Assembly (NCBI RefSeq): GCF_013315695.1
Contig: NZ_CP054353.1
Reading direction: 5' to 3' (one strand)
Length of the DNA stretch: 64,000 nucleotides
Origin: Escherichia coli
GTDB lineage: Bacteria > Pseudomonadota > Gammaproteobacteria > Enterobacterales > Enterobacteriaceae
Shown here: positions 1 through 64,000 of the stretch, piece after piece
Layout of the letters: every line of letters starts with the position of its first letter
How positions within the stretch are numbered: the first letter of the stretch is position 1
The notes under the pieces: generated by a model
Told to the model about the DNA's origin: nothing
Databases searched by the model: none
Seen by the model: only the letters and a program-made list of their open reading frames with translations
Program-made: the position numbers and the translations under genes

Positions 1-2263
1 GATGATGCGCTTCCTCTTCGCCACGCGCACGTTGCGCTAACATCTCTGCCCGGCGATGCTTCGCCCGATCAAACGCCAGCCTGCGGCGCTGGATCAGCAT
101 CCAGCGGCGGATAACGTGATAAACCACCAGTAGCAGGAACCAGATGGCAACCGAGGTTTCAAGCCTCGCTAACAGCGCCTGTGCCGTTGCCAGATAACCC
201 ACCGCCGACGCCAGAATGGCAACCAACGGCGCGCCAATCATCATGTTCCACAGCATATGGTTGGTAATGTTGTCGCCGCTGCCCTCTTTGTTGAGATACA
301 GCGGAATCCCGGCCTTTTTCAGGCTGAGGGTGACCACCGCCAGCGCACCGCAAATGAGGATAAAGCAAAGCCGTCCCAGCGAACCGGAGAATTCACGGTC
401 GTCGAGGTTATCGAACATCATCAGCGCCATAATCAGCGGCACAATAAGCCCGATGCTCATCAGGTAGTAGCGCATCCCACGGGAAACACGTTCGCGCGGC
501 CAGCCAAAATGAGCGATAAACAAGCCGTTCGGGCGGGCAAAGGTGGCGCAAATCATCACTACCCACAGCAGCGGCACGGTGGCCGTTACACCATCGCCAA
601 TCGCGACCGCCAGCGGATAAGGCCACGCCTCGCGCAAGCCGTAACCCAGCGTCATCCACAGCACCGGTAACGGTGACGCGACGAGAATCGACCAGAAAAG
701 AGTGCGCAACGTCAGCCAGAAGTGATCCTGAGTCACTTTGCCAACTTTCGCCGCCGAACGTTCAAGAAAACGGGTGAAATAGCGGCGCGAGTAAATACTG
801 CAACCGACCAGAATCAACGCGCCAAACAGCGGCAAAATTGTCTCTTTGCTGGTCAGCATCATCACACTGGCTTTGCCCAACTGACTGAAGGTGTCCAGCG
901 AAATGAGACGACGCAGATCCTGGGCGATTTCCAGCGGCCAGGCGATGGTCATCGGGCGCACGTCAGAGGTCCAGAACAGATAGCGGTGCGTTGCTTCGTT
1001 CACCTCTTTCAGCGCATCCTCCAGTTGCCCGTTGGAGACTTTCAGCTTGGTCAGTTCCAATAGTAGCGTGTCGCCACCCTGCAACAATGAGTTCAGCAAC
1101 TCACGCTGAGTGCGCAGTTGTGCTTCCAGAATACGGTTTTGCTCGGCAGTCAGCGGCTGACCGTCGGCCTGATGAATTTGCCGTAGCAGCGGCTGTTTAT
1201 TAAGCAGATCCTCATAACGTAACCGTTGCACACGCAACTGCGCCATTTCGGTATCAAGCTGTTGTGGTTTCGGCATTTCCGGCAGCCGTGCCACCTGCGC
1301 CCGCAGCGCTTCGCCGAGCAGATTGGACGATCCCAGCCATTGCGACTGTTCACGCAGCGTATTCAACGCCTGCCGGACCTGTAACGTCTGGCTGGCAGCC
1401 TGACGCTGTTGCGAGGCAACGAGATCCATCCGCTGCGCCTGTTGATTCAAAGCCGCCGATAGTTCGCGGTTAATTTTGAATTGCGCGACGATATCTTTCG
1501 GCAAATCGGCGCTGTTTTCTGCCAGCAATTCGGTACTTTCCAGCGCCCGCTCCGCCTCAAGCTGACGTTGGCTGTTTAATTGATTACGCAAGGCCTGCAA
1601 ATACGCATCCAGTTGCTGGCTCTCTTTTTCCGCCAGCTCTGAGCGTAAGCGCGCTAATTCCTGGCGGTTATTGGCAGACAGCTGCGCCAGCTCCAGTTCA
1701 TCAACGAGCGCCTTAAGACGTGCAGAGTCAGACTGCAACGCGAAATTTTGTGCCTGATTGAGCGGAGTATTGCCGGTAAGCGTTCCCAGGCGGCGCTCGA
1801 TCTCATTTAACTGACGGCGGGCGTCGGTTTGCTGTTGCGGCAGTTGATTCAGCGAATCGGCAATCTCGCGGGCGCGCTCCTGCTCTTGCTGGGCCTGACG
1901 GCTTTTATCCAGCAACTGGCTGCTGACCTGGAGAATTTCCTGATTCAGCGCGTCGGTAGACATTCCCGGCGACACGCTGCGCGGCTCGTCACGCATGTTG
2001 TTTAATTGTGCGCGCAGAGTAGCGGAGAGTTTCGGATAATTATCGATAACTTGCTGATATTGTTTGATGCGCTCAAGGGAACCTTTTCGTTCCTCAAGCG
2101 CATTTAAGGCAGACTGGAGCGCCTCTACGACTTCCGGCTGTGCGGGTTTCGCCGCTTTTGCCTGCTCCAGTTCCTGAGTGATTTGTTTGCTATCGGGGGC
2201 CGTCGCGGCGTACGCCCCCCAACTGAGGCACCAGGCCATCAGAAAAGTGATAATCAGGCGCAC
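1..2263 (-). CDS. mscM: Mechanosensitive channel MscM (YjeP), partial; N-terminus in window, C-terminal end runs off window start
   Basis: Reverse-strand frame is open from position 1 to GTG at 2261-2263; N-terminus reads MRLIITFLMAWCLSWGAYAATAPDS (signal peptide). Not in ORF track because it is partial. Confidence 0.85.
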   Translation of the reverse strand, partial: MRLIITFLMAWCLSWGAYAATAPDSKQITQELEQAKAAKPAQPEVVEALQSALNALEERKGSLERIKQYQQVIDNYPKLSATLRAQLNNMRDEPRSVSPGMSTDALNQEILQVSSQLLDKSRQAQQEQERAREIADSLNQLPQQQTDARRQLNEIERRLGTLTGNTPLNQAQNFALQSDSARLKALVDELELAQLSANNRQELARLRSELAEKESQQLDAYLQALRNQLNSQRQLEAERALESTELLAENSADLPKDIVAQFKINRELSAALNQQAQRMDLVASQQRQAASQTLQVRQALNTLREQSQWLGSSNLLGEALRAQVARLPEMPKPQQLDTEMAQLRVQRLRYEDLLNKQPLLRQIHQADGQPLTAEQNRILEAQLRTQRELLNSLLQGGDTLLLELTKLKVSNGQLEDALKEVNEATHRYLFWTSDVRPMTIAWPLEIAQDLRRLISLDTFSQLGKASVMMLTSKETILPLFGALILVGCSIYSRRYFTRFLERSAAKVGKVTQDHFWLTLRTLFWSILVASPLPVLWMTLGYGLREAWPYPLAVAIGDGVTATVPLLWVVMICATFARPNGLFIAHFGWPRERVSRGMRYYLMSIGLIVPLIMALMMFDNLDDREFSGSLGRLCFILICGALAVVTLSLKKAGIPLYLNKEGSGDNITNHMLWNMMIGAPLVAILASAVGYLATAQALLARLETSVAIWFLLLVVYHVIRRWMLIQRRRLAFDRAKHRRAEMLAQRARGEEEAHH

Positions 2264-2284
2264 GTCAGCGTTTCCTTTGATGGA

Positions 2285-3253
2285 TTAGACCTGGTCTTTT
2301 TTGTCGTCAACCAATGGGCTGGCGTCGTGTTCTGCTTCGATCTCTTCAGCAGGAAGCGGGGCAGGTTCAGCGTCTGGCGTAACAAAGGTTTCGGTAGATA
2401 CTGCCAGCGGCTGGCCAATTTTCGTGACAGACAGGCTTTCCAGTTGCTCAACCAGATTCACTTTACCCGGTGCAAACAGGTTGATAACGGTGGAACCGAG
2501 TTTAAAGCGACCCATTTCCTGGCCTTTCAGCAGTGCCACAGAACCGTCGTTTTCCCCGGCAGGCCAGGTCCAGCGCTTGATGATACCTTCGCGCGGCGGC
2601 GTAATGGTGCCCGCCCAGACCGTCTCAATGCTGCCAACAATCGTCGCTCCGACCAGAATCTGCGCCATTGGGCCAAATTCGGTATCGAAAAGGCAAATCA
2701 CGCGTTCGTTACGGGCAAACAGATTCGGCACGTTCTGAGCCGTGAGATGGTTAACGGAGAAGAGATCGCCCGGCACGTAGATCATCTCACGCAGAATACC
2801 GTTGCACGGCATGTGTACGCGGTGGTAGTCACGCGGGGAGAGGTAAGTGGTCACAAACGTACCGTTGCGGAACAGGTCCGCCATCAGATAGTTGCCTGCC
2901 AGCAGGGCTTCGAGGCTGTAGTTGTGGCCTTTGGCTTGCAGGATTTTATCTTCTTCGATTTTACCCAACTGGCTGATAACGCCATCGGCAGGCATGACCA
3001 GTACATTCGGATCGGTATCGATTGGGCGTACTTCGTCACGCAGCGGACGGACAAAGAATTCGTTAAAGGTGCGGTAGCTGGCGGTGTCCGGCTTTTGCGC
3101 CTCTTTCATGTCGACCTTGTAGTATTTAACGAACAGATCGATAACCAGTTTTGTCAGCCATCCTGCCCGCTTGCTTGCGCCCCAACCCGCCAGGCGAGTA
3201 AGCCATAGTTTCGGCAGAATGTACTGTAGCGAAAGTTTAAATGAATTTAACAA
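2285..3253 (-). CDS. psd: Phosphatidylserine decarboxylase proenzyme
   Basis: ORF 2285..3265; product reads [15 protein letters not shown]... from the TTG at 3251-3253, 322 aa, ending with the acidic tail typical of Psd. Confidence 0.93.
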
Positions 3254-3349
3254 GGTAGCCTCCAAGCCATTGTTTTGTCGTTCCTGATCCGGCCTACATG
3301 CCGGATCCTGAAAAAAAGGGGACGATTCTAACGACGGTTAGCTTAATTG

Positions 3350-4402
3350 TCAGTCATCCGTATCAGAAAAGTTTTTACGCGTTTTTACCTGCGCCATGCT
3401 TTCCAGAATACGGTGATAGTTTTCGAAACGGGTTTCCGCGATTTTCCCTTCCTCAACCGCTTCCCGGATAGCGCAGCCCGGATCGGTATCGTGTTTGCAA
3501 TCGCGATATTTACACAGACCTAAATAGTCATGGAATTCGACAAAGCCCTGAGTGATTTGTTCCGGCTCCAGGTGCCAGAGGCCGAACTCACGCACTCCTG
3601 GGGAGTCAATCACATCACCGCCGTGCGGGAAGTGATACAGCCGAGCGGCGGTCGTGGTGTGCTGACCGAGCCCCGAGTTGTCAGAGATATCGTTGGTCAG
3701 GATCTCTTTTTGCAGCCCCAGCAACGCATTCAGCAGGCTGGATTTGCCGACGCCAGACTGCCCGGCAAAAATGCTGATGCGCCCGGTCAACGCCTCTTCC
3801 AGCGGTTTTAGCCCATCCTGAGTATGGCTGGAAACCATCAATACGCGATAACCGATATTGCGGTAGATATCCATCTGCTCGTTGACGAACGCCATGCCTT
3901 CGTCGTCCAGCAGGTCTATCTTGTTGAGCACAATAATCGGCTCAATCTGCAAGGTTTCGCAGGCCACCAGGTAACGGTCGATAATATTGAGCGACAGCTC
4001 CGGCAAAATGGCGGAGACAATGACAATCTGGTCGATGTTGGCGGCAATAGGTTTTACGCCGTCGTAGAAATCCGGACGCGTCAACACCGAGGTACGCTCA
4101 TGCACCGCTTCCACGATCCCTTTGACATTTACGCCTTCCGCCGCCGGTTTACCCGGACGCCAGACTACGCGGTCGCCGGTTACCAGCGAACGGATGGTAC
4201 GGCGAATATTGCAGCGGTGAACGTCGCCATCGGCGGATTCCACATCAGCGTGCATACCAAAGCGGCTGATGACGATACCTTCATCAGGCTCGCCAAACAG
4301 ATTGTCGTCGTAGTCGGGCTTCTCCTTAGACGTTTTAAGACGACGCTGGTGATTGGCGTTCACGCGGCGCTGCTGGCCTTTGGAGAGTTTATTTTTACTC
4401 AA
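3350..4402 (-). CDS. rsgA: Ribosome small-subunit biogenesis GTPase RsgA
   Basis: ORF 3350..4435; circularly permuted GTPase motifs (GQSGVGKSS, DxxG) and C-terminal Zn-binding cysteines; 350 aa from TTG at 4400-4402. Confidence 0.9.
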
Positions 4403-4496
4403 TCGTACAGACTCCTGGTCGCCCCTGATGGGCAAAACATCTATGATACACGCAATTGTGGATCAATATAGTCACTGTGAATGGGTGGAAAATAGC

Positions 4497-5042
4497 ATGA
4501 GTGCCAATGAAAACAACCTGATTTGGATCGATCTTGAGATGACCGGTCTGGATCCCGAGCGCGATCGCATTATTGAGATTGCCACGCTGGTGACCGATGC
4601 CAACCTGAATATTCTGGCAGAAGGGCCGACCATTGCAGTACACCAGTCTGATGAACAGCTGGCGCTGATGGATGACTGGAACGTGCGCACCCATACCGCC
4701 AGCGGGCTGGTAGAGCGCGTGAAAGCGAGCACGATGGGCGATCGGGAAGCTGAACTGGCAACGCTCGAATTTTTAAAACAGTGGGTGCCTGCGGGAAAAT
4801 CGCCGATTTGCGGTAACAGCATCGGTCAGGACCGTCGTTTCCTGTTTAAATACATGCCGGAGCTGGAAGCCTACTTCCACTACCGTTATCTCGATGTCAG
4901 CACCCTGAAAGAGCTGGCGCGCCGCTGGAAGCCGGAAATTCTGGATGGTTTTACCAAGCAGGGGACGCATCAGGCGATGGATGATATCCGTGAATCGGTG
5001 GCGGAGCTGGCTTACTACCGCGAGCATTTTATCAAGCTGTAA
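4497..5042 (+). CDS. orn: Oligoribonuclease
   Basis: ORF 4353..5042; conserved start [23 protein letters not shown] at ATG 4497, 181 aa, DEDDh exonuclease motifs. Confidence 0.93.
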
Positions 5043-5166
5043 AATTTTTCCTGGTCACGTAAGCGCCGGAATCCACTTGCGGCGGCGTGATTTTGACGCT
5101 AAATTGAACGTCTTGCTGATAATTTCAGCACTTGAGATAAAAACGCAAAAAAACTTTTTTGGGGGG

Positions 5167-5194
5167 TTGCAGAGGGAAAGATTTCTCGTATAAT
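5167..5194 (+). promoter_or_regulatory. Candidate sigma70 promoter of the glyVXY tRNA operon (TTGCAG, 16 nt spacer, TATAAT, GC-rich discriminator)
   Basis: TTGCAG at 5167-5172 and TATAAT at 5189-5194, followed by GCGCCTCCC; A/T-rich UP-like tract upstream; about 55 nt before the first tRNA. Confidence 0.5.
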
Positions 5195-5251
5195 GCGCCT
5201 CCCGTAACGACGCAGAAATGCGAAAATTACGAAAGCAAAATTAAGTAGTAC

Positions 5252-5327
<76 letters not shown>

Positions 5328-5363
5328 AAATTTGAAAAGTGCTGCAAAGCACAGACCACCCAA

Positions 5364-5439
<76 letters not shown>

Positions 5440-5474
5440 AAATTTGAAAGTGCTGTAAGGCACAGACCACCCAA

Positions 5475-5550
<76 letters not shown>

Positions 5551-5564
5551 AATTCTTCTCTCAA

Positions 5565-5819
5565 TAAAATATCCACAGCGACGCGATGCGTTATTGCTGG
5601 TTTTTGTTGTCTCTGACAAACTCTTGTAAACAGAGTTATCCACAGCCTCAGGCTGTAATCTTAATTTCAAAGAAACTTCGCACGGTGAATAGTATTTTTT
5701 TAACCTATTGATAGATAAGTTAAAAATTAAGATTCCGTTTTGTCGAGTCGATCACTTGACGATTTTATTCGTCTTGAATTGCAATGCGTTTTTATTTTTA
5801 TTCACAAGCTGTGGATGAA
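5565..5819. promoter_or_regulatory. datA: datA-like DnaA-titration locus: cluster of DnaA boxes with a central IHF-consensus site
   Basis: DnaA-box 9-mers ATATCCACA (5569-5577), TTATCCACA (5636-5644, perfect consensus), TTATTCACA (5798-5806) and inverted TCATCCACA (5810-5818); IHF-like TATCAATAGGTTA on the minus strand near 5701-5714. Position between glyY and queG matches where datA lies in K-12 (from memory). Confidence 0.55.
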
Positions 5820-6957
5820 TCAGGCGTCACGCGGTAACCCTTTTTCAATCACCCGAACCAGACGCTGTTTTTTCGGCAATTGCACTTCGACTATGCACGC
5901 ATTTCGTCTCTCTATTTGCTGCGCAATCGCCCACGCTATGTGCTCATCGAGAAGTGGGTGCTCACCTTTACGACTTTCCAGCGCTGTCAAAATCGTTTCA
6001 TCCCAAGGGGCATTGCCTAATGCTACGGCGATATTACGCAGCCAACGCAGGTGACCAATACGACGAATCGCCGATCCTTCCGTGACTTTTAAAAACTTCT
6101 CTTCGCTCCAGGCGAATAACTCAATGAGTTCCGGTGCGTGTAGCGGCTTACGCGGGCTGAAATCCTCTTCTGTGGTGAGTTGTGAATAGCGATTCCACGG
6201 GCAGATAAGCTGGCAGTCATCGCAACCGTAAATACGGTTTCCCATTAACGGTCGCAACTCTTCCGGGATCGCCCCTTCAAGTTCGATGGTGAGATAAGAG
6301 ATACAGCGGCGAGCATCGACGGTATATGGCTCGACGATGGCACCGGTCGGGCAAATCGTCATACAGGCCACGCATTTGCCGCATCCTTCCTCGACTGGTT
6401 GATCCACGGGCAGCGGAATATCGACCAGCAATTCGCCTAAAAAGAAGAACGAACCGGCCTCGCGATTGAGGATAAGTGAGTGCTTACCTGTCCAGCCGAG
6501 CCCAGCTTTTTCAGCTAACGGGCGCTCGAGAATAGGCGCAGAATCGACAAACGGTCTAAAATTCAGCGAAACACAATGTTGCTGAATCATCTCGCCCAGC
6601 TTTTTGAGTCGGTTGCGCAGAAGTTTGTGATAGTCACGGCCCAGCGCATAACGGCTAACATAGCCGAGTTTGGGGTTTTTCAGCGTGCTGGCAAATGCGG
6701 TGTTAGCAGGAAGGTAATTCATCCGCACGCTGATCACGCGCAGCGTACCGGGCAATAACTCATGAGGGCGAGCGCGCAGCATACCGTGACGTGCCATCCA
6801 GTCCATTTCGCCGTGGTATTGTTTGTCCAGCCATGCTTGCAGTTTGGGCTCGGACTCGCTGAGATCGGTATCGGTAATACCTACCTGCTGAAAGCCCAGT
6901 TCCAGCCCCCACTGTTTAATTTTTTGCGCTAACTGATTGAGATCGAGGGGCTCTGAC

Positions 6958-6959
<2 letters not shown>
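5820..6959 (-). CDS. queG: Epoxyqueuosine reductase QueG (YjeS)
   Basis: ORF 5820..7067; conserved start MSEPLDLNQLAQKIK at ATG 6957-6959; 4Fe-4S ferredoxin cysteine motifs (CGKCVACMTICP, CDDCQLICP); 379 aa. Confidence 0.9.
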
Positions 6960-8938
<1,979 letters not shown>

Positions 8939-8956
8939 CCTTTGAAAGGTGGCGGG

Positions 8957-10294
8957 ATGATGTATCGCATCAGAAATTGGTTGGTAGCGACGCTGCTGCT
9001 GCTGTGCACGCCGGTGGGTGCCGCGACGCTCTCTGATATTCAGGTTTCTAACGGTAATCAACAGGCGCGGATAACGTTGAGTTTTATTGGCGATCCTGAT
9101 TATGCGTTTAGCCATCAAAGCAAACGCACCGTGGCGCTCGATATCAAACAAACGGGCGTGATTCAGGGACTGCCGTTGTTGTTCAGCGGCAATAATCTGG
9201 TGAAGGCGATTCGCTCTGGAACGCCTAAAGATGCACAAACGCTACGGCTGGTGGTCGATCTTACCGAAAACGGTAAAACCGAAGCGGTGAAGCGGCAGAA
9301 TGGCAGCAATTACACTGTCGTCTTTACGATTAACGCCGATGTGCCGCCACCGCCTCCTCCGCCGCCCGTGGTTGCGAAACGCGTTGAAACGCCTGCGGTT
9401 GTCGCACCGCGCGTCAGCGAACCGGCGCGCAATCCGTTTAAAACGGAAAGTAACCGCACTACGGGTGTTATCAGCAGTAATACGGTAACGCGTCCGGCAG
9501 CGCGCGCGACGGCTAACACTGGCGATAAAATTATCATCGCTATTGATGCCGGACACGGCGGTCAGGACCCTGGCGCTATCGGCCCCGGTGGTACGCGGGA
9601 GAAAAATGTCACCATCGCCATCGCGCGTAAATTGCGTACTTTGCTCAATGACGATCCGATGTTTAAAGGCGTTTTAACCCGTGACGGGGATTACTTTATC
9701 TCGGTGATGGGGCGCAGTGATGTGGCACGTAAGCAAAACGCCAATTTCCTCGTGTCGATTCACGCTGATGCCGCACCGAACCGCAGTGCGACTGGCGCTT
9801 CCGTATGGGTGCTCTCTAACCGTCGCGCCAACAGTGAAATGGCCAGCTGGCTGGAGCAGCACGAGAAACAGTCGGAGCTGCTGGGTGGGGCGGGTGATGT
9901 GCTGGCGAACAGTCAGTCTGACCCCTATTTAAGCCAGGCGGTGCTGGATTTACAGTTCGGTCATTCCCAGCGGGTAGGGTATGATGTAGCGACCAGTATG
10001 ATCAGTCAGTTGCAACGCATTGGCGAAATACATAAACGTCGACCAGAACACGCCAGCCTTGGCGTTCTGCGCTCGCCGGATATCCCATCAGTACTGGTCG
10101 AAACCGGTTTTATCAGCAACAACAGCGAAGAACGTTTGCTGGCGAGCGACGATTACCAACAACAGCTGGCAGAAGCCATTTACAAAGGCCTGCGCAATTA
10201 CTTCCTTGCGCATCCGATGCAATCTGCGCCGCAGGGTGCAACGGCACAAACTGCCAGTACGGTGACGACGCCAGATCGCACGCTGCCAAACTAA
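8957..10294 (+). CDS. amiB: N-acetylmuramoyl-L-alanine amidase AmiB
   Basis: ORF 8942..10294; signal peptide [23 protein letters not shown] from ATG 8957; AMIN domain, poly-Pro linker, Amidase_3 domain; 445 aa. Confidence 0.9.
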
Positions 10295-10303
10295 GGACGA
10301 TTG

Positions 10304-12151
10304 ATGCCAATTCAGGTCTTACCGCCACAACTGGCGAACCAGATTGCCGCAGGTGAGGTGGTCGAGCGACCTGCGTCGGTAGTCAAAGAACTAGTGGAAA
10401 ACAGCCTCGATGCAGGTGCGACGCGTATCGATATTGATATCGAACGCGGTGGGGCGAAACTTATCCGCATTCGTGATAACGGCTGCGGTATCAAAAAAGA
10501 TGAGCTGGCGCTGGCGCTGGCTCGTCATGCCACCAGTAAAATCGCCTCTCTGGACGATCTCGAAGCCATTATCAGCCTGGGCTTTCGCGGTGAGGCGCTG
10601 GCGAGTATCAGTTCGGTTTCCCGCCTGACGCTCACTTCACGCACCGCAGAACAGCAGGAAGCCTGGCAGGCCTATGCCGAAGGGCGCGATATGAACGTGA
10701 CGGTAAAACCGGCGGCGCATCCTGTGGGGACGACGCTGGAGGTGCTGGATCTGTTCTACAACACCCCGGCGCGGCGCAAATTCCTGCGCACCGAGAAAAC
10801 CGAATTTAACCACATTGATGAGATCATCCGCCGCATTGCGCTGGCGCGTTTCGACGTCACGATCAACCTGTCGCATAACGGTAAAATTGTGCGTCAGTAC
10901 CGCGCAGTGCCGGAAGGCGGGCAAAAAGAACGGCGCTTAGGCGCGATTTGCGGCACCGCTTTTCTTGAACAAGCGCTGGCGATTGAATGGCAACACGGCG
11001 ATCTCACGCTACGCGGCTGGGTGGCCGATCCAAATCACACCACGCCCGCACTGGCAGAAATTCAGTATTGCTACGTGAACGGTCGCATGATGCGCGATCG
11101 CCTGATCAATCACGCGATCCGCCAGGCCTGCGAAGACAAACTGGGGGCCGATCAGCAACCGGCATTTGTGTTGTATCTGGAGATCGACCCACATCAGGTG
11201 GACGTCAACGTGCACCCCGCCAAACACGAAGTGCGTTTCCATCAGTCGCGTCTGGTGCATGATTTTATCTATCAGGGCGTGCTGAGCGTGCTACAACAGC
11301 AACTGGAAACGCCGCTACCGCTGGACGATGAACCCCAACCTGCACCGCGTTCCATTCCGGAAAACCGCGTGGCGGCGGGGCGCAATCACTTTGCAGAACC
11401 GGCAGCTCGTGAGCCGGTAGCTCCGCGCTACACTCCTGCGCCAGCATCAGGCAGTCGTCCGGCTGCCCCCTGGCCGAATGCGCAGCCAGGCTACCAGAAA
11501 CAGCAAGGTGAAGTGTATCGCCAGCTTTTGCAAACGCCCGCGCCGATGCAAAAATTAAAAGCGCCGGAACCGCAGGAACCTGCACTTGCGGCGAACAGTC
11601 AGAGTTTTGGTCGGGTACTGACTATCGTCCATTCCGACTGTGCGTTGCTGGAGCGCGACGGCAACATTTCACTTTTATCCTTGCCAGTGGCAGAACGTTG
11701 GCTGCGTCAGGCACAATTGACGCCGGGTGAAGCGCCCGTTTGCGCCCAGCCGCTGCTGATTCCGTTGCGGCTAAAAGTTTCTGCCGAAGAAAAATCGGCA
11801 TTAGAAAAAGCGCAGTCTGCCCTAGCGGAATTGGGTATTGATTTCCAGTCAGATGCACAGCATGTGACCATCAGGGCAGTGCCTTTACCCTTACGCCAAC
11901 AAAATTTACAAATCTTGATTCCTGAACTGATAGGCTACCTGGCGAAGCAGTCCGTATTCGAACCTGGCAATATTGCGCAGTGGATTGCACGAAATCTGAT
12001 GAGCGAACATGCGCAGTGGTCAATGGCACAGGCCATAACCCTGCTGGCGGACGTGGAACGGTTATGTCCGCAACTTGTGAAAACGCCGCCGGGTGGTCTG
12101 TTACAATCTGTTGATTTACATCCGGCGATAAAAGCCCTGAAAGATGAGTGA
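10304..12151 (+). CDS. mutL: DNA mismatch repair protein MutL
   Basis: ORF 10301..12151; GHKL ATPase N-terminus ([23 protein letters not shown]), 615 aa; appears intact. Confidence 0.95.
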
Positions 12152-13094
12152 TATCAGTAAGGCGAGCCTGCCTAAGGCGATTTTTTTGATGGGGCCGACG
12201 GCCTCCGGTAAAACGGCGTTAGCCATTGAGCTGCGTAAAATTTTACCAGTAGAGTTGATAAGCGTTGATTCTGCCCTTATTTACAAAGGGATGGATATCG
12301 GGACGGCGAAGCCGAACGCTGAAGAGTTACTCGCCGCGCCGCACCGATTGCTGGATATTCGCGATCCGTCGCAGGCTTACTCGGCTGCTGATTTTCGCCG
12401 CGATGCGCTGGCGGAAATGGCCGATATCACCGCGGCGGGGCGGATCCCACTGTTAGTGGGCGGTACGATGTTGTATTTCAAGGCATTGCTGGAAGGGTTG
12501 TCGCCGCTACCGTCGGCAGACCCGGAAGTACGGGCCAGAATTGAGCAACAGGCGGCAGAGCAAGGTTGGGAGTCATTGCATCGTCAACTTCAGGAGGTAG
12601 ATCCGGTTGCGGCAGCAAGGATTCATCCAAATGATCCACAAAGGCTTTCCCGGGCACTGGAAGTTTTTTTCATTTCGGGTAAAACTTTAACGGAACTGAC
12701 GCAAACGTCAGGAGACGCTCTACCGTATCAGGTGCATCAGTTCGCCATCGCCCCGGCGAGCCGTGAACTGCTCCATCAACGCATTGAGCAGCGTTTTCAT
12801 CAGATGTTGGCTTCAGGTTTTGAAGCAGAAGTCCGGGCGCTTTTTGCCCGAGGAGATTTGCATACGGACTTGCCTTCCATTCGTTGCGTGGGTTATCGCC
12901 AGATGTGGTCTTACCTTGAAGGCGAAATCTCATACGATGAAATGGTTTATCGAGGTGTTTGCGCCACGAGACAGTTGGCGAAGCGGCAGATAACCTGGCT
13001 GCGTGGTTGGGAAGGGGTTCACTGGCTTGACAGTGAAAAACCAGAACAGGCGCGTGACGAAGTATTACAGGTTGTTGGTGCTATCGCAGGCTGA
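12144..13094 (+). CDS. miaA: tRNA dimethylallyltransferase MiaA
   Basis: ORF 12144..13094, 316 aa, P-loop GPTASGKT; overlaps the mutL stop. Confidence 0.95.
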
Positions 13095-13167
13095 ATGTGT
13101 ACAATTGAGACGTATCGTGCGCAATTTTTTCAGAATCGAAAGGTTCAAAGTACAAATAAGCATATAA

Positions 13168-13488
<321 letters not shown>

Positions 13489-13563
13489 GGTTTCGGGCTG
13501 TTTTTTTACACGGGGAGCCAGCGATCCTGCGTTCCCCGCTGATCTATTTAGAGGGTTATACGC

Positions 13564-14844
13564 TTGTTTGACCGTTATGATGCTGGTGAGCAGGCGGTAC
13601 TGGTACACATCTATTTTACGCAAGACAAAGATATGGAAGACCTCCAGGAGTTTGAATCTCTGGTCTCTTCCGCCGGTGTCGAAGCATTGCAGGTGATTAC
13701 CGGTAGCCGTAAAGCGCCGCACCCAAAGTATTTTGTAGGTGAAGGTAAAGCAGTTGAAATTGCGGAAGCTGTCAAAGCGACGGGTGCTTCGGTCGTTCTT
13801 TTTGACCATGCCCTGAGCCCGGCGCAAGAGCGTAACCTGGAGCGTTTGTGCGAGTGTCGTGTTATCGACCGCACCGGCCTTATTTTAGATATTTTCGCCC
13901 AACGTGCGCGTACCCATGAGGGTAAGTTGCAGGTTGAGCTGGCGCAGCTGCGCCATCTGGCTACGCGCCTGGTGCGTGGCTGGACCCACCTTGAAAGACA
14001 GAAAGGCGGGATAGGTTTGCGTGGTCCGGGTGAAACCCAGCTCGAAACCGACCGTCGTTTGTTGCGTAATCGCATCGTGCAGATACAGTCGCGCCTGGAA
14101 AGAGTTGAAAAGCAGCGTGAGCAGGGGCGGCAATCGCGTATCAAAGCCGACGTTCCTACTGTTTCGCTGGTGGGATATACCAACGCCGGTAAATCTACCC
14201 TTTTCAATCGCATCACCGAAGCGCGGGTCTACGCGGCAGACCAGTTGTTTGCCACCCTCGACCCGACGTTGCGGCGTATTGACGTTGCAGATGTCGGTGA
14301 AACCGTACTTGCAGATACCGTAGGGTTTATTCGCCACCTGCCGCACGATCTGGTGGCGGCATTTAAAGCCACGTTACAAGAGACGCGGCAAGCCACATTA
14401 CTGCTGCACGTCATTGATGCGGCGGATGTGCGTGTACAAGAAAACATCGAAGCGGTGAATACGGTTCTTGAAGAGATCGACGCTCACGAGATCCCAACCC
14501 TGCTGGTGATGAACAAGATCGATATGCTGGAAGATTTCGAACCGCGTATTGATCGGGACGAAGAGAACAAACCGATCCGTGTCTGGCTTTCCGCACAGAC
14601 CGGAGCGGGGATACCACAGCTTTTTCAGGCTTTGACGGAGCGGCTTTCCGGCGAGGTGGCGCAGCATACATTGCGTCTGCCACCGCAGGAAGGGCGTCTG
14701 AGAAGTCGTTTTTATCAGCTTCAGGCAATAGAAAAAGAGTGGATGGAGGAGGACGGCAGCGTAAGTCTGCAAGTTCGTATGCCGATCGTTGACTGGCGTC
14801 GCCTCTGTAAACAAGAACCGGCGTTGATCGATTACCTGATCTAA
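13564..14844 (+). CDS. hflX: Ribosome-associated GTPase HflX
   Basis: ORF 13564..14844 (TTG start), 426 aa, G-domain motifs GYTNAGKST and DTVGF. Confidence 0.93.
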
Positions 14845-14929
14845 CGGCGTAGCGTCTGAAGCGTGGAGTCATATCCTCTGGCGTCGAAAGACAACAGGGA
14901 TCACCGCATAACAAATATGGAGCACAAAC

Positions 14930-16189
14930 ATGGCGTGGAATCAGCCCGGTAATAACGGACAAGACCGCGACCCGTGGGGAAGCAGCAAACCTGGCGGCAA
15001 CTCTGAGGGAAATGGAAACAAAGGCGGTCGCGATCAAGGGCCACCTGATTTAGATGATATCTTCCGCAAACTGAGCAAAAAGCTCGGTGGTCTGGGCGGC
15101 GGTAAAGGCACCGGATCTGGCGGTGGCAGTTCATCGCAAGGCCCGCGCCCGCAGCTTGGCGGTCGTGTCGTTACCATCGCAGCGGCAGCGATTGTCATTA
15201 TCTGGGCGGCCAGTGGTTTCTATACCATTAAAGAAGCCGAACGCGGCGTGGTAACACGCTTTGGTAAATTCAGCCATCTGGTTGAGCCGGGTCTGAACTG
15301 GAAACCGACGTTTATCGACGAAGTCAAACCGGTGAACGTGGAAGCCGTGCGTGAACTGGCCGCTTCTGGTGTGATGCTGACGTCGGACGAGAACGTAGTG
15401 CGCGTTGAGATGAACGTGCAGTACCGCGTCACCAATCCGGAAAAATATCTGTATAGCGTGACCAGCCCGGATGACAGCCTGCGTCAGGCTACCGACAGCG
15501 CCCTGCGTGGAGTTATCGGTAAATACACCATGGACCGCATTCTGACGGAAGGTCGTACCGTGATTCGTAGCGATACTCAGCGCGAACTGGAAGAGACGAT
15601 TCGTCCGTATGACATGGGTATCACGCTGCTGGACGTCAACTTCCAGGCTGCTCGTCCGCCGGAAGAAGTAAAAGCGGCGTTTGACGATGCGATTGCCGCG
15701 CGTGAAAACGAACAGCAATACATTCGTGAAGCAGAAGCGTATACCAACGAAGTTCAGCCGCGTGCGAACGGTCAGGCGCAACGTATCCTCGAAGAGGCGC
15801 GTGCGTACAAGGCCCAGACCATCCTGGAAGCTCAGGGTGAAGTGGCGCGCTTTGCTAAACTTCTGCCGGAATATAAAGCCGCGCCGGAAATTACTCGCGA
15901 GCGTCTGTATATCGAGACGATGGAAAAAGTGTTGGGTAACACCCGCAAAGTGCTGGTTAACGATAAAGGTGGCAACCTGATGGTTCTGCCGTTAGACCAG
16001 ATGCTGAAAGGTGGTAACGCCCCTGCGGCGAAGAGCGATAACGGTGCCAGCAATCTGCTGCGTCTGCCGCCAGCCTCTTCCTCCACAACCAGTGGAGCAA
16101 GCAACACGTCGTCCACCAGTCAGGGCGATATTATGGACCAACGCCGCGCCAACGCGCAGCGTAACGACTACCAGCGTCAGGGGGAATAA
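14930..16189 (+). CDS. hflK: FtsH modulator HflK (SPFH/band-7 family)
   Basis: ORF 14930..16189, 419 aa, Gly-rich N-terminus, TM segment and SPFH domain. Confidence 0.95.
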   Translation: MAWNQPGNNGQDRDPWGSSKPGGNSEGNGNKGGRDQGPPDLDDIFRKLSKKLGGLGGGKGTGSGGGSSSQGPRPQLGGRVVTIAAAAIVIIWAASGFYTIKEAERGVVTRFGKFSHLVEPGLNWKPTFIDEVKPVNVEAVRELAASGVMLTSDENVVRVEMNVQYRVTNPEKYLYSVTSPDDSLRQATDSALRGVIGKYTMDRILTEGRTVIRSDTQRELEETIRPYDMGITLLDVNFQAARPPEEVKAAFDDAIAARENEQQYIREAEAYTNEVQPRANGQAQRILEEARAYKAQTILEAQGEVARFAKLLPEYKAAPEITRERLYIETMEKVLGNTRKVLVNDKGGNLMVLPLDQMLKGGNAPAAKSDNGASNLLRLPPASSSTTSGASNTSSTSQGDIMDQRRANAQRNDYQRQGE

Positions 16190-16191
16190 CG

Positions 16192-17196
16192 ATGCGTAAG
16201 TCAGTTATCGCGATTATCATCATCGTGCTGGTAGTGCTTTACATGTCTGTCTTTGTCGTCAAAGAAGGTGAGCGCGGTATTACGCTGCGTTTTGGTAAGG
16301 TACTGCGTGACGATGACAACAAACCTCTGGTTTATGAGCCGGGTCTGCATTTCAAGATACCGTTCATTGAAACGGTGAAAATGCTCGACGCACGTATTCA
16401 GACCATGGACAACCAGGCCGACCGCTTTGTGACCAAAGAGAAGAAAGACCTGATCGTCGACTCTTACATCAAATGGCGCATCAGCGATTTCAGCCGTTAC
16501 TACCTGGCAACGGGTGGTGGCGACATTTCGCAAGCGGAAGTGCTGTTGAAACGTAAGTTCTCTGACCGTCTGCGTTCTGAAATTGGTCGCCTGGACGTGA
16601 AAGATATCGTCACCGATTCCCGTGGTCGTCTGACCCTCGAAGTACGTGACGCGCTGAACTCCGGTTCTGCGGGTACAGAAGATGAAGTTACTACCCCGGC
16701 GGCAGATAACGCCATTGCCGAAGCGGCAGAGCGCGTAACGGCTGAGACGAAGGGCAAAGTTCCGGTCATCAACCCGAACAGTATGGCGGCGCTGGGTATT
16801 GAAGTTGTCGATGTGCGTATCAAGCAGATCAACCTGCCGACCGAAGTGTCTGAAGCGATCTACAACCGTATGCGCGCCGAGCGTGAAGCGGTAGCGCGTC
16901 GTCACCGTTCACAAGGTCAGGAAGAAGCGGAAAAACTGCGCGCGACTGCCGACTATGAAGTGACCAGAACGCTGGCAGAAGCTGAGCGTCAGGGCCGCAT
17001 CATGCGTGGTGAAGGCGATGCCGAAGCAGCCAAACTGTTTGCTGATGCATTCAGTAAAGATCCGGACTTCTACGCATTCATCCGTAGCCTGCGTGCTTAT
17101 GAGAACAGCTTCTCTGGCAATCAGGACGTGATGGTCATGAGCCCGGATAGCGATTTCTTCCGCTACATGAAGACGCCGACTTCCGCAACGCGTTAA
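16192..17196 (+). CDS. hflC: FtsH modulator HflC (SPFH/band-7 family)
   Basis: ORF 16192..17196, 334 aa, immediately downstream of hflK. Confidence 0.95.
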   Translation: MRKSVIAIIIIVLVVLYMSVFVVKEGERGITLRFGKVLRDDDNKPLVYEPGLHFKIPFIETVKMLDARIQTMDNQADRFVTKEKKDLIVDSYIKWRISDFSRYYLATGGGDISQAEVLLKRKFSDRLRSEIGRLDVKDIVTDSRGRLTLEVRDALNSGSAGTEDEVTTPAADNAIAEAAERVTAETKGKVPVINPNSMAALGIEVVDVRIKQINLPTEVSEAIYNRMRAEREAVARRHRSQGQEEAEKLRATADYEVTRTLAEAERQGRIMRGEGDAEAAKLFADAFSKDPDFYAFIRSLRAYENSFSGNQDVMVMSPDSDFFRYMKTPTSATR

Positions 17197-17224
17197 TATA
17201 ACGACTGCGGTACAGGTCAATAAA

Positions 17225-17262
17225 GCCACCGCATCCTCAGGGATGTCGGTGGTTTTCTTTTT
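17225..17262 (+). terminator. Intrinsic terminator after hflC
   Basis: GC-rich hairpin GCCACCGCATCC...GGATGTCGGTGG followed by TTTTCTTTTT. Confidence 0.6.
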
Positions 17263-17277
17263 CTATAAGGATAATGA

Positions 17278-17475
17278 ATGAATTCGACAATCTGGCTGGC
17301 GCTTGCCCTGGTTTTGGTACTGGAAGGTTTAGGGCCGATGCTTTACCCGAAGGCATGGAAGAAGATGATCTCTGCGATGACCAATTTGCCCGATAATATT
17401 TTACGTCGTTTTGGCGGTGGACTTGTGGTTGCGGGCGTTGTGGTCTACTACATGTTGAGGAAAACGATTGGCTGA
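17278..17475 (+). CDS. yjeT: Small inner-membrane protein YjeT (DUF2065)
   Basis: ORF 17278..17475, 65 aa, two hydrophobic segments. Confidence 0.8.
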   Translation: MNSTIWLALALVLVLEGLGPMLYPKAWKKMISAMTNLPDNILRRFGGGLVVAGVVVYYMLRKTIG

Positions 17476-17575
17476 ACAAAAAACAGACTGATCGAGGTCA
17501 TTTTTGAGTGCAAAAAGTGCTGTAACTCTGAAAAAGCGATGGTAGAATCCATTTTTAAGCAAACGGTGATTTTGA

Positions 17576-18877
<1,302 letters not shown>

Positions 18878-19081
18878 TTCTGGTACGCCTGGCAGATATT
18901 TTGCCTGCCGGGCGAACAGTGTGATACATTGCTGTGTCGGGTAAGCCATTACGCTATCCGACACAGTGTTAAATCCTCGCTTTTTTCCTTCCCCGAACTG
19001 AAATAAATTAGCGACACAGCTTGTGGCTGGTTTATCATCAATATAAATGTATTTTTTCCCGATTTCCCTTTTGAGGTTGAT

Positions 19082-19507
19082 GTGCAGTTAACGAGTTTCA
19101 CTGATTACGGATTACGTGCGCTGATCTACATGGCGTCATTGCCAGAAGGGCGGATGACCAGTATTTCTGAAGTGACTGACGTCTACGGCGTCTCCCGTAA
19201 TCATATGGTCAAAATAATCAATCAACTTAGTCGTGCCGGCTACGTGACTGCTGTTCGTGGAAAAAATGGCGGCATTCGCCTGGGTAAACCGGCGAGTGCG
19301 ATACGTATTGGTGATGTGGTGCGCGAGCTGGAGCCCTTATCGCTGGTGAATTGCAGCAGTGAGTTTTGCCACATTACACCTGCCTGTAGGTTGAAACAGG
19401 CACTTTCTAAGGCCGTGCAAAGTTTTCTTACGGAACTGGATAACTACACGCTTGCCGATTTGGTTGAAGAGAATCAACCGCTTTATAAATTATTGCTGGT
19501 GGAGTGA
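19082..19507 (+). CDS. nsrR: NO-sensing transcriptional repressor NsrR (Rrf2 family)
   Basis: ORF 19082..19507 (GTG start), 141 aa, Rrf2 HTH and three Cys for the Fe-S cluster. Confidence 0.92.
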
Positions 19508-19545
19508 CGAAAATCTTCATCAGAGATGACAACGGAGGAACCGAG

Positions 19546-21987
19546 ATGTCACAAGATCCTTTCCAGGAACGCGAAGCTGAAAAATACGCGAATCCCATCC
19601 CTAGTCGGGAATTTATCCTCGAACATTTAACCAAACGTGAAAAACCGGCCAGCCGTGATGAGCTGGCGGTAGAACTGCACATTGAAGGCGAAGAGCAGCT
19701 TGAAGGCCTGCGTCGCCGCCTGCGCGCGATGGAGCGCGATGGTCAACTGGTCTTCACTCGTCGTCAGTGCTATGCGCTGCCGGAACGCCTCGACCTGGTG
19801 AAAGGTACCGTTATTGGCCACCGTGATGGCTACGGCTTTCTGCGGGTTGAAGGGCGTAAAGATGATTTGTATCTCTCCAGCGAGCAGATGAAAACCTGCA
19901 TTCATGGCGATCAGGTGCTGGCTCAGCCGCTGGGTGCTGACCGTAAAGGTCGTCGTGAAGCGCGTATTGTCCGCGTACTGGTGCCAAAAACCAGCCAGAT
20001 TGTTGGTCGCTACTTTACCGAAGCGGGCGTCGGCTTTGTGGTTCCTGACGACAGCCGTCTGAGCTTCGATATCTTAATCCCGCCCGATCAGATCATGGGC
20101 GCGCGGATGGGCTTTGTGGTCGTAGTCGAACTGACTCAGCGTCCGACTCGCCGCACCAAAGCGGTGGGTAAAATCGTCGAAGTGCTGGGCGACAATATGG
20201 GCACCGGCATGGCGGTTGATATCGCTCTGCGTACCCATGAAATTCCGTACATCTGGCCGCAGGCTGTTGAGCAACAGGTTGCCGGGCTGAAAGAAGAAGT
20301 GCCGGAAGAAGCAAAAGCGGGCCGTGTTGATCTGCGCGATTTACCGCTGGTCACCATTGATGGCGAAGACGCCCGTGACTTTGACGATGCAGTTTACTGC
20401 GAGAAAAAACGCGGCGGCGGCTGGCGTTTATGGGTCGCGATTGCCGACGTCAGCTACTATGTGCGTCCGTCAACGCCGCTGGACAGAGAAGCGCGTAACC
20501 GTGGCACGTCGGTGTACTTCCCTTCGCAGGTTATCCCGATGCTGCCGGAAGTGCTCTCTAACGGCCTGTGTTCGCTCAACCCGCAGGTAGACCGCCTGTG
20601 TATGGTGTGCGAGATGACGGTTTCGTCGAAAGGCCGCCTGACGGGCTACAAATTCTACGAAGCGGTGATGAGCTCTCACGCGCGTCTGACCTACACCAAA
20701 GTCTGGCATATTCTGCAGGGCGATCAGGATCTGCGCGAGCAGTACGCCCCGCTGGTTAAGCATCTCGAAGAGTTGCATAACCTCTATAAAGTGCTGGATA
20801 AAGCCCGTGAAGAACGCGGTGGGATCTCATTTGAGAGCGAAGAAGCGAAGTTCATTTTCAACGCTGAACGCCGTATTGAACGTATCGAACAGACCCAGCG
20901 TAACGACGCGCACAAATTAATTGAAGAGTGCATGATTCTGGCGAATATCTCGGCGGCGCGTTTCGTTGAGAAAGCGAAAGAACCGGCACTGTTCCGTATT
21001 CACGACAAGCCGAGCACCGAAGCGATTACCTCTTTCCGTTCAGTGCTGGCGGAGCTGGGGCTGGAACTGCCGGGCGGTAACAAGCCGGAACCGCGTGACT
21101 ACGCGGAGCTGCTGGAGTCGGTTGCCGATCGTCCTGATGCAGAAATGCTGCAAACCATGCTGCTGCGCTCGATGAAACAGGCGATTTACGATCCAGAAAA
21201 CCGTGGTCACTTTGGCCTGGCATTGCAGTCCTATGCGCACTTTACTTCGCCGATTCGTCGTTATCCAGACCTGACGCTGCACCGCGCCATTAAATATCTG
21301 CTGGCGAAAGAGCAGGGGCATCAGGGCAACACCACTGAAACCGGCGGCTACCATTATTCGATGGAAGAGATGCTGCAACTGGGTCAGCACTGTTCGATGG
21401 CGGAACGTCGTGCCGACGAAGCAACGCGCGATGTGGCTGACTGGCTGAAGTGTGACTTCATGCTCGACCAGGTAGGTAACGTCTTTAAAGGCGTAATTTC
21501 CAGCGTCACTGGCTTTGGCTTCTTCGTCCGTCTGGACGACTTGTTCATTGATGGTCTGGTCCATGTCTCTTCGCTGGACAATGACTACTATCGCTTTGAC
21601 CAGGTAGGGCAACGCCTGATGGGGGAATCCAGCGGCCAGACTTATCGCCTGGGCGATCGCGTGGAAGTTCGCGTCGAAGCGGTTAATATGGACGAGCGCA
21701 AAATCGACTTTAGCCTGATCTCCAGCGAACGCGCACCGCGCAACGTCGGTAAAACGGCGCGCGAGAAAGCGAAAAAAGGCGATGCAGGTAAAAAAGGCGG
21801 CAAGCGTCGTCAGGTCGGTAAAAAGGTAAACTTTGAGCCAGACAGCGCCTTCCGCGGTGAGAAAAAAACGAAGCCGAAAGCGGCGAAGAAAGACGCGAGA
21901 AAAGCGAAAAAGCCATCGGCGAAAACGCAGAAAATAGCTGCAGCGACCAAAGCGAAGCGTGCGGCGAAGAAAAAAGTGGCAGAGTGA
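19546..21987 (+). CDS. rnr: Ribonuclease R
   Basis: ORF 19504..21987; conserved start [14 protein letters not shown] at ATG 19546, 813 aa; RNB catalytic domain, S1 domain, Lys-rich basic C-terminal tail. Confidence 0.95.
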
Positions 21988-22044
21988 TCAATACCCTCTT
22001 TAAAAGAAGAGGGTTAGATTGCTGACAAAATGCGCTTTGTTCAT

Positions 22045-22142
22045 GCCGGATGCGGCGTGAACGCCTTATCCGGCCTACATAATCACGCAAATTCAATATA
22101 TTGCAGAGATCATGTAGGCCGGATAAACGTAGTGCATCAGGC
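22045..22142. repeat. REP/RIP element: two inverted REP units flanking an IHF-type L motif
   Basis: GCCGGATGCGGCGTGAACGCCTTATCCGGCCTACA and inverted TGTAGGCCGGATAAACGTAGTGCATCAGGC flanking AATTCAATATATTGC. Confidence 0.7.
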
Positions 22143-22166
22143 AAAACGTAAACAACGAGTACATTA

Positions 22167-22898
22167 ATGAGCGAAATGATTTACGGCATCCACGCAGTGC
22201 AGGCCCTGCTGGAGCGCGCCCCTGAACGTTTTCAGGAAGTCTTTATTTTAAAAGGCCGTGAAGATAAACGTCTGTTACCGCTGATTCACGCCCTTGAGTC
22301 TCAGGGCGTGGTTATCCAGTTGGCAAACCGCCAATATCTCGACGAGAAAAGCGACGGTGCCGTGCATCAGGGCATTATCGCCCGCGTGAAGCCAGGACGT
22401 CAGTATCAGGAAAACGATCTGCCGGATCTGATCGCTTCGCTCGATCAACCGTTCCTGCTGATCCTCGACGGCGTAACCGATCCGCACAACCTCGGCGCGT
22501 GCCTGCGTAGTGCGGACGCCGCAGGCGTTCATGCGGTGATTGTGCCGAAAGATCGCTCCGCACAGCTCAACGCTACGGCGAAAAAAGTAGCCTGCGGCGC
22601 GGCAGAAAGCGTTCCGCTGATTCGGGTGACTAACCTTGCGCGCACCATGCGTATGTTGCAGGAAGAGAATATCTGGATCGTCGGTACGGCAGGCGAGGCG
22701 GATCATACACTCTATCAGAGCAAAATGACCGGACGCCTGGCGCTGGTGATGGGTGCGGAAGGTGAAGGTATGCGTCGCCTGACTCGTGAACATTGCGATG
22801 AGTTGATCAGCATCCCGATGGCTGGAAGCGTTTCTTCCCTGAACGTTTCGGTTGCGACCGGAATTTGCTTATTTGAAGCGGTGCGCCAGCGCAGCTAG
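22167..22898 (+). CDS. rlmB: 23S rRNA (guanosine2251-2'-O)-methyltransferase RlmB
   Basis: ORF 22167..22898, 243 aa, SpoU/TrmH family motifs. Confidence 0.93.
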
Positions 22899-22930
22899 TT
22901 CATCGCTATCCATTCAATGGATATTTTGTT

Positions 22931-22957
22931 AGCCCGATAATTTTTACGTATCGGGCT
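22931..22957. terminator. Hairpin between convergent rlmB and the IclR-family gene (candidate bidirectional terminator)
   Basis: AGCCCGATA-ATTTTTACG-TATCGGGCT, 9-bp stem with T-rich loop. Confidence 0.4.
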
Positions 22958-22974
22958 TCGAATGGAAAATACCC

Positions 22975-23775
22975 TTAATGGTGGGAATCAATACCGATAT
23001 TGATATCCTGTAAGGTGTTGAGTTCCTGTTCAATACGCGAACGTGCATTCAGCAGGATACGCGTGACATCGGCAATTTTTTCTTTTGTCGCACGAAATAC
23101 GGGTATTGAAATGCTGATGGCGGCAAGCGTTTTATTTCGCTGTTTTAAGGCAACAGCATAACATACCGTCTCCTCATTGATTTCCCTGTTATCAAATGCA
23201 TACCCATTTACTCTGGCATCCTCAAGTTGTTGGCGCAATTGTTCCAGGGTCGTAACGCTATACGATGTCATGGGAACAAAACCGTCAGGGTAGAGTTGCT
23301 GAATTTGTTGATCACTGTATTCACAGATAATGGCTTTTCCCAGCGCAGAATAGATAGCAGGCAGACGAGTCCCAATATGTGAAACCAGTTGTACGGTTTG
23401 TGCCGCCTGCACCTTATTGATATATAAAACATCTGCACCGTCCAGGATCCCCATCTGACAAACCTCATTGCACTCTTTGACAATGTTGTTCATCTCTTTG
23501 TAAACCATTTTTAACCAGTACGATCTGTCGAGGAAAGCACGGGACAGAATCGAGCAGGAGATCCCCAGATTATAAAGCTGGGTATTAGCGTCATAACTGA
23601 TGTACCGCTGTTCAACCAGCGTTTTGAGGATGGGAAAAATCGTTCCTTTCAGGATGCCTGTTTTTTCCGAAAGGTGAGTTAATGAAACACCCTGATTCTC
23701 CGCTGCCAGTGCTTCCAGTATCTCTAACACCCGGATGGTAGGCTTATGTTCCATAATGACTATTTCCCTTACCAT
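22975..23775 (-). CDS. IclR-family transcriptional regulator (accessory island)
   Basis: ORF 22975..23775, 266 aa (alternative ATG at 23754); N-terminal winged HTH (LEILEALAAENQGVSLTHLSEKTGILKGT) and C-terminal IclR effector domain; AT-rich coding sequence. Confidence 0.8.
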   Translation of the reverse strand: MVREIVIMEHKPTIRVLEILEALAAENQGVSLTHLSEKTGILKGTIFPILKTLVEQRYISYDANTQLYNLGISCSILSRAFLDRSYWLKMVYKEMNNIVKECNEVCQMGILDGADVLYINKVQAAQTVQLVSHIGTRLPAIYSALGKAIICEYSDQQIQQLYPDGFVPMTSYSVTTLEQLRQQLEDARVNGYAFDNREINEETVCYAVALKQRNKTLAAISISIPVFRATKEKIADVTRILLNARSRIEQELNTLQDINIGIDSHH

Positions 23776-23989
23776 GAGTAATGCACCATTCTAGGGAGAA
23801 TTATAATTCAAGTAAATAAACCCCCTCGCGTTCCTTGACTGCTGTTGACCCCATCAGTCCTTTTTTAGCGTGATACTGGTCATAAAACGGATAAAAAAAG
23901 AACTGTGATTGTTTTTTATGCAGGCCTCTGGCGTAATTACTCCAAATCTATCAATAACTTATGTGTATCACTTCTGTGATTGGCTAAAT

Positions 23990-24051
23990 TTGACTTATTT
24001 CTGAGGTTGGGTATACTCATTTTAGTTTGTATTTAAAAACGTTGTTTGTAT
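23990..24051 (+). promoter_or_regulatory. Candidate sigma70 promoter (TTGACT, 16 nt, TATACT) with two GTTTGTAT direct repeats just downstream (possible operator)
   Basis: TTGACT 23990-23995, TATACT 24012-24017; GTTTGTAT at 24025-24032 and 24044-24051; lies upstream of the aldolase-like gene and divergent from the IclR gene. Confidence 0.35.
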
Positions 24052-24082
24052 ATATGAACAATAAAACTATGATGAGGTAGGC

Positions 24083-24976
24083 ATGAAAAGTCGTTACATA
24101 ACCCCCGTTGTCACCATATTTGATGAACAAGGGCGAATCGATCCTGAGCAAAACACTCAGGTTTATGATTTTATTAAAAATCACGTGTCCGGGTTTGTTG
24201 TGATGGGCAGTACTGGTGAGTTTTTTTCGCTTAATATGGAAAACGCCCGCCAAATGATTAAAACCTGTAGTGAGTTTTCCCGAGGCGATATGAAGGTTTA
24301 TGCCGGAGCCAGTCGCATGGACGTCAATGAATCAATATCACTGGCCAATTACGCCTGGGAGCAAGGATTGGATGGTGTGATGATCATCAGTCCTTATTAT
24401 TTCCCTCTGGATGATGAAGCTATTTTTGATTTCTACAGTACGATTGCAAGCCAAACCCCGGCTCATATTTTTATTTATAACTTCCCGGAGAGAACCGGGT
24501 ACAGCGTATCACCAGAGATTTGTTTACGACTGGCAGATAAATATCCCAATATTATTGGTATGAAAGATACCGTCCCTGATGCTTTCCATACTGCGCAGGT
24601 TATCAATACCGTAAAGAAAAATATCCCTCATTTTGAAGTGTATGCAGGATATGACAATAATTTTGCCCACAACATACTATCTGGTGGAGATGGCTGTATT
24701 GGTGGTTTATCCAATATTGTCCCTGAATTTTTTGCCTCCTGGATGCAAGCATTCACGAATGACGATTTACTTGCAGTCGCGCAGCATCAGCAGATAGTCG
24801 ATCAACTAATGGCCGTTTACAGCGTGAATTCTCCTTTTATTCCCACTTTCAAAAAAGCCCTTCAGTTAAAGGGGGTTATTCAATCAGAACGGTGTTCTTC
24901 ACCATTTAATATACTTGATGATATTCAATCCCGGAGATTGCAGGAAATTTTATCTGTCACCGATTATTATAAATAA
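24083..24976 (+). CDS. DapA/NanA-family class I aldolase or lyase (2-keto-3-deoxy sugar-acid aldolase-like)
   Basis: ORF 24083..24976, 297 aa; GSTGEF motif, YNFP tyrosine and IIGMKDT lysine aligning with the DHDPS-family Schiff-base lysine. Confidence 0.8.
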   Translation: MKSRYITPVVTIFDEQGRIDPEQNTQVYDFIKNHVSGFVVMGSTGEFFSLNMENARQMIKTCSEFSRGDMKVYAGASRMDVNESISLANYAWEQGLDGVMIISPYYFPLDDEAIFDFYSTIASQTPAHIFIYNFPERTGYSVSPEICLRLADKYPNIIGMKDTVPDAFHTAQVINTVKKNIPHFEVYAGYDNNFAHNILSGGDGCIGGLSNIVPEFFASWMQAFTNDDLLAVAQHQQIVDQLMAVYSVNSPFIPTFKKALQLKGVIQSERCSSPFNILDDIQSRRLQEILSVTDYYK

Positions 24977-25026
24977 TATAAAACCTATAAATAGAATATC
25001 TTACCAACAGAACTAAGGATTTATTT

Positions 25027-26328
25027 ATGGCTAATATAACCCAATACGATAATCCGCTGTTGAATTCCGCAATTCAAAAATCGTGGAAACGTTTAGTACC
25101 CTTAATGTTCATAATGTATTTTGTTGCCTTTATTGATCGGGTAAATGTTGGCTTTGCCAAAGATGCAATGAAACTGGATATTGGATTATCAGAGTCGGCA
25201 TTCGCTCTCGGTGCAGGAATATTTTTCGCTGCCTATGCACTTTTCGGCATTCCAGCTAACCTGATCCTCAATAAAATCGGCGCACAAAAGTGGTTAAGTA
25301 TTACAACTGCAATTTGGGGCCTTCTCTCGGCAATGATGGGATTTGTCACCGGTGAAACGCAATTTATTATTTTGCGCTTTCTGTTAGGGCTGGGCGAGGC
25401 GGGGTTCTATCCCGGAATTTTACTGCTCGCATCCATTTATTTTCCTAACAAGGTTCGCGGATCGGTCGTGGGAATATTTGTGTTGGGGGTGCCGCTGGCG
25501 TTAACGCTCGGTTCGCCAATATCGGGAGCTTTACTTGAACTACATGGCTGGATGGGACGTCCAGGATGGTTCTGGATGTTTGTCATTGAGGGATTGCCGG
25601 CATTAGTGCTTGGTATCTTTACCTGGTTCTACCTTGATGATAATCCGACGAAAGCGCGATTTCTTACCCAGGAAGAAAAAGACGCTTTGAATAAGCAACT
25701 GGAATCTGAACGACAGAAAACAGAAACCAGTTCAGTGATTTCAGCATTGAAAAATGCCAAAGTTTGGCATCTGGCATTAATCTACGGCACCATCCAGATA
25801 TCAGTATATGGTTTAATGTTTTTCCTTCCGTCACAGGTTGCATCGCTGATGGGAGAAAGCCTTGGCTTTAAGCAGTCATTAGTCGCGGCAATACCATGGG
25901 CGTGCTCTGCTTGTGGCGTCTATTACATTCCGCGAATTGCTGACCGCAATCCTTCCCGGCGTGTGGCCATTTCGGTTATGTGTATGTTGGCTGCTGCTGT
26001 CGGCCTTGCCCTTTCCGCATTTGCGGGGCCTGTTGTGGCGATTGGTGCACTTTGTTTAAGTGCGGTTGGTTTCCTCTCAGTACAGCCAATATTCTGGACT
26101 TTCCCTCCACAACTTCTTACTGGTCCGGCACTGGCTGCGGGGATCGGTTTTTGCACCACGATGGGCGCTTTCTGCTCGTTCCTTGCTCCTCTTATCCGTG
26201 TTGAGGTTGATCGGGCAATGGATAGCAGCATCGCCGGATTGATGGCGTTGTCTGTAATTACTATCGGCTGCGCATTATTGATTGGATTGCTGCAAAAGAG
26301 CCAACAGGCAGCAAAAGCATACAGTTAA
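25027..26328 (+). CDS. MFS transporter, anion:cation symporter-like (putative sugar-acid permease)
   Basis: ORF 25027..26328, 433 aa, about 12 predicted TM helices, FIDRVNVGFA motif near TM1. Confidence 0.8.
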   Translation: MANITQYDNPLLNSAIQKSWKRLVPLMFIMYFVAFIDRVNVGFAKDAMKLDIGLSESAFALGAGIFFAAYALFGIPANLILNKIGAQKWLSITTAIWGLLSAMMGFVTGETQFIILRFLLGLGEAGFYPGILLLASIYFPNKVRGSVVGIFVLGVPLALTLGSPISGALLELHGWMGRPGWFWMFVIEGLPALVLGIFTWFYLDDNPTKARFLTQEEKDALNKQLESERQKTETSSVISALKNAKVWHLALIYGTIQISVYGLMFFLPSQVASLMGESLGFKQSLVAAIPWACSACGVYYIPRIADRNPSRRVAISVMCMLAAAVGLALSAFAGPVVAIGALCLSAVGFLSVQPIFWTFPPQLLTGPALAAGIGFCTTMGAFCSFLAPLIRVEVDRAMDSSIAGLMALSVITIGCALLIGLLQKSQQAAKAYS

Positions 26329-26355
26329 TAAGATTGAACATCTGACTGGAAGAAT

Positions 26356-36468: not shown

Positions 36469-36575
36469 GAGCTATTCCGATAAAATTTGATTTTTTTAGA
36501 TGATATTTGAAATAGCCAGGAAATACTACGCCGGATAGCGCGAACTTCTCCACGCTATCCGGTATAAACGATAGA

Positions 36576-37640
36576 TTACAGGAATGACTTGAATGGCAGA
36601 TCCGGTTCAATAGTGAAGCAATCATCGAAACCGCGCGGATAGTGGTACTCGAAGTTGTCTTTATCCAGCGGCCAGGTAAATTTGCCGCCCACCTGCCAGA
36701 TAAACGGCTTGAAGCCATACTTCAGACGATCTTTTTTCATCTCCCACAGCACGCGGATCTCTTGCGGATCGGCCTGGAAGTTTGACCAGATATCGTGGTG
36801 GAACGGGATAACCACTTTCGCATTCAGCGCTTCACCCATACGCAGCATATCGGCGCTGGTCATTTTGTCGGTAATACCGCGCGGGTTTTCGCCGTATGAA
36901 CCTAAAGCCACGTCGATCTGATGTTCGTTACCGTGCTTCGCATAATAGTTAGAGTAGTGGGAGTCGCCGCTGTGATACAGGGAGCCGCCAGGCGTTTTGA
37001 ACAGGTAGTTCACCGCGCGATCGTCCATGCCATCTGGCAGTACGCCAGCCGCTTTTTGATCGGCAGGCAGGGTGATCAGTGCAGTACGGTCGAAAGCATC
37101 AAACGCATGAATTTCAATGTCTTTCACTTTTACTACATCGCCCGGTTTGACCACGATGCAACGCTCTTTCGGTACGCCCCAGCCAATCCACAAATCCACA
37201 CAGGTTTTCGGTCCAATGAACGGTACGTCATCAGCACCGTTCTGCATCACAGCAGCAGCGACGTTGACGTCGATATGATCGTTGTGATCGTGAGTCGCCA
37301 GTACCGCGTCGACCTGGCGAATCGCAAACGGATCAAGAACAAACGGGGTGGTGCGCAGGTTTGGCTGCAGTTTTTTCACGCCAGCCATGCGCTGCATCTG
37401 GTGACCCTGTTTCATTAACGGGTTACCGTGACTTTGTTTGCCAGTGCCGCACCAGAAATCAACGCAAACGTTGGTGCCACCTTCCGATTTTAACCAGATC
37501 CCGGTGCAGCCAAGCCACCACATCGCAAATGTGCCAGGTGCGACCTGTTCTTGTTCAATTTCTTCATTCAACCAGCTACCCCACTCCGGGAAAGTGCTCA
37601 GGATCTAGGATTCACGGGTGATACTTTTCACTTTACTCAT
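36576..37640 (-). pseudogene. ulaG: L-ascorbate-6-phosphate lactonase ulaG with an in-frame amber stop at codon 12
   Basis: ATG at 37638-37640 reads MSKVKSITRES, then TAG (plus-strand CTA at 37605-37607), then continues in frame as [18 protein letters not shown]... into ORF 36576..37571 (metallo-beta-lactamase fold, HxHxDH). Confidence 0.75.
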
Positions 37641-37937
37641 CGCCATTTACCTTCATGATAGTTCAATTAGAATCAATATGTGATTGGTTTTGATTAATCT
37701 GACACTATTTTTTTCAGGAAGGCAATGACCGTTTTTTGACTTTTTGCCAGGGAAGTTGTTGTTGATTTTGAGTATAGAAAGATTTAATGGAATGTGTAAT
37801 TCAATTAACTAAATGAATTTAAATGAATAGTTGTTTCGTTGTGTGAATCCCACTCTATCCATGTGGAATTATTTGCGGGTCGCGTCATATTTAATCATAA
37901 ATAATCTTGTTGTGATTACTTTTGAAAATTAGAGTGA

Positions 37938-39392
<1,455 letters not shown>

Positions 39393-39407
39393 TAAGGAGT
39401 TTTGATT

Positions 39408-39713
39408 ATGACCGTACGTATTCTGGCTGTCTGTGGCAACGGACAAGGCAGTTCCATGATCATGAAGATGAAAGTGGACCAGTTTTTAACCCAATCAAAC
39501 ATTGACCACACGGTAAACAGCTGCGCGGTTGGCGAATACAAAAGCGAGTTGAGCGGCGCGGATATCATCATCGCTTCTACGCACATTGCGGGCGAAATCA
39601 CCGTGACCGGCAACAAATACGTGGTTGGTGTGCGCAACATGCTCTCTCCTGCCGACTTTGGCCCGAAACTGCTGGAAGTGATCAAAGAGCATTTCCTGCA
39701 GGATGTGAAGTAA
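39408..39713 (+). CDS. ulaB: Ascorbate-specific PTS EIIB component UlaB
   Basis: ORF 39402..39713; start [16 protein letters not shown] at ATG 39408, 101 aa, phospho-Cys motif. Confidence 0.92.
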
Positions 39714-39722
39714 GGACGCGCC

Positions 39723-40160
39723 ATGAAATTACGTGATTCGCTGGCGGAAGCTGAGACATGGCAGGACGCAGTGAAAATCGGCGTGGACCTGCTGGTAGCG
39801 GCAGATGTGGTAGAGCCGCGTTACTACCAGGCGATTCTGGATGGCGTTGAACAGTTTGGTCCTTATTTCGTTATCGCTCCGGGGCTGGCAATGCCGCACG
39901 GGCGTCCGGAAGAGGGCGTTAAGAAAACCGGTTTCTCTCTGGTAACGCTGAAAAAGCAGCTGGAATTTAACCACGACGACAACGATCCGGTGGATATCCT
40001 CATCACCATGGCGGCGGTTGATGCCAACACTCACCAGGAAGTAGGCATCATGCAGATCGTCAACCTGTTTGAAGATGAAGAGAATTTCGACCGTTTACGC
40101 GCCTGCCGTACCGAGCAGGAAGTACTGGATCTCATTGACCGCACCAACGCGGCAGCTTAA
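39723..40160 (+). CDS. ulaC: Ascorbate-specific PTS EIIA component UlaC, 145 aa; appears to lack about 9 N-terminal residues relative to the 154-aa K-12 form
   Basis: ORF 39723..40160 reads [20 protein letters not shown]; the K-12 protein as recalled has NKSIRLQAE between these, so a 27-bp in-frame deletion at 39749/39750 is inferred. Confidence 0.8.
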
Positions 40161-40173
40161 GAAGGAATTGAAC

Positions 40174-40824
40174 ATGTCATTACCGATGTTGCAAGTCGCG
40201 CTGGACAACCAGACTATGGATAGCGCCTACGAAACCACTCGCCTGATTGCCGAAGAAGTCGACATTATCGAAGTGGGTACCATTCTGTGCGTGGGCGAAG
40301 GCGTGCGTGCGGTTCGCGATCTGAAAGCGCTCTACCCGCACAAAATCGTGCTGGCAGACGCCAAAATTGCCGATGCGGGCAAAACTCTTTCTCGTATGTG
40401 CTTCGAAGCCAACGCTGACTGGGTGACCGTAATTTGTTGTGCGGATATCAACACCGCCAAAGGTGCGCTGGACGTGGCAAAAGAGTTTAACGGCGACGTG
40501 CAGATCGAACTGACCGGTTACTGGACCTGGGAACAGGCGCAACAGTGGCGCGACGCAGGTATTCAGCAGGTGGTTTATCACCGCAGCCGTGACGCGCAGG
40601 CCGCTGGCGTGGCGTGGGGTGAAGCCGATATCACTGCGATCAAACGTCTTTCCGATATGGGCTTCAAAGTCACCGTCACCGGTGGCCTGGCGCTGGAAGA
40701 TCTGCCGCTGTTCAAAGGCATTCCAATTCATGTGTTTATCGCCGGTCGCAGCATCCGTGATGCCGCTTCTCCGGTTGAAGCCGCGCGTCAGTTCAAACGT
40801 TCCATCGCCGAACTGTGGGGCTAA
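40174..40824 (+). CDS. ulaD: 3-keto-L-gulonate-6-phosphate decarboxylase UlaD
   Basis: ORF 40069..40824; start [19 protein letters not shown] at ATG 40174, 216 aa. Confidence 0.92.
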
Positions 40825-40833
40825 GGAGCGGAT

Positions 40834-41688
40834 ATGTTGTCCAAACAAATCCCGCTTGGCATCTATGAAAAAGCGCTCCCCGCCGGGGAGTGCTGGCTGG
40901 AACGCCTGCGACTGGCAAAAACGTTGGGCTTCGATTTTGTCGAGATGTCGGTAGATGAAACGGACGAGCGCCTGTCGCGCCTCGACTGGAGCCGCGAGCA
41001 GCGTCTGGCGCTGGTGAATGCGATTGTTGAAACCGGCGTGCGTGTGCCGTCCATGTGCCTTTCTGCCCATCGTCGTTTCCCGTTGGGCAGCGAAGATGAC
41101 GCGGTGCGGGCGCAGGGGCTGGAGATTATGCGTAAAGCCATCCAGTTCGCCCAGGACGTTGGCATTCGCGTGATCCAGCTGGCGGGCTATGACGTTTACT
41201 ATCAGGAAGCCAATAACGAAACGCGTCGTCGTTTCCGTGACGGCCTGAAAGAGAGCGTTGAGATGGCGAGCCGCGCGCAGGTGACGCTGGCGATGGAGAT
41301 CATGGATTACCCATTGATGAACTCCATCAGCAAGGCGCTGGGCTACGCGCACTATCTCAACAACCCGTGGTTCCAGCTCTACCCGGATATCGGCAACCTG
41401 TCGGCGTGGGACAACGATGTGCAGATGGAATTGCAGGCCGGAATAGGGCATATCGTCGCGGTGCATGTGAAAGACACCAAACCTGGCGTCTTCAAAAACG
41501 TGCCATTTGGCGAAGGCGTGGTGGATTTCGAACGTTGCTTTGAAACGCTCAAACAGAGTGGCTATTGCGGGCCGTACCTGATTGAGATGTGGAGCGAAAC
41601 GGCGGAAGACCCGGCGGCAGAAGTGGCGAAAGCGCGTGATTGGGTGAAAGCGCGCATGGCCAAAGCAGGCATGGTGGAGGCTGCATAA
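40834..41688 (+). CDS. ulaE: L-ribulose-5-phosphate 3-epimerase UlaE
   Basis: ORF 40834..41688, 284 aa, xylose-isomerase-like TIM barrel. Confidence 0.92.
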
Positions 41689-42323
41689 TGCAAAAGCTAA
41701 AACAGCAGGTGTTTGAAGCCAACATGGATCTGCCGCGCTATGGGCTGGTGGTGATCAAGCCCAGCGGCGTCGCCTACGAAACCATGAAAGCAGACGATAT
41801 GGTGGTGGTTGATATGAGCGGCAGGGTGGTGGAAGGGGAGTATCGCCCATCTTCCGACACCGCGACGCATCTCGAACTCTACCGTCGTTACCCGTCGCTT
41901 GGCGGCATTGTCCATACCCACTCCACTCATGCCACCGCATGGGCGCAGGCGGGGCTGGCGATCCTGGCGTTAGGCACCACGCACGCTAACTACTTCTTTG
42001 GTGATATCCCGTGTACGCGTGGATTAAGCGAAGAAGAGGTGCAGGGTGAGTATGAACTGAACACTGGCAAAGTGATTATCGAAACGCTGGGTGACGCCGA
42101 GCCGCTGCATACGCCGGGAATTGTGGTGTATCAGCACGGGCCGTTCGCCTGGGGGAAAAATGCCCACGATGCGGTGCATAACGCGGTGGTGATGGAGGAA
42201 GTGGCAAAAATGGCGTGGATTGCGCGCAGTATTAACCCACAACTGAATCACATCGACAGCTTCCTCATGAATAAACACTTCATGCGTAAGCACGGTCCTA
42301 ACGCCTATTACGGGCAGAAGTAA
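41688..42323 (+). CDS. ulaF: L-ribulose-5-phosphate 4-epimerase UlaF, 211 aa; in-frame deletion of 17 codons removing the conserved TxTWGNVS region (probably inactive)
   Basis: ORF 41640..42323; from ATG 41688 reads [31 protein letters not shown]; AraD/UlaF-family proteins have ...[26 protein letters not shown]... here; junction at 41741-41750 within a GGGCTGGTG repeat. Confidence 0.8.
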
Positions 42324-42419
42324 GCAGTGCGCCCCGGAATTATTACCTCCTGCGGGATGTAATTGGTCTGATTCCGGGGCCGCTTCAGTTAAAAAATCAT
42401 ATAAACAACAGGTGTTTTT

Positions 42420-42971
42420 ATGGCTATCAATGGATTGTTTGTCAGAACGGATCCGCAGCGTCGCCGCTATGGCGTTGCGTTACTTGTGGGTGTGCTTTCA
42501 GGAATTATTTCAGCATTTGTTAAATGGGGAGCGGAAGTCCCCTTGCCACCGCGCACATTTTCCGGTGGTCGCGATGAATTTAACCCGCCGTATATCTTTC
42601 TACGAGATTATTTAGGTATCGACCCAACCCAAACTGTGTATACCTTCTCGGAACATATTATCAACCCGGTGATGGTGACGCATATCATCTTCTCCCTGGT
42701 TTTTGCGATAGGGTATTGTGTTGTCGCGGAAATTTTCCCGAAAGTGAAATTATGGCAGGGGATATTAGCAGGGCTTATTGTGACAGTGGCAGTCCACGGT
42801 ATATTTTGCCCGGCGCTGAATTTAACGCCGCCGCTCACTCAATTGCCTTTTGACGAATATGCGTCTGAAATCTTGGGGCATATTTTCTGGTTCTGGATAA
42901 TAGAGATTATGCGCCGCGACTTACGTAATCGCATTACTCATGAGCCGGATCCGGAAGTCGCAATTCGGTGA
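42420..42971 (+). CDS. YagU-like inner-membrane protein (DUF1440 family)
   Basis: ORF 42420..42971, 183 aa; RRRYG...[15 protein letters not shown]...NPPYIFLRD...THIIFS..GYCVVAE...[13 protein letters not shown] pattern resembles E. coli YagU; 3-4 predicted TM helices. Confidence 0.7.
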
Positions 42972-42987
42972 ATAACCGTATAAAAAA

Positions 42988-43005
42988 GCCCCCTGCGAAG
43001 GGGGC
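42988..43005. terminator. Bidirectional hairpin terminator between the YagU-like gene and yjfY
   Basis: GCCCCCTGCGAAGGGGGC flanked by A-run upstream and A/T downstream; between convergent genes. Confidence 0.55.
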
Positions 43006-43045
43006 AAAGCAAACTATGGCAATGTTTCGTTGGTTATACCTGGTG

Positions 43046-43321
43046 CTAGCGATAAATATCCGCGCTGGCGTGCATATTGCCGTTACTCCCCGGTTCCCGC
43101 ATTAGAATTACGTGGTAGTACGTTGCGCCCTGCGCATCTGTCTCTTCATTTAATGCCTGACGTGCTTCGCTTTCAGTGGCGAAATTATGATTGATATAAA
43201 TCACGCCTAAGCTCTGTACGTCGTCCATATTTCTGGACTGGTGGTTATTAATTTCAATGGCTGCCCATGTATTTGCACTTAGCAAAAGCACAGCCAGAAG
43301 GGCTAAAACACGACTGAACAT
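43046..43321 (-). CDS. yjfY: YjfY (DUF1471 family secreted protein)
   Basis: ORF 43046..43390; start MFSRVLALLAVLLLSANTWAA at ATG 43321, 91 aa. Confidence 0.82.
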   Translation of the reverse strand: MFSRVLALLAVLLLSANTWAAIEINNHQSRNMDDVQSLGVIYINHNFATESEARQALNEETDAQGATYYHVILMREPGSNGNMHASADIYR

Positions 43322-43629
43322 AGATACCTCCTCGACGGCTGACTTTGTGTGCTCTCCTCTGTGATGATCTTCTGATTTAATTTTAATCAATGATAAAGAA
43401 GTTGATGGTGACCATTTCTGATGCAGTTGTTCGAAAAAACACTGTGACGGAATGTGATGAACTTCAAATCAGGGAGTTAGTTCTTTTGAGCGAAAGATGA
43501 GATTTATTTGTCGGCTGGCCTTGAGTTTAGCGGGGCATACAAGTACTATAACGCGTCATTTTTCAGCCGACCTTTAACACGTTCCTTGCCTCCCCGGGAT
43601 TCGGCTGACCCAGACAGGAGGCTGAATAA

Positions 43630-44043
<414 letters not shown>

Positions 44044-44049
44044 TTTCTG

Positions 44050-44596
<547 letters not shown>

Positions 44597-44625
44597 TCGG
44601 TCACGGTCCATTAATACGACTTTGA

Positions 44626-45087
<462 letters not shown>

Positions 45088-45111
45088 TTCGTTATTCAAC
45101 GAGACGTAAAA

Positions 45112-45140
45112 ACGCCGACCATTGGTCGGCGTTTTGCTTT
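45112..45140 (+). terminator. Intrinsic terminator after rplI
   Basis: Hairpin ACGCCGACC-ATTG-GTCGGCGT followed by TTTGCTTT. Confidence 0.75.
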
Positions 45141-45157
45141 CTATTTTTCGTCAGGTA

Positions 45158-45952
45158 TTAGTTTCGCAAGTAGATCCATTCACCATTCTCTTGTGTCCAT
45201 AAGTCAGGATGGTTTGCTGGCGTTAGATGCATACGATCACTCCTTATGTCTCGGTCCTGCGGCACTCGCTCGAAACCTAAACCCGAGTAGATTGCTGCTG
45301 AATTTGATAAGGAACGTAGACCAATTTTCAAATCATGGGGTAAATCAGAATACGCGTTTAGCAATGCAGCAATGATGAATCCGAGGGCATTAGAAACGCC
45401 TGTAACAGTGCGAAGTTGGTCGATATAAAGATCGATTGTTGGTAGTTCAGATGACCAGCAATTAGGCATTTGGGCAGGAAGGGTTACAACGTATCCTATC
45501 GTTTGGCCGGTATAGTCTGGAGTACCATAACCAGGTCCCAAAACCACTTCGTGTATTGTGTATTTACTGTTGGGTTCGAAGGATTCGACATCTTGCAATA
45601 AATATTTCAGTTCTGCGGTTAACCTCGCACCCGCGTAAGCTTTATTGTATTTCTGGGCGTGAATATTATCTAATGTAGCTTCATGGTTCCATCCAAAAGA
45701 ATTATCACCATTCATTGTTACTCCATCGTAAGCATTACACTTCGTTGCTAACTTATTGAATGCTTGCCAGTCAGAGAGATCTAGTTTGTGGATCTCAACA
45801 GTACGTCTGCCATCGCAATTATGATCTCTTCCACGATTTGGCAGTAATGTAGCACGTGCATATTGATGAAATTTTAATTTTACTGGTTTGTCGGTGGACG
45901 AAAAATAGGGTGAATATGCAGGAAATGAATAAATAGTCGTTGGTAATGTCAT
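45158..45952 (-). CDS. yjfZ: Uncharacterised protein YjfZ
   Basis: ORF 45158..45952, 264 aa, AT-rich, no recognisable catalytic motif. Confidence 0.75.
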   Translation of the reverse strand: MTLPTTIYSFPAYSPYFSSTDKPVKLKFHQYARATLLPNRGRDHNCDGRRTVEIHKLDLSDWQAFNKLATKCNAYDGVTMNGDNSFGWNHEATLDNIHAQKYNKAYAGARLTAELKYLLQDVESFEPNSKYTIHEVVLGPGYGTPDYTGQTIGYVVTLPAQMPNCWSSELPTIDLYIDQLRTVTGVSNALGFIIAALLNAYSDLPHDLKIGLRSLSNSAAIYSGLGFERVPQDRDIRSDRMHLTPANHPDLWTQENGEWIYLRN

Positions 45953-46298
45953 TGTAATGTTACCTGTTTAATGTTTTTATAAATATCGCAGCTGATGTTC
46001 ACAGAAAAAGAATCGATATTAATAAAAATAAGTTTGTTTTCTGAAGTAGTGAAAATAGCGGATGGTGAAAGATATTAATATCAAAAATCGCTCATTATGG
46101 ATATAACGATGCCCCCGGGGAGAAAATGACTTCCACGCCTTCTACCATACATTCTTGTTGTGCGGTATGTAATTATTCTACGCTGTTGGTATCGGTGCGT
46201 TTGTTAATCATCTGGTTAACCAGCCACAAAAAGCCATTGAGAAAGTTATTGATTCTACATGGAATTATTATATTTCTAATCCCTGGTTTTTAAAAGTT

Positions 46299-46514
46299 GT
46301 GCATAGTGAAAATCAAAGTAAAGGTGTGCATTATGCAAAATCACAGCGTCTCTTAGAAATTAACCATACGCACTTGCAGTTAATGGAATCCTTATTGGAT
46401 GAAGGGAAGAAACACAATATTTTTAAGCCAGATAGCGACCCATTGCAGGTGAATATTAATATTGCTGCGCTTGGGGGATATTATTTGATCAACCAGCATA
46501 CGCTTGGCCTGGTT
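46299..46514 (+). pseudogene. ytfA: ytfA-like remnant of a TetR-family regulator (C-terminal ligand-binding portion only), followed by the IS left end
   Basis: ORF 46299..46790 begins with TetR C-terminal-like sequence and no HTH, then reads through the IS left-end hairpin; the distal part is not genuine coding sequence. Confidence 0.45.
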
Positions 46515-46574
46515 TATCTGGTGCGCCGTAAAACCCCGTCCTTCAGGGCGGGGATATACGGCGCGGTTTTCCAC

Positions 46575-47006
46575 CTAACCAGGTGTTTGCTGTTGTTCAA
46601 TGTATTGACGGATGGCGGATATTGGCGCACCTCCGCAGCTACTGGCAAAATAGCCAGGACTCCACAAAACGCCTTTGTAGTAATACCTGACTGCAATATC
46701 TGGTCGATCTCGTCGCAGTCACCTACCCGATACGCCTTTGAGGCTGTTTACCAGACTGGATATCGCCAGTTTGGGAGGATAGTTAATTAACAAATGGACG
46801 TGATCTGGTTCGCCATCCATTTCAACCAGTTCAGCTTCAAAATCAGCACATACATTTGAAAAGTAAGTGCGTAGTTTTTCTGTCGCGTCATAGTCAAAAA
46901 TCTGACGTCGGTATCTGGTGACAAAGACCAGGTGAACATGCATCAGGAAAACACAATGCCTTCCCCGTCGGATATCGGTTTCTTTATTCACAGACCAAAG
47001 TATCAT
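46575..47006 (-). pseudogene. tnpA: IS200-type Y1 (HUH) transposase TnpA interrupted by an in-frame TGA at codon 96
   Basis: ORF track 46719..47006 gives 95 aa (...[27 protein letters not shown]); the same frame continues past the TGA as [44 protein letters not shown], the conserved TnpA C-terminus. Confidence 0.7.
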
Positions 47007-47013
47007 TTGGCCT

Positions 47014-48222
47014 GTGAAACGACTACAGGCATTTAAATTCCAGTTAAGACCCGGTGGTCAACAGGAGCGTGAAATGAGGCGCTTCGCAGGCGCATGCCGT
47101 TTCGTTTTCAATCGTGCTCTGGCGCTTCAGAATGAGAATCATGAGGCCGGTAATAAATACATCCCTTACGGGAAAATGGCTTCCTGGCTGGTTGAGTGGA
47201 AAAACGCCACTGAAATGCAATGGCTTAAAGATTCGCCCTCACAGCCATTGCAACAGTCACTGAAAGACCTTGAGCGGGCTTACAAAAACTTCTTCCAGAA
47301 GCGGGCTGCTTTTCCCCGATTCAAAAAGCGGGGACAGAATGATGCATTCCGCTACCCGCAGGGCGTTAAGCTCGATCAGGAAAACAGCCGTATTTTTCTG
47401 CCGAAACTTGGCTGGATGCGCTACCGGAACAGCCGTCAGGTCACGGGTGTTGTGAAAAATGTCACTGTCAGCCAGTCCTGCGGTAAGTGGTACATCAGTA
47501 TTCAGACAGAAAGTGAAGTATCCACTCCGGTTCACCCTTCAGCATCAATGGTCGGGCTGGATGCTGGCGTGGCTAAACTCGCCACGCTGTCAGATGGCAC
47601 AGTCTTTGAGCCTGTAAACAGTTTTCAGAAAAACCAGAAGACGCTGGCGAGACTTCAGCGACAGTTAAGCCGCAAGGTCGAATTCAGCAATAACTGGCAG
47701 AAGCAGAAACGCAAAATACAGCGACTGCATTCCCGTATCGCAAATATCCGCAGGGACTACCTTCACAAAGTCACAACGACCGTCAGCAAAAACCACGCAA
47801 TGATAGTCATTGAGGATTTGAAGGTCAGCAACATGTCAAAGTCAGCAGCGGGTACGGTCAGCCAGCCGGGGCGCAATGTCCGGGCAAAATCAGGTTTAAA
47901 CCGTTCGATACTGGATCAGGGCTGGTATGAAATGCGCCGCCAGCTTGAGTACAAGCAGCTCTGGCGTGGCGGTCAGGTGCTTGCTGTTCCGCCAGCGTAC
48001 ACAAGCCAGCGTTGCGCGTGCTGTGGTCATACAGCGAAAGAAAATCGCCTGTCACAAAGTAAATTCAGATGCCAGGCATGTGGATATACAGCGAACGCTG
48101 ATGTAAATGGCGCTCGTAACATTTTAGCGGCGGGGCACGCCGTTCTTGCCTGTGGAGAGATGGTGCAGTCAGGCCGCTCGTTGAAGCAGGAACCCACCGA
48201 AATGATTCAGGCGACAGCCTGA
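47014..48222 (+). CDS. tnpB: TnpB (IS605 OrfB-family RuvC-like RNA-guided nuclease)
   Basis: ORF 47014..48222, 402 aa, GTG start; C-terminal zinc finger CACCGH...CQACG and RuvC-III-like ADVNGARNI. Confidence 0.85.
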
Positions 48223-48356
48223 ACGAAGCAGGGATCCACGTCCTTCAGGGCGTGGAGGATGTCAACATATCAGTATGGTTTCCCCCCAGGCACTGGAAGC
48301 CAGACGTAAGGTCATCAAAGAGACGCTCCTTAGCTGGCTTTTGGTTGATCCTTCAT

Positions 48357-48995
48357 CTACCGCGCACGAATAAAACTGCCATCCGGCTGGCGGGTAAACA
48401 GGACCTGTTGATTATTCCCCGTATCAATGGTTAAGCCCGTCACCACGCCGCTGGCGTTCTGGCGGATTTTCACCATCTGCCCATTTTGCAAATTACTCAG
48501 CGGCTTACCCGCGCCTTCTACCTGCGCCATTGCATAGACATCGGTAGCGGGCAGTCCGTGGTCGCGGAACAGCTGCGCCATCGTTTTACCGGGTTCGACA
48601 CGGTAAGAGCGCCATTGATTATCAATTCCGCTATCTGGCTGGAATGGTTGCGTTTGGGTAGTTTGCGGCTGTTCTTCTGGCTGGCCTTCCTGTATAGGTT
48701 CTGGAGCGACCGGAGCCACCTGATCAGGATCATTTTGTGGTGTGACTAATTGCGCCCGCAGCTGTTCTTCTGTCGGCGGTTGTGATTGCGACTGAATATC
48801 TAACTGCGCTTCACGCGTCACCACCGGCGCGTTGGGCGTATCATCAGATGGAAGCAGAAATCCGACCACCAATACAATGGCGGCAATAATGATCCCCCGA
48901 CGATGCATCGGCGGCAGCGGGTCCATGAAGCGAAAATTGTCCGGCGCGTGCCAGACTTTCTCCAGGGTTGGTTTTAGTTCAAAGCGCCCGGGCAT
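48357..48995 (-). CDS. ytfB: Cell-division / opacity-associated protein YtfB (OapA family)
   Basis: ORF 48357..49031; start [21 protein letters not shown] at ATG 48995, 212 aa, one TM segment, Pro/Gln-rich linker, C-terminal OapA domain. Confidence 0.85.
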
Positions 48996-49213
48996 GGTTT
49001 CCTCCTGCTCCGCGTCTTGTTCCTCAATCATAGCCTATGAATAAGCTAACGCTATGATGTCCGTGGTAAACCCGCCTTTATTATATTCATACGGGATATT
49101 GCTATTGTTTCTTTTTCCCCGGGATTTGTCATCATTCCTGCGACAAAGTTTTACCCAAAGAAGTGTGGCTGATATGCTGCCCGCTACTTTTATATCCTAA
49201 GAAAGGAAATACG

Positions 49214-60133: not shown

Positions 60134-61477
60134 TTACGCGACGCTTTCTTCTTTATCTTTAGCGTCAGGCAGTTTTGGCGAAAGGGCTGTGGCCTTGCTG
60201 TCGATCCGGGTCACCAGCAGCTGGTCGATGCGGTAGTTATCGATATCCACCACTTCAAATTTGTAGCCGGCGAATTTCACCGAATCGGTGCGTTTCGGGA
60301 TCTTACGCAGCATAAACATCATAAAGCCGCCGATGGTTTCGTAGTTGCCCGACTGCGGGAACTCGTCAATATCCAGCACGCGCATGACGTCGTCAATCGG
60401 AGTGCCGCCGTCAATCAGCCATGAGTTCTCATCACGGGCGACAATCTGCTCTTCCAGCCCCTGGCCGACCAGATCGCCCATCAGCGTGGTCATCACGTCG
60501 TTGAGGGTGATGATCCCCACTACCAGCGCGTACTCGTTCATGATCACCGCGAAGTCTTCACCTGCGGTTTTAAAACTTTCCAACGCCTCTGAAAGGGTTA
60601 ACGTATCCGGCACAATCAGCGTGTTGCGAATTTGTACGCCGCTGTTCAGTGCCAGGCTTTGGTTAGCCAGCACGCGGTTCAGCAGGTCTTTAGAATCGAC
60701 ATAGCCGATGATGTGGTCAATATCTTCATTACAGACGAGGAACTTAGAGTGCGGATGTTCCGCCACCTTATTCTTCAGACTTTGCTCATCTTCGTGGAGA
60801 TCAAACCAAATCACGTTTTCACGCGGTGTCATTGAAGACGGAACGGTACGGGATTCTAGTTCAAAGACGTTTTCAATCAGCTCGTGTTCCTGTTTACGTA
60901 ACACGCCCGCCAGCGCACCGGCTTCCACTACCGCGTAGATGTCATCAGAAGTGATGTCATCTTTACGTACCATTGGCAGTTTGAAAATACGGAAGATCAT
61001 GTTCGCCAGGCCGTTGAAGAACCACACCAGCGGGGTGCAAACGTACAGGCAGAAGCGCATCGGGTTGATGATACGCAAAGCCACAGCTTCTGGCGCAATC
61101 ATACCGATGCGTTTCGGGGTTAAATCCGCAAACAGGATAAACATGCCAGTCACTAACGAGAAAGAGAGAATAAAGCTCAGTTGCTCAGAGAGTTCTGCCG
61201 ACATATAGCGGGAGAACAGGCTGTGAAAAGCTGGAGAAAATGCCGCATCACCGACGATACCGCCGAGAATCGCCACTGCGTTCAGACCGATTTGGACCAC
61301 GGTAAAGAACATGCCGGGATTTTCCTGCATATTCAGAACGCGTTGGGCATTTATATTGCCTTCATCAGCCAGCAGTTTAAGTTTGATTTTGCGTGAGGCG
61401 GCAAGCGAGATCTCGGACATCGAGAAGAACGCACTTACAGCGATCAAACAGAGTATGACTAAAATACTGTTTAACAT
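60134..61477 (-). CDS. ytfL: Membrane protein YtfL (CNNM-type DUF21 with CBS pair and CorC/HlyC domains)
   Basis: ORF 60134..61477, 447 aa. Confidence 0.9.
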   Translation of the reverse strand: MLNSILVILCLIAVSAFFSMSEISLAASRKIKLKLLADEGNINAQRVLNMQENPGMFFTVVQIGLNAVAILGGIVGDAAFSPAFHSLFSRYMSAELSEQLSFILSFSLVTGMFILFADLTPKRIGMIAPEAVALRIINPMRFCLYVCTPLVWFFNGLANMIFRIFKLPMVRKDDITSDDIYAVVEAGALAGVLRKQEHELIENVFELESRTVPSSMTPRENVIWFDLHEDEQSLKNKVAEHPHSKFLVCNEDIDHIIGYVDSKDLLNRVLANQSLALNSGVQIRNTLIVPDTLTLSEALESFKTAGEDFAVIMNEYALVVGIITLNDVMTTLMGDLVGQGLEEQIVARDENSWLIDGGTPIDDVMRVLDIDEFPQSGNYETIGGFMMFMLRKIPKRTDSVKFAGYKFEVVDIDNYRIDQLLVTRIDSKATALSPKLPDAKDKEESVA

Positions 61478-61654
61478 ATCTTATCCGACCTTTCAGGCCA
61501 GATCCTCGGAAGGGGAAGTTGATTAATTTGTGTGAAATACACATTGAAAGCCGATTCGAAGAAAGTGAACCGGCATTTTCAGTGGCTAGTATAGCGTAAG
61601 GTACTGTAAAGCCGCCAGAGGGTTAAAATTCAGACTGCTGATAAATGCAAAACT

Positions 61655-61753
61655 GCCTGATGCGCTATGCCGATCAGGCCTACGCACTCGTTGCAATATA
61701 TTGAATTTGGACGATTTTGTAGGCCTGGTAAGGCGTTTACGTCGCATCCGGCA
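61655..61753. repeat. REP/RIP element: inverted REP units flanking an IHF-type L motif
   Basis: GCCTGATGCGCTATGCCGATCAGGCCTAC ... TTGCAATATATTGAATTTG ... TGTAGGCCTGGTAAGGCGTTTACGTCGCATCCGGCAT. Confidence 0.65.
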
Positions 61754-61799
61754 TAAACAAAACGCACTTTATCAACAATCTACATTTGTACCCTTAACG

Positions 61800-62438
61800 C
61801 TATGCTTCCGGCGGCAGACAGACGCCAATTCCGCCAATTCCACAGTAACCATACGGGTTTTTATGCAGATATTGCTGGTGGTCATCTTCGGCATAATAAA
61901 ACGGTGTGGCGTTCGCGATTTCCGTGGTGATGCGACGATCGTCATCGGCGGCAAGCATCGCCGCCTGAAAACGTTCCAGACTGGCGCGAGCTGCGGCATC
62001 CTGTTCTGGGGTCAGCGGATAAATCGCTGAACGATACTGCGTGCCGTGGTCATTGCCCTGACGCATTCCCTGGGCGGGATCGTGATTCTCCCAAAATACC
62101 TGTAGCAACTGCTCATAGCTGATGACGGAAGGATCGTAAACAATGCGTACCGCTTCGGCATGACCAGTATCACCGGAACACACTTCCCGATAAGTCGGAT
62201 TTGGCGTATAGCCGCCGGTATAGCCTGCGGCGGTGCTGTAAACGCCGGGTAACTGCCAGAACAGTCGCTCCACACCCCAGAAACAACCCATCGCAAAAAT
62301 GGCAATCTCCATTCCGTCAGGTACATTGGTCATTGAGTGACCGTTGACCGCATGCAGCGTGGCTACGGGCATCGGGGTGTTACGTCCAGGCAGGGCATCG
62401 GCGGGGGAAACCAGATGCTTTTTATCAAATAAACTCAT
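61800..62438 (-). CDS. msrA: Peptide methionine sulfoxide reductase MsrA
   Basis: ORF 61800..62504; start [18 protein letters not shown] at ATG 62438, 212 aa, active-site GCFWG. Confidence 0.93.
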
Positions 62439-62601
62439 GGTGTCGCTCTCCCGAAAATCGGTCATTGGGGTTAAGGTTGTAACAAGAGGCGTATTTGCAC
62501 ACAATAACCGCTGTGAATAGGTCTAAAGTAAAACATAAGAAATATTTGGGGTTTAGTCTGCTTTTTAATCCATATTACTGGATTTTTGTTAAGCCGTTTA
62601 A

Positions 62602-64000
<1,399 letters not shown>

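What the first reader, a model, noticed from the sequence alone, without database searches (positions are those of the whole stretch)
5565..5819. DnaA-box cluster with IHF site downstream of glyVXY (datA-like)
At least four DnaA-box 9-mers, including one perfect TTATCCACA, flank a WATCAAnnnnTTR IHF-type site in about 250 bp of AT-rich non-coding DNA. This is the organisation of the datA locus that promotes DnaA-ATP hydrolysis and limits re-initiation of replication.
Basis: partly seen in the sequence, partly recalled or inferred. Interest (0 to 1): 0.4.

Follow-up and report, generated by a model that had tools for sequence, protein, structure and literature searches.

The report
The known E. 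coli datA locus

Summary
Window 5565-5819 is the AT-rich (35% GC) spacer between glyY and the queG stop codon. It carries four DnaA-box 9-mers: 5569 ATATCCACA (+), 5636 TTATCCACA (+), 5798 TTATTCACA (+) and 5810 TCATCCACA (-). These flank one exact IHF consensus site, TATCAATAGGTTA, at 5701-5713 (-). No shuffle reproduced the cluster.

The stretch is 100% identical to E. coli K-12 MG1655 4392659-4392927. That is the published position of datA (94.7 min, downstream of glyV-X-Y, next to queG). The IHF site is letter for letter the published MG1655 datA IBS. The four 9-mers are datA boxes 1, 2, 3 and 4. Box 7 to box 3 spans 183 bp, the published minimal datA length.

So this is datA itself, not a datA-like element. 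Its published mechanism is IHF-dependent hydrolysis of DnaA-bound ATP (DDAH).

In 115 Enterobacterales species the architecture is almost fixed, with box 2 to box 3 at 161 bp in 93 of 115. Several conserved blocks between the IHF site and box 3 match no named site that I could verify.

Novelty: already known. Interest: low.

The parts
5252..5550 (+). glyV-glyX-glyY, three tRNA-Gly(GCC) genes. Read-through transcription from their promoter crosses datA and is reported to drive IHF dissociation.
   Evidence: ARAGORN; Rfam tRNA hits; NC_000913.3 annotation; PMC10950094.
5562..5609 (+). Imperfect hairpin plus T-run. I take it to be the glyV-X-Y terminator/attenuator (TglyV-X-Y). It overlaps DnaA box 1.
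   Evidence: RNA fold -14.3 kcal/mol, z = -2.06. PMC10950094 states that TglyV-X-Y overlaps datA box 1 and allows read-through. The exact published limits were not seen.
5569..5577 (+). DnaA box 1 (ATATCCACA, 1 misfit). Published as dispensable for DDAH.
   Evidence: A box with 0-1 misfits lies about -66/-67 from box 2 in 86 of 115 species. Dispensability: PMC10950094.
5624..5632 (+). DnaA box 7 (TTGTAAACA). Low affinity, 2 misfits to TTWTNCACA, 3 bp upstream of box 2 and in the same orientation. Published as essential for DDAH. The assignment to these coordinates is my inference.
   Evidence: One search lists it (3 mismatches to TTATCCACA). [quoted passage not shown] 5624..5806 is 183 bp, the published minimal datA length (PMC5742627). 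Positions 4 and 6-9 are kept in at least 114 of 115 species.
5636..5644 (+). DnaA box 2 (TTATCCACA, perfect consensus). Essential.
   Evidence: literature.
5701..5713 (-). IHF-binding site (IBS), TATCAATAGGTTA. Essential. IHF binds here after initiation.
   Evidence: Identical to the MG1655 datA IBS in PMC4585315 Suppl. Fig. S11. The core sits at +65 from box 2 in 101 of 115 species.
5738..5761 (.). Conserved block of unassigned function, consensus TGTTA-N4-GATC(A/G)CTTGAC. It includes the only GATC (Dam site) in the spacer, at 5750-5753. In E. coli it can also form a hairpin at 5740-5762.
   Evidence: Conservation profile. GATC lies at +111 to +116 from box 2 in 89 of 115 species. Terminator-like hit. 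No covariation supports the hairpin.
5774..5797 (.). Conserved TTGAAT-NN-CAA motif followed by a T5-A-T5 tract that abuts box 3. Function unassigned.
5798..5806 (+). DnaA box 3 (TTATTCACA, which fits TTWTNCACA). Essential.
   Evidence: TTATNCACA is perfect in 106 of 115 species. It lies at +161 from box 2 in 93 of 115, and at +162 in this window.
5810..5818 (-). DnaA box 4 (TCATCCACA, inverted). Published as stimulating DDAH in vitro but not essential in vivo.
   Evidence: The CCACA half is kept in about 105 of 115 species. PMC5742627.
5784..5837 (+). yjeV, an annotated 17-codon ORF that overlaps boxes 3 and 4 and the end of queG.
   Evidence: NC_000913.3 annotation. The start codon is not kept in more distant species (by eye).
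5820..6959 (-). queG (epoxyqueuosine reductase), the flanking gene. It holds two more 1-misfit boxes at 6181-6189 (-) and 6467-6475 (-). These are candidates for the published box 5 and 'BoxN' of the original 1-kb datA fragment.
   Evidence: PMC5835720 says 'two consensus and four 1-misfit boxes'. Which box is which was not verified.

Best explanation
This is the chromosomal datA locus of E. coli, in a K-12-like strain.

**Mechanism, taken from the literature for this exact sequence.**
1. ATP-DnaA binds head-to-tail to boxes 7 and 2 on one side, and to box 3 on the other side, helped by box 4.
2. After initiation, IHF binds the site between them and bends the DNA sharply.
3. The bend brings box-2-bound and box-3-bound DnaA together into an oligomer.
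4. In that oligomer, hydrolysis of DnaA-bound ATP is stimulated. It depends on the Arg285 arginine finger and on sensor-2 Arg334.
5. ADP-DnaA is released and the site turns over catalytically. [quoted passage not shown]
6. DDAH lowers ATP-DnaA after initiation and suppresses untimely re-initiation, as a back-up to RIDA.

**Timing.** It is set by cell-cycle-specific IHF binding. Read-through transcription from the upstream glyV-X-Y promoter keeps IHF off before initiation. Negative supercoiling favours the complex.

**Shown here.** Sequence identity, the anatomy of the sites, a cluster that is not due to chance, and strong conservation of sites and spacing across Enterobacterales.

**Taken from papers, not testable here.** DnaA and IHF binding, ATP hydrolysis and the phenotypes.
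For: **Identity and position**
- 100% identity of window 5200-6100 to K-12 MG1655 and many other E. coli. It is present in 5419 of 5426 complete E. coli genomes at 95% identity or more.
- Identical to NC_000913.3 across the spacer.
- Gene order orn, glyVXY, spacer, yjeV/queG matches the published datA position.

**Sites**
- Boxes and IBS are at the expected places.
- The IBS string equals the published one.
- Box 7 to box 3 spans 183 bp, the published minimal length.
- Boxes 7, 2 and 3 are all on the + strand, as published: 'same directionality'.

**Statistics and conservation**
- The cluster was never reached in shuffles.
- Among 115 distinct species loci, box 3 is perfect in 106, the box 2 to box 3 distance is 161 bp in 93, and the IHF core is at +65 in 101. 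Box 7 positions 4 and 6-9 are kept in at least 114.
- The box 2 to IBS spacer is unconserved, so the conservation is site-specific.
Against: Nothing in the sequence argues against it. Four caveats apply.

- The primary papers that print the box coordinates were not held (Kasho & Katayama 2013, Kasho 2017, Kitagawa 1996/98, Nozaki 2009). The coordinates of box 7 and of the terminator are therefore inferred from verbal descriptions.
- The comparative set was selected by requiring TTATCCACA 65-95 nt after a tRNA-Gly 3' end. Box 2 conservation is thus imposed, not measured, and species that lack it are invisible.
- The physiological weight of DDAH is modest. Deleting datA is tolerated (PMC4585315). 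A strain lacking all extrinsic DnaA regulators behaves nearly normally (PMC11331064, abstract).
- The window is not exactly the MG1655 reference. Within 6 kb it has 2 SNPs and a 1-bp shorter A-run, all outside datA.
Confidence: 0.97

Rival explanations
1. The site is a passive DnaA titration sink only. The cluster would merely soak up free DnaA after it is duplicated, without catalysing ATP hydrolysis. This is the original 'DnaA titration' model that gave datA its name.
For: - The high-affinity boxes exist.
- PMC5835720 notes that datA also titrates DnaA directly, and that plasmids with a box 2 or IBS point mutation still titrate, though less.
Against: - Reviews of the primary work report IHF-dependent, catalytic DnaA-ATP hydrolysis at datA. 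They also report that point mutations abolishing DDAH reproduce the deletion phenotype.
- A pure sink does not explain the order-wide fixed 161-bp spacing, the orientation of the boxes, or the conserved low-affinity box 7.
Confidence: 0.02
2. The boxes are mainly a transcriptional control region. DnaA and IHF would act as a roadblock or attenuator for glyV-X-Y read-through, or as regulators of yjeV/queG. Replication control would be secondary.
For: - Box 1 overlaps the glyVXY terminator hairpin.
- PMC10950094 reports that box 2 and TglyV-X-Y lower read-through, and that IHF bound at the IBS blocks it.
- A conserved TTGAC motif lies between the IBS and box 3.
Against: - The same paper treats transcription as the regulator of IHF occupancy, not as the output.
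- The strict sigma-70 scan found no promoter in 5000-6000.
- The yjeV start codon is not conserved in distant species, whereas the boxes are.
Confidence: 0.01
3. The DnaA-box-like 9-mers are a chance cluster in AT-rich intergenic DNA.
For: Single 1-mismatch boxes are common. There are 21 in the window against 12.6 expected. AT-rich DNA also raises the background.
Against: - 0 of 300 window shuffles reached a cluster of 4.
- 0 of 5000 composition-matched local shuffles reached 3.
- The sites and their spacing are conserved in 115 species while the neighbouring spacer is not.
Confidence: 0

Closest known systems
E. coli K-12 datA (DnaA-inactivating locus, DDAH system; Kitagawa 1996/1998, Kasho & Katayama 2013, Kasho 2017)
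   Same: Everything that could be compared matches: identical sequence, genomic position, boxes 1, 2, 3, 4 and 7, IBS string, orientations and the 183-bp core span.
   Different: Nothing within datA. In the surrounding 6 kb the strain differs from the MG1655 reference by 2 SNPs and a 1-bp indel.
oriC left DnaA-oligomerisation region (R1 - IBS - R5M and low-affinity boxes)
   Same: An IHF site lies between same-oriented DnaA boxes. IHF bending promotes head-to-tail ATP-DnaA oligomers that need Arg285.
   Different: The inter-box distance is much longer in datA. HU cannot replace IHF. The outcome is ATP hydrolysis, not duplex unwinding. There is no DUE, and no DnaA-ATP hydrolysis is seen at oriC.
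DARS2 (DnaA-reactivating sequence 2)
   Same: A non-coding chromosomal DnaA-box cluster whose activity is gated by cell-cycle-timed IHF binding.
   Different: It has the opposite function, exchanging ADP for ATP. Its core boxes I-III are oppositely oriented, it also needs Fis, and IHF binds before initiation rather than after.
DnaA-box clusters of Bacillus subtilis and Streptomyces coelicolor
   Same: Chromosomal DnaA-box clusters that repress untimely initiation (PMC5742627).
   Different: They are not homologous in sequence or context. No IHF-dependent hydrolysis has been shown for them. They were not examined here.

Membership tests
datA (E. coli DDAH locus) | Lies in the intergenic region downstream of glyV-X-Y, next to yjeV/queG, at 94.7 min (4.39 Mb) of the K-12 chromosome. 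| tested here: met
   Window 5551-5819 equals NC_000913.3 4392659-4392927 with 100% identity. Position as stated in PMC10950094 and PMC10380432.
datA (E. coli DDAH locus) | [quoted passage not shown] | tested here: met
   5636 TTATCCACA (+) and 5798 TTATTCACA (+), both 0 misfits to TTWTNCACA. 'Same directionality' is stated in PMC5742627.
datA (E. coli DDAH locus) | A single IHF-binding site between boxes 2 and 3, with the published sequence TATCAATAGGTTA. | tested here: met
   5701-5713 (-), an exact string match.
datA (E. coli DDAH locus) | Low-affinity 2-misfit box 7 next to box 2. Minimal functional span of 183 bp. | tested here: met
   TTGTAAACA at 5624-5632 (+), 3 bp from box 2. 5624..5806 is 183 bp. 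The coordinates are inferred from verbal descriptions, since the primary figure was not available.
datA (E. coli DDAH locus) | Auxiliary boxes 1 and 4 flank the core. | tested here: met
   5569 (+) and 5810 (-), 1 misfit each.
datA (E. coli DDAH locus) | Binds DnaA and IHF, and stimulates IHF-dependent hydrolysis of DnaA-bound ATP. Deletion causes untimely initiation. | not testable with these tools
   Reported for this identical sequence in papers summarised.
datA (E. coli DDAH locus) | Functional sites and spacing are conserved, while spacers vary. | tested here: met
   E. coli: 5419 of 5426 genomes, and PMC4585315 Table 1. Enterobacterales: 115 species.

The most novel reading that the evidence does not exclude
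The part of datA between the IHF site and box 3 may contain functional sites that have not been described. Three blocks are conserved across Enterobacterales and match none of the named sites (boxes 1-5 and 7, IBS) that I could verify:
- TGTTA-N4-GATC(A/G)CTTGAC at window 5738-5761, with the Dam site at a fixed +113 from box 2
- TTGAAT-NN-CAA at 5774-5785
- a T5-A-T5 tract that abuts box 3

They could be one of three things:
- the docking site of the 'unknown factor' that the datA literature invokes for timing IHF binding and release, or for helping DnaA assembly in vivo
- extra low-affinity DnaA contacts
- a DNA-shape element that sets the loop geometry

I could not read Kasho 2013/2017 or Nozaki 2009, so these blocks may already have been mutated or explained.
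Probability: 0.2. Interest if true: 0.5.

Novelty: already known. Interest (0 to 1): 0.08.

Why it matters
The finding itself adds nothing new. datA has been studied since 1996 and its mechanism (DDAH) since 2013. What it shows is that the first-stage reader can recognise a real non-coding regulatory locus from sequence alone.

Two by-products may interest replication specialists:
- The datA architecture is almost invariant across the whole order Enterobacterales: box 7, 3 bp, box 2, IHF core at +65, box 3 at +161.
- Conserved blocks with no assigned function sit in the IBS to box 3 arm. That is where an as-yet unidentified timing factor could act.

Tried and rejected
- **Hairpin 5740-5762.** The scan flagged it as terminator-like. 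I tested it as a conserved RNA or DNA structure. Only 60% of cells pair, against 58.7% in column shuffles, and there is no compensatory pattern. I rejected it as a conserved structure. The conservation is at the sequence level.
- **Box 7 placement.** I first looked for it between the IBS and box 3, for example TTATTCGTC at 5765-5773. I dropped this after PMC10950094 and PMC5835720 placed it next to box 2 and overlapping PyjeV, whose -35 lies in the glyVXY terminator.
- **Promoter scan.** The strict sigma-70 scan found nothing in 5000-6000. The conserved TTGAC block could not be paired with a convincing -10.
- **Rfam.** Only the three tRNAs hit in this region.
- **Primary papers.** Kasho 2013/2017 and Kitagawa 1998 are not in the library. 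The supplementary alignment figure of PMC4585315 is not held as text.
- **Outlier loci.** A few MAG loci labelled outside Enterobacterales matched the search pattern. L015 (Lysobacterales) lacks every other datA feature and was treated as a chance match.

Full report
**1. What is in the sequence**

Three identical tRNA-Gly(GCC) genes lie at 5252-5327, 5364-5439 and 5475-5550 (Rfam). A long - strand ORF ends with its stop codon at 5820. The finding, 5565-5819, therefore fills the 269-bp spacer between them. The spacer is 34.6% GC, against about 50-56% on either side.

Matches to TTATCCACA with at most one mismatch:

| Position | Strand | Sequence |
|---|---|---|
| 5569-5577 | + | ATATCCACA |
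| 5636-5644 | + | TTATCCACA |
| 5798-5806 | + | TTATTCACA |
| 5810-5818 | - | TCATCCACA |

The IHF consensus WATCAANNNNTTR has one exact match here, TATCAATAGGTTA at 5701-5713 (-). It is one of only five in the 64-kb window.

**2. Is it more than chance?**

Yes.
- Single near-consensus boxes are common in the window: 21 observed against 12.6 expected.
- Four within 255 bp is not. None of 300 dinucleotide-preserving shuffles of the window gave a cluster of four.
- None of 5000 shuffles of the AT-rich spacer itself gave three or more boxes.

**3. Identity**

- Window 5200-6100 is 100% identical to many E. coli genomes, including a K-12 MG1655 record.
- 5419 of 5426 complete E. coli genomes hold at least 80% of it at 95% identity or more.
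- Against NC_000913.3, the 6 kb around the finding differ by two SNPs (window 3265 and 6701) and a 1-bp shorter A-run near 5147-5153. The spacer 5551-5819 is identical.
- For positions after the indel, window position + 4387108 gives the NC_000913.3 coordinate. The finding is therefore 4392673-4392927.
- The annotated neighbours are orn, glyV, glyX, glyY, the 17-codon yjeV (window 5784-5837) and queG (5820-6959, - strand).

**4. Match to the literature**

*Position.* datA is described as lying at 94.7 min (4.39 Mb). [quoted passage not shown]

*Sites.*
- The minimal region contains one IBS and four DnaA boxes. [quoted passage not shown] Box 1 is dispensable and overlaps the glyV-X-Y terminator/attenuator.
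- The MG1655 datA IBS printed in PMC4585315 Suppl. Fig. S11 is TATCAATAGGTTA. That is the same string as window 5701-5713 (-).
- A scan with TTWTNCACA gives exactly that. The consensus boxes are at 5636 and 5798. The 1-misfit boxes are at 5569, 5810, 6181 (-) and 6467 (-).

*Box 7.*
[quoted passage not shown] It has the same direction as boxes 2 and 3.
- It overlaps PyjeV, whose -35 lies in the glyV-X-Y terminator.
- The only candidate is TTGTAAACA at 5624-5632 (+), 3 bp upstream of box 2. It has two misfits to TTWTNCACA.
- From its first base to the last base of box 3 is 183 bp, the published length of minimal datA.
- This assignment is an inference, because the primary figures were not available.

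The locus is datA itself.

**5. How it works (from the papers, for this sequence)**

- ATP-DnaA binds head-to-tail on boxes 7 and 2, and on box 3, helped by box 4.
- IHF binds the IBS after initiation and bends the DNA. Box-2-bound and box-3-bound DnaA then contact each other.
[quoted passage not shown] The Arg285 finger, Arg281 and Leu290 are needed for the interactions. Sensor-2 Arg334 is needed for hydrolysis.
- ADP-DnaA leaves and the site acts catalytically.
- HU cannot replace IHF.
- Timing comes from IHF occupancy. Read-through transcription from PglyV-X-Y is needed to keep or take IHF off before initiation. Bound IHF in turn blocks that transcription. Box 2 and TglyV-X-Y set the basal read-through level.
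- Negative supercoiling favours the complex.
- Proximity to oriC gives early duplication of the locus.
- Deleting datA causes untimely initiation but is tolerated.

None of these biochemical steps can be tested with the tools here.

**6. Independent comparative evidence made here**

One scan of species-representative genomes searched for a tRNA-Gly 3' end followed 65-95 nt later by TTATCCACA. Nearly all are from Enterobacterales: Salmonella, Citrobacter, Klebsiella, Enterobacter, Serratia, Yersinia, Erwinia, Pantoea, Dickeya, Edwardsiella, Hafnia and others.

After re-registering some Pantoea-type loci, where box 1 had been caught instead of box 2, 115 distinct sequences remained.

| Feature | Result in 115 species |
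|---|---|
| Box 3 fits TTATNCACA perfectly | 106 |
| Box 3 at +161 from box 2 | 93 (all but three within 159-162; E. coli is +162) |
| IHF core on the - strand at +65 | 101 (C4, A5, T12 kept in at least 112; full consensus with at most 1 mismatch in 75) |
| 9-mer at the box 7 position | T-T-(G/T)-T-N-A-A-C-A, positions 4 and 6-9 kept in at least 114 |
| Box 1 with 0-1 misfits at about -67 | 86 |
| CCACA half of box 4 | about 105 |

The 55 bp between box 2 and the IBS show almost no conservation. The signal is therefore site-specific and is not general similarity.

One caveat applies. Box 2 and its distance from the tRNA were imposed by the search, so species without them are not represented.

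**7. Things not explained by the named sites**

The conservation profile shows further blocks between the IBS and box 3:
- 5738-5761, with order-wide consensus TGTTA-N4-GATC(A/G)CTTGAC. The GATC lies at +111 to +116 from box 2 in 89 of 115 species.
- TTGAAT-NN-CAA at 5774-5785.
- A T5-A-T5 tract that runs into box 3.

In E. coli the first block can form a 9-bp hairpin followed by a T-rich run, which the scan flagged as terminator-like. Across species the pairing is no better than in column shuffles (60% against 58.7%), and there are no compensatory changes. The constraint is therefore on the sequence, not on a fold.

No strict sigma-70 promoter was found. I could not check whether the inaccessible primary papers already dissected these blocks. 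The datA literature still invokes 'unidentified factor(s)' for DnaA assembly in vivo and for IHF timing. These blocks are where I would look.

**8. Verdict**

- Observation: confirmed.
- Interpretation: supported. The locus is datA itself.
- Novelty: already known.
- Interest: low. A small residue of interest attaches to the order-wide rigidity of the architecture and to the unassigned conserved blocks.

Noticed in passing
window 5738-5761, 5774-5785, 5789-5797: Three sequence blocks between the datA IHF site and box 3 are conserved across about 115 Enterobacterales species. They match no named datA site that I could verify. They are TGTTA-N4-GATC(A/G)CTTGAC, TTGAAT-NN-CAA, and a T5-A-T5 tract abutting box 3.
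   Followed up: partly
window 5750-5753: The only GATC (Dam site) in the spacer sits at a nearly fixed distance from box 2, +111 to +116, in 89 of 115 species.
   Followed up: partly
window 5740-5762 (+): An E. coli hairpin of 9 pairs with a 5-nt loop, followed by TTTTATT, was flagged as terminator-like. It shows no covariation in other species, so it is probably incidental or lineage-specific.
   Followed up: yes
window 5636-5806 and loci L002-L121: The box 2 to box 3 start-to-start distance is 161 bp in 93 of 115 species. E. coli and a few others have 162. This rigidity across the order fits the published sensitivity of datA function to spacing.
   Followed up: yes
window 5147-5153, 3265, 6701: The window is not exactly the MG1655 reference. 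It has an A7 run instead of A8 upstream of the glyV-X-Y promoter region, plus two SNPs: 3265 A for G, and 6701 T for C in queG.
   Followed up: partly
window 6181-6189 (-), 6467-6475 (-): Two further 1-misfit DnaA boxes lie inside queG (CTATTCACA and TTATCCTCA). They are probably the published box 5 and 'BoxN' of the original 1-kb datA fragment. Which is which was not verified.
   Followed up: no
window 5784-5837 (+): The annotated 17-codon yjeV overlaps boxes 3 and 4 and the 3' end of queG. Its ATG is replaced by ACG or AGG in many distant species while the boxes stay. Its conservation therefore looks like a by-product of datA.
   Followed up: partly
window 43566-43650 (+), 56845-56967 (+), 61539-61596 (-), 61676-61717 (-): Rfam gathering-score hits elsewhere in the window: RpsF leader, ES239 sRNA, STnc450 sRNA and ES036 (CssrF) sRNA.
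   Followed up: no
L015 (Lysobacterales MAG): A locus labelled outside Enterobacterales matched the search pattern. L015 has no other datA feature and is probably a chance match.
   Followed up: partly
L014, L032 ('Proteobacteria' MAGs): These two loci, labelled only as 'Proteobacteria', carry the full enterobacterial architecture. They are probably coarsely classified or mis-binned Enterobacterales.
   Followed up: partly

What the first reader, a model, noticed from the sequence alone, without database searches (positions are those of the whole stretch)
22045..22142. RIP-type REP elements with an IHF L-motif at two intergenic sites
The elements at 22045-22142 and 61655-61753 each consist of inverted REP units around an AATTCAATATATTGC / TTGCAATATATTGAATTTG core, the organisation of IHF-binding REP elements. 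Simple REPs occur at 33973-34007 and 54772-54870.
Basis: partly seen in the sequence, partly recalled or inferred. Interest (0 to 1): 0.2.

Follow-up and report, generated by a model that had tools for sequence, protein, structure and literature searches.

The report
Two ordinary BIME-1 (RIP) repeat elements
Both sites are copies of a long-known E. coli intergenic repeat (BIME-1, also called RIP or RIB), in which two inverted REP hairpins flank a conserved linker that binds the DNA-bending protein IHF; the finding is correct but ordinary, although related copies elsewhere are often bracketed by a duplicated terminator hairpin, which may show how the element inserts.

Summary
The window is E. 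coli chromosome. Site 1 (rnr-rlmB spacer) and site 2 (paeA-msrA spacer) are each a y-type REP, a 35-nt L linker with the core ATTCAATATATTG, and a z1-type REP in tail-to-tail arrangement. That is the definition of BIME-1 (RIP/RIB).

A profile built only from 128 copies in other genomes hits the two sites at E = 4e-44 and 2e-42. The repeated unit is larger than reported:
- Site 1 has a 30-nt left flank motif (22015-22044) and lacks the right flank.
- Site 2 has both flank motifs (61630-61782).

Both elements are dispensable. About 29% of complete E. coli genomes carry a short rnr-rlmB allele with a single atypical REP and no linker. About 2.5% lack the msrA element. Klebsiella has no REP at rnr-rlmB.

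The block at 54772-54870 is a REP doublet plus a fragment, not a simple REP.

Side observation: 27 of 72 full-length family copies are bracketed by a direct duplication of a locus-specific terminator hairpin (12-30 nt). At two E. coli loci the empty sites carry that hairpin once. I could not establish whether this has been described before.

The finding itself is already known and of low interest.

The parts
21993..22014 (+). Locus-specific hairpin ACCCTCTT-TAAAAG-AAGAGGGT just after the rnr stop codon (21985-21987). It abuts the left end of the element and is not part of the repeat family.
   Evidence: I3, 8-bp perfect stem. It is retained in the short allele and a different hairpin sits at the same position in Klebsiella.
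22015..22044 (+). Site 1 left flank motif (outer motif of BIME-1; the label 'A' is from memory), TAGATTGCTGACAAAATGCGCTTTGTTCAT.
   Evidence: 27/30 to the family consensus. Inside the nhmmer hit 22013-22144. Aligned with site 2.
22045..22078 (+). Site 1 y-type REP, inverted orientation (iREP, ending in CTAC).
   Evidence: 34/34 to the consensus. Hairpin energy -19.5 kcal/mol. Partial Rfam naRNA4 REP-hairpin hit.
22079..22113 (+). Site 1 L linker. The IHF-type core ATTCAATATATTG lies at 22091-22103.
   Evidence: 29/35 to the consensus. Rfam ES036 22079-22121, 30.6 bits, model positions 1-43 of 43. The core matches WATCAANNNNTTR at 8 of 9 specified positions (read from the sequence; the consensus is from established knowledge).
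22114..22143 (+). Site 1 z1-type REP (starts with GTAG), with 3 substitutions that weaken its own hairpin.
   Evidence: 27/30 to the consensus. Hairpin -6.2 versus -12.9 kcal/mol for the consensus. The canonical z1 sits at this position in E. whittamii.
61630..61653 (-). Site 2 right flank motif (outer motif on the z1 side; the label 'B' is from memory).
   Evidence: 19/24 to the consensus. Inside the nhmmer hit 61628-61783. The breakpoint of the element-free allele lies at about 61630.
61654..61683 (-). Site 2 z1-type REP.
   Evidence: 27/30 to the consensus; hairpin -13.6 kcal/mol.
61684..61718 (-). Site 2 L linker. The IHF-type core lies at 61694-61706.
   Evidence: 27/35 to the consensus. 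Rfam ES036 61676-61717 on the minus strand, 37.6 bits, equal to its gathering score.
61719..61752 (-). Site 2 y-type REP (iREP when read on the minus strand).
   Evidence: 30/34 to the consensus; hairpin -10.0 kcal/mol.
61753..61782 (-). Site 2 left flank motif. It begins 17 nt after the msrA stop codon (61800-61802, minus strand).
   Evidence: 26/30 to the consensus. It forms an outer inverted repeat with the other flank (I1).
33973..34007 (+). Solitary y-type REP between the convergent genes aidB and yjfN.
   Evidence: nhmmer partial hit 33968-34010 to the y segment, E = 2e-10. Gene map.
54773..54870 (.). REP cluster between ytfH and cpdB (convergent genes): an inverted 30-nt REP, a 12-nt linker, a 37-nt long-type REP and a truncated REP head. 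It starts 1-2 nt after the ytfH stop codon.
   Evidence: Gene map.

Best explanation
Both sites are copies of the enterobacterial repeat BIME-1 (also called RIP or RIB). This is a roughly 130-160 bp, nearly palindromic element with the layout: flank motif, y REP, L linker, z1 REP, flank motif.

Shown here:
- The identity and anatomy of both copies, and their high copy number.
- Their position at the 3' end of genes.
- Strong predicted single-strand structure.
- Dispensability in natural populations.

Inferred from the family's published properties, at the DNA level:
- IHF binds the linker core ATTCAATATATTG and bends the DNA sharply between the two REPs.
- The REPs are recognised by DNA gyrase, Pol I and the REP-associated Y1 transposase.

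Inferred at the RNA level:
- Site 1 is transcribed inside the ...nsrR-rnr-rlmB operon, and site 2 most likely forms part of the msrA 3' UTR.
- In RNA the y and z1 units pair with each other into a long hairpin. This should slow 3'-to-5' exonucleases, stabilising the upstream cistron, and should partly attenuate read-through into rlmB or paeA.

The elements are there because the family spreads like a non-autonomous mobile element, not because these loci need them. Any local effect is modest.

The confidence of 0.9 refers to the identity as BIME-1 and the general mode of action. The locus-specific functional steps are less certain.
For: Identity:
- Profile HMM from 128 foreign copies gives E = 4e-44 and 2e-42.
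- Segment identities are y 34/34 and 30/34, z1 27/30 for both, L 29/35 and 27/35.
- Data-driven y and z1 classes were derived from 115 and 140 REPs.
- The BIME-1 definition is in PMC3333891 and PMC1187871.
- The Rfam ES036 linker model matches full length at both sites.

IHF-type core under constraint:
- In 38 copies not selected by the search pattern, TTCAATAnATTG is mostly 80-99% conserved per position. The variable position falls inside the NNNN of the IHF consensus.

Copy number:
- There are 178 copies in the 120 fetched loci plus the session's other sequences.

Location:
- Of 94 copies with both neighbours called, 52 lie between convergent genes, 40 between co-directional genes and 2 between divergent genes.

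Transcription of site 1:
- K-12 RNA-seq places rnr and rlmB in one operon (PMC4161252).

Structure:
- Predicted RNA energy is -72.5 kcal/mol (z = -8.8) for site 1 and -73.9 kcal/mol (z = -5.6) for site 2. Tail-to-tail y:z1 pairing surrounds the linker.

Dispensability and mobility:
- 1,583 of 5,425 genomes do not carry the long allele at >=80% query coverage; the sampled ones have the short rnr-rlmB allele without y and L.
- About 138 genomes lack the msrA element.
- Klebsiella has no REP at rnr-rlmB.
Against: - IHF occupancy at these two loci was not shown. The IHF ChIP-seq paper has no held supplement.
- An 8-of-9 match to a degenerate consensus is weak on its own.
- The simple scans find no intrinsic terminator or sigma-70 promoter in or next to either element, so attenuation is inferred only.
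- Substitutions weaken the individual REP hairpins at site 1 z1 (-6.2 kcal/mol) and site 2 y (-10.0 kcal/mol).
- Site 1 lacks the right flank motif, 5/24.
- The natural element-free alleles argue against any important local function.
Confidence: 0.9

Rival explanations
1. They are dedicated small-RNA genes, as an Rfam-based annotation would label site 2 (ES036/CssrF).
For: Site 2 reaches the ES036 gathering score of 37.6 bits, and site 1 scores 30.6 bits. CssrF was detected as a roughly 290-nt Northern band at dacB/yhbZ in Shigella (PMC3071730).
Against: - The ES036 consensus is simply the BIME-1 linker plus GTAGGCC, a sequence repeated at least 40 times per genome.
- No promoter-like or terminator-like signals flank either copy.
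- Site 1 lies inside a polycistronic transcript.
- The element is absent in many strains.
Confidence: 0.04
2. They are purpose-built regulatory sites, needed for correct expression of their neighbours: an intercistronic stabiliser/attenuator for rnr-rlmB and a terminator/insulator between msrA and paeA.
For: - Both lie directly after a stop codon in the same orientation relative to the upstream gene.
- Site 1 is conserved in E. whittamii and a cryptic Escherichia clade.
- Predicted RNA structure is strong.
- From memory: RNase R degrades REP-containing mRNAs, so a REP on the rnr mRNA could in principle feed back on it.
Against: - 29% of E. coli genomes have the short allele with no linker and no y REP.
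- 2.5% lack the msrA element.
- Klebsiella has neither.
- Across the family, orientation in co-directional contexts is 23 versus 17, which is no bias.
Confidence: 0.15
3. They are BIME-2-type or atypical REP clusters that work mainly as DNA gyrase sites.
For: REPs in general bind gyrase. BIME-2 elements are enriched for gyrase cleavage sites (PMC6379681).
Against: - Both have z1 rather than z2, a long 35-nt L linker rather than a short one, and a single copy rather than tandem units.
- Gyrase cleavage sites are slightly depleted at IHF sites genome-wide.
Confidence: 0.03
4. The resemblance is chance, or simply GC-rich terminator palindromes.
For: None beyond the palindromic nature of the sequence.
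Against: E-values are 1e-42 to 1e-44 against an independent profile. The two sites share about 130 nt of aligned homology, with 81% column identity over the whole 203-column alignment including flanks.
Confidence: 0.001

Closest known systems
BIME-1 (Gilson/Bachellier/Hofnung), also called RIP (Oppenheim et al. 1993) or RIB (Boccard & Prentki 1993)
   Same: One y and one z1 REP in inverted orientation, a long conserved L linker with an IHF site, single copy per locus, about 140 bp, extragenic at 3' ends, and present or absent among isolates (definitions in PMC3333891 and PMC1187871; tested).
   Different: Nothing essential. Site 1 is truncated on the z1 side, with no outer flank motif, and its z1 arm carries 3 substitutions. 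Site 2 carries 3-4 substitutions per REP.
BIME-2 and atypical BIMEs
   Same: Built from the same REP superfamily. The y unit is shared. The cluster at 54773-54870 resembles this class.
   Different: BIME-2 uses z2, short S linkers and tandem repetition, and is the gyrase-preferred class. The two sites have z1, an L linker and a single copy.
Rfam RF02751 ES036 (CssrF) and RF02564 naRNA4 (CssrE)
   Same: The ES036 consensus AAAuUUGUGCAAAUUCAAUAAAUUGCAGGAaAUACGUAGGCCU is the L linker. The first hairpin of naRNA4 is a y REP.
   Different: Those families describe transcripts detected at other loci (dacB/yhbZ; REP325). Nothing shows independent sRNA genes here.
REPINs (Bertels & Rainey) with RAYT/TnpA(REP) Y1 transposases
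   Same: An inverted REP doublet with a spacer that forms one long hairpin as a single strand. It is proposed to be a non-autonomous mobile unit, and presence/absence varies between strains.
   Different: IS200/IS605-type Y1 transposition makes no target duplication. The hairpin-length direct repeats seen around many BIME-1 copies are not predicted by that mechanism. No RAYT gene lies in the window.
MITEs (for example ERIC/IRU and Correia elements)
   Same: Terminal inverted flank motifs, target-duplication-like direct repeats, long RNA hairpins, an internal IHF site (Correia) and co-transcription with neighbours (PMC3184786).
   Different: MITE duplications are short and of fixed length. Here the duplicated segment is a whole locus-specific hairpin of variable length, 12-30 nt.

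Membership tests
BIME-1 / RIP / RIB | Two REPs in inverted orientation, one y-type and one z1-type | tested here: met
   Site 1 has y 34/34 and z1 27/30. Site 2 has y 30/34 and z1 27/30, against consensuses derived from 115 y and 140 z1 REPs.
BIME-1 / RIP / RIB | A conserved GTAG at the foot of each REP, with the two REPs tail to tail (CTAC...linker...GTAG) | tested here: met
   Read directly. Inverted repeat TTATCCGGCCTAC.../...GTAGGCCGGATAA.
BIME-1 / RIP / RIB | A long, well-conserved L linker (about 35 nt) carrying an IHF consensus | tested here: met
   Linker identity is 29/35 and 27/35. The core ATTCAATATATTG is exact at both sites. Rfam ES036 gives full-length matches. The core is conserved in 38 unselected copies.
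BIME-1 / RIP / RIB | Single unit per locus, not tandemly repeated | tested here: met
   There is one nhmmer hit per locus in the forward orientation.
BIME-1 / RIP / RIB | Outer flank motifs on both sides, giving a unit of about 140-160 bp | tested here: inconclusive
   Site 2 has both (26/30 and 19/24). Site 1 has the left one (27/30) but not the right (5/24). The same truncation is seen in E. whittamii. Truncated copies are common in the family: only 81 of 178 are complete at both ends.
BIME-1 / RIP / RIB | Extragenic, at the 3' end of a transcription unit | tested here: met
   Site 1 starts 27 nt after the rnr stop codon. Site 2 starts 17 nt after the msrA stop codon. Family-wide, only 2 of 94 copies lie between divergent genes.
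BIME-1 / RIP / RIB | Many dispersed copies per genome in Escherichia and relatives | tested here: met
BIME-1 / RIP / RIB | Specific binding of IHF to the linker | not testable with these tools
   This rests on the literature only (PMC3333891 and PMC2817692, citing Boccard & Prentki 1993 and Oppenheim 1993). The primary papers and the ChIP-seq tables are not held.
Rfam RF02751 ES036 (CssrF) sRNA | Score at or above the gathering threshold (37.6 bits) | tested here: inconclusive
   Site 2 scores exactly 37.6 bits. Site 1 scores 30.6 bits, below threshold.
Rfam RF02751 ES036 (CssrF) sRNA | Expressed as a discrete small RNA from its own promoter | not testable with these tools
   No promoter-like or terminator-like site was found by the simple scan. 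No expression data exist for these loci.
BIME-2 | y plus z2 REPs, short S linker, tandem repetition | tested here: not met
   Both sites have a z1-length (30 nt) REP, a 35-nt linker and a single unit.

The most novel reading that the evidence does not exclude
BIME-1 may insert at rho-independent terminator hairpins and duplicate the whole hairpin. That would be a structure-defined, variable-length (12-30 nt) target duplication, which Y1 (RAYT) transposition does not predict.

Evidence:
- 27 of 72 non-redundant full-length copies are bracketed by such direct repeats.
- Two E. coli loci (yvcK-uvrB and yhaH-yhaJ) show empty sites with one hairpin and filled sites with two.
- The T-run follows only the distal copy, so the element ends up inside the 3' UTR.

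The two window copies would then be variants of this process. Site 1 keeps only the proximal hairpin. Site 2 sits inside the loop of a split hairpin.

The pattern itself is solid. The probability given is that it is both mechanistically meaningful and not already described in the 1990s BIME papers, which I could not read.
Probability: 0.3. Interest if true: 0.55.

Novelty: already known. Interest (0 to 1): 0.17.

Why it matters
For the finding itself there is little at stake. It correctly recognises two copies of a repeat family described in 1991-1993, useful mainly for annotation.

Practical value of this check:
- It gives corrected element boundaries.
- It warns that Rfam's ES036 hit at site 2 is a repeat-element linker, not evidence of an sRNA gene.
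- It provides natural allele pairs for testing what BIME-1 does to neighbouring genes. These are the long and short rnr-rlmB alleles (71% and 29% of E. coli) and the filled and empty msrA-paeA alleles. They are ready-made isogenic-style contrasts.

The side observation of hairpin-length flanking duplications bears on an open question, namely how REP/BIME elements move. If it has not been described already, it would constrain the mechanism.

Tried and rejected
1. Looked for REP/RIP repeat_region annotation in NC_000913.3. The copy held lists none, so K-12's own labels could not be used.
2. Primary papers are not held: Boccard & Prentki 1993, Bachellier 1997 and Gilson 1991. The IHF ChIP-seq paper has no held supplement. 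Locus-specific IHF occupancy therefore could not be checked.
3. A fuzzy-regex REP scan timed out. It was replaced by an nhmmer profile.
4. Promoter and terminator scans around both sites found nothing relevant.
5. Tested whether the shared orientation of the two sites relative to the upstream gene reflects a family rule. It does not: 23 versus 17 in co-directional contexts.
6. Tested whether the element-free msrA-paeA allele is a clean excision. It is not. About 50 nt next to the breakpoint and the msrA 3' end are divergent, so it is an allelic replacement.
7. Considered the short rnr-rlmB allele as a simple deletion derivative. This is unlikely, because its REP differs from z1 by two compensated stem changes and folds better (-16.3 kcal/mol), so it is a different REP subtype at the same junction.
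8. A candidate REP at 3284-3297 is only a short REP-like remnant and is not significant with the profile.
9. Literature searches for a prior description of terminator-hairpin duplication around BIME-1 found none in the accessible papers.

Full report
**1. What the window is**

Megablast of both sites against 5,426 complete E. coli genomes finds them in essentially all.
- Site 1 lies between rnr (stop at 21985-21987) and rlmB (ATG at 22167), both on the plus strand.
- Site 2 lies between paeA/ytfL (60134-61477, minus strand) and msrA (stop at 61800-61802, minus strand).
- The window is identical to strain EcPF7 over the tested stretches.
- It is identical to K-12 at site 1 and about 97% identical at site 2.

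**2. The observation**

The sequences are as described.

Site 1 reads:
- GCCGGATGCGGCGTGAACGCCTTATCCGGCCTAC
- ATAATCACGCAAATTCAATATATTGCAGAGATCAT
- GTAGGCCGGATAAACGTAGTGCATCAGGCA

The reverse complement of site 2 has the same order and aligns with site 1 at 81% column identity over 203 columns, flanks included.

To avoid judging from memory, I scanned one genome per species for AATTCAATAWATTGC-N(6-12)-GTAGGCC. These came from several Escherichia species, Pseudocitrobacter and Citrobacter, plus a few short contigs in unrelated assemblies that are probably contamination.

The ungapped consensus of these copies is:
- Left flank: CAGATTGTTGACAAAGTGCGCTTTGTTCAT
- y REP: GCCGGATGCGGCGTGAACGCCTTATCCGGCCTAC
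- L linker: AAAATCGTGCAAATTCAATATATTGCAGAAACCTT
- z1 REP: GTAGGCCTGATAAGCGTAGCGCATCAGGCA
- Right flank: ATTTTGCGTTTGTCATCAGTCTCA

A profile HMM from the 128 foreign copies hits:
- 22013-22144 (plus strand) at E = 4.1e-44
- 61628-61783 (minus strand) at E = 2.2e-42
- only REP-sized partial matches at 33968-34010 and 54767-54856

Segment identities:

| Segment | Site 1 | Site 2 |
|---|---|---|
| Left flank | 27/30 | 26/30 |
| y REP | 34/34 | 30/34 |
| L linker | 29/35 | 27/35 |
| z1 REP | 27/30 | 27/30 |
| Right flank | 5/24 (absent) | 19/24 |

The y sequence equals the published REP consensus GCCGGATGCGGCGTGAACGCCTTATCCGGCCTAC(GA) quoted in PMC12306157.

**3. Identity**

[quoted passage not shown] All sequence-level criteria are met.

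Rfam supports this independently. The ES036 (CssrF) model, whose consensus is the L linker, matches both sites over all 43 positions. Site 2 scores 37.6 bits, its gathering score, and site 1 scores 30.6 bits. The first hairpin of naRNA4 matches the y REPs. CssrF was a Northern band from the dacB/yhbZ spacer of Shigella. The Rfam family therefore describes a transcript of another BIME-1 copy, not an sRNA gene at these loci.

**4. The IHF core**

ATTCAATATATTG matches WATCAANNNNTTR (established consensus, from memory) at 8 of 9 specified positions. CAATATATTG is itself a perfect palindrome.

That match alone is weak evidence. The stronger evidence comes from 38 family copies that do not contain my search pattern. 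In them, TTCAATAnATTG stays mostly 80-99% conserved per position, while the central position varies freely (T, G, C or A). This is the behaviour expected for the NNNN of an IHF site.

Binding itself is taken from the literature. The primary papers and the ChIP tables were not available.

**5. Context and likely action**

- K-12 RNA-seq puts rnr and rlmB in one operon (PMC4161252), so site 1 is intercistronic RNA.
- Site 2 follows msrA and precedes the paeA leader, which carries the Rfam element STnc450 (61539-61596, minus strand).
- As single strands, both fold far better than shuffles: -72.5 kcal/mol (z = -8.8) and -73.9 kcal/mol (z = -5.6).
- In those folds the y tail pairs with the z1 head around the linker. 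At site 2 the flank motifs extend this into one 160-nt hairpin.
- No intrinsic terminator or sigma-70 promoter is detected by the simple scans.
- Across the family, 52 copies lie between convergent genes, 40 between co-directional genes and 2 between divergent genes. There is no orientation bias in co-directional contexts (23 versus 17).

The most likely working picture is therefore the published one. IHF bends the linker in DNA. In RNA, the structured element protects the upstream message from 3' exonucleases and attenuates read-through. All functional steps are inferred, not shown.

**6. Dispensability and history**

Site 1:
- 3,842 of 5,425 genomes carry the long allele. About 1,580 (29%) carry an allele 89 bp shorter.
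- The short allele consists of the rnr hairpin, GAATTATCC, and a single REP GTAGGCCGGGCAAGCGTGGCGCTCCCGGCA at the z1 position. Its right junction GGCA|AAACGTAAAC is identical to that of the long allele.
- That REP differs from z1 by two compensated stem pairs and folds at -16.3 kcal/mol. It is another REP subtype, not a decayed z1.
- E. whittamii and Escherichia sp. MOD1-EC7003 have the long allele with a canonical z1 arm and the same missing right flank.
- Klebsiella has an 81-bp spacer with a hairpin and no REP.

Site 2:
- 5,287 of 5,425 genomes carry the element. About 138 have a divergent allele without it.
- In that allele the breakpoint lies at the end of the flank motif (about 61630), and the msrA 3' end is also divergent. 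It is therefore not a clean excision.

Both elements are old, polymorphic and non-essential.

**7. The other REPs**

- 33973-34007 is one y-type REP between the convergent genes aidB and yjfN.
- 54773-54870, between ytfH and cpdB, holds an inverted 30-nt REP, a 12-nt linker, a 37-nt long-type REP and a truncated REP head. It is BIME-2-like or atypical, and it begins 1-2 nt after the ytfH stop codon.

**8. Noticed in passing: duplicated terminator hairpins**

When the flanks of family copies were printed, many elements were bracketed on both sides by the same locus-specific GC-rich hairpin in direct repeat, abutting the element ends (TCAGATTG...CAGTCTCA).

Numbers:
- 30 of 78 full-length copies score 12 or more, against 11 of 379 mismatched flank pairs. 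That control is inflated by orthologous loci.
- After collapsing redundancy, 27 of 72 copies have direct repeats of 12-30 nt.
- The repeats fold as hairpins, with a median of -13.4 kcal/mol.
- A T-run follows the distal copy in 12 of 27 cases and the proximal copy in 0 of 27.
- An A-run precedes the proximal copy in 11 of 27 cases.

Empty-site tests:
- At yhaH-yhaJ, strain Z135-3 has a single AAGCACCTTGTAAAAGGTGCTT. Strains JNEC-KY203 and SCPM-O-B-8794 have that 22-mer on both sides of a BIME-1.
- At yvcK-uvrB, EC332 has one hairpin and no element. E69 has hairpin, element, hairpin. K-12 has the hairpin on the proximal side only.

Some loci carry tandem arrays of hairpin plus BIME-1.

The window copies fit as variants:
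- Site 1 has the proximal hairpin only (21993-22014).
- Site 2 splits a hairpin: AGGGT, element, ACCCT.

This looks like a structure-defined target duplication, which IS200/IS605-type Y1 transposition does not produce. None of the accessible papers mention it. The 1990s primary papers could not be read, so I cannot claim novelty.

**9. Verdict**

The elements are already known and the finding is of low interest. It comes with corrected boundaries, population data showing dispensability, and one side observation that is worth checking against the old literature.

Noticed in passing
L049:805-964, L133, L132, L055:4296-4454, L128, L129, and many of L002-L121: Full-length BIME-1 copies are often (27 of 72) bracketed by a direct duplication of a locus-specific terminator hairpin, 12-30 nt long. 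At two E. coli loci the empty sites have the hairpin once. The T-run follows only the distal copy. This looks like a target duplication defined by the hairpin structure.
   Followed up: partly
L094:11502-12208, continuing in L095; L120:116-458; L121:2330-2665; also L098:2648-3310, L108:141-965 and L100:14057-14381: Tandem arrays occur in cryptic-clade Escherichia genomes. Some are [hairpin + BIME-1] units with a period of about 182 bp. Others are shorter units of about 107-130 bp that carry the L linker. BIME-1 is usually described as single-copy.
   Followed up: no
window 22114-22143 versus L123:419-448: 29% of complete E. coli genomes carry a different REP subtype (GTAGGCCGGGCAAGCGTGGCGCTCCCGGCA) at exactly the position of the site 1 z1 arm. 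It has two compensated stem changes relative to z1 and the same right junction. This suggests REP-for-REP replacement at a fixed site.
   Followed up: partly
window 61539-61596 (minus strand): Rfam STnc450 (77 bits) lies in the paeA leader, about 30 nt downstream of site 2 on the transcribed strand. The paeA promoter must therefore sit at or inside the end of the BIME-1. The simple scan found no sigma-70 match.
   Followed up: no
window 22975-27957: A four-gene block lies between rlmB and yjfI: an IclR-family regulator, a dihydrodipicolinate-synthase-family protein, an MFS transporter and a UxaA-family hydrolase. It is absent from K-12, where yjfI follows rlmB by 126 bp. In the matching strain yjfI is annotated as a pseudogene.
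   Followed up: no
window about 46575-48222: An IS200/IS605-family tnpA plus a tnpB (InsQ) gene is inserted into the ytfA (TetR-family) pseudogene. This is not the REP-associated transposase.
   Followed up: no
window about 42420-42971: A YagU-family gene lies between ulaF and yjfY and is absent from K-12. Here ulaF is annotated shorter (636 versus 687 bp).
   Followed up: no
window 3270-3310: A short REP-like remnant (CCTGATCCGGCCTACATGCCGGATCCTG) forms a small hairpin between psd/asd and rsgA. It is not significant against the BIME-1 profile.
   Followed up: partly
L019, L020, L090-L093: Perfect Escherichia-type BIME-1 linkers occur on short contigs of assemblies labelled Bacteroides MAG, Collinsella MAG, Desulfosporosinus sp. 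OT and Alkalicoccobacillus porphyridii. This is most likely enterobacterial contamination or mis-binning.
   Followed up: no
window 54769-54775: The REP cluster after ytfH begins 1-2 nt after the stop codon. That puts it in the class (within 15 nt of a stop codon) reported to lower translation of the upstream gene (class mentioned in PMC12306157).
   Followed up: no
window 56845-56967 and 43566-43650: Rfam ES239 sRNA (157 bits) and the RpsF leader (110 bits) are present. Both are ordinary E. coli features.
   Followed up: no

Follow-up and report, generated by a model that had tools for sequence, protein, structure and literature searches.

The 64-kb stretch of Escherichia coli DNA analysed here (the window) carries a four-gene sugar-acid insertion between rlmB and yjfI, delimited from the RefSeq annotation of strain 042 and NCBIfam. 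Its gene for an IclR-family regulator lies on the reverse strand (22975-23754) and corresponds to RefSeq WP_000400400.1, annotated as an IclR family transcriptional regulator. Divergently from it, on the forward strand, runs the operon that we take to be regulated (24083-27957), which comprises genes for a DHDPS-family aldolase (24083-24976) whose closest solved relative is YagE (4.6e-48), an MFS/ACS-type transporter of the galactonate-transporter type (25027-26328) and a UxaA-family dehydratase (26356-27957). A terminator-like hairpin is located 3' of the dehydratase gene at 28040-28061. The divergent intergenic region between the regulator and aldolase genes measures 328 bp and has a GC content of 35%. 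Positions 22900-25100 are 100% identical to the corresponding DNA of strains 042, UMNK88 and others, and this segment was found in 519 of 5426 complete E. coli genomes (about 10%), including enteroaggregative 042 and porcine ETEC; one of the 519 matches to the regulator-operator-aldolase segment is a plasmid, not a chromosome. Just downstream of the island, yjfI (28148-28549) is interrupted by an in-frame stop behind codon 39 (..DYGDL*), in agreement with its labelling as a pseudogene in RefSeq for strain 042, and yjfJ (28568-29266), which also bears a pseudogene label in 042, is an intact gene in the window. A literature search by flanking genes and RefSeq protein accessions found no paper on the island. 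We considered whether it is the same as the Salmonella SL1344_3500 xylonate island and rejected this identity, since the latter is situated at glgP-glpD and has an IlvD-type dehydratase.

The regulator is built from a wHTH and an IclR_C domain, with precomputed Pfam assignments PF09339 and PF01614 on all full-length orthologues, among which the wHTH segment KGTIFPILKTL is highly conserved. Its NCBIfam matches were to BhcR, KdgR, PcaR and IclR, all of them sub-threshold (below the family cut-offs), and its PDB matches include 1mkm, an IclR C-domain and TtgV.

The original prediction for this locus proposed that a near-consensus sigma-70 promoter faces the catabolic genes and that two direct octamer repeats immediately downstream of it are an operator for the adjacent IclR regulator. 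The promoter elements are present exactly where they had been placed (23990-24017, forward strand): a -35 hexamer TTGACT at 23990-23995 is followed, after a 16-nt spacer, by a -10 hexamer TATACT at 24012-24017. The pair matches at 10 of 12 positions in our promoter scan and has the hexamers and the spacing (16-18 nt) of a sigma-70 promoter. From this geometry we infer a transcription start at the A at 24024, 7 nt after the -10. The octamer GTTTGTAT was likewise confirmed at 24025-24032 and again at 24044-24051, just 3' of the -10 and 19 bp apart from start to start; it has no other occurrence on either strand of the window. Taken by itself, the E. coli sequence does not set either the promoter or the octamer repeat apart from chance. 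Among 3000 dinucleotide-shuffled versions of the intergenic region, 332 (11%) contained a promoter match of at least 10/12 on the same strand, and over 5.8 kb we found 13 promoter-like sites where 13.6 were expected from shuffles. An exact 8-mer direct repeat within 40 nt was obtained in 825 of 5000 shuffles (16.5%), and one within the 65-nt segment after the -10 in 227 of 5000 (4.5%). The promoter and repeats rise above chance because they are conserved across genera.

We examined this conservation in 12 orthologous loci besides that of E. coli, from Morganella, Providencia, Yersinia, Cedecea, Klebsiella, Pectobacterium and metagenomes. The Morganella and Providencia loci (about 72% identity) came from scanning genomes with the regulator protein, and a protein search with contig look-ups added ten further loci (37-83% identity). 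The spacing of the regulatory elements was extracted from 12 aligned loci, namely that of E. coli and eleven of the orthologous loci, with L013 outside the set. When the divergent intergenic regions were aligned, most of the DNA was found to have diverged, and the surviving blocks were AAATTTGAC (the -35), the -10 position and a 40-bp block with both repeats. No other non-coding sequence in the 12 orthologous loci is as well conserved as the block that bears the repeats. All 12 aligned loci, which represent at least 7 genera, share a rigid module consisting of the -35, 29 nt (30 in two loci), a first box, exactly 3 nt and a second box; the distance from the second box to the start codon is variable in these loci, from 9 to more than 25 nt. 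Mean information content per column was 1.42 bits for the first box and 1.70 bits for the second, compared with 0.38-0.70 bits for spacer, gap and flanks.

This phylogenetic footprinting supports the assignment of a sigma-70 promoter facing the catabolic genes, since both TTGAC and the position of the -10 are kept. TTGAC is invariant in 9 representative loci (2.00 bits per column), and the -35 reads TTGACT, TTGACA or TTTACT in each of the 12 aligned loci. The -10 hexamers fall into two types. Four of the 12 loci have a strong -10 (TATACT in three, TAAAAT in one) with a 16-nt spacer, and none of these four has a TG extension; the other eight have a weak TTAyTT-like -10 with a 17-nt spacer, and all eight have a TGn extended -10. 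Such compensation of a weak -10 by TGn is typical of real promoters.

A repeat search showed that the repeated units extend beyond the octamers to 16 nt (24025-24040 and 24044-24059, 81% identical, spacing 19). We refer to these as predicted operator boxes 1 and 2. Box 1 (GTTTGTATTTAAAAAC, 24025-24040) is an imperfect 16-bp palindrome with 12 of 16 positions self-complementary, and box 2 (GTTTGTATATATGAAC, 24044-24059), which was flagged as a palindrome by the repeat search, is also an imperfect 16-bp palindrome. Across loci, the self-complementarity of box 2 ranges from 12 to 16 of 16, and the perfect palindrome GTTTGTATATACAAAC occurs as box 2 in locus L006 and in the Pectobacterium locus L010. 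The symmetrised consensus of the boxes is the 16-bp palindrome GTTyrTATATAyrAAC. Cedecea and K. oxytoca have the GTTTGTAT half of box 1 on the opposite strand (..ATACAAAC), and Yersinia box 2, GTTCATATATACGAAT, is approximately the reverse complement of the E. coli box. Since the orientation of the half-site flips between genera, the conserved unit is the two-fold symmetric 16-mer and not a direct repeat of an octamer. The two repeats are where they were said to be, and in E. coli they are simply the left half-sites of two tandem 16-bp palindromes. Similarly, the operator segment had been placed rightly, and only its end at 24051 was set too short, because box 2 runs to 24059. Flipping half-sites together with palindromy are as expected for a dimeric wHTH protein. 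The boxes begin 7 nt after the -10 and span about +2 to +36 of the predicted start, with their centres at about +9 and +28, 19 bp apart.

Two other readings of the box sequences were rejected. The central TATATA is similar to that of a LexA-like box, but LexA needs CTG-N10-CAG, for which the outer triplets GTT/AAC in the spacing GTT-N10-AAC are unfit. An alternative promoter within the boxes, TTGTAT-16-TATATA, has only 3/6 and 4/6 matches, lacks the final T of the -10 and was absent from the scan; it would also leave no leader in Yersinia and Pectobacterium, where 9 nt separate box 2 from the ATG.

The specificity of the boxes was assessed with a scoring matrix (maximum 25.8 bits) built from other genera only, with the E. 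coli sites left out. In E. coli, box 2 scored 24.6 bits and box 1 scored 23.2 bits, and the next best match in 64 kb scored 12.1 bits. The two boxes are also the top matrix matches in each orthologous locus. We found the module both where regulator and operon are divergent (7 loci) and where they run in the same direction (Yersinia, Cedecea, K. oxytoca and L015). Pectobacterium retains it as well, although GntP and IlvD/EDD types there take the place of the transporter and dehydratase. In that locus (Pectobacterium sp. B1J-3, L010, 5001-10489), a regulator with 55% identity, the aldolase, the promoter and the box pair are all present, and it looks as if two of the three pathway genes had been exchanged for non-homologous ones under a single regulatory module. 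Locus L013, which has a regulator with 48% identity and another gene order and which had no part in matrix training, has a pair of boxes with 19-bp spacing immediately behind TTGACA-17-TACATT; its box 1 is 23 nt from the -35, as against 29-30 nt in the aligned loci. A further regulator orthologue (L012, 51% identity) is an orphan with no catabolic genes nearby. At 4600-4660 of L012, about 360 bp upstream of the orphan's start codon, we found TTGACT and, behind it, a single 18.4-bit box, ATTAATATATACAAAC, which may be a remnant of the module.

Taken together, 23990-24059 is probably a sigma-70 promoter with a bipartite operator of the adjacent IclR-family repressor, serving the sugar-acid island. 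The predicted operator lies next to a gene for a protein with wHTH and IclR_C domains, its palindromes fall in the range of about 15-19 bp, and it co-occurs with that gene across genomes and rearrangements. The earlier attribution of the operator to the adjacent IclR regulator is thus supported at the level of sequence comparison, as the block stays with the IclR gene despite changes in orientation, gene order and enzyme type. It is because of this co-occurrence alone that we assign the boxes to the neighbouring protein, whose action as a repressor we likewise infer. In the mechanism we propose, RNA polymerase would bind TTGACT-16-TATACT and start at about 24024, the predicted position. The divergently encoded IclR-family protein would most likely occupy both palindromes, from about +2 to +36, as a dimer of dimers, which is the usual assembly in the IclR family. 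Judging from this position, the bound protein would block open-complex formation or promoter escape. An effector would then release the repressor; by analogy with XynR and YjhI, the inducer may be a sugar acid or the 2-keto-3-deoxy product of the UxaA-type dehydratase.

The wHTH and IclR_C architecture of the island regulator is shared with TtgV and with the regulators of the classical IclR operators (IclR at aceB, KdgR, AllR); the motif sequences of those operators are unrelated to the island boxes. The TtgV tetramer (PDB 2xro) reportedly occupies an operator of roughly 40 bp, and two adjacent pseudo-palindromes covering about 35 bp at the island promoter would fit a dimer of dimers. Two helical turns would exceed the 19-bp distance between the box centres by about 2 bp, so that the tetramer model needs some distortion of the DNA, and DNA distortion is said to have been described in the TtgV tetramer-DNA complex. 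The island would carry a local repressor-operator switch of a well-known kind, of which this member is so far undescribed.

The closest known system is XynR (YagI) at yagE/yagA in the K-12 CP4-6 prophage. Like the island, it has an IclR-family local regulator and an acquired operon with a DHDPS-family 2-keto-3-deoxy-acid aldolase first, together with a sugar-acid dehydratase and a transporter. The dehydratase is of the IlvD/EDD type at the XynR locus and of the UxaA type in the island. XynR is a repressor relieved by 2-keto-3-deoxy-xylonate (PMC13279387), and its published box upstream of yagE is quoted in PMC11778176 as the palindrome TGTTCAacattatAGAACA. The XynR half-site GTTC/GAAC resembles the island's GTTy/rAAC, whereas the XynR core is 17 bp (GTTC-N9-GAAC) and the island box 16 bp with a different centre. 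The XynR box holds TATAAT and so probably overlaps the -10, unlike the island boxes, which are downstream of the -10. In the K-12 segment L017, the XynR box corresponds to GTTCTATAATGTAGAAC at 2238-2254, and exactly 3 nt upstream of it we noted a second GTT..AAC element, CGTTAAATAAACGAAC (2219-2234), which gives a 19-bp period; this element is our own unpublished reading.

YjhI and the yjhIHGF operon of K-12 resemble the island in that a DHDPS aldolase, a dehydratase and a permease are encoded together with a regulator of the IclR family. YjhI is reportedly an autoinduced activator, and its effector is also 2-keto-3-deoxy-xylonate (PMC13279387). Upstream of yjhI (L016, 7867-7882) we read a perfect 16-bp palindrome, GTTCAGCATGCTGAAC, likewise unpublished, which has the same length as the island boxes and outer GTTC/GAAC. 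Unlike the island, yjhI has a single box, and this lies upstream of the regulator gene itself. Orthology of the island regulator with either protein was rejected, as it shows only 26.5% identity to XynR and 24.5% to YjhI, and the box is 16 bp with another centre; the island and XynR-locus aldolases are 31-32% identical. The island matrix returned nothing above 14 bits on the K-12 yag and yjh regions. The elements that we read upstream of yagE and yjhI in K-12 suggest that the IclR regulators of DHDPS-aldolase operons may share an operator grammar.

It is improbable that the boxes, although a real operator, belong to another transcription factor, whether global or unlinked, rather than to the adjacent IclR protein. 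The AT-rich palindrome is superficially like other enterobacterial operators, and H-NS, for which enrichment has been reported at the yagB promoter, often coats AT-rich acquired DNA. However, the box pair adjoins an IclR orthologue in every rearranged context, even the orphan in L012 still has one 18.4-bit box, and there is no further site above 12.1 bits in the 64-kb window, and the half-site resembles the box GTTC..GAAC of XynR, itself an IclR-family protein.

We regard it as about equally improbable that the adjacent IclR protein acts on the boxes as an activator or dual regulator. YjhI, which belongs to the IclR family and controls a comparable aldolase and dehydratase operon, behaves as an activator (PMC13279387), so membership of the family does not by itself fix the mode of action, and the weak -10 hexamers in 8 of the 12 loci would accord with a need for activation. 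Nevertheless, the boxes are situated at about +2 to +36, 3' of the -10, where classical activation is not expected, and the TGn extensions and invariant -35 offset the weak -10, so that the promoter looks independent of an activator. Repression by the adjacent IclR protein is thus the mode of action that we favour.

A role of the conserved block as RNA, in the form of a 5'-UTR hairpin or a leader affecting translation or stability, appears very unlikely, although the block would be transcribed from a start at about 24024 and palindromes can fold as small hairpins. Its spacing is fixed with respect to the -35 (29-30 nt) and variable with respect to the start codon (9 to more than 25 nt), and positions 4-5 and 12-13 of the boxes show no base-pair covariation, as in Yersinia box 2, where CA stands against CG. 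An Rfam search for a structured leader or riboswitch gave no match at E<=1, and the predicted fold of 24024-24100 has -8.4 kcal/mol with z = +0.59, with 139 of 200 shuffles at least as stable. With no Rfam match, no fold signal and a spacing locked to the promoter, we rejected the RNA element. The least credible reading, a functionless coincidence of a promoter-like match and a repeat in AT-rich acquired DNA, would agree with the weak single-sequence statistics (shuffles matched the promoter in 11% of cases and the repeat in 16.5% or 4.5%) but is in effect ruled out by the comparison of loci, namely the cross-genus conservation with invariant spacing amid diverged intergenic DNA and the specificity of the matrix.

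The regulator gene has a candidate promoter of its own, TTTACT-17-TAGAAT on the reverse strand at 23788-23816 (9/12 in the scan), and in each of the 7 divergent loci ATTCTAG and GTAAAT recur with an unchanging offset of 24 nt. Although a longer open reading frame extends to 23775, compared with the RefSeq start at 23754, this promoter implies a transcription start at about 23781, which favours the start codon at 23754, preceded by an AAGGGA Shine-Dalgarno sequence, over that at 23775. In the matrix scan of the window there was no box at the iclR promoter and none above 12.1 bits outside the pair, and the scan of the co-directional loci revealed no box upstream of iclR. We therefore found no support for autoregulation of the regulator gene through GTTyrTATATAyrAAC, as no box lies near its promoter.

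The intergenic region also contains a CRP-like site, CGTGATACTGGTCATA, at 23869-23884, which matches TGTGA-N6-TCACA at 8 of 10 positions (its core in E. coli is CGTGA-N6-TCATA), is centred at about -148 and is followed by an A-tract. The GTG..TCA of this site is invariant in all 7 divergent loci, where it lies 112.5-115.5 bp from the catabolic -35; this spacing is held with compensating indels in E. coli, and the distance to the regulator promoter in the same loci varies from about 95 to 113 bp. Of 13 loci, 12 have one CRP-like site with 8-9 of 10 matches, where the background frequency is 0.34 per kb. Relative to the predicted starts, its centre is at about -148 to -152 in the divergent loci, at -141 in Cedecea, K. 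oxytoca and L015, and at -126.5 in Pectobacterium; Yersinia, with a site at -69.5, is the only locus near a class I position. The site at 23869-23884 does not occupy any of the class I/II positions (-41.5, -61.5, -72.5, -82.5, -92.5), and in the window and the divergent alignment we saw no conserved -10 or -35 of a second promoter at a class I/II distance from it. Catabolite control of the sugar-acid operon through this CRP-like site is plausible. Cooperation with the operator might involve bending or looping of the DNA into a higher-order complex for repression or anti-repression, as opposed to class I/II activation. It is doubtful, though somewhat easier to credit than a foreign factor or an activator at the boxes, that the regulator represents an uncharacterised IclR subfamily (GTTyrTATATAyrAAC, two boxes, 19-bp period) and that the CRP-like site also cooperates with its operator, both together.

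The analysis provides a concrete regulatory model for an uncharacterised island, with a promoter, an operator sequence, a predicted repressor and a possible catabolite-control site, of what is otherwise textbook local regulation. The model makes the inducer of the island, and hence its substrate, directly testable, and the compact repressor-operator pair might find use as a biosensor, a purpose for which XynR and YjhI have already been employed. We also noted a 12-nt inverted repeat, CAGTCCTTTTTT and AAAAAAGAACTG (23855-23866 and 23894-23905, 92% complementary), which flanks the CRP-like site and looks unconserved because it is partly formed by an E. coli-specific 7-nt insertion, GAACTGT.

Follow-up and report, generated by a model that had tools for sequence, protein, structure and literature searches.

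A shortened ulaC allele in an Escherichia coli lineage with a probably decaying L-ascorbate regulon

Ascorbate EIIA components and the ulaC allele of the window

The known systems nearest to the gene under study are the EIIA components of L-ascorbate phosphotransferase systems. In E. coli K-12, His68 of UlaC (SgaA, b4195) has been named as the phosphate acceptor in a relay described as running from HPr to UlaC and from UlaC to UlaB (PMC6048161). Two ascorbate-type EIIA proteins with solved structures, PtxA from Streptococcus mutans (PDB 3BJV) and SPy0176 from S. pyogenes (PDB 2OQT), have the same EIIA-2 fold and 44% identity to K-12 UlaC, and an N-terminal N-x-S-I-R-L motif is conserved from Streptococcus to E. 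coli. Deletion of the EIIA gene ptxA in S. mutans slowed growth on ascorbate and did not abolish it (PMC4802650); since some growth is left, a defect in EIIA alone may be leaky.

The stretch of E. coli DNA analysed here (64,000 nt, hereafter the window) carries the complete ula locus, with ulaR and ulaG on the minus strand and ulaABCDEF on the plus strand, and the gene order ulaG/ulaABCDEF is that of K-12. The EIIA gene, ulaC (39723..40160, plus strand), is the same gene at the same place as in K-12, between ulaB and ulaD and next to the genes for its cognate EIIC and EIIB; it is recognized in the list of open reading frames, by Pfam and NCBIfam profiles and in the RefSeq annotation of 10 genomes. 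Its product, identical to RefSeq WP_000776496.1, is 145 aa long, exactly nine codons (27 nt) shorter than the 154-aa UlaC of K-12 MG1655. The initial annotation had reported an in-frame deletion of nine codons near the N-terminus, leaving a 145-aa protein, and had given the K-12 protein as 154 aa long with the segment NKSIRLQAE at this place. Size, lost residues and resulting length are all borne out by the open reading frame list and the comparison with K-12, in which this length and segment (residues 10-18) match exactly, and the junction (39746..39750, plus strand), as located by a gap-placement scan against K-12 and by a three-way alignment with KL53 and 503025, falls inside the interval 39740-39760 proposed there. 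The scan leaves the placement ambiguous by 3 nt (nt 24-27 of the ORF, equivalent to window 39746-39750), because the gap has GAA at either end; the longer repeat around it is not perfect (GGCGGAA versus GGCTGAA).

Outside the gap, the window protein differs from K-12 UlaC at two residues only, E24D and P88Q. The latter (CAG, 39957..39959, plus strand) replaces a nearly invariant proline, conserved in at least 90% of an alignment of 34 sequences that includes four solved homologues. The phospho-accepting histidine of the A-M-P-H-G motif, invariant in the same alignment, is present: its CAC codon is found at 39897..39899 (plus strand; His68 in K-12 numbering, PMC6048161, and His59 in the window).

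What the deletion takes away can be read from the AlphaFold model of K-12 UlaC (mean pLDDT 92.8), in which a helix at residues 3-10 is followed by strand beta1 (13-17) and a second helix (22-35). As judged from this model, the deletion removes the whole beta1 strand of the EIIA-2 fold, so that the window protein falls short of a complete EIIA-2 domain with its N-terminal strand; gone with it are N10, I13 and L15, each at least 90% conserved among the 34 sequences. The model of the 145-aa protein has a mean pLDDT of 80.6 and a pTM of 0.78, with a low-confidence N-terminus and with C-terminal helices that fall to a pLDDT of 60-74. Its residues 5-8 are drawn as a substitute strand at the former place of beta1, at a pLDDT of about 65. 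The drop in confidence, which is not a measure of stability, is only suggestive, and a partial rescue of the fold is conceivable.

Profile searches register the same loss. The match to Pfam PF00359 (PTS_EIIA_2) scores 107.8 bits against a cut-off of 27 and covers profile positions 13-142; it starts at position 13 of 144, compared with position 4 for K-12 UlaC. The UlaC equivalog profile, NCBIfam NF007694, is matched at 305.4 bits over positions 17-154, and RefSeq probably leaves the gene unflagged because this score stays above the cut-off of 187.

These observations bear on the reading in which the shorter length of the 145-aa form is a neutral, tolerated polymorphism that has nothing to do with the damage in ulaF and ulaG described below, with a protein that folds by means of its substitute N-terminal strand and works. 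The strand drawn by AlphaFold, the intact His68 and remaining domain, the score well above the equivalog cut-off, and the invariance of UlaC across 11 sequences of the lineage would all fit. However, the surrogate strand and the model as a whole have lower confidence, P88Q comes on top of the loss of three nearly invariant residues, no deletion at the beta1 position of UlaC occurs in any of 120 listed homologues, and the accompanying ulaF and ulaG lesions would make a working pathway unlikely in any case. We therefore regard a fully tolerated polymorphism as unlikely.

A derived deletion in one lineage

To place the allele among its relatives, a 1.1-kb query (1,101 nt) spanning ulaB to ulaD was searched against 5,426 complete E. 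coli genomes, 5,422 of which gave a match. Ten genomes matched at 99.9-100% identity over the same length, and the next-best matches, at 95.7% identity, span 1,128 nt instead of 1,101, from which it follows that they carry the extra 27 nt. The ten deletion genomes encode the identical protein, WP_000776496.1, and stem from isolates collected in seven countries, with urine, cheese, beef, a horse, biosolids and a toy as their sources; one member, FAM21845, has been assigned to ST1434 (PMC5514686). The exact 145-aa sequence was found on 566 contigs, and the index of the assembly collection lists it in 1,202 blocks. By this distribution, the ulaC deletion is inherited across one whole E. coli lineage.

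One might have suspected that the gap was an artefact of sequencing or assembly at a short repeat, given that the junction sits between short repeats and that the window has private single-base lesions elsewhere (the qorB frameshift and the tnpA stop described below). An identical 27-nt gap in ten independently sequenced complete genomes, and in hundreds of further contigs, leaves this reading with practically no probability, and it was rejected. Read support across the junction, which the initial annotation had listed among its checks, is made unnecessary by the agreement of independent assemblies. It had also named related strains with the same 145-aa UlaC as evidence against a damaging deletion. 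Such strains do exist, in the form of the ten complete genomes, but they carry the same allele by descent, together with the ulaF lesions and in most cases the ulaG lesion, and so exclude an artefact while staying silent on function; they lend no support to a working protein.

The short form is also derived rather than ancestral. The alignment with reference UlaC and other EIIA-2 domains, proposed in the initial annotation, confirmed the 27-nt gap: the segment deleted in the window is present in all aligned Enterobacterales relatives, as well as in the streptococcal 3BJV and 2OQT. An ancestral short form with an insertion elsewhere was rejected, since the segment is found in all outgroup homologues. 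The lengths of the listed homologues from other Enterobacterales fall within 152-164 aa, apart from two calls that are fusions or extended and a sporadic variant of 146 aa, and no other natural EIIA without beta1 was found among the 120 listed homologues. Internal deletions turned up in only two of the six homologue sequences retrieved, P0060 and P0031, both of them sporadic variants with the deletion at a different position. The possibility that the ula locus is unusually divergent, or was imported, was likewise rejected, because the synonymous divergence of the window from K-12 or 503025 is about that between those two intact alleles.

Lesions in the rest of the ula locus and its surroundings

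The closest described counterpart of UlaF, the L-ribulose-5-phosphate 4-epimerase encoded by the last gene of the operon, is AraD, in which Asp120 has been reported as a catalytic residue (PMC5434028). Alignment of the window with KL53, 503025 and K-12 brought out further lesions in the regulon. In the window, ulaF (41688..42323, plus strand) codes for 211 aa instead of 228, and its match to the class II aldolase profile, Pfam PF00596 (Aldolase_II), begins at profile position 31, not at position 1. A 51-nt in-frame deletion (junction 41741..41751, plus strand) has removed TFTWGNVSAIDRERGLV (17 aa) between 10-nt direct repeats, (C/T)GGGCTGGTG, with 11 equivalent positions in the gap-placement scan, and has left the N-terminal region, including the conserved T-W-G-N-V-S segment, incomplete. 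In addition, alignment to the AraD chains 1JDI and 1K0W equates UlaF D118N (AAC, 41988..41990, plus strand) with AraD D120N, so that the window protein has Asn in place of the catalytic aspartate; the aligned position is the single difference, D versus N, between the two PDB chains in the printed alignment. The ulaF lineage allele thus carries the substitution of the AraD D120N mutant (PDB 1K0W), with the difference that here it arose naturally and is joined by the 17-aa N-terminal deletion and, in the window, by P110L (K-12 numbering; 41964..41966, plus strand). P110L, which replaces a proline also present at the aligned position of AraD, is confined to the window and to EcPF7. A 63-mer containing the Asn codon of D118N is matched exactly in no other genomes than the ten with the ulaC deletion; in many others, one base differs. 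Two further UlaF differences, A53D and D175N, bring in the residue that AraD has at the same place and were regarded as probably harmless. A defect in UlaF could also be covered by the paralogous 4-epimerases of E. coli, AraD and SgbE.

On the other side of the locus, ulaG (L-ascorbate-6-phosphate lactonase; 36576..37640, minus strand) is interrupted by an amber codon, W12* (TGG to TAG at codon 12; 37605..37607, minus strand), in the window and in nine of the ten complete genomes. The RefSeq product of 342 aa begins just past this stop, and the first canonical start in the window gives 331 aa in the open reading frame list. No uninterrupted frame runs from the conserved start in the window, and among the 11 sequences ulaG is intact in A30 alone, which keeps TGG. 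The remaining genes show no such damage in the window: ulaA (EIIC; 37995-39392, plus strand), ulaB (EIIB; 39408-39713, plus strand), ulaD (40174-40824, plus strand) and ulaE (40834-41688, plus strand) are full length, and the repressor gene ulaR (35713..36468, minus strand) codes for an amino-acid sequence identical to that of K-12. In the divergent promoter region between ulaG and ulaA, a run of T has seven residues rather than six at window position 37708, in the window and in EcPF7.

The distribution of these changes gives a partial order of events. The ulaC deletion, UlaC P88Q, the ulaF deletion and UlaF D118N are common to the window and all ten genomes, and this shared pattern places the second repeat-flanked deletion (51 nt in ulaF) and UlaF D118N on the same ancestral branch as the ulaC deletion. 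Either the ulaC or the ulaF lesion could have been the first hit. The ulaG nonsense codon and two further amino-acid changes came later than the shared lesions, because A30 (from a horse in Canada), with its intact ulaG, retains the ancestral W12, C135 and L180. A secondary gain of ulaG by A30 through recombination was rejected, as its ulaG has zero synonymous differences from the rest of the clade. Decay has also continued in a sub-lineage: CP065611.1 (L028), which has the same ulaC allele, has undergone a further loss of about 200 nt (window 40786-40986), flanked by AGCCGCG repeats, that takes away the 3′ end of ulaD and the 5′ end of ulaE, so that both genes are partly deleted.

Where the alleles are intact, ula genes appear to be well maintained. 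Comparison of K-12 with 503025 over ulaR, ulaG and ulaA-F gave 161 synonymous and 13 nonsynonymous differences, and the per-gene dN/dS of 0.00-0.08 indicates strong constraint on intact alleles. Among the 11 clade sequences, the ula genes (6.1 kb) have 4 synonymous, 12 nonsynonymous and 1 nonsense changes, compared with 15 synonymous, 11 nonsynonymous and no nonsense changes in the flanking non-IS genes of the same haplotype block, from bsmA to msrA (16.0 kb). Amino-acid changes are thus about three times as dense per kilobase in the ula genes as in the flanks, at a similar synonymous density, and the ratio of nonsynonymous or nonsense to synonymous changes (13:4 versus 11:15) differs with modest significance (Fisher's exact test, p = 0.034). 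A first count, with 13 nonsynonymous or nonsense and 3 synonymous changes, gave a within-clade dN/dS of about 1.3 for the ula genes; three more draft or complete genomes added 5 nonsynonymous and 2 synonymous ula changes, and ulaB, ulaC and ulaE have no amino-acid variation at all among the 11 sequences. The numbers are small, and they point to relaxed constraint on the ula genes of this clade.

Several independent lesions in one regulon, together with an allele as widespread as this one, might instead be taken to mean that inactivation of ascorbate uptake or catabolism was positively selected in some niche, such as the gut, dairy or the urinary tract. An unrelated genome with internal stops of its own in ulaD, ulaE and ulaG, SCPM-O-B-12142, would agree with such adaptive loss. 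Yet one knockout would suffice for it, and the later hits are what neutral decay predicts; the isolates come from mixed sources with no link to a niche in the data, and the within-clade dN/dS of about 1.3 fits neutrality. Selection for loss is accordingly considered quite improbable.

The genome just mentioned (NZ_CP144928.1) is annotated, over a stretch of about 30 kb, with a frameshift in ytfI and with internal stops in ulaD, ulaE, ulaG, yjfJ and yjfM; this may mean that ula was lost independently there, or that the assembly is of low quality. It also closely matches another part of the window. EcPF7 (urine, Dallas) agrees almost completely with the window between about 16 kb and 64 kb; about 20 differences separate the two, and 12 of these fall inside an IS element at 46-48 kb. 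At positions 1-16000, about 390 sites differ from EcPF7, and the sequence is 99.98% identical (4 mismatches) to SCPM-O-B-12142, with NCTC86 about as close; this switch of haplotype, from one resembling SCPM-O-B-12142 and NCTC86 to one resembling EcPF7, implies a recombination boundary near 16 kb, and none of the complete genomes compared agrees with the window over its full length. The first of these parts contains three tandem tRNA-Gly genes downstream of orn (5252-5552), in the usual glyV-glyX-glyY arrangement, which appear as internal repeats in the BLAST comparison.

Other genes near ula are interrupted as well. In the window and EcPF7, yjfI (28148-28549) has an internal stop, Q40*; KL53, A30 and 873.10 have a different haplotype at the yjf cluster, in which yjfJ stops at codon 26 and yjfM at codon 75, and the different stops imply that the yjfIJKLMC cluster was broken independently in related genomes. 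Between ulaF and yjfY lies a YagU/DUF1440-family gene (42420-42971) that is absent from the corresponding K-12 site and present in 603 of the 5,426 complete genomes; it gave no NCBIfam match, and is interrupted by an IS in one relative (L026). Further downstream, in the ytfA region, a TetR-family pseudogene contains an inserted IS200/IS605 element (about 46200-48300) with tnpA and a TnpB/InsQ gene. The tnpA of this element (46575-47006, minus strand) has a nonsense codon, L96*, at 46720 in the window only, and its tnpB varies to an unusual degree from one clade genome to another, perhaps through exchange between copies of the IS. Finally, qorB (53442-54303, minus strand) has a one-base insertion at 54247, in a short A/T run, so that the frame shifts after codon 18. 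None of the other nine clade genomes that could be compared at qorB has this insertion, which may be either a mutation private to the window or an error of sequencing.

Regulon decay in comparison with known systems

Overall, the 145-aa ulaC is most likely a natural loss-of-function allele, or at best a severely weakened one, in a ula regulon that is being lost in one lineage. The initial annotation had called the protein probably compromised, a judgement that gains support from the loss of beta1 and of nearly invariant residues, the later start of the Pfam match, the lower AlphaFold confidence and the other broken genes of the pathway. The ulaG stop and the further lesions that keep accumulating are stronger signs of an unmaintained pathway than the EIIA defect alone.

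The 27-, 51- and approximately 200-nt deletions may have arisen by replication slippage, or by another microhomology-mediated mechanism, at short direct repeats. Without beta1, UlaC would be expected to fold poorly, and phosphate would pass only inefficiently from HPr to His68 of UlaC, from there to UlaB, and on to ascorbate. The inducer recognized by UlaR is L-ascorbate-6-phosphate. If uptake fails, this inducer would not be formed, the intact UlaR would keep the regulon repressed, and the remaining genes would be free to drift.

Decay has nevertheless spared a good deal, including His68 and most of the UlaC fold, and ulaA, ulaB, ulaD, ulaE and ulaR are intact in the window. Both large deletions, in ulaC and ulaF, are in frame, which could hint at residual constraint, although by chance this would be expected in about 1 case in 9. 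The in-frame deletions, the intact ulaA, ulaB, ulaD, ulaE and ulaR, and the invariance of ulaB, ulaC and ulaE within the clade are the grounds for a reading in which the locus has been remodelled rather than simply lost, either with the short UlaC as a working or repurposed EIIA that has an altered partner or a regulatory role, or with the loss of ascorbate use under selection. We consider remodelling of this kind rather improbable, and return to loss of function as the preferred explanation.

The ulaC allele itself is already in RefSeq under a normal product name, and the decay of carbohydrate operons lineage by lineage is a familiar process. What has gone unrecorded so far is that the RefSeq-annotated ulaC, ulaF and ulaG of this lineage are, to judge from their sequences, probably defective; in the literature on ula pseudogenes in E. 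coli and on the strain names of the clade, nothing was found on an ascorbate phenotype. In every genome of the lineage, the 145-aa UlaC, the 211-aa UlaF and the restarted UlaG bear the RefSeq names of ordinary proteins, and metabolic reconstructions built on these names would credit the strains with an ascorbate fermentation that they probably lack. The main value of the case lies in annotation and metabolic prediction, and no new biological question is opened by it; the locus is a clean, small example of regulon decay, in which apparently repeat-mediated in-frame deletions were followed by a nonsense codon and then by deletions in sub-lineages.

Relative to K-12 UlaC, the window allele keeps His68, lacks residues 10-18 with the beta1 strand, carries P88Q, and belongs to an operon in which ulaF and ulaG are damaged as well; both solved streptococcal counterparts, 3BJV and 2OQT, contain the segment that it has lost. 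The pseudogenization of sugar-utilization operons is known as part of reductive evolution in Shigella and in host-restricted Salmonella. The ula locus of this lineage resembles those cases in its several hits per pathway, in apparently relaxed selection after the first of them, and in decay that continues in sub-lineages. It differs from them in that the lineage is not apparently broadly degraded, and in that two of the lesions are in frame, so that the ula genes look intact to annotation pipelines.

Follow-up and report, generated by a model that had tools for sequence, protein, structure and literature searches.

A second YagU-family gene between ulaF and yjfY of Escherichia coli, probably ancestral at this site and deleted in most strains

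The 183-codon open reading frame (ORF) located between ulaF and yjfY in Escherichia coli KL53, a urinary isolate from Slovakia (PMC5876489), is a real and intact gene, ordinary in character and catalogued before. The explanation that best covers the results as a whole, and to which we give a probability of roughly 0.75, is that the gene encodes a functional second member of the YagU (DUF1440) family, that it is ancestral at this site and has been deleted in most E. coli, and that it would be transcribed by read-through and have a role connected with acid stress and the cell envelope.

In the window (the whole stretch of DNA that was analysed, 64,000 nt) the ulaF-yjfY intergenic interval is exactly 42324-43045: the stop codon of ulaF ends at 42323 and that of yjfY begins at 43046. 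The ORF list contains one long ORF in this interval, at 42420-42971 on the plus strand, which has an ATG start and encodes 183 aa. The ORF proposed in the sequence-only reading was thus confirmed, and its surroundings are as follows.

41688-42323, plus strand: ulaF, next gene upstream, in the same orientation as the ORF (annotation, alignments)
42410-42414, plus strand: Shine-Dalgarno sequence AGGTG, with the ATG 5 nt downstream (read from the sequence)
42420-42971, plus strand: coding sequence of the YagU family (DUF1440), stop codon included (ORF list, Pfam, RefSeq annotation, dN/dS, AF2 model, hydropathy and charge)
43046-43321, minus strand: yjfY (DUF1471), the convergent downstream neighbour (annotation, tblastn)

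The start position of the ORF matches that of the orthologues in E. whittamii, Salmonella, Pseudocitrobacter and Hafnia. Over 42200-43450 the window matches KL53 with 100 % identity. In the RefSeq annotation of KL53 the ORF is a "YagU family protein", WP_000996728.1, which is the identical protein.

Further along the window the RpsF leader (RF02893, 110 bits) is located at 43566-43650 on the plus strand, upstream of rpsF as expected, and it was the sole above-threshold match of the Rfam scan. Downstream of rplI, the stretch at approximately 45158-46820 contains a copy of IS1B with a truncated DUF2686 gene (yjfZ) on one side and a truncated metallophosphoesterase gene on the other, which points to an IS1-associated deletion in KL53. 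Outside the window, KL53 carries a heat-resistance island (clpK, hsp20-GI, kefB-GI, yfdX1/2 and others) at 20964-36011 of NZ_CP030919.1, with IS elements on its flanks, near a truncated mhpA.

The similarity to YagU that had been recognised from the sequence was clear in profile and pairwise searches. The protein matched Pfam PF07274 (DUF1440) with 153.7 bits (E 3.9e-45), far above the curated cut-off of 34.7 bits, residues 29-163 corresponding to positions 1-135 of the 135-position profile, and it shares 57 % identity with K-12 YagU (E 1e-81), with gaps in 21 of the 199 alignment columns. All 46 columns that are invariant over 55 sequences of the family, K-12 YagU included, are kept in the 183-aa protein. 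The NCBIfam scan gave only marginal matches, to CbtA (14.8 bits, cut-off 182.9) and TIGR04086 (15 bits, cut-off 30), and both identities were dismissed as noise, being far below the cut-offs.

The earlier description of the product as a membrane protein also agrees with structure prediction. The AF2 model (mean pLDDT 81.6, pTM 0.79) contains four transmembrane (TM) helices, at residues 17-39, 83-105, 115-132 and 144-173; it also has a helix on the periplasmic side (56-65) and a small hairpin (74-81). In the hydropathy profile three segments are strongly hydrophobic and one is amphipathic, and the N-terminus, the loop at 103-114 and the C-terminus are rich in lysine and arginine. Helices, hydropathy and charge together predict a small inner-membrane protein with four TM helices and both termini on the cytoplasmic side. 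From this topology the invariant residues E39, H88, H126, E146, E150 and H154 are predicted to be oriented toward the periplasmic side. A profile search of PDB sequences with the protein gave nothing at E ≤ 1, and Foldseek with the model gave no match in the PDB at E ≤ 0.001, so that no mechanistic lead was obtained from the fold with these two methods.

The canonical yagU is also present in KL53, at 64981-65595 of NZ_CP030919.1, between paoA and ykgJ and beside paoABCD, and it occurs in ~90 % of genomes. As KL53 has both genes, the gene in the window is a paralogue of yagU and not its orthologue. The position is different, the gene is a second copy of the family, the proteins share 57 % identity, the protein encoded here is shorter, and it falls into a separate clade of the tree. 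Within the Enterobacterales the short proteins form a subfamily apart from canonical YagU, and the product of this gene is one of them.

The ulaF-yjfY locus has two alleles in E. coli. The gene is present in 603 of the 5,426 complete genomes (~11 %), in all of them with at least 95 % identity and essentially once per genome. The gene-free junction of the K-12 type, searched for with a probe of 230 nt across the gene-free junction of K-12, is contiguous in 4,830 genomes, K-12 included, and the gene-free allele accounts for ~89 %. In K-12 the spacer between ulaF and yjfY is 129 bp long and contains no gene. Both the short, gene-free K-12 interval that had been expected and the variability between strains that had been suspected were therefore borne out by the comparison of genomes. 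The ula region itself occurs in E. coli as two deep haplotypes: KL53 and HUSEC2011 are 92-97 % identical to K-12 over ulaD-ulaF, and the hairpin that comes after ulaF is only ~70 % identical between the two. The region of deep haplotype divergence spans approximately 40370-42390, i.e. ulaD-ulaF and the spacer.

Outside E. coli, an orthologue is found between ulaF and yjfY in E. whittamii (99 % amino acid identity), in a Salmonella contig (91 %) and in Pseudocitrobacter faecalis (88 %). In Hafnia alvei and Hafnia paralvei the orthologue comes directly after ulaF, with a gap of 26-27 nt and no hairpin, and it also comes directly after ulaF in two Budvicia species. Altogether, E. coli included, the linkage to ulaF on the same strand was observed in eight taxa of three families. 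The branching in a neighbour-joining tree of the short subfamily is roughly that of the species tree.

Two hairpins flank the gene.

42326-42384, plus strand: conserved long stem-loop just past the ulaF stop codon (RNA fold -33 kcal/mol, z -3.3; consensus fold; alignment)
42988-43005, minus strand: G+C-rich hairpin GCCCCCTGCGAAGGGGGC, the intrinsic terminator of yjfY (terminator scan, K-12 alignment, fold -20.5 kcal/mol)

The downstream hairpin had been taken for the gene's own terminator. The hairpin is real, but it belongs to yjfY. In the terminator scan its seven pairs are followed by TTTTTTATAC on the minus strand, while the plus strand reads AAAGCAAAC after the hairpin, and the structure is unchanged in K-12. 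Because the T-run is on the minus strand and the hairpin is present in K-12, which does not have the gene, it is assigned to yjfY; the YagU-like gene shares it but does not own it. The same region gave a sub-threshold Rfam match to STnc280, a Salmonella sRNA, at 42976-43049 on the minus strand (28.3 bits, gathering score 80, E 0.018). The match covers the 3' end of yjfY and the terminator; judged from the sequence, this STnc280-like stretch may be an sRNA derived from the 3'-UTR, or it may merely resemble one through its terminator.

Both E. coli alleles have the upstream stem-loop, which is also conserved in E. whittamii, Salmonella and Pseudocitrobacter, and compensatory changes were found in 8 of the 19 pairs of a consensus fold of six sequences. 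Gene-bearing E. coli and E. whittamii have the identical hairpin. Within E. coli, the two alleles differ in the tail of the stem, which is GCUUCAGUU, with no U-tract, in the gene-bearing allele and GUUUUUC in K-12. As GUUUUUC comes after the stem, the K-12 structure is a canonical terminator. No Rfam family matched the stem-loop at 42326-42384.

The promoter scan detected no sigma-70-like sites in the 96-nt spacer in front of the ORF or in the last 320 nt of ulaF; the only two such sites were both inside the ORF. The hexamer TATAAA at 42400-42405 was considered as a promoter and rejected: the hexamer in the -35 position is GGGCCG, and a transcript from there would not contain the Shine-Dalgarno sequence. 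Most of the spacer is taken up by the hairpin that has no U-tract. This, the result of the promoter scan and the tight arrangement in Hafnia suggest read-through from the ula promoter, and transcription would then occur mainly by passage across the conserved stem-loop that has no U-tract. The stem-loop may serve in processing or stabilising the transcript. In Pseudocitrobacter ulaF is followed by a proper terminator with a U-tract, which argues against obligatory co-transcription with ula. The simple scan may also have missed a promoter belonging to the E. coli copy.

The linkage to ulaF raises the alternative that the gene is a working accessory of L-ascorbate utilisation, a seventh ula gene that has been overlooked since K-12 does not have it. 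Its product might, for example, be a partner of the UlaA transporter in the membrane, or protect the cell while ascorbate is fermented. The gene is immediately past ulaF and on the same strand across genera, in the eight taxa and three families mentioned above, the gap in Hafnia is only 26-27 nt without a hairpin, and no separate promoter was found. The support that this conserved linkage gives to a seventh ula gene is modest. In most species that have an orthologue it is located elsewhere and stands alone: in approximately 40-45 other species it has unrelated neighbours and an upstream gap of at least 178 nt, which shows that the family is not dependent on ula. The neighbourhoods of 53 species loci revealed no common functional partner besides ula. 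Moreover, K-12 and the rest of the 89 % of E. coli genomes without the gene have the ula genes, and K-12 uses ascorbate. In KL53 both ulaF and ulaC have private in-frame deletions and the YagU-like gene is intact, which suggests selection on the gene that is independent of ula. To our knowledge no DUF1440 protein has a role in ascorbate catabolism, and the literature search gave no mention of a gene between ulaF and yjfY, nor of ulaF together with yjfY. The name STM4389 proved to denote yjfY and not this gene. An accessory role in ascorbate utilisation is thus considered unlikely, and its stricter form, an ancestral seventh component that shares the ulaA-F transcript and is required if ascorbate is to be fermented anaerobically in an efficient or safe way, is a little more doubtful still. 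If the gene were a seventh component, it could for example provide acid or envelope protection or be a partner of the UlaA permease, and it would have been missed because all work on ula has used K-12, a deletion strain.

The ula genes of KL53 have several lesions of their own. In ulaF (41688-42323) 51 nt have been lost in frame between the 9-nt direct repeats GGGCTGGTG, a private deletion that removes residues 19-35 and with them the TWGN motif. The same gene has four private substitutions, K63R, P110L, D118N and D175N, at positions where K-12, HUSEC2011, E. whittamii and Salmonella all have the same residue. Judging from these changes the UlaF enzyme of KL53 is probably impaired. A private 27-nt in-frame deletion is present near the 5' end of ulaC (39723-40160). 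The ulaG gene, at approximately 36577-37605 on the minus strand, is annotated with 1,029 nt and is shorter than ulaG of K-12, which we take to be about 1,065 nt. It is possible from these sequences that the ula system of KL53 is decaying while the adjoining YagU-like gene stays intact.

The sequence-only reading had interpreted the gene as an insertion, and it is on this point that the comparison with other species leads elsewhere. The segment that is absent from K-12 has the following edges.

42390-42396, no strand: left TAAAAAA direct repeat, bordering the segment absent from K-12 (sequence, junction alignment with K-12 and 2017.11.01CC)
42981-42987, no strand: right TAAAAAA, 591 nt from the left copy, its minus strand being the T-run of the yjfY terminator (sequence, terminator scan, alignment)

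K-12 thus does not have a 591-nt segment that is bounded by 7-nt direct repeats. Since the missing segment is bounded by short direct repeats and the outgroups hold the gene at this place, K-12 is regarded as carrying a deletion allele. According to the preferred explanation the gene would be an ancestral feature of the 3' end of the ascorbate operon ulaABCDEF, most E. coli, K-12 included, would have lost it by a 591-nt deletion between the two TAAAAAA runs, and the ~11 % of complete genomes that have it would have retained the ancestral gene. Two observations complicate a simple history. When representatives of the Escherichia species were scanned, no match was obtained in E. albertii, E. fergusonii, E. 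marmotae or E. ruysiae and only E. whittamii matched, so that under the ancestral scenario the gene must have been lost several times, or else recombination must have spread the deletion allele. The ~30 % difference in the hairpin between the E. coli alleles is not accounted for by a single recent deletion.

The opposite history would be that a single gene was acquired horizontally, in particular strains, and inserted into a ulaF-yjfY spacer that was originally short. It would fit the absence of the gene from 89 % of E. coli genomes and from the representatives of the other named Escherichia species except E. whittamii; the G+C content of the gene (~47 %) is below that of the ula genes (55-58 %), and the flanking short A-rich direct repeats could be read as a target duplication. 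However, the yjfY side is equally low in G+C, Salmonella, Pseudocitrobacter and E. whittamii have this gene at the very same site, in Hafnia and Budvicia it comes after ulaF, and its divergence tracks the species tree. The dS of 0.32 to E. whittamii and the saturated dS to Salmonella are the divergence expected of vertically inherited orthologues. No terminal inverted repeats were found around the gene, only the 7-nt A-run repeat, other repeats being short and at chance level, and no integrase or transposase gene was present in the flanking annotation. With neither inverted repeats nor a mobility gene, and with the gene present in outgroups, the locus does not resemble a mobile insertion or a genomic islet, and the 7-nt repeats that bound the K-12 gap fit a deletion. 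A recent import from E. whittamii was also considered and ruled out, the gene's dS of 0.32 being similar to that of the flanking genes. The insertion view is largely refuted by outgroup synteny, and we regard it as very improbable.

The comparison of sequences shows that the YagU-like gene is under strong purifying selection and is neither a chance ORF nor a remnant. The KL53 allele differs from that of HUSEC2011 (O104:H4) by 9 synonymous and 0 non-synonymous changes, and the two encode the same protein accession. Between KL53 and E. whittamii the changes number 33 (synonymous) and 2-3 (non-synonymous) (dS 0.32, dN/dS about 0.02), and between KL53 and Salmonella dN is 0.054 with saturated dS; over the comparisons with E. 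whittamii and Salmonella dN/dS is 0.015-0.03. That the gene is a decaying remnant, functionless in E. coli and heading for loss, is hardly credible: it has been lost from most strains and the adjoining ula genes of KL53 bear private lesions, but all 40 sampled carriers have an unbroken frame with a protein annotation, and the protein is identical between alleles differing at 9 synonymous sites, with dN/dS about 0.02.

The possible function is suggested by the paralogue. The yagU gene is strongly induced by acid, and a yagU::kan mutant had approximately three-fold poorer survival at pH 2 (PMC1626474, PMC2270276). Like YagU, the 183-aa protein would help the envelope to cope with acid stress. 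By analogy with YagU, a paralogue with only 57 % identity, it may protect the envelope under such stress.

The results have consequences for the use of K-12 as a model. If the short spacer between ulaF and yjfY in K-12 is derived and arose by deletion, this strain does not represent the reference state here. Two YagU-family genes are carried by ~11 % of complete E. coli genomes, among them the O104:H4 strains HUSEC2011 and 2011C-3493, and the presence of two such genes, both directly shown in KL53, bears on knock-out studies of acid resistance. The ula-linked position also offers a concrete regulatory setting for probing what DUF1440 proteins do.

Compared with K-12 YagU (b0287), the protein described here has the same full-length Pfam family, the same predicted four-helix layout and the same conserved motifs, FPKxKLWQG among them. 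It is 183 aa long, whereas YagU has 204 aa, and it does not have the periplasmic insert of ~21 residues that bears two cysteines in YagU. Its gene is downstream of ulaF, while that of YagU is beside paoABCD and ykgJ. Acid induction and an acid-resistance phenotype are known for yagU only (PMC1626474, PMC2270276).

With respect to the K-12 ulaABCDEF operon, the gene is on the same strand and ulaF is its immediate neighbour, and the conserved post-ulaF stem-loop is present in both alleles. The K-12 operon, however, ends at ulaF with the stem and then a U-tract.

We know of no characterised protein among the short YagU-family orthologues. Those of the Enterobacterales (183-187 aa), for example from Salmonella enterica, S. 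bongori, Citrobacter, Klebsiella oxytoca, Hafnia and Serratia, are of the same length class as the protein described here and 75-91 % identical to it. The orthologues of Citrobacter, Klebsiella, Raoultella, Providencia, Rahnella and Serratia stand alone among unrelated neighbours, whereas the gene described here is linked to ulaF.

Follow-up and report, generated by a model that had tools for sequence, protein, structure and literature searches.

The closest described relative of the element studied here is IS609 of Escherichia coli K-12 MG1655, whose record names its copy 'insertion sequence:IS609' (mobile_genetic_element, NC_000913.3, 1503161-1504908). That copy sits at ydcL-ydcO and carries the divergent genes yncK (tnpA') and insQ (tnpB) between ends that recognise a TTTAT target and finish in TCAA. 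The mechanistic model for such elements is IS608 (ISHp608) of Helicobacter pylori, a Y1 HUH 'peel-and-paste' transposon with same-strand subterminal hairpins, a right end terminating in TCAA and no target duplication. In IS608, the target is chosen by the bases 5' of the left-end hairpin, with AAAG as the guide for TTAC. For the second gene, the reference is the TnpB-omega-RNA complex of ISDra2 (8BF8/8EXA/8H1J), in which a RuvC nuclease with a zinc finger is directed by a guide RNA that overlaps the 3' end of tnpB and the right end. Its target-adjacent motif (TAM) is TTGAT. In ISGst2 TnpB2 of Geobacillus stearothermophilus the TAM is TTTAT and TAM plus right-end flank form the donor joint; both the donor-joint model and this TAM have been demonstrated (bioRxiv 10.1101/2023.03.14.532601). 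Elements of the IS607 type encode a serine recombinase, and their reRNA is encoded entirely 3' of tnpB (PMC11061315).

Here we describe an IS609 copy in a 64,000-nucleotide stretch of an E. coli genome (the window). Like the K-12 copy it has divergent genes, identical end structures, the TTTAT target and the TCAA terminus; the two differ at 43 nucleotides and 12 TnpB amino acids, and as the window copy lies at ytfA, it would carry a different guide sequence. Its TnpA is homologous to that of IS608 (E 1e-18), but the IS608 genes are co-directional whereas these are divergent, the targets differ (TTAC in IS608), and tnpA of the window element is a pseudogene. Its TnpB shares the RuvC triad and zinc finger of ISDra2 TnpB, with an insertion of ~15 residues after RuvC-II and a predicted TAM of TTTAT rather than TTGAT. 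As in ISGst2, TTTAT adjoins the left end, so that TAM and right-end flank together spell the donor joint; homing is experimental in ISGst2 and inferred here, for a copy that lacks a working TnpA in cis. TnpB also has full-length homology (E 3.6e-45) to that of ISFba1 (IS607), which uses a RAGATH-18-derived reRNA (8IAZ). Unlike IS607, the window element has a Y1 TnpA and an RNA predicted to overlap the coding sequence.

Collectively, the sequence data favour, with a probability of about 0.85, a reading in which ytfA has received an IS609 isoform whose tnpA is dead and whose TnpB/omega-RNA module looks functional. The element is ordinary: IS609 is catalogued, its genes are annotated by PGAP and everything observed fits known biology. 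The significance beyond correct annotation is small, and consists of exact ends, a precise tnpA lesion, an omega-RNA model built by comparison, with predicted TAM and guide, and a ytfA::IS609 polymorphism, some of whose empty alleles match the predicted target perfectly. A literature search on IS609, InsQ and EcoTnpB/ydcM/yncK turned up no work on the function of either TnpB or the omega-RNA of E. coli IS609. A TnpB of the IS609 clade has been purified for assays, with no result for it reported in the main text (PMC12781874).

Identity, ends and insertion site

The initial annotation had assigned the element to the IS200/IS605 family without recognising the IS609 name. The family assignment holds, as the element combines a Y1 HUH TnpA (144.5 bits against NCBIfam NF033573 transpos_IS200, cut-off 55, once the tnpA stop codon is repaired) with same-strand subterminal hairpins, a fixed TTTAY target and no target duplication. 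By the ISfinder convention, an isoform shares at least 95% nucleotide identity with its reference element. The window element has the same length and gene layout as the K-12 copy and aligns to it at 97.5% identity (1706/1749 columns), and is thus almost certainly IS609, judging by this sequence match. In PGAP annotation, the orthologues are labelled 'IS609 family transposase' and 'RNA-guided endonuclease InsQ/TnpB family protein'.

Table 1. Positions of IS609, its parts and its neighbours in the window
Feature	Position	Strand	Remarks
ytfA (TetR/AcrR) remnant, left part	46223..46517	+	~codons 82-180 of the intact 215-codon gene
Insertion target and predicted TnpB TAM, TTTAT	46513..46517	+	adjoins left end
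IS609 isoform	46518-48265		1748 bp, inside ytfA remnant
Left end (LE)	46518..46574	+	inner hairpin 46534-46541/46546-46553, TTCA loop
LE outer stem	~46523-46530/46557-46564	+	part of left end
AAAA	46530-46533	+	directly 5' of LE hairpin foot
LE hairpin CCCCGTCC-TTCA-GGGCGGGG	46534-46553	+	
tnpA pseudogene, Y1 HUH transposase	46575..47006	-	TGA 46719-46721 replaces Leu96
tnpB, RNA-guided endonuclease	47014..48222	+	402 aa, GTG start, full length, 1209 nt
Predicted omega-RNA scaffold	48119..48265	+	last 104 nt of tnpB incl. stop codon (48119-48222) and right end
Right end (RE) core	48231..48265	+	GGGAT, hairpin, then AGGATGTCAA with terminal cleavage site TCAA
RE hairpin CCACGTCC-TTCA-GGGCGTGG	48236-48255	+	48236-48243/48248-48255
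Predicted omega-RNA guide CATATCAGTATGGTTTCCCC	48266..48285	+	flank 3' of RE; inferred length 16-20 nt
ytfA remnant, right part	48266..48373	+	codons 181-215 plus stop
ytfB	48357-49031	-	3' end overlaps right ytfA part by 17 nt

Comparison with an IS-free ytfA site, which the initial annotation had proposed as a way to define the exact ends, does define them. The earlier extent of 46515-48265 is correct at its right end, whereas the K-12 empty site moves the left end to 46518. The alignment to K-12 ytfA runs to 46518 and restarts at 48266, with a single C common to both sides. Boundaries drawn from the annotated K-12 element, and from ~30 independent insertions in other Enterobacterales, fall after TTTAT on the left and after ...GGAGGATGTCAA on the right. 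The window flank 5' of the element reads ...GGTTTAT, and set against the K-12 empty site, GGTTTAT/CACATCAG (the slash marks the junction), the occupied site shows no target duplication. The same pattern, TTTAY before the left end and TCAA before the right flank, recurs in the ~30 independent insertions, and in 20 independent relatives the left end is preceded by TTTAT or TTTAC, rarely by CTTAY. At the right end, all 31 relatives share GGAGGATGTCAA without change, and divergence is complete downstream of it.

The matching subterminal hairpins and divergent tnpA and tnpB of the initial annotation are both borne out. The two hairpins share a strand and a direct orientation, with 90% identity across 21 nt, and, as in other members of the family, the ends lack terminal inverted repeats. 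Folded as single-stranded DNA, each is more stable than 200 of 200 shuffles (z -5.0 for the left end, which folds at -18 kcal/mol, and -2.75 for the right end), and among relatives the hairpins at both ends show compensatory changes, with covarying pairs in the right-end hairpin. The nucleotide directly 5' of the left-end hairpin, A or G, changes in step with the final base of the target, T or C: targets in ...AT go with AAAA and those in ...AC with AAAG, consistently in 17 of 20 elements. The exceptions are one element (L004) and two with a 1-nt deletion. Thus, as in IS608, the guide tetranucleotide tracks the target (AAAA/TTAT and AAAG/TTAC in the window family). These features suggest that IS609 entered the ytfA remnant directly 3' of TTTAT by single-strand 'peel-and-paste' transposition.

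The initial annotation had placed the element between a ytfA remnant and the 3' end of ytfB, and proposed that it may have truncated ytfA. The association with ytfA stands, but the element actually lies inside the remnant, which it splits after codon 180 of 215, with a piece of the TetR gene left on either side. The loss of the 5' part is a different matter: in the window as in K-12, homology to an intact 648-bp ytfA (NZ_CP019280) begins at nt 246 of the gene, and as the IS-free K-12 allele shares this truncation, it predates IS609 and was not caused by it. In the closest genome, PGAP describes the left ytfA part as 'missing N-terminus and C-terminus'.

Lesion in tnpA and integrity of TnpB

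As the initial annotation had noted, tnpA is broken. The lesion is one in-frame TGA at codon 96, with no frameshift, and amounts to a single C-versus-A difference at 46720 from the closest genomes, in which TnpA is intact at 143 aa. PDB matches to the IS608 and ISDra2 transposases align the HUH motif (H69/H71) and Tyr135, the latter to Tyr127 of IS608 TnpA, which we take to be the catalytic tyrosine. The change from TTA to TGA leaves H69 and H71 in place and removes Tyr135; as TnpA is cut off before its catalytic tyrosine, this copy would be unable to excise or transpose unaided. Leu is found at this position in relatives at least 75% identical, and Arg in a Photorhabdus/Klebsiella group that is ~50% identical. 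The K-12 copy also has TGA at codon 96.

The earlier description of TnpB as full length, with a zinc finger and RuvC motifs, is upheld. TnpB is homologous over its full length to ISDra2 TnpB (8BF8/8EXA; E 6e-54); D183, E267 and D363 align to the RuvC residues D191, E278 and D361, and all four cysteines of the CxxC...CxxC zinc finger are present (C334, C337, C353 and C356). Missing RuvC residues, or hairpins unlike IS200/IS605 ends, had been named as sequence-level grounds for abandoning the annotation, and neither was found. The protein scores 391.8 bits against NCBIfam NF040570 guided_TnpB (cut-off 100) and contains the Pfam domains HTH_OrfB_IS605 (PF12323), OrfB_IS605 (PF01385) and TNB (PF07282), giving the architecture of HTH/WED-REC, split RuvC and zinc-ribbon (TNB).

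A predicted omega-RNA and its guide

A candidate omega-RNA region had been marked at about 48100-48270, and a covarying structure and sub-threshold Rfam matches coincide there. These data are consistent with a structured omega-RNA that is encoded jointly by the 3' end of tnpB and the right end, takes its guide from the flank and would be transcribed and processed from this region. Its predicted 5' end could lie anywhere from 48119 to 48149. An RNAalifold consensus of 31 relatives is a multi-helix structure of 48 pairs, 14 of them with compensatory changes; 97.2% of cells are paired across these relatives, versus 38-48% when the partners are slid. The window copy retains 47 of the 48 pairs, the broken one being a helix-terminal A.A. 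Folded by itself, the RNA of 48119-48285 gains little over shuffled sequences (z -1.95), so it is the comparison among relatives that carries the structural claim.

No Rfam family reached its gathering threshold in a search of the element, which is thus a curated member of none. Below threshold, RAGATH-18 (RF03064) matches 48149-48192 at 29.5 against 44.9, HgcC (RF00062) matches 48155-48278 at 24.7 against 50 (25.5-34.8 in relatives), and sot0042 (RF02656) scores 17.4 against 88 (17-24 with relatives included). Corresponding matches occur in eight relatives for HgcC, four for sot0042 and one for RAGATH-18. HgcC and the sotRNAs have a UUCA tetraloop, as does the right-end hairpin of the window, and are tied to tnpB 3' ends (PMC4615843); RAGATH-18 RNAs guide TnpB (PMC11061315). 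The CCUGUGGAG...CGUUGAAGCAGGAA core in the window resembles the RAGATH-18 consensus at nearly every base. We raise, as a tentative proposal that falls somewhat short of even odds, that the IS609 omega-RNA has a RAGATH-18-like core with a covarying internal stem, situated inside the tnpB reading frame. If true, an RNA module called a hallmark of IS607 TnpB guides would also serve an element with a Y1 TnpA (IS605-type), guide-RNA class would track TnpB lineage and not transposase type, and the Rfam RAGATH-18 and HgcC models would miss a large enterobacterial branch.

Immediately after the invariant GTCAA, different insertions have unrelated flanks. In our model, the omega-RNA would comprise the last ~100 nt of tnpB and the right end, with the 3' extension CATATCAGTATGGTTT... 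serving as guide, and TnpB, working by its established mechanism, would recognise TTTAT, the predicted TAM, followed by the guide sequence. The recognised target would be the scarless empty ytfA joint, GGTTTAT/CATATCAG, and cutting it would force repair from an IS-bearing copy, resulting in homing or retention. The predicted guide beside TTTAT does match natural empty alleles exactly: those of other E. coli (L063 and L064) read TTTAT/CATATCAGTATGGTTTCCCCCC. Such an exact TAM-plus-guide match in empty alleles is what the donor-joint homing model predicts. The K-12 empty allele has a mismatch at guide position 3.

We counted ytfA occupancy with junction-specific 55-nt queries. Among 5426 complete E. 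coli genomes, the occupied junction is present in 1741 and the empty joint in 3097; ytfA::IS609 is polymorphic in E. coli and not fixed. Being polymorphic, and having some empty alleles that match perfectly, the locus lends itself to testing the published TnpB homing model in its native host. A count of 4307/5426, obtained with a 2001-bp query, was discarded as a measure of occupancy, as 87% of that query is IS609 and any copy reached at least 80% coverage. Queried with the IS on its own, complete E. coli genomes give a best match (99.3%) that is also at ytfA; with regard to conversion of the IS copy from another locus, this same-locus match is evidence neither way.

Possible activity and mobility of the ytfA copy

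The rival to a functional TnpB/omega-RNA module is an inert relic: TnpB and omega-RNA would be silent along with the rest of the element, which would persist only as a young, neutral copy drifting to decay. The tnpA nonsense codon fits a relic, but tnpB is open over its entire length with every catalytic and zinc-binding residue in place. Its pN/pS is 0.12-0.29 against other copies and across genera, which indicates that tnpB is under purifying selection, whereas 7 of the 11 differences from the nearest copy are nonsynonymous (pN/pS 0.5, from few sites). Similarly, the one broken omega-RNA pair can be set against the many retained, in a module that is conserved in Enterobacterales with compensatory changes. 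The expression signals of tnpB look weak: the start codon is GTG, the TATAAT box that relatives conserve 7-8 nt upstream of tnpB is TATCAT in the window copy, and a sigma-70 promoter and terminator scan of 46300-48500 returned nothing above shuffled expectation. The 13-bp inverted repeat over both start codons (46987-46999/47006-47018) was considered as a regulatory element and rejected, as it is not conserved in relatives. Also in favour of a relic, K-12 IS609 did not move in mutation-accumulation lines (PMC5009759), and IS608 TnpB was inactive in interference assays (bioRxiv 10.1101/2023.03.14.532601), showing that an intact sequence is no guarantee of activity. Taken together, a silent relic seems to us unlikely, and we lean towards an active TnpB/omega-RNA pair.

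Loss of self-mobility, part of the functional-module reading we prefer, may still leave a copy that moves with help. Here TnpA would be supplied in trans by another IS609 copy, or by read-through of the TGA, and TnpB homing would still be relevant. Both ends fit the family consensus, including the target and guide bases. Some derivatives lack tnpA yet keep both ends (L005, 1336 bp), and some plasmid matches span only tnpB and the right end. The tnpA stop lies in a TGA-C context, the weakest termination signal in E. coli. A source of TnpA is conceivable, as IS609-like DNA occupies a median of 2 and a maximum of 9 places per E. coli genome, and 3896 genomes have the Leu96 (TTA) allele, at 6359 places in all; however, the 64-kb window contains no second IS609 copy, the TGA allele is itself found at 3374 places, many IS609 tnpA genes carry a pseudogene flag, and seven of eight sampled ytfA copies have a stop-loss variant. 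With the immobility of IS609 in K-12 added, we regard assisted mobility as doubtful.

A domesticated or regulatory role is highly improbable: TnpB domestication has been described (bioRxiv 10.1101/2023.11.30.569447), and a transcript reading past the right end would be antisense to the 3' end of the convergent ytfB, starting 91 nt downstream, but the intact RuvC triad and the presence of both ends of a complete transposon led us to reject a TldR-like RNA-guided repressor, the insertion at ytfA is present in some E. coli and absent from others rather than fixed, and the guide matches the empty site rather than a promoter.

IS609 at the ytfA locus

The observation in the initial annotation is confirmed and its reading supported: the feature is a known element, IS609, behaving as its family predicts. 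IS609 is its ISfinder name, routinely reported by mobile-element screens of E. coli genomes; no new insertions of it were seen in mutation-accumulation lines (PMC5009759). The insertion at the ytfA site is absent from E. coli K-12 MG1655, whose empty site matches the window to 46518 and picks up again at 48266. As a single C is common to both arms of this alignment, there is no target-site duplication. K-12 has its annotated copy ('insertion sequence:IS609') at another site, 1503161-1504908, between ydcL and ydcO, with a matching gene arrangement (tnpA pseudogene yncK, 432 nt, and, on the opposite strand, insQ, 1209 nt) and 97.5% identity to the window element. There the left boundary follows TTTAT and the right boundary follows ...GGATGTCAA, which settles the one-base ambiguity in favour of 46518-48265 (1748 bp), a refinement of the 46515-48265 proposed in the initial annotation. 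Among complete E. coli genomes, the identity of any IS609 copy to the window copy does not exceed 99.3%.

The surrounding gene order, rpsF-priB-rpsR-rplI-yjfZ-ytfA-ytfB-fklB-cycA, is that of the Escherichia coli chromosome, and complete E. coli genomes match a 2-kb query centred on the element at up to 99.4% identity. Matching genomes are annotated with 'tnpA: IS200/IS605 family transposase' and 'RNA-guided endonuclease InsQ/TnpB family protein', bracketed by two TetR/AcrR regulator gene fragments, with ytfB beside them. The suggestion that the insertion may have truncated ytfA holds in part. IS609 does split the gene, exactly after codon 180 of 215. However, both the window and K-12 are homologous to the intact gene (648 bp, TetR/AcrR, present in some strains) only from gene nucleotide 246 on. 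The 5' truncation is therefore either older than IS609 or unrelated to it. Where ytfA is intact (NZ_CP019280), the upstream gene is a 3-ketoacyl-ACP reductase; in the window and K-12 it is yjfZ. Sequence comparison points to a putative separate replacement or deletion event at window 46223 and upstream. Compared with eight further ytfA::IS609 genomes, the ytfA remnant (46231-46435) has 9-14 differences over about 290 bp; against two cheese isolates it has none over the flank compared (46400-46517 and 48266-48400).

Scanning one genome per species gave 58 related loci. We compared ends across about 30 independent insertions in Escherichia, Citrobacter, Klebsiella, Serratia, Yersinia, Morganella, Xenorhabdus, Photorhabdus, Pantoea and others. 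TTTAT or TTTAC (rarely CTTAY) always precedes the left end, and the right end always closes with GGAGGATGTCAA, with unrelated flanks beyond. The last target base covaries with the base that immediately precedes the left-end hairpin (...TTAT with AAAA, ...TTAC with AAAG); 17 of 20 elements are consistent, with one exception and two carrying a one-base deletion. In IS608 the transposon directs target selection, AAAG pairing with TTAC, and the right end closes with TCAA; the pattern in IS609 relatives matches this rule as a sequence observation. The matching subterminal hairpins described earlier are real: folded as single-stranded DNA, both beat 200 of 200 dinucleotide shuffles (z -5.0 and -2.75). 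Such a UUCA-loop hairpin is the motif reported for the tnpB-associated sotRNAs and the HgcC family (Gomes-Filho et al., PMC4615843).

Features of the IS609 copy and other Rfam matches in the window
Feature	Position	Strand	Remark
LE hairpin	46534-46553	+	CCCCGTCC-TTCA-GGGCGGGG
tnpA ORF	46575-47006	-	broken by one in-frame TGA at 46719-46721
tnpB ORF	47014-48222	+	GTG start, 402 aa
Closing helix	48119-48124 / 48257-48262		one-sided variation only
Helix	48127-48132 / 48138-48143		
RAGATH-18-like module	48149-48153 / 48186-48190, enclosing 48157-48164 / 48173-48179		GC/AU switches at two pairs
Helix	48197-48198 / 48231-48232		
Helix	48202-48212 / 48217-48226		
RE hairpin helix	48235-48244 / 48247-48256		
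RE hairpin	48236-48255	+	CCACGTCC-TTCA-GGGCGTGG
RAGATH-18 match	48149-48192	+	29.5 bits, E 0.008, below gathering
HgcC match	48155-48278	+	24.7 bits, E 0.006, below gathering
sot0042 match	48095-48256	+	17.4 bits, below gathering
sot0042, weaker match over LE hairpin	46450-46554		14.6 bits, E 0.97, below gathering
ytfA, last 35 codons	48266-48373		17-nt overlap with ytfB 3' end
Other Rfam matches at gathering threshold	5252-5547, 43566-43650, 56845-56967, 61539-61596, 61676-61717		tRNAs, RpsF leader, sRNAs ES239, STnc450, ES036/CssrF

A stop codon in tnpA and a full-length tnpB

As first noted from the sequence, tnpA is broken. Its in-frame TGA is the sole difference from the intact 143-aa tnpA of the closest genomes: position 46720 is C, not A, turning TTA (Leu96) into TGA. 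Once repaired, TnpA is recognised as a genuine IS200-type transposase (NCBIfam, 144.5 bits against a cut-off of 55), with its HUH motif at H69/H71 by alignment to solved TnpA structures. Its Tyr135 aligns with IS608 TnpA Tyr127, which we take to be the catalytic tyrosine. The stop at codon 96 thus leaves a 95-aa product that retains HUH and lacks Tyr135. Codon 96 is Leu in relatives at least 75% identical and Arg in an approximately 50%-identical group, which makes TGA the derived state. Because Leu is also present in all eight sampled ytfA::IS609 genomes and in the closest genome, the window's TGA was gained independently or by gene conversion. By SNP-centred 55-nt queries, the TGA allele occurs at 3374 places in 2728 E. 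coli genomes and the Leu (TTA) allele at 6359 places in 3896. The K-12 copy (yncK), at a different locus, also carries TGA at codon 96. The stop context is AGG-TGA-C; TGA-C is a weak terminator in E. coli, and low-level read-through may occur.

At the other end of the gene, the tnpA stop TAG (46575-46577) is CAG in seven of the eight sampled ytfA::IS609 copies (L066-L073; 46577 A to G), so that their ORF runs on into the left end, and PGAP marks such genes as incomplete pseudogenes. TAG is kept in the window and in O157:H7 strain 86-24. The tnpA start of relatives falls at the position of the window's GTG at 46990-46992, not at that of the annotated ATG (47004-47006).

The initial annotation's full-length TnpB with zinc finger and RuvC-III-like motif is borne out. 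The protein has HTH_OrfB_IS605, OrfB_IS605 and Cas12f1-like TNB Pfam domains, reaches 391.8 bits with the NCBIfam guided_TnpB model (cut-off 100), and can be aligned end to end with ISDra2 TnpB (8BF8/8EXA, E 6e-54) and the IS607-type ISFba1 TnpB (8IAZ, E 3.6e-45). Counted along the alignment, D183, E267 and D363 correspond to ISDra2 D191, E278 and D361; all four zinc-finger cysteines are present (C334/C337 and C353/C356). The gene differs from its nearest copy at only 11 positions, and pN/pS of 0.12-0.29 between copies and genera indicates purifying selection. An 'IS609' TnpB was one of nine purified for trans-cleavage assays, in a study whose main text gives no result for it (PMC12781874). 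In relatives, a conserved TATAAT lies 7-8 nt before tnpB, which there starts with ATG; IS609 copies of E. coli carry TATCAT and start tnpB with GTG (window 47000-47016; relatives about 1487-1503); the sequence suggests a very short or absent tnpB leader in relatives.

Predicted omega-RNA at the right end

An Rfam scan of 46000-48800 with an E-value threshold gave four matches, all below gathering. The RAGATH-18, HgcC and stronger sot0042 matches lie at the tnpB 3' end and right end, and at the homologous position in relatives we find HgcC in eight (25.5-34.8 bits), RAGATH-18 in one and sot0042 in four. HgcC and sotRNAs have been tied to tnpB 3' ends (PMC4615843), and RAGATH-18 RNAs are TnpB guide RNAs (PMC11061315). 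Elsewhere in the window, the Rfam matches include three tandem tRNA genes with identical scores.

Aligning the final 180 nt of 31 elements and folding the alignment with RNAalifold gives a predicted consensus of 48 pairs in nine helices. As the structure was derived from the same 31 sequences, with much of the region coding, the controls are favourable by construction: standard pairs occupy 97.2% of cells versus 38-48% after the 3' partners are shifted by 1-3 columns, compensatory double changes occur at 14 pairs versus 2-7 in the shifted controls, and the covariation score is 0.242 versus at most 0.085, with none of 500 shuffles attaining the observed values. The window copy has 47 of the 48 consensus pairs, 48202/48226 being A.A. 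Despite these favourable controls, helices well upstream of the right-end hairpin find their simplest explanation at the RNA level. The omega-RNA region initially placed at the tnpB 3' end and right end coincides with a conserved, covarying predicted structure and with sub-threshold Rfam matches. We infer both the omega-RNA 5' end, within 48119-48149, and the guide length. Tentatively, and at somewhat under even odds, the omega-RNA holds a RAGATH-18-like module within the tnpB ORF, which would link IS605-type and IS607-type guide RNAs. A literature search found no published work addressing the native E. coli IS609 omega-RNA.

Guide, target and derivatives

TnpB systems take their guide from the flank 3' of the right end and recognise as TAM the motif lying 5' of the left end; scarless excision brings the two together as a donor joint, and TTTAT has been shown experimentally to be the TAM of ISGst2 TnpB2 (bioRxiv 10.1101/2023.03.14.532601). 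The predicted target of the window copy is TTTAT followed by CATATCAGTATGGTTT... Using 55-nt queries, the empty ytfA joint was found in 3097 of 5426 complete E. coli genomes and the occupied ytfA/left-end junction in 1741 of 5426. Among sampled empty alleles, L063 and L064 match TAM and guide exactly; in K-12 and L062, guide position 3 is C rather than T. With exact matches in natural empty alleles, the sequence prerequisites of the homing model are present.

Derivatives without tnpA also occur, with the left end directly upstream of tnpB and the right end, as in Citrobacter amalonaticus (L005, 1417-2752, 1336 bp). Of 1653 matching records, many of the Klebsiella, Salmonella and E. coli plasmid matches among those listed (H33-H51) span tnpB to the right end only (query 497-1747), some of them in P1-like phage-plasmids. 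Remnants with only the last 30-110 tnpB codons and an intact right end are found among L049, L050, L052, L057, L058 and L061, of which L050 is a 512-bp LE...RE miniature. In such remnants, the part that encodes the omega-RNA seems to persist longer than the remainder of tnpB.

Follow-up and report, generated by a model that had tools for sequence, protein, structure and literature searches.

The ytfA-site IS609 copy of an Escherichia coli genome carries the common tnpA null allele Leu96(TTA)>opal(TGA), probably imported by recombination

The window analysed here, a stretch of 64,000 nucleotides of Escherichia coli DNA, contains an insertion sequence whose transposase gene tnpA is broken by a stop codon within its reading frame. 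The locus raises the question of whether this stop is a genuine lesion of a gene that is complete in all other respects, what it leaves of the function and mobility of the element, and by which route it came to reside in this copy.

The element is assigned by its sequence to IS609 of the IS200/IS605 family. In a 1753-bp alignment it shares 97.7-99.3% identity with copies annotated as IS609 or IS609-family, and the copies occupying the same site in other genomes are labelled 'IS200/IS605-like element IS609 family transposase' in RefSeq. Only one IS609 copy is present within the window. The ends of the element were fixed by comparing an occupied ydcL-ydcO site with the empty ydcL-ydcO site of the genome EcPF7, which placed the insertion directly 3' of TTTAT without a target-site duplication. 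The resulting features of the element and of the disrupted gene are as follows:

46224..46517, plus strand: left part of ytfA, the TetR-family gene disrupted by the insertion; its annotation extends a few bases into the IS
46513..46517, plus strand: target pentanucleotide TTTAT, directly 5' of the left end, with no duplication at the right end
46518..48265, plus strand: whole IS609, 1748 bp, the length of the IS609 annotated in K-12 MG1655
46518..46582, plus strand: left-end subterminal imperfect hairpin (-22 kcal/mol, z -4.9), identical in the EcPF7 copy
47014..48222, plus strand: intact tnpB (insQ) of 402 aa, a predicted RNA-guided nuclease gene with the motifs GLDAG, IEDL and NADVNGARN
48235..48265, plus strand: right-end hairpin (48235-48255), a stem-loop resembling the inner left-end hairpin, and terminus ...GGATGTCAA
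48266..48373, plus strand: right fragment of the disrupted ytfA, the first approximately 16 nt of which are CATATCAGTATGGTTT

As a result of the insertion, ytfA, a TetR-family gene located between yjfZ and ytfB, is broken in two; the empty joint left by an excision of the ytfA-site copy would read GGCCTGGTTTAT/CATATCAGTATGG. Since IS609 is present at the ytfA site in 4281 of 5426 complete E. coli genomes (about 79%), the insertion is an old one. The left flanks at the ytfA, yajI and gltX sites end with TTTAT and that at the yedK site ends with CTTAT. Terminal inverted repeats are absent from the element, the ends of which contain subterminal imperfect hairpins with the similar stem-loops CCCCGTCC/GGGCGGGG and CCACGTCC/GGGCGTGG. 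The ATG start of tnpA and the GTG start of tnpB (47006-47014) are divergent and only 7 bp apart, so that the promoter of each gene must sit inside the coding sequence of the other.

The tnpA gene is located on the minus strand (47006..46575), and its codon 96 is TGA (46719-46721). The list of open reading frames contains a 95-aa ORF (46719..47006, minus strand) that closes with this TGA, and the translation of 47006..46560 revealed 47 further open codons in the same frame, followed by the natural TAG at 46575-46577. The features of the interrupted gene are:

46575..47006, minus strand: IS609 tnpA (Y1/HUH transposase), a pseudogene in the window, with 143 codons and the natural TAG stop
46794-46802, minus strand: HUH motif H69-V-H71, upstream of the TGA
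46719..46721, minus strand: premature opal codon TGA, codon 96 of tnpA; TTA (Leu) in intact same-site copies
46578..46718, minus strand: in-frame segment past the stop, codons 97-143, with Tyr135 (46602-46604) and Gln139; positions 79-121 of the Y1_Tnp profile

The 95-aa fragment matches positions 1-78 of the 121 positions of the Pfam profile Y1_Tnp (PF01797) with 90.9 bits, and restoring codon 96 extends the match to positions 1-121 with 140.6 bits. As the restored protein covers the whole profile, the match of the segment past the stop represents real homology and is more than a chance similarity. The original prediction, which held that tnpA is interrupted by a single in-frame TGA and that the conserved C-terminus continues in the same frame, is borne out by the open codons and by the completed domain. 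The same-site copies of CFSAN051542 and EcPF7 have TTA (Leu96) at this position and are annotated with an intact 143-aa TnpA (WP_000604959.1), and the sole difference between tnpA of the window and tnpA of these two genomes is the T>G exchange in codon 96, in agreement with the claim that the gene had not been truncated by deletion. It had also been proposed to look in other copies for TGG or another sense codon; a sense codon was found in the two same-site copies, namely TTA and not TGG. The annotation of the window should accordingly list tnpA (46575..47006) as a pseudogene containing an internal stop, name the element IS609 and show ytfA as disrupted. As a minor observation, the ytfA' frame (46299-46790, plus strand) enters the IS exactly antisense to tnpA and in codon register with it; on the plus strand the TTA allele reads TAA, a stop, and the TGA allele reads TCA, which makes the truncated TetR-fusion ORF 23 codons longer. 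This lengthening is probably meaningless.

The consequence of the stop for the protein was assessed by aligning the repaired TnpA with the TnpA proteins of IS608 (2a6m) and ISDra2 (2xm3), both of known structure. The alignment placed H69-V-H71 on the HUH motif, Tyr135 on Tyr127 of IS608 and Gln139 on Gln131 of IS608, and opposite residue 96 the homologues of known structure have Ile or Leu. The likeness to the C-terminus of IS608 TnpA that had been noticed before was reproduced in the alignment with 2a6m. In the established mechanism of this family, reported by Ronning (2005) and Barabas (2008), this tyrosine acts as the nucleophile and sits on the C-terminal helix. A complete catalytic set of HUH motif and C-terminal tyrosine is absent from any one ORF of the window copy, with H69 and H71 located before and Tyr135 past the TGA. 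Translation would stop after residue 95 and would keep the HUH metal-binding motif, and the 95-aa product would be devoid of the C-terminal helix that bears the nucleophilic Tyr135 and the third metal ligand Gln139. Such a product is expected to be unable to cleave and rejoin the single-stranded ends, and the copy would not move by itself. Since the stop removes Tyr135 and Gln139, normal decoding of the window copy is predicted to give no active transposase. The earlier description of the gene as nonsense-inactivated is consistent with the position of the stop in front of both residues, and the window copy is, to judge from its sequence, a member of the IS200/IS605 family by descent with an inactivated transposase gene.

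The relationship to IS608 of Helicobacter pylori (TnpA structures 2a6m and 2vjv) includes the Y1/HUH fold family, with an E-value of 1e-18 and aligned HUH, C-terminal tyrosine and glutamine residues, as well as hairpins in subterminal position, a short specific target sequence 3' of which the element inserts, and a tnpB gene next to tnpA. The sequence similarity to IS608 is only distant, however, and the two genes of IS608 are co-oriented and its target is TTAC, whereas the genes in the window are divergent and the target is TTTAT.

The distribution of the stop was determined with 81-mers centred on codon 96 in a TGA and a TTA version, for which exact matches were counted. The exact TGA 81-mer was detected in 1670 of the 5002 matching records; for the exact TTA 81-mer the count was 2308 records. 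About a third of complete E. coli genomes carry the TGA allele, and in many E. coli genomes a TGA copy coexists with a TTA copy. The identical TGA was found at six different insertion sites: at ydcL-ydcO in MG1655 (annotated pseudogene yncK, b4578), ATCC 8739 and E. coli C, at yedK in strain 504211, at yajI in IAI39 and SMS-3-5 along with a frameshift, at yeaR and yidH in metagenome contigs, and at ytfA in the complete genomes C4 and 1919D62 (annotated 'internal stop') and in the assembly GCA_048332895.1. Among recorded proteins, the 95-aa product of the ydc-type copy comes from at least 1000 contigs, the variant of the window from 16 and the intact 143-aa protein from 489. The stop is an already known and routinely annotated null allele, the same as that of K-12 yncK; the original prediction had missed that the allele is widespread and annotated. 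A literature search for yncK returned only unrelated papers.

The IS609 copy of K-12 MG1655 (1503161-1504908; tnpA remnant yncK, b4578; tnpB insQ, b1432) is the same element of 1748 bp, alignable with the window copy from end to end at about 97.7% nucleotide identity, with divergent tnpA and tnpB genes, a TTTAT target and TGA at codon 96. It differs from the window copy in its site (ydcL-ydcO and not ytfA), in about 40 SNPs and in having CAG at codon 144. The ytfA-site copy of K-12 (DH5alpha), in contrast, has TTA at codon 96 and a tnpA gene broken elsewhere by a 1-bp deletion that causes a frameshift.

Several minor observations were made on other IS609 copies. The natural tnpA stop TAG (46575-46577) is polymorphic, with CAG in many copies, in which the frame runs into the left end and the flank; a 183-aa 'IS609 TnpA' has been recorded for 435 contigs, and CAG-type genes are labelled 'missing C-terminus' in RefSeq. 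Moreover, IS609 adjoins yidH in about 305 genomes and is located at ydcL-ydcO in the K-12 group. The TTA copy of ATCC 8739 (at about 23.3 kb) is not counted as a ytfA copy, because this coordinate adjoins yidH in other dnaA-started genomes. The ydcL-ydcO, yajI and yidH sites are useful as presence/absence markers for dating IS609 insertions.

The origin of the allele in the window copy was traced by comparison with EcPF7, the genome nearest to the window. The flanks of the element differ at 7 positions in 35.8 kb, and over 37.6 kb there are 19 differences, 12 of which lie inside the IS. In a Poisson test in which the IS was counted as 1753 bp (TTTAT plus element), these 12 differences compare with an expectation of 0.34 (P about 4e-15). 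Eleven of them are confined to one stretch of tnpB:

47430..47905, plus strand: tnpB stretch in which 11 of the 12 differences between the element and its EcPF7 counterpart are located; its alleles are those of the yajI-site copy of IAI39 and SMS-3-5

The twelfth difference is the TGA, which matches the allele common in other IS609 copies. The yajI-type tnpB alleles of the window include 47680G and 47691T, and this haplotype occurs in 94 records. Within 47430-47905 EcPF7 has yidH-type alleles and CFSAN051542 has a set of its own, the remaining element and the flanks being near-identical in the three genomes; the different allele sets of EcPF7 and CFSAN051542 in the same stretch point to frequent exchange between IS609 copies. 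The stretch looks like a local hot spot of such exchange. In C4 and 1919D62 the TGA at ytfA is linked to further donor-type SNPs, and the window's combination of an EcPF7-type haplotype with the TGA recurs in an independent assembly, GCA_048332895.1. A point against recombination is that 710 bp with EcPF7-type alleles separate the TGA from the tnpB tract, so that a separate short tract has to be assumed for the TGA, shorter than about 350 bp and delimited by positions 46615 and 46965.

The account of a chromosomal IS609 copy fixed at ytfA, with the common null allele Leu96(TTA)>opal(TGA) in tnpA, likely imported by recombination, and unable to move by itself, is regarded as very probable. The allele would most likely not have been made in place and would have been copied into the ytfA copy by short-tract homologous recombination, a route that we infer from the pattern of alleles. 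The donor would be another IS609 copy that already had the TGA, either a paralogue (gene conversion) or imported E. coli DNA. If so, inactivating alleles are moved by recombination between IS copies and do not arise by new mutation alone.

A donor copy was sought by synteny in EcPF7, where the ydcL-ydcO, yajI and yidH sites all proved to be empty and two further IS609-like matches were present. The empty sites are:

L007, 32685-32720: empty ydcL-ydcO site of EcPF7
L011, 9712-10251: empty yajI site of EcPF7
L028, 30100-30160: empty yidH site of EcPF7

Likewise, no complete genome contains the exact ytfA-flank-plus-TGA haplotype of the window (the best has 1 mismatch in 481 bases) or the exact interior of its IS (the best has 12 mismatches in 1331).

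The lack of a donor at the three EcPF7 sites would fit an independent T>G point mutation in the ytfA copy, the identity of which with the allele at other sites would be coincidental. Such an event would also account for the finding that tnpA departs from the EcPF7 gene by the TGA alone, with the flanking informative sites keeping the EcPF7 haplotype. It is nevertheless regarded as unlikely, since, of the 1287 substitutions that are possible in tnpA, 59 of them nonsense, just one produces this exact change, the rate in the flanks (7 per 35.8 kb) predicts about 0.08 mutations in tnpA, and 11 of the 12 differences held by the IS are clearly imported alleles. An assembly artefact, in which the TGA and the tnpB tract would represent a consensus mixing reads of several IS609 copies, is less probable still and can be given very little weight. 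Its appeal is that the differences from EcPF7 in the element are confined to a repeated sequence and all match the alleles of other copies, and that a related draft contig, that of GCA_048332895.1, ends within the IS, at a point corresponding to window position 47448. The same assembly, however, independently has the same haplotype with the TGA, the complete genomes C4 and 1919D62 have the annotated stop at ytfA, and mosaic IS609 copies are the rule even in complete genomes, as is apparent from the differences between EcPF7 and CFSAN051542 in the same tnpB stretch.

With the allele as a probable recombination import, the mobility of the window copy can be considered. The original prediction that the element is probably immobile holds for autonomous movement only, barring read-through of the UGA. 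Neither end differs by a single base from its counterpart in the EcPF7 copy, the TnpA of which is intact. A TnpA provided in trans can mobilise elements of the IS200/IS605 family, and by virtue of the identical ends such mobilisation of the window copy would be possible in principle. As tnpB and both ends are unaffected, the element would persist by vertical inheritance as a carrier of TnpB, non-autonomous and yet, in principle, mobilisable by the TnpA of another copy. It had further been argued that copies in the same genome with the identical TGA and signs of activity would speak against inactivation; copies with the identical TGA proved to be common at other sites, and no evidence of their activity was found. 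The closest pair of IS609 copies at different sites has 12 differing positions, and no copies at different sites that differ by fewer than 12 bases were detected. Additionally, IS609 accounted for 0 of 758 new insertions in mutation-accumulation lines of K-12 (PMC5009759). IS609 thus appears to be nearly static in E. coli. As a side observation, the sequence of K-12 contains two IS609 copies, at ydcL-ydcO (with TGA) and at ytfA (with the frameshift), and Table 1 of the same study counts one.

The presence of the allele at many sites would be explained if the TGA were leaky, that is, if UGA-C were read through by tRNA-Trp to yield a little full-length TnpA (L96W) and the element were attenuated but autonomous. 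UGA followed by C is a weak stop context in E. coli, as reported by Poole, Brown and Tate in 1995, and a small amount of full-length L96W protein may be formed; a literature search for a citable figure of UGA-C read-through in E. coli gave eukaryotic work only. The occurrence of the allele at six insertion sites and the 47 codons past the stop, which have stayed open in every TGA copy free of a frameshift, are in line with such read-through. We nevertheless consider it a very unlikely explanation. The five variants past the stop, too few to give any power to detect constraint, are non-synonymous and synonymous in a ratio of 4:1, with a pN/pS of 1.24 at very few sites and no sign of constraint, and TGA copies gather further lesions such as the yajI frameshift. 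Furthermore, the absence of near-identical copies at different sites indicates that there was no recent movement, the K-12 copies carry a TGA and a frameshift and yielded no insertion among the events cited above, and residue 96 is Ile or Leu in the solved homologues. The notion that UGA encodes selenocysteine is effectively refuted, as the RNA fold downstream of the UGA is insignificant (z -1.6) without a SECIS-like structure, the predicted stem already begins to involve the UGA, whose GA is paired in it, instead of lying downstream of this codon, and the homologues have Leu or Ile and the sister copies TTA at this position.

In contrast to tnpA, the tnpB gene of the window copy is intact, and its product matches PF12323, PF01385 and PF07282, representing the HTH, OrfB_IS605 (RuvC) and zinc-ribbon/TNB domains, with scores above all cut-offs. 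Among 16 full-length IS609 copies, a sample in which TGA copies are over-represented, none had an interrupted tnpB, and the pN/pS of the gene was about 0.42. The TnpB protein of the window is homologous to that of ISDra2 (E-value 6e-54), the element of Deinococcus radiodurans (TnpA structure 2xm3; TnpB structures 8bf8 and 8exa) that is the source of the TnpB/omega-RNA model. The two elements share homologous TnpA and TnpB proteins and a pentanucleotide target, TTGAT in ISDra2 and TTTAT in the IS609 of the window; they differ in that ISDra2 belongs to another species and is distant in sequence. By analogy with ISDra2, a TnpB/omega-RNA function may be ascribed to the window copy, and CATATCAGTATGGTTT, the approximately 16 nt at the start of the right ytfA fragment, would be the guide of the putative omega-RNA. 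A scan for omega-RNA families in Rfam gave no match reaching the gathering score; the matches obtained in 48095-48278 (plus strand) were HgcC (24.7 bits), RAGATH-18 (29.5 bits) and sot0042 (17.4 bits), all of them below their gathering scores. These weak matches overlie the 3' end of tnpB and the right end, the place expected of an omega-RNA. A published survey of TnpB elements in E. coli (PMC9956272) leaves the tnpA stop unmentioned.

With its intact tnpB and ends and no working tnpA, the window copy resembles the tnpB-only derivatives of the IS200/IS605 family (IS1341-type and other non-autonomous copies). It is distinguished from them by a tnpA gene that is fully present, one base from intact and not deleted. 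One null allele is common to IS609 copies at six chromosomal sites, and tnpB is open in every full-length copy examined, a pattern in keeping with the prevailing idea that elements with TnpB survive longer than their transposases. The pattern could be quantified in E. coli population data and overturns nothing. A more far-reaching and unlikely proposal is that Leu96>opal is a null (or, as UGA-C, leaky) allele that was spread repeatedly by gene conversion among a few old IS609 copies and retained because it silenced or attenuated transposition while tnpB and the omega-RNA stayed intact. If true, IS609 would provide an observable intermediate between autonomous IS605-type elements and tnpB-only elements retained by the host.

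Outside the element, the comparison with EcPF7 revealed one extra base (AAA versus AA) at window position 54247, at about codon 19 of qorB (ytfG, minus strand), which may reflect a true frameshift or, alternatively, an error in sequencing the homopolymer. The extra base shifts the qorB frame after ...HYVIES, and the longest ORF starts with a GTG at 54287 and comprises 281 aa, compared with the 286 aa of the EcPF7 gene.
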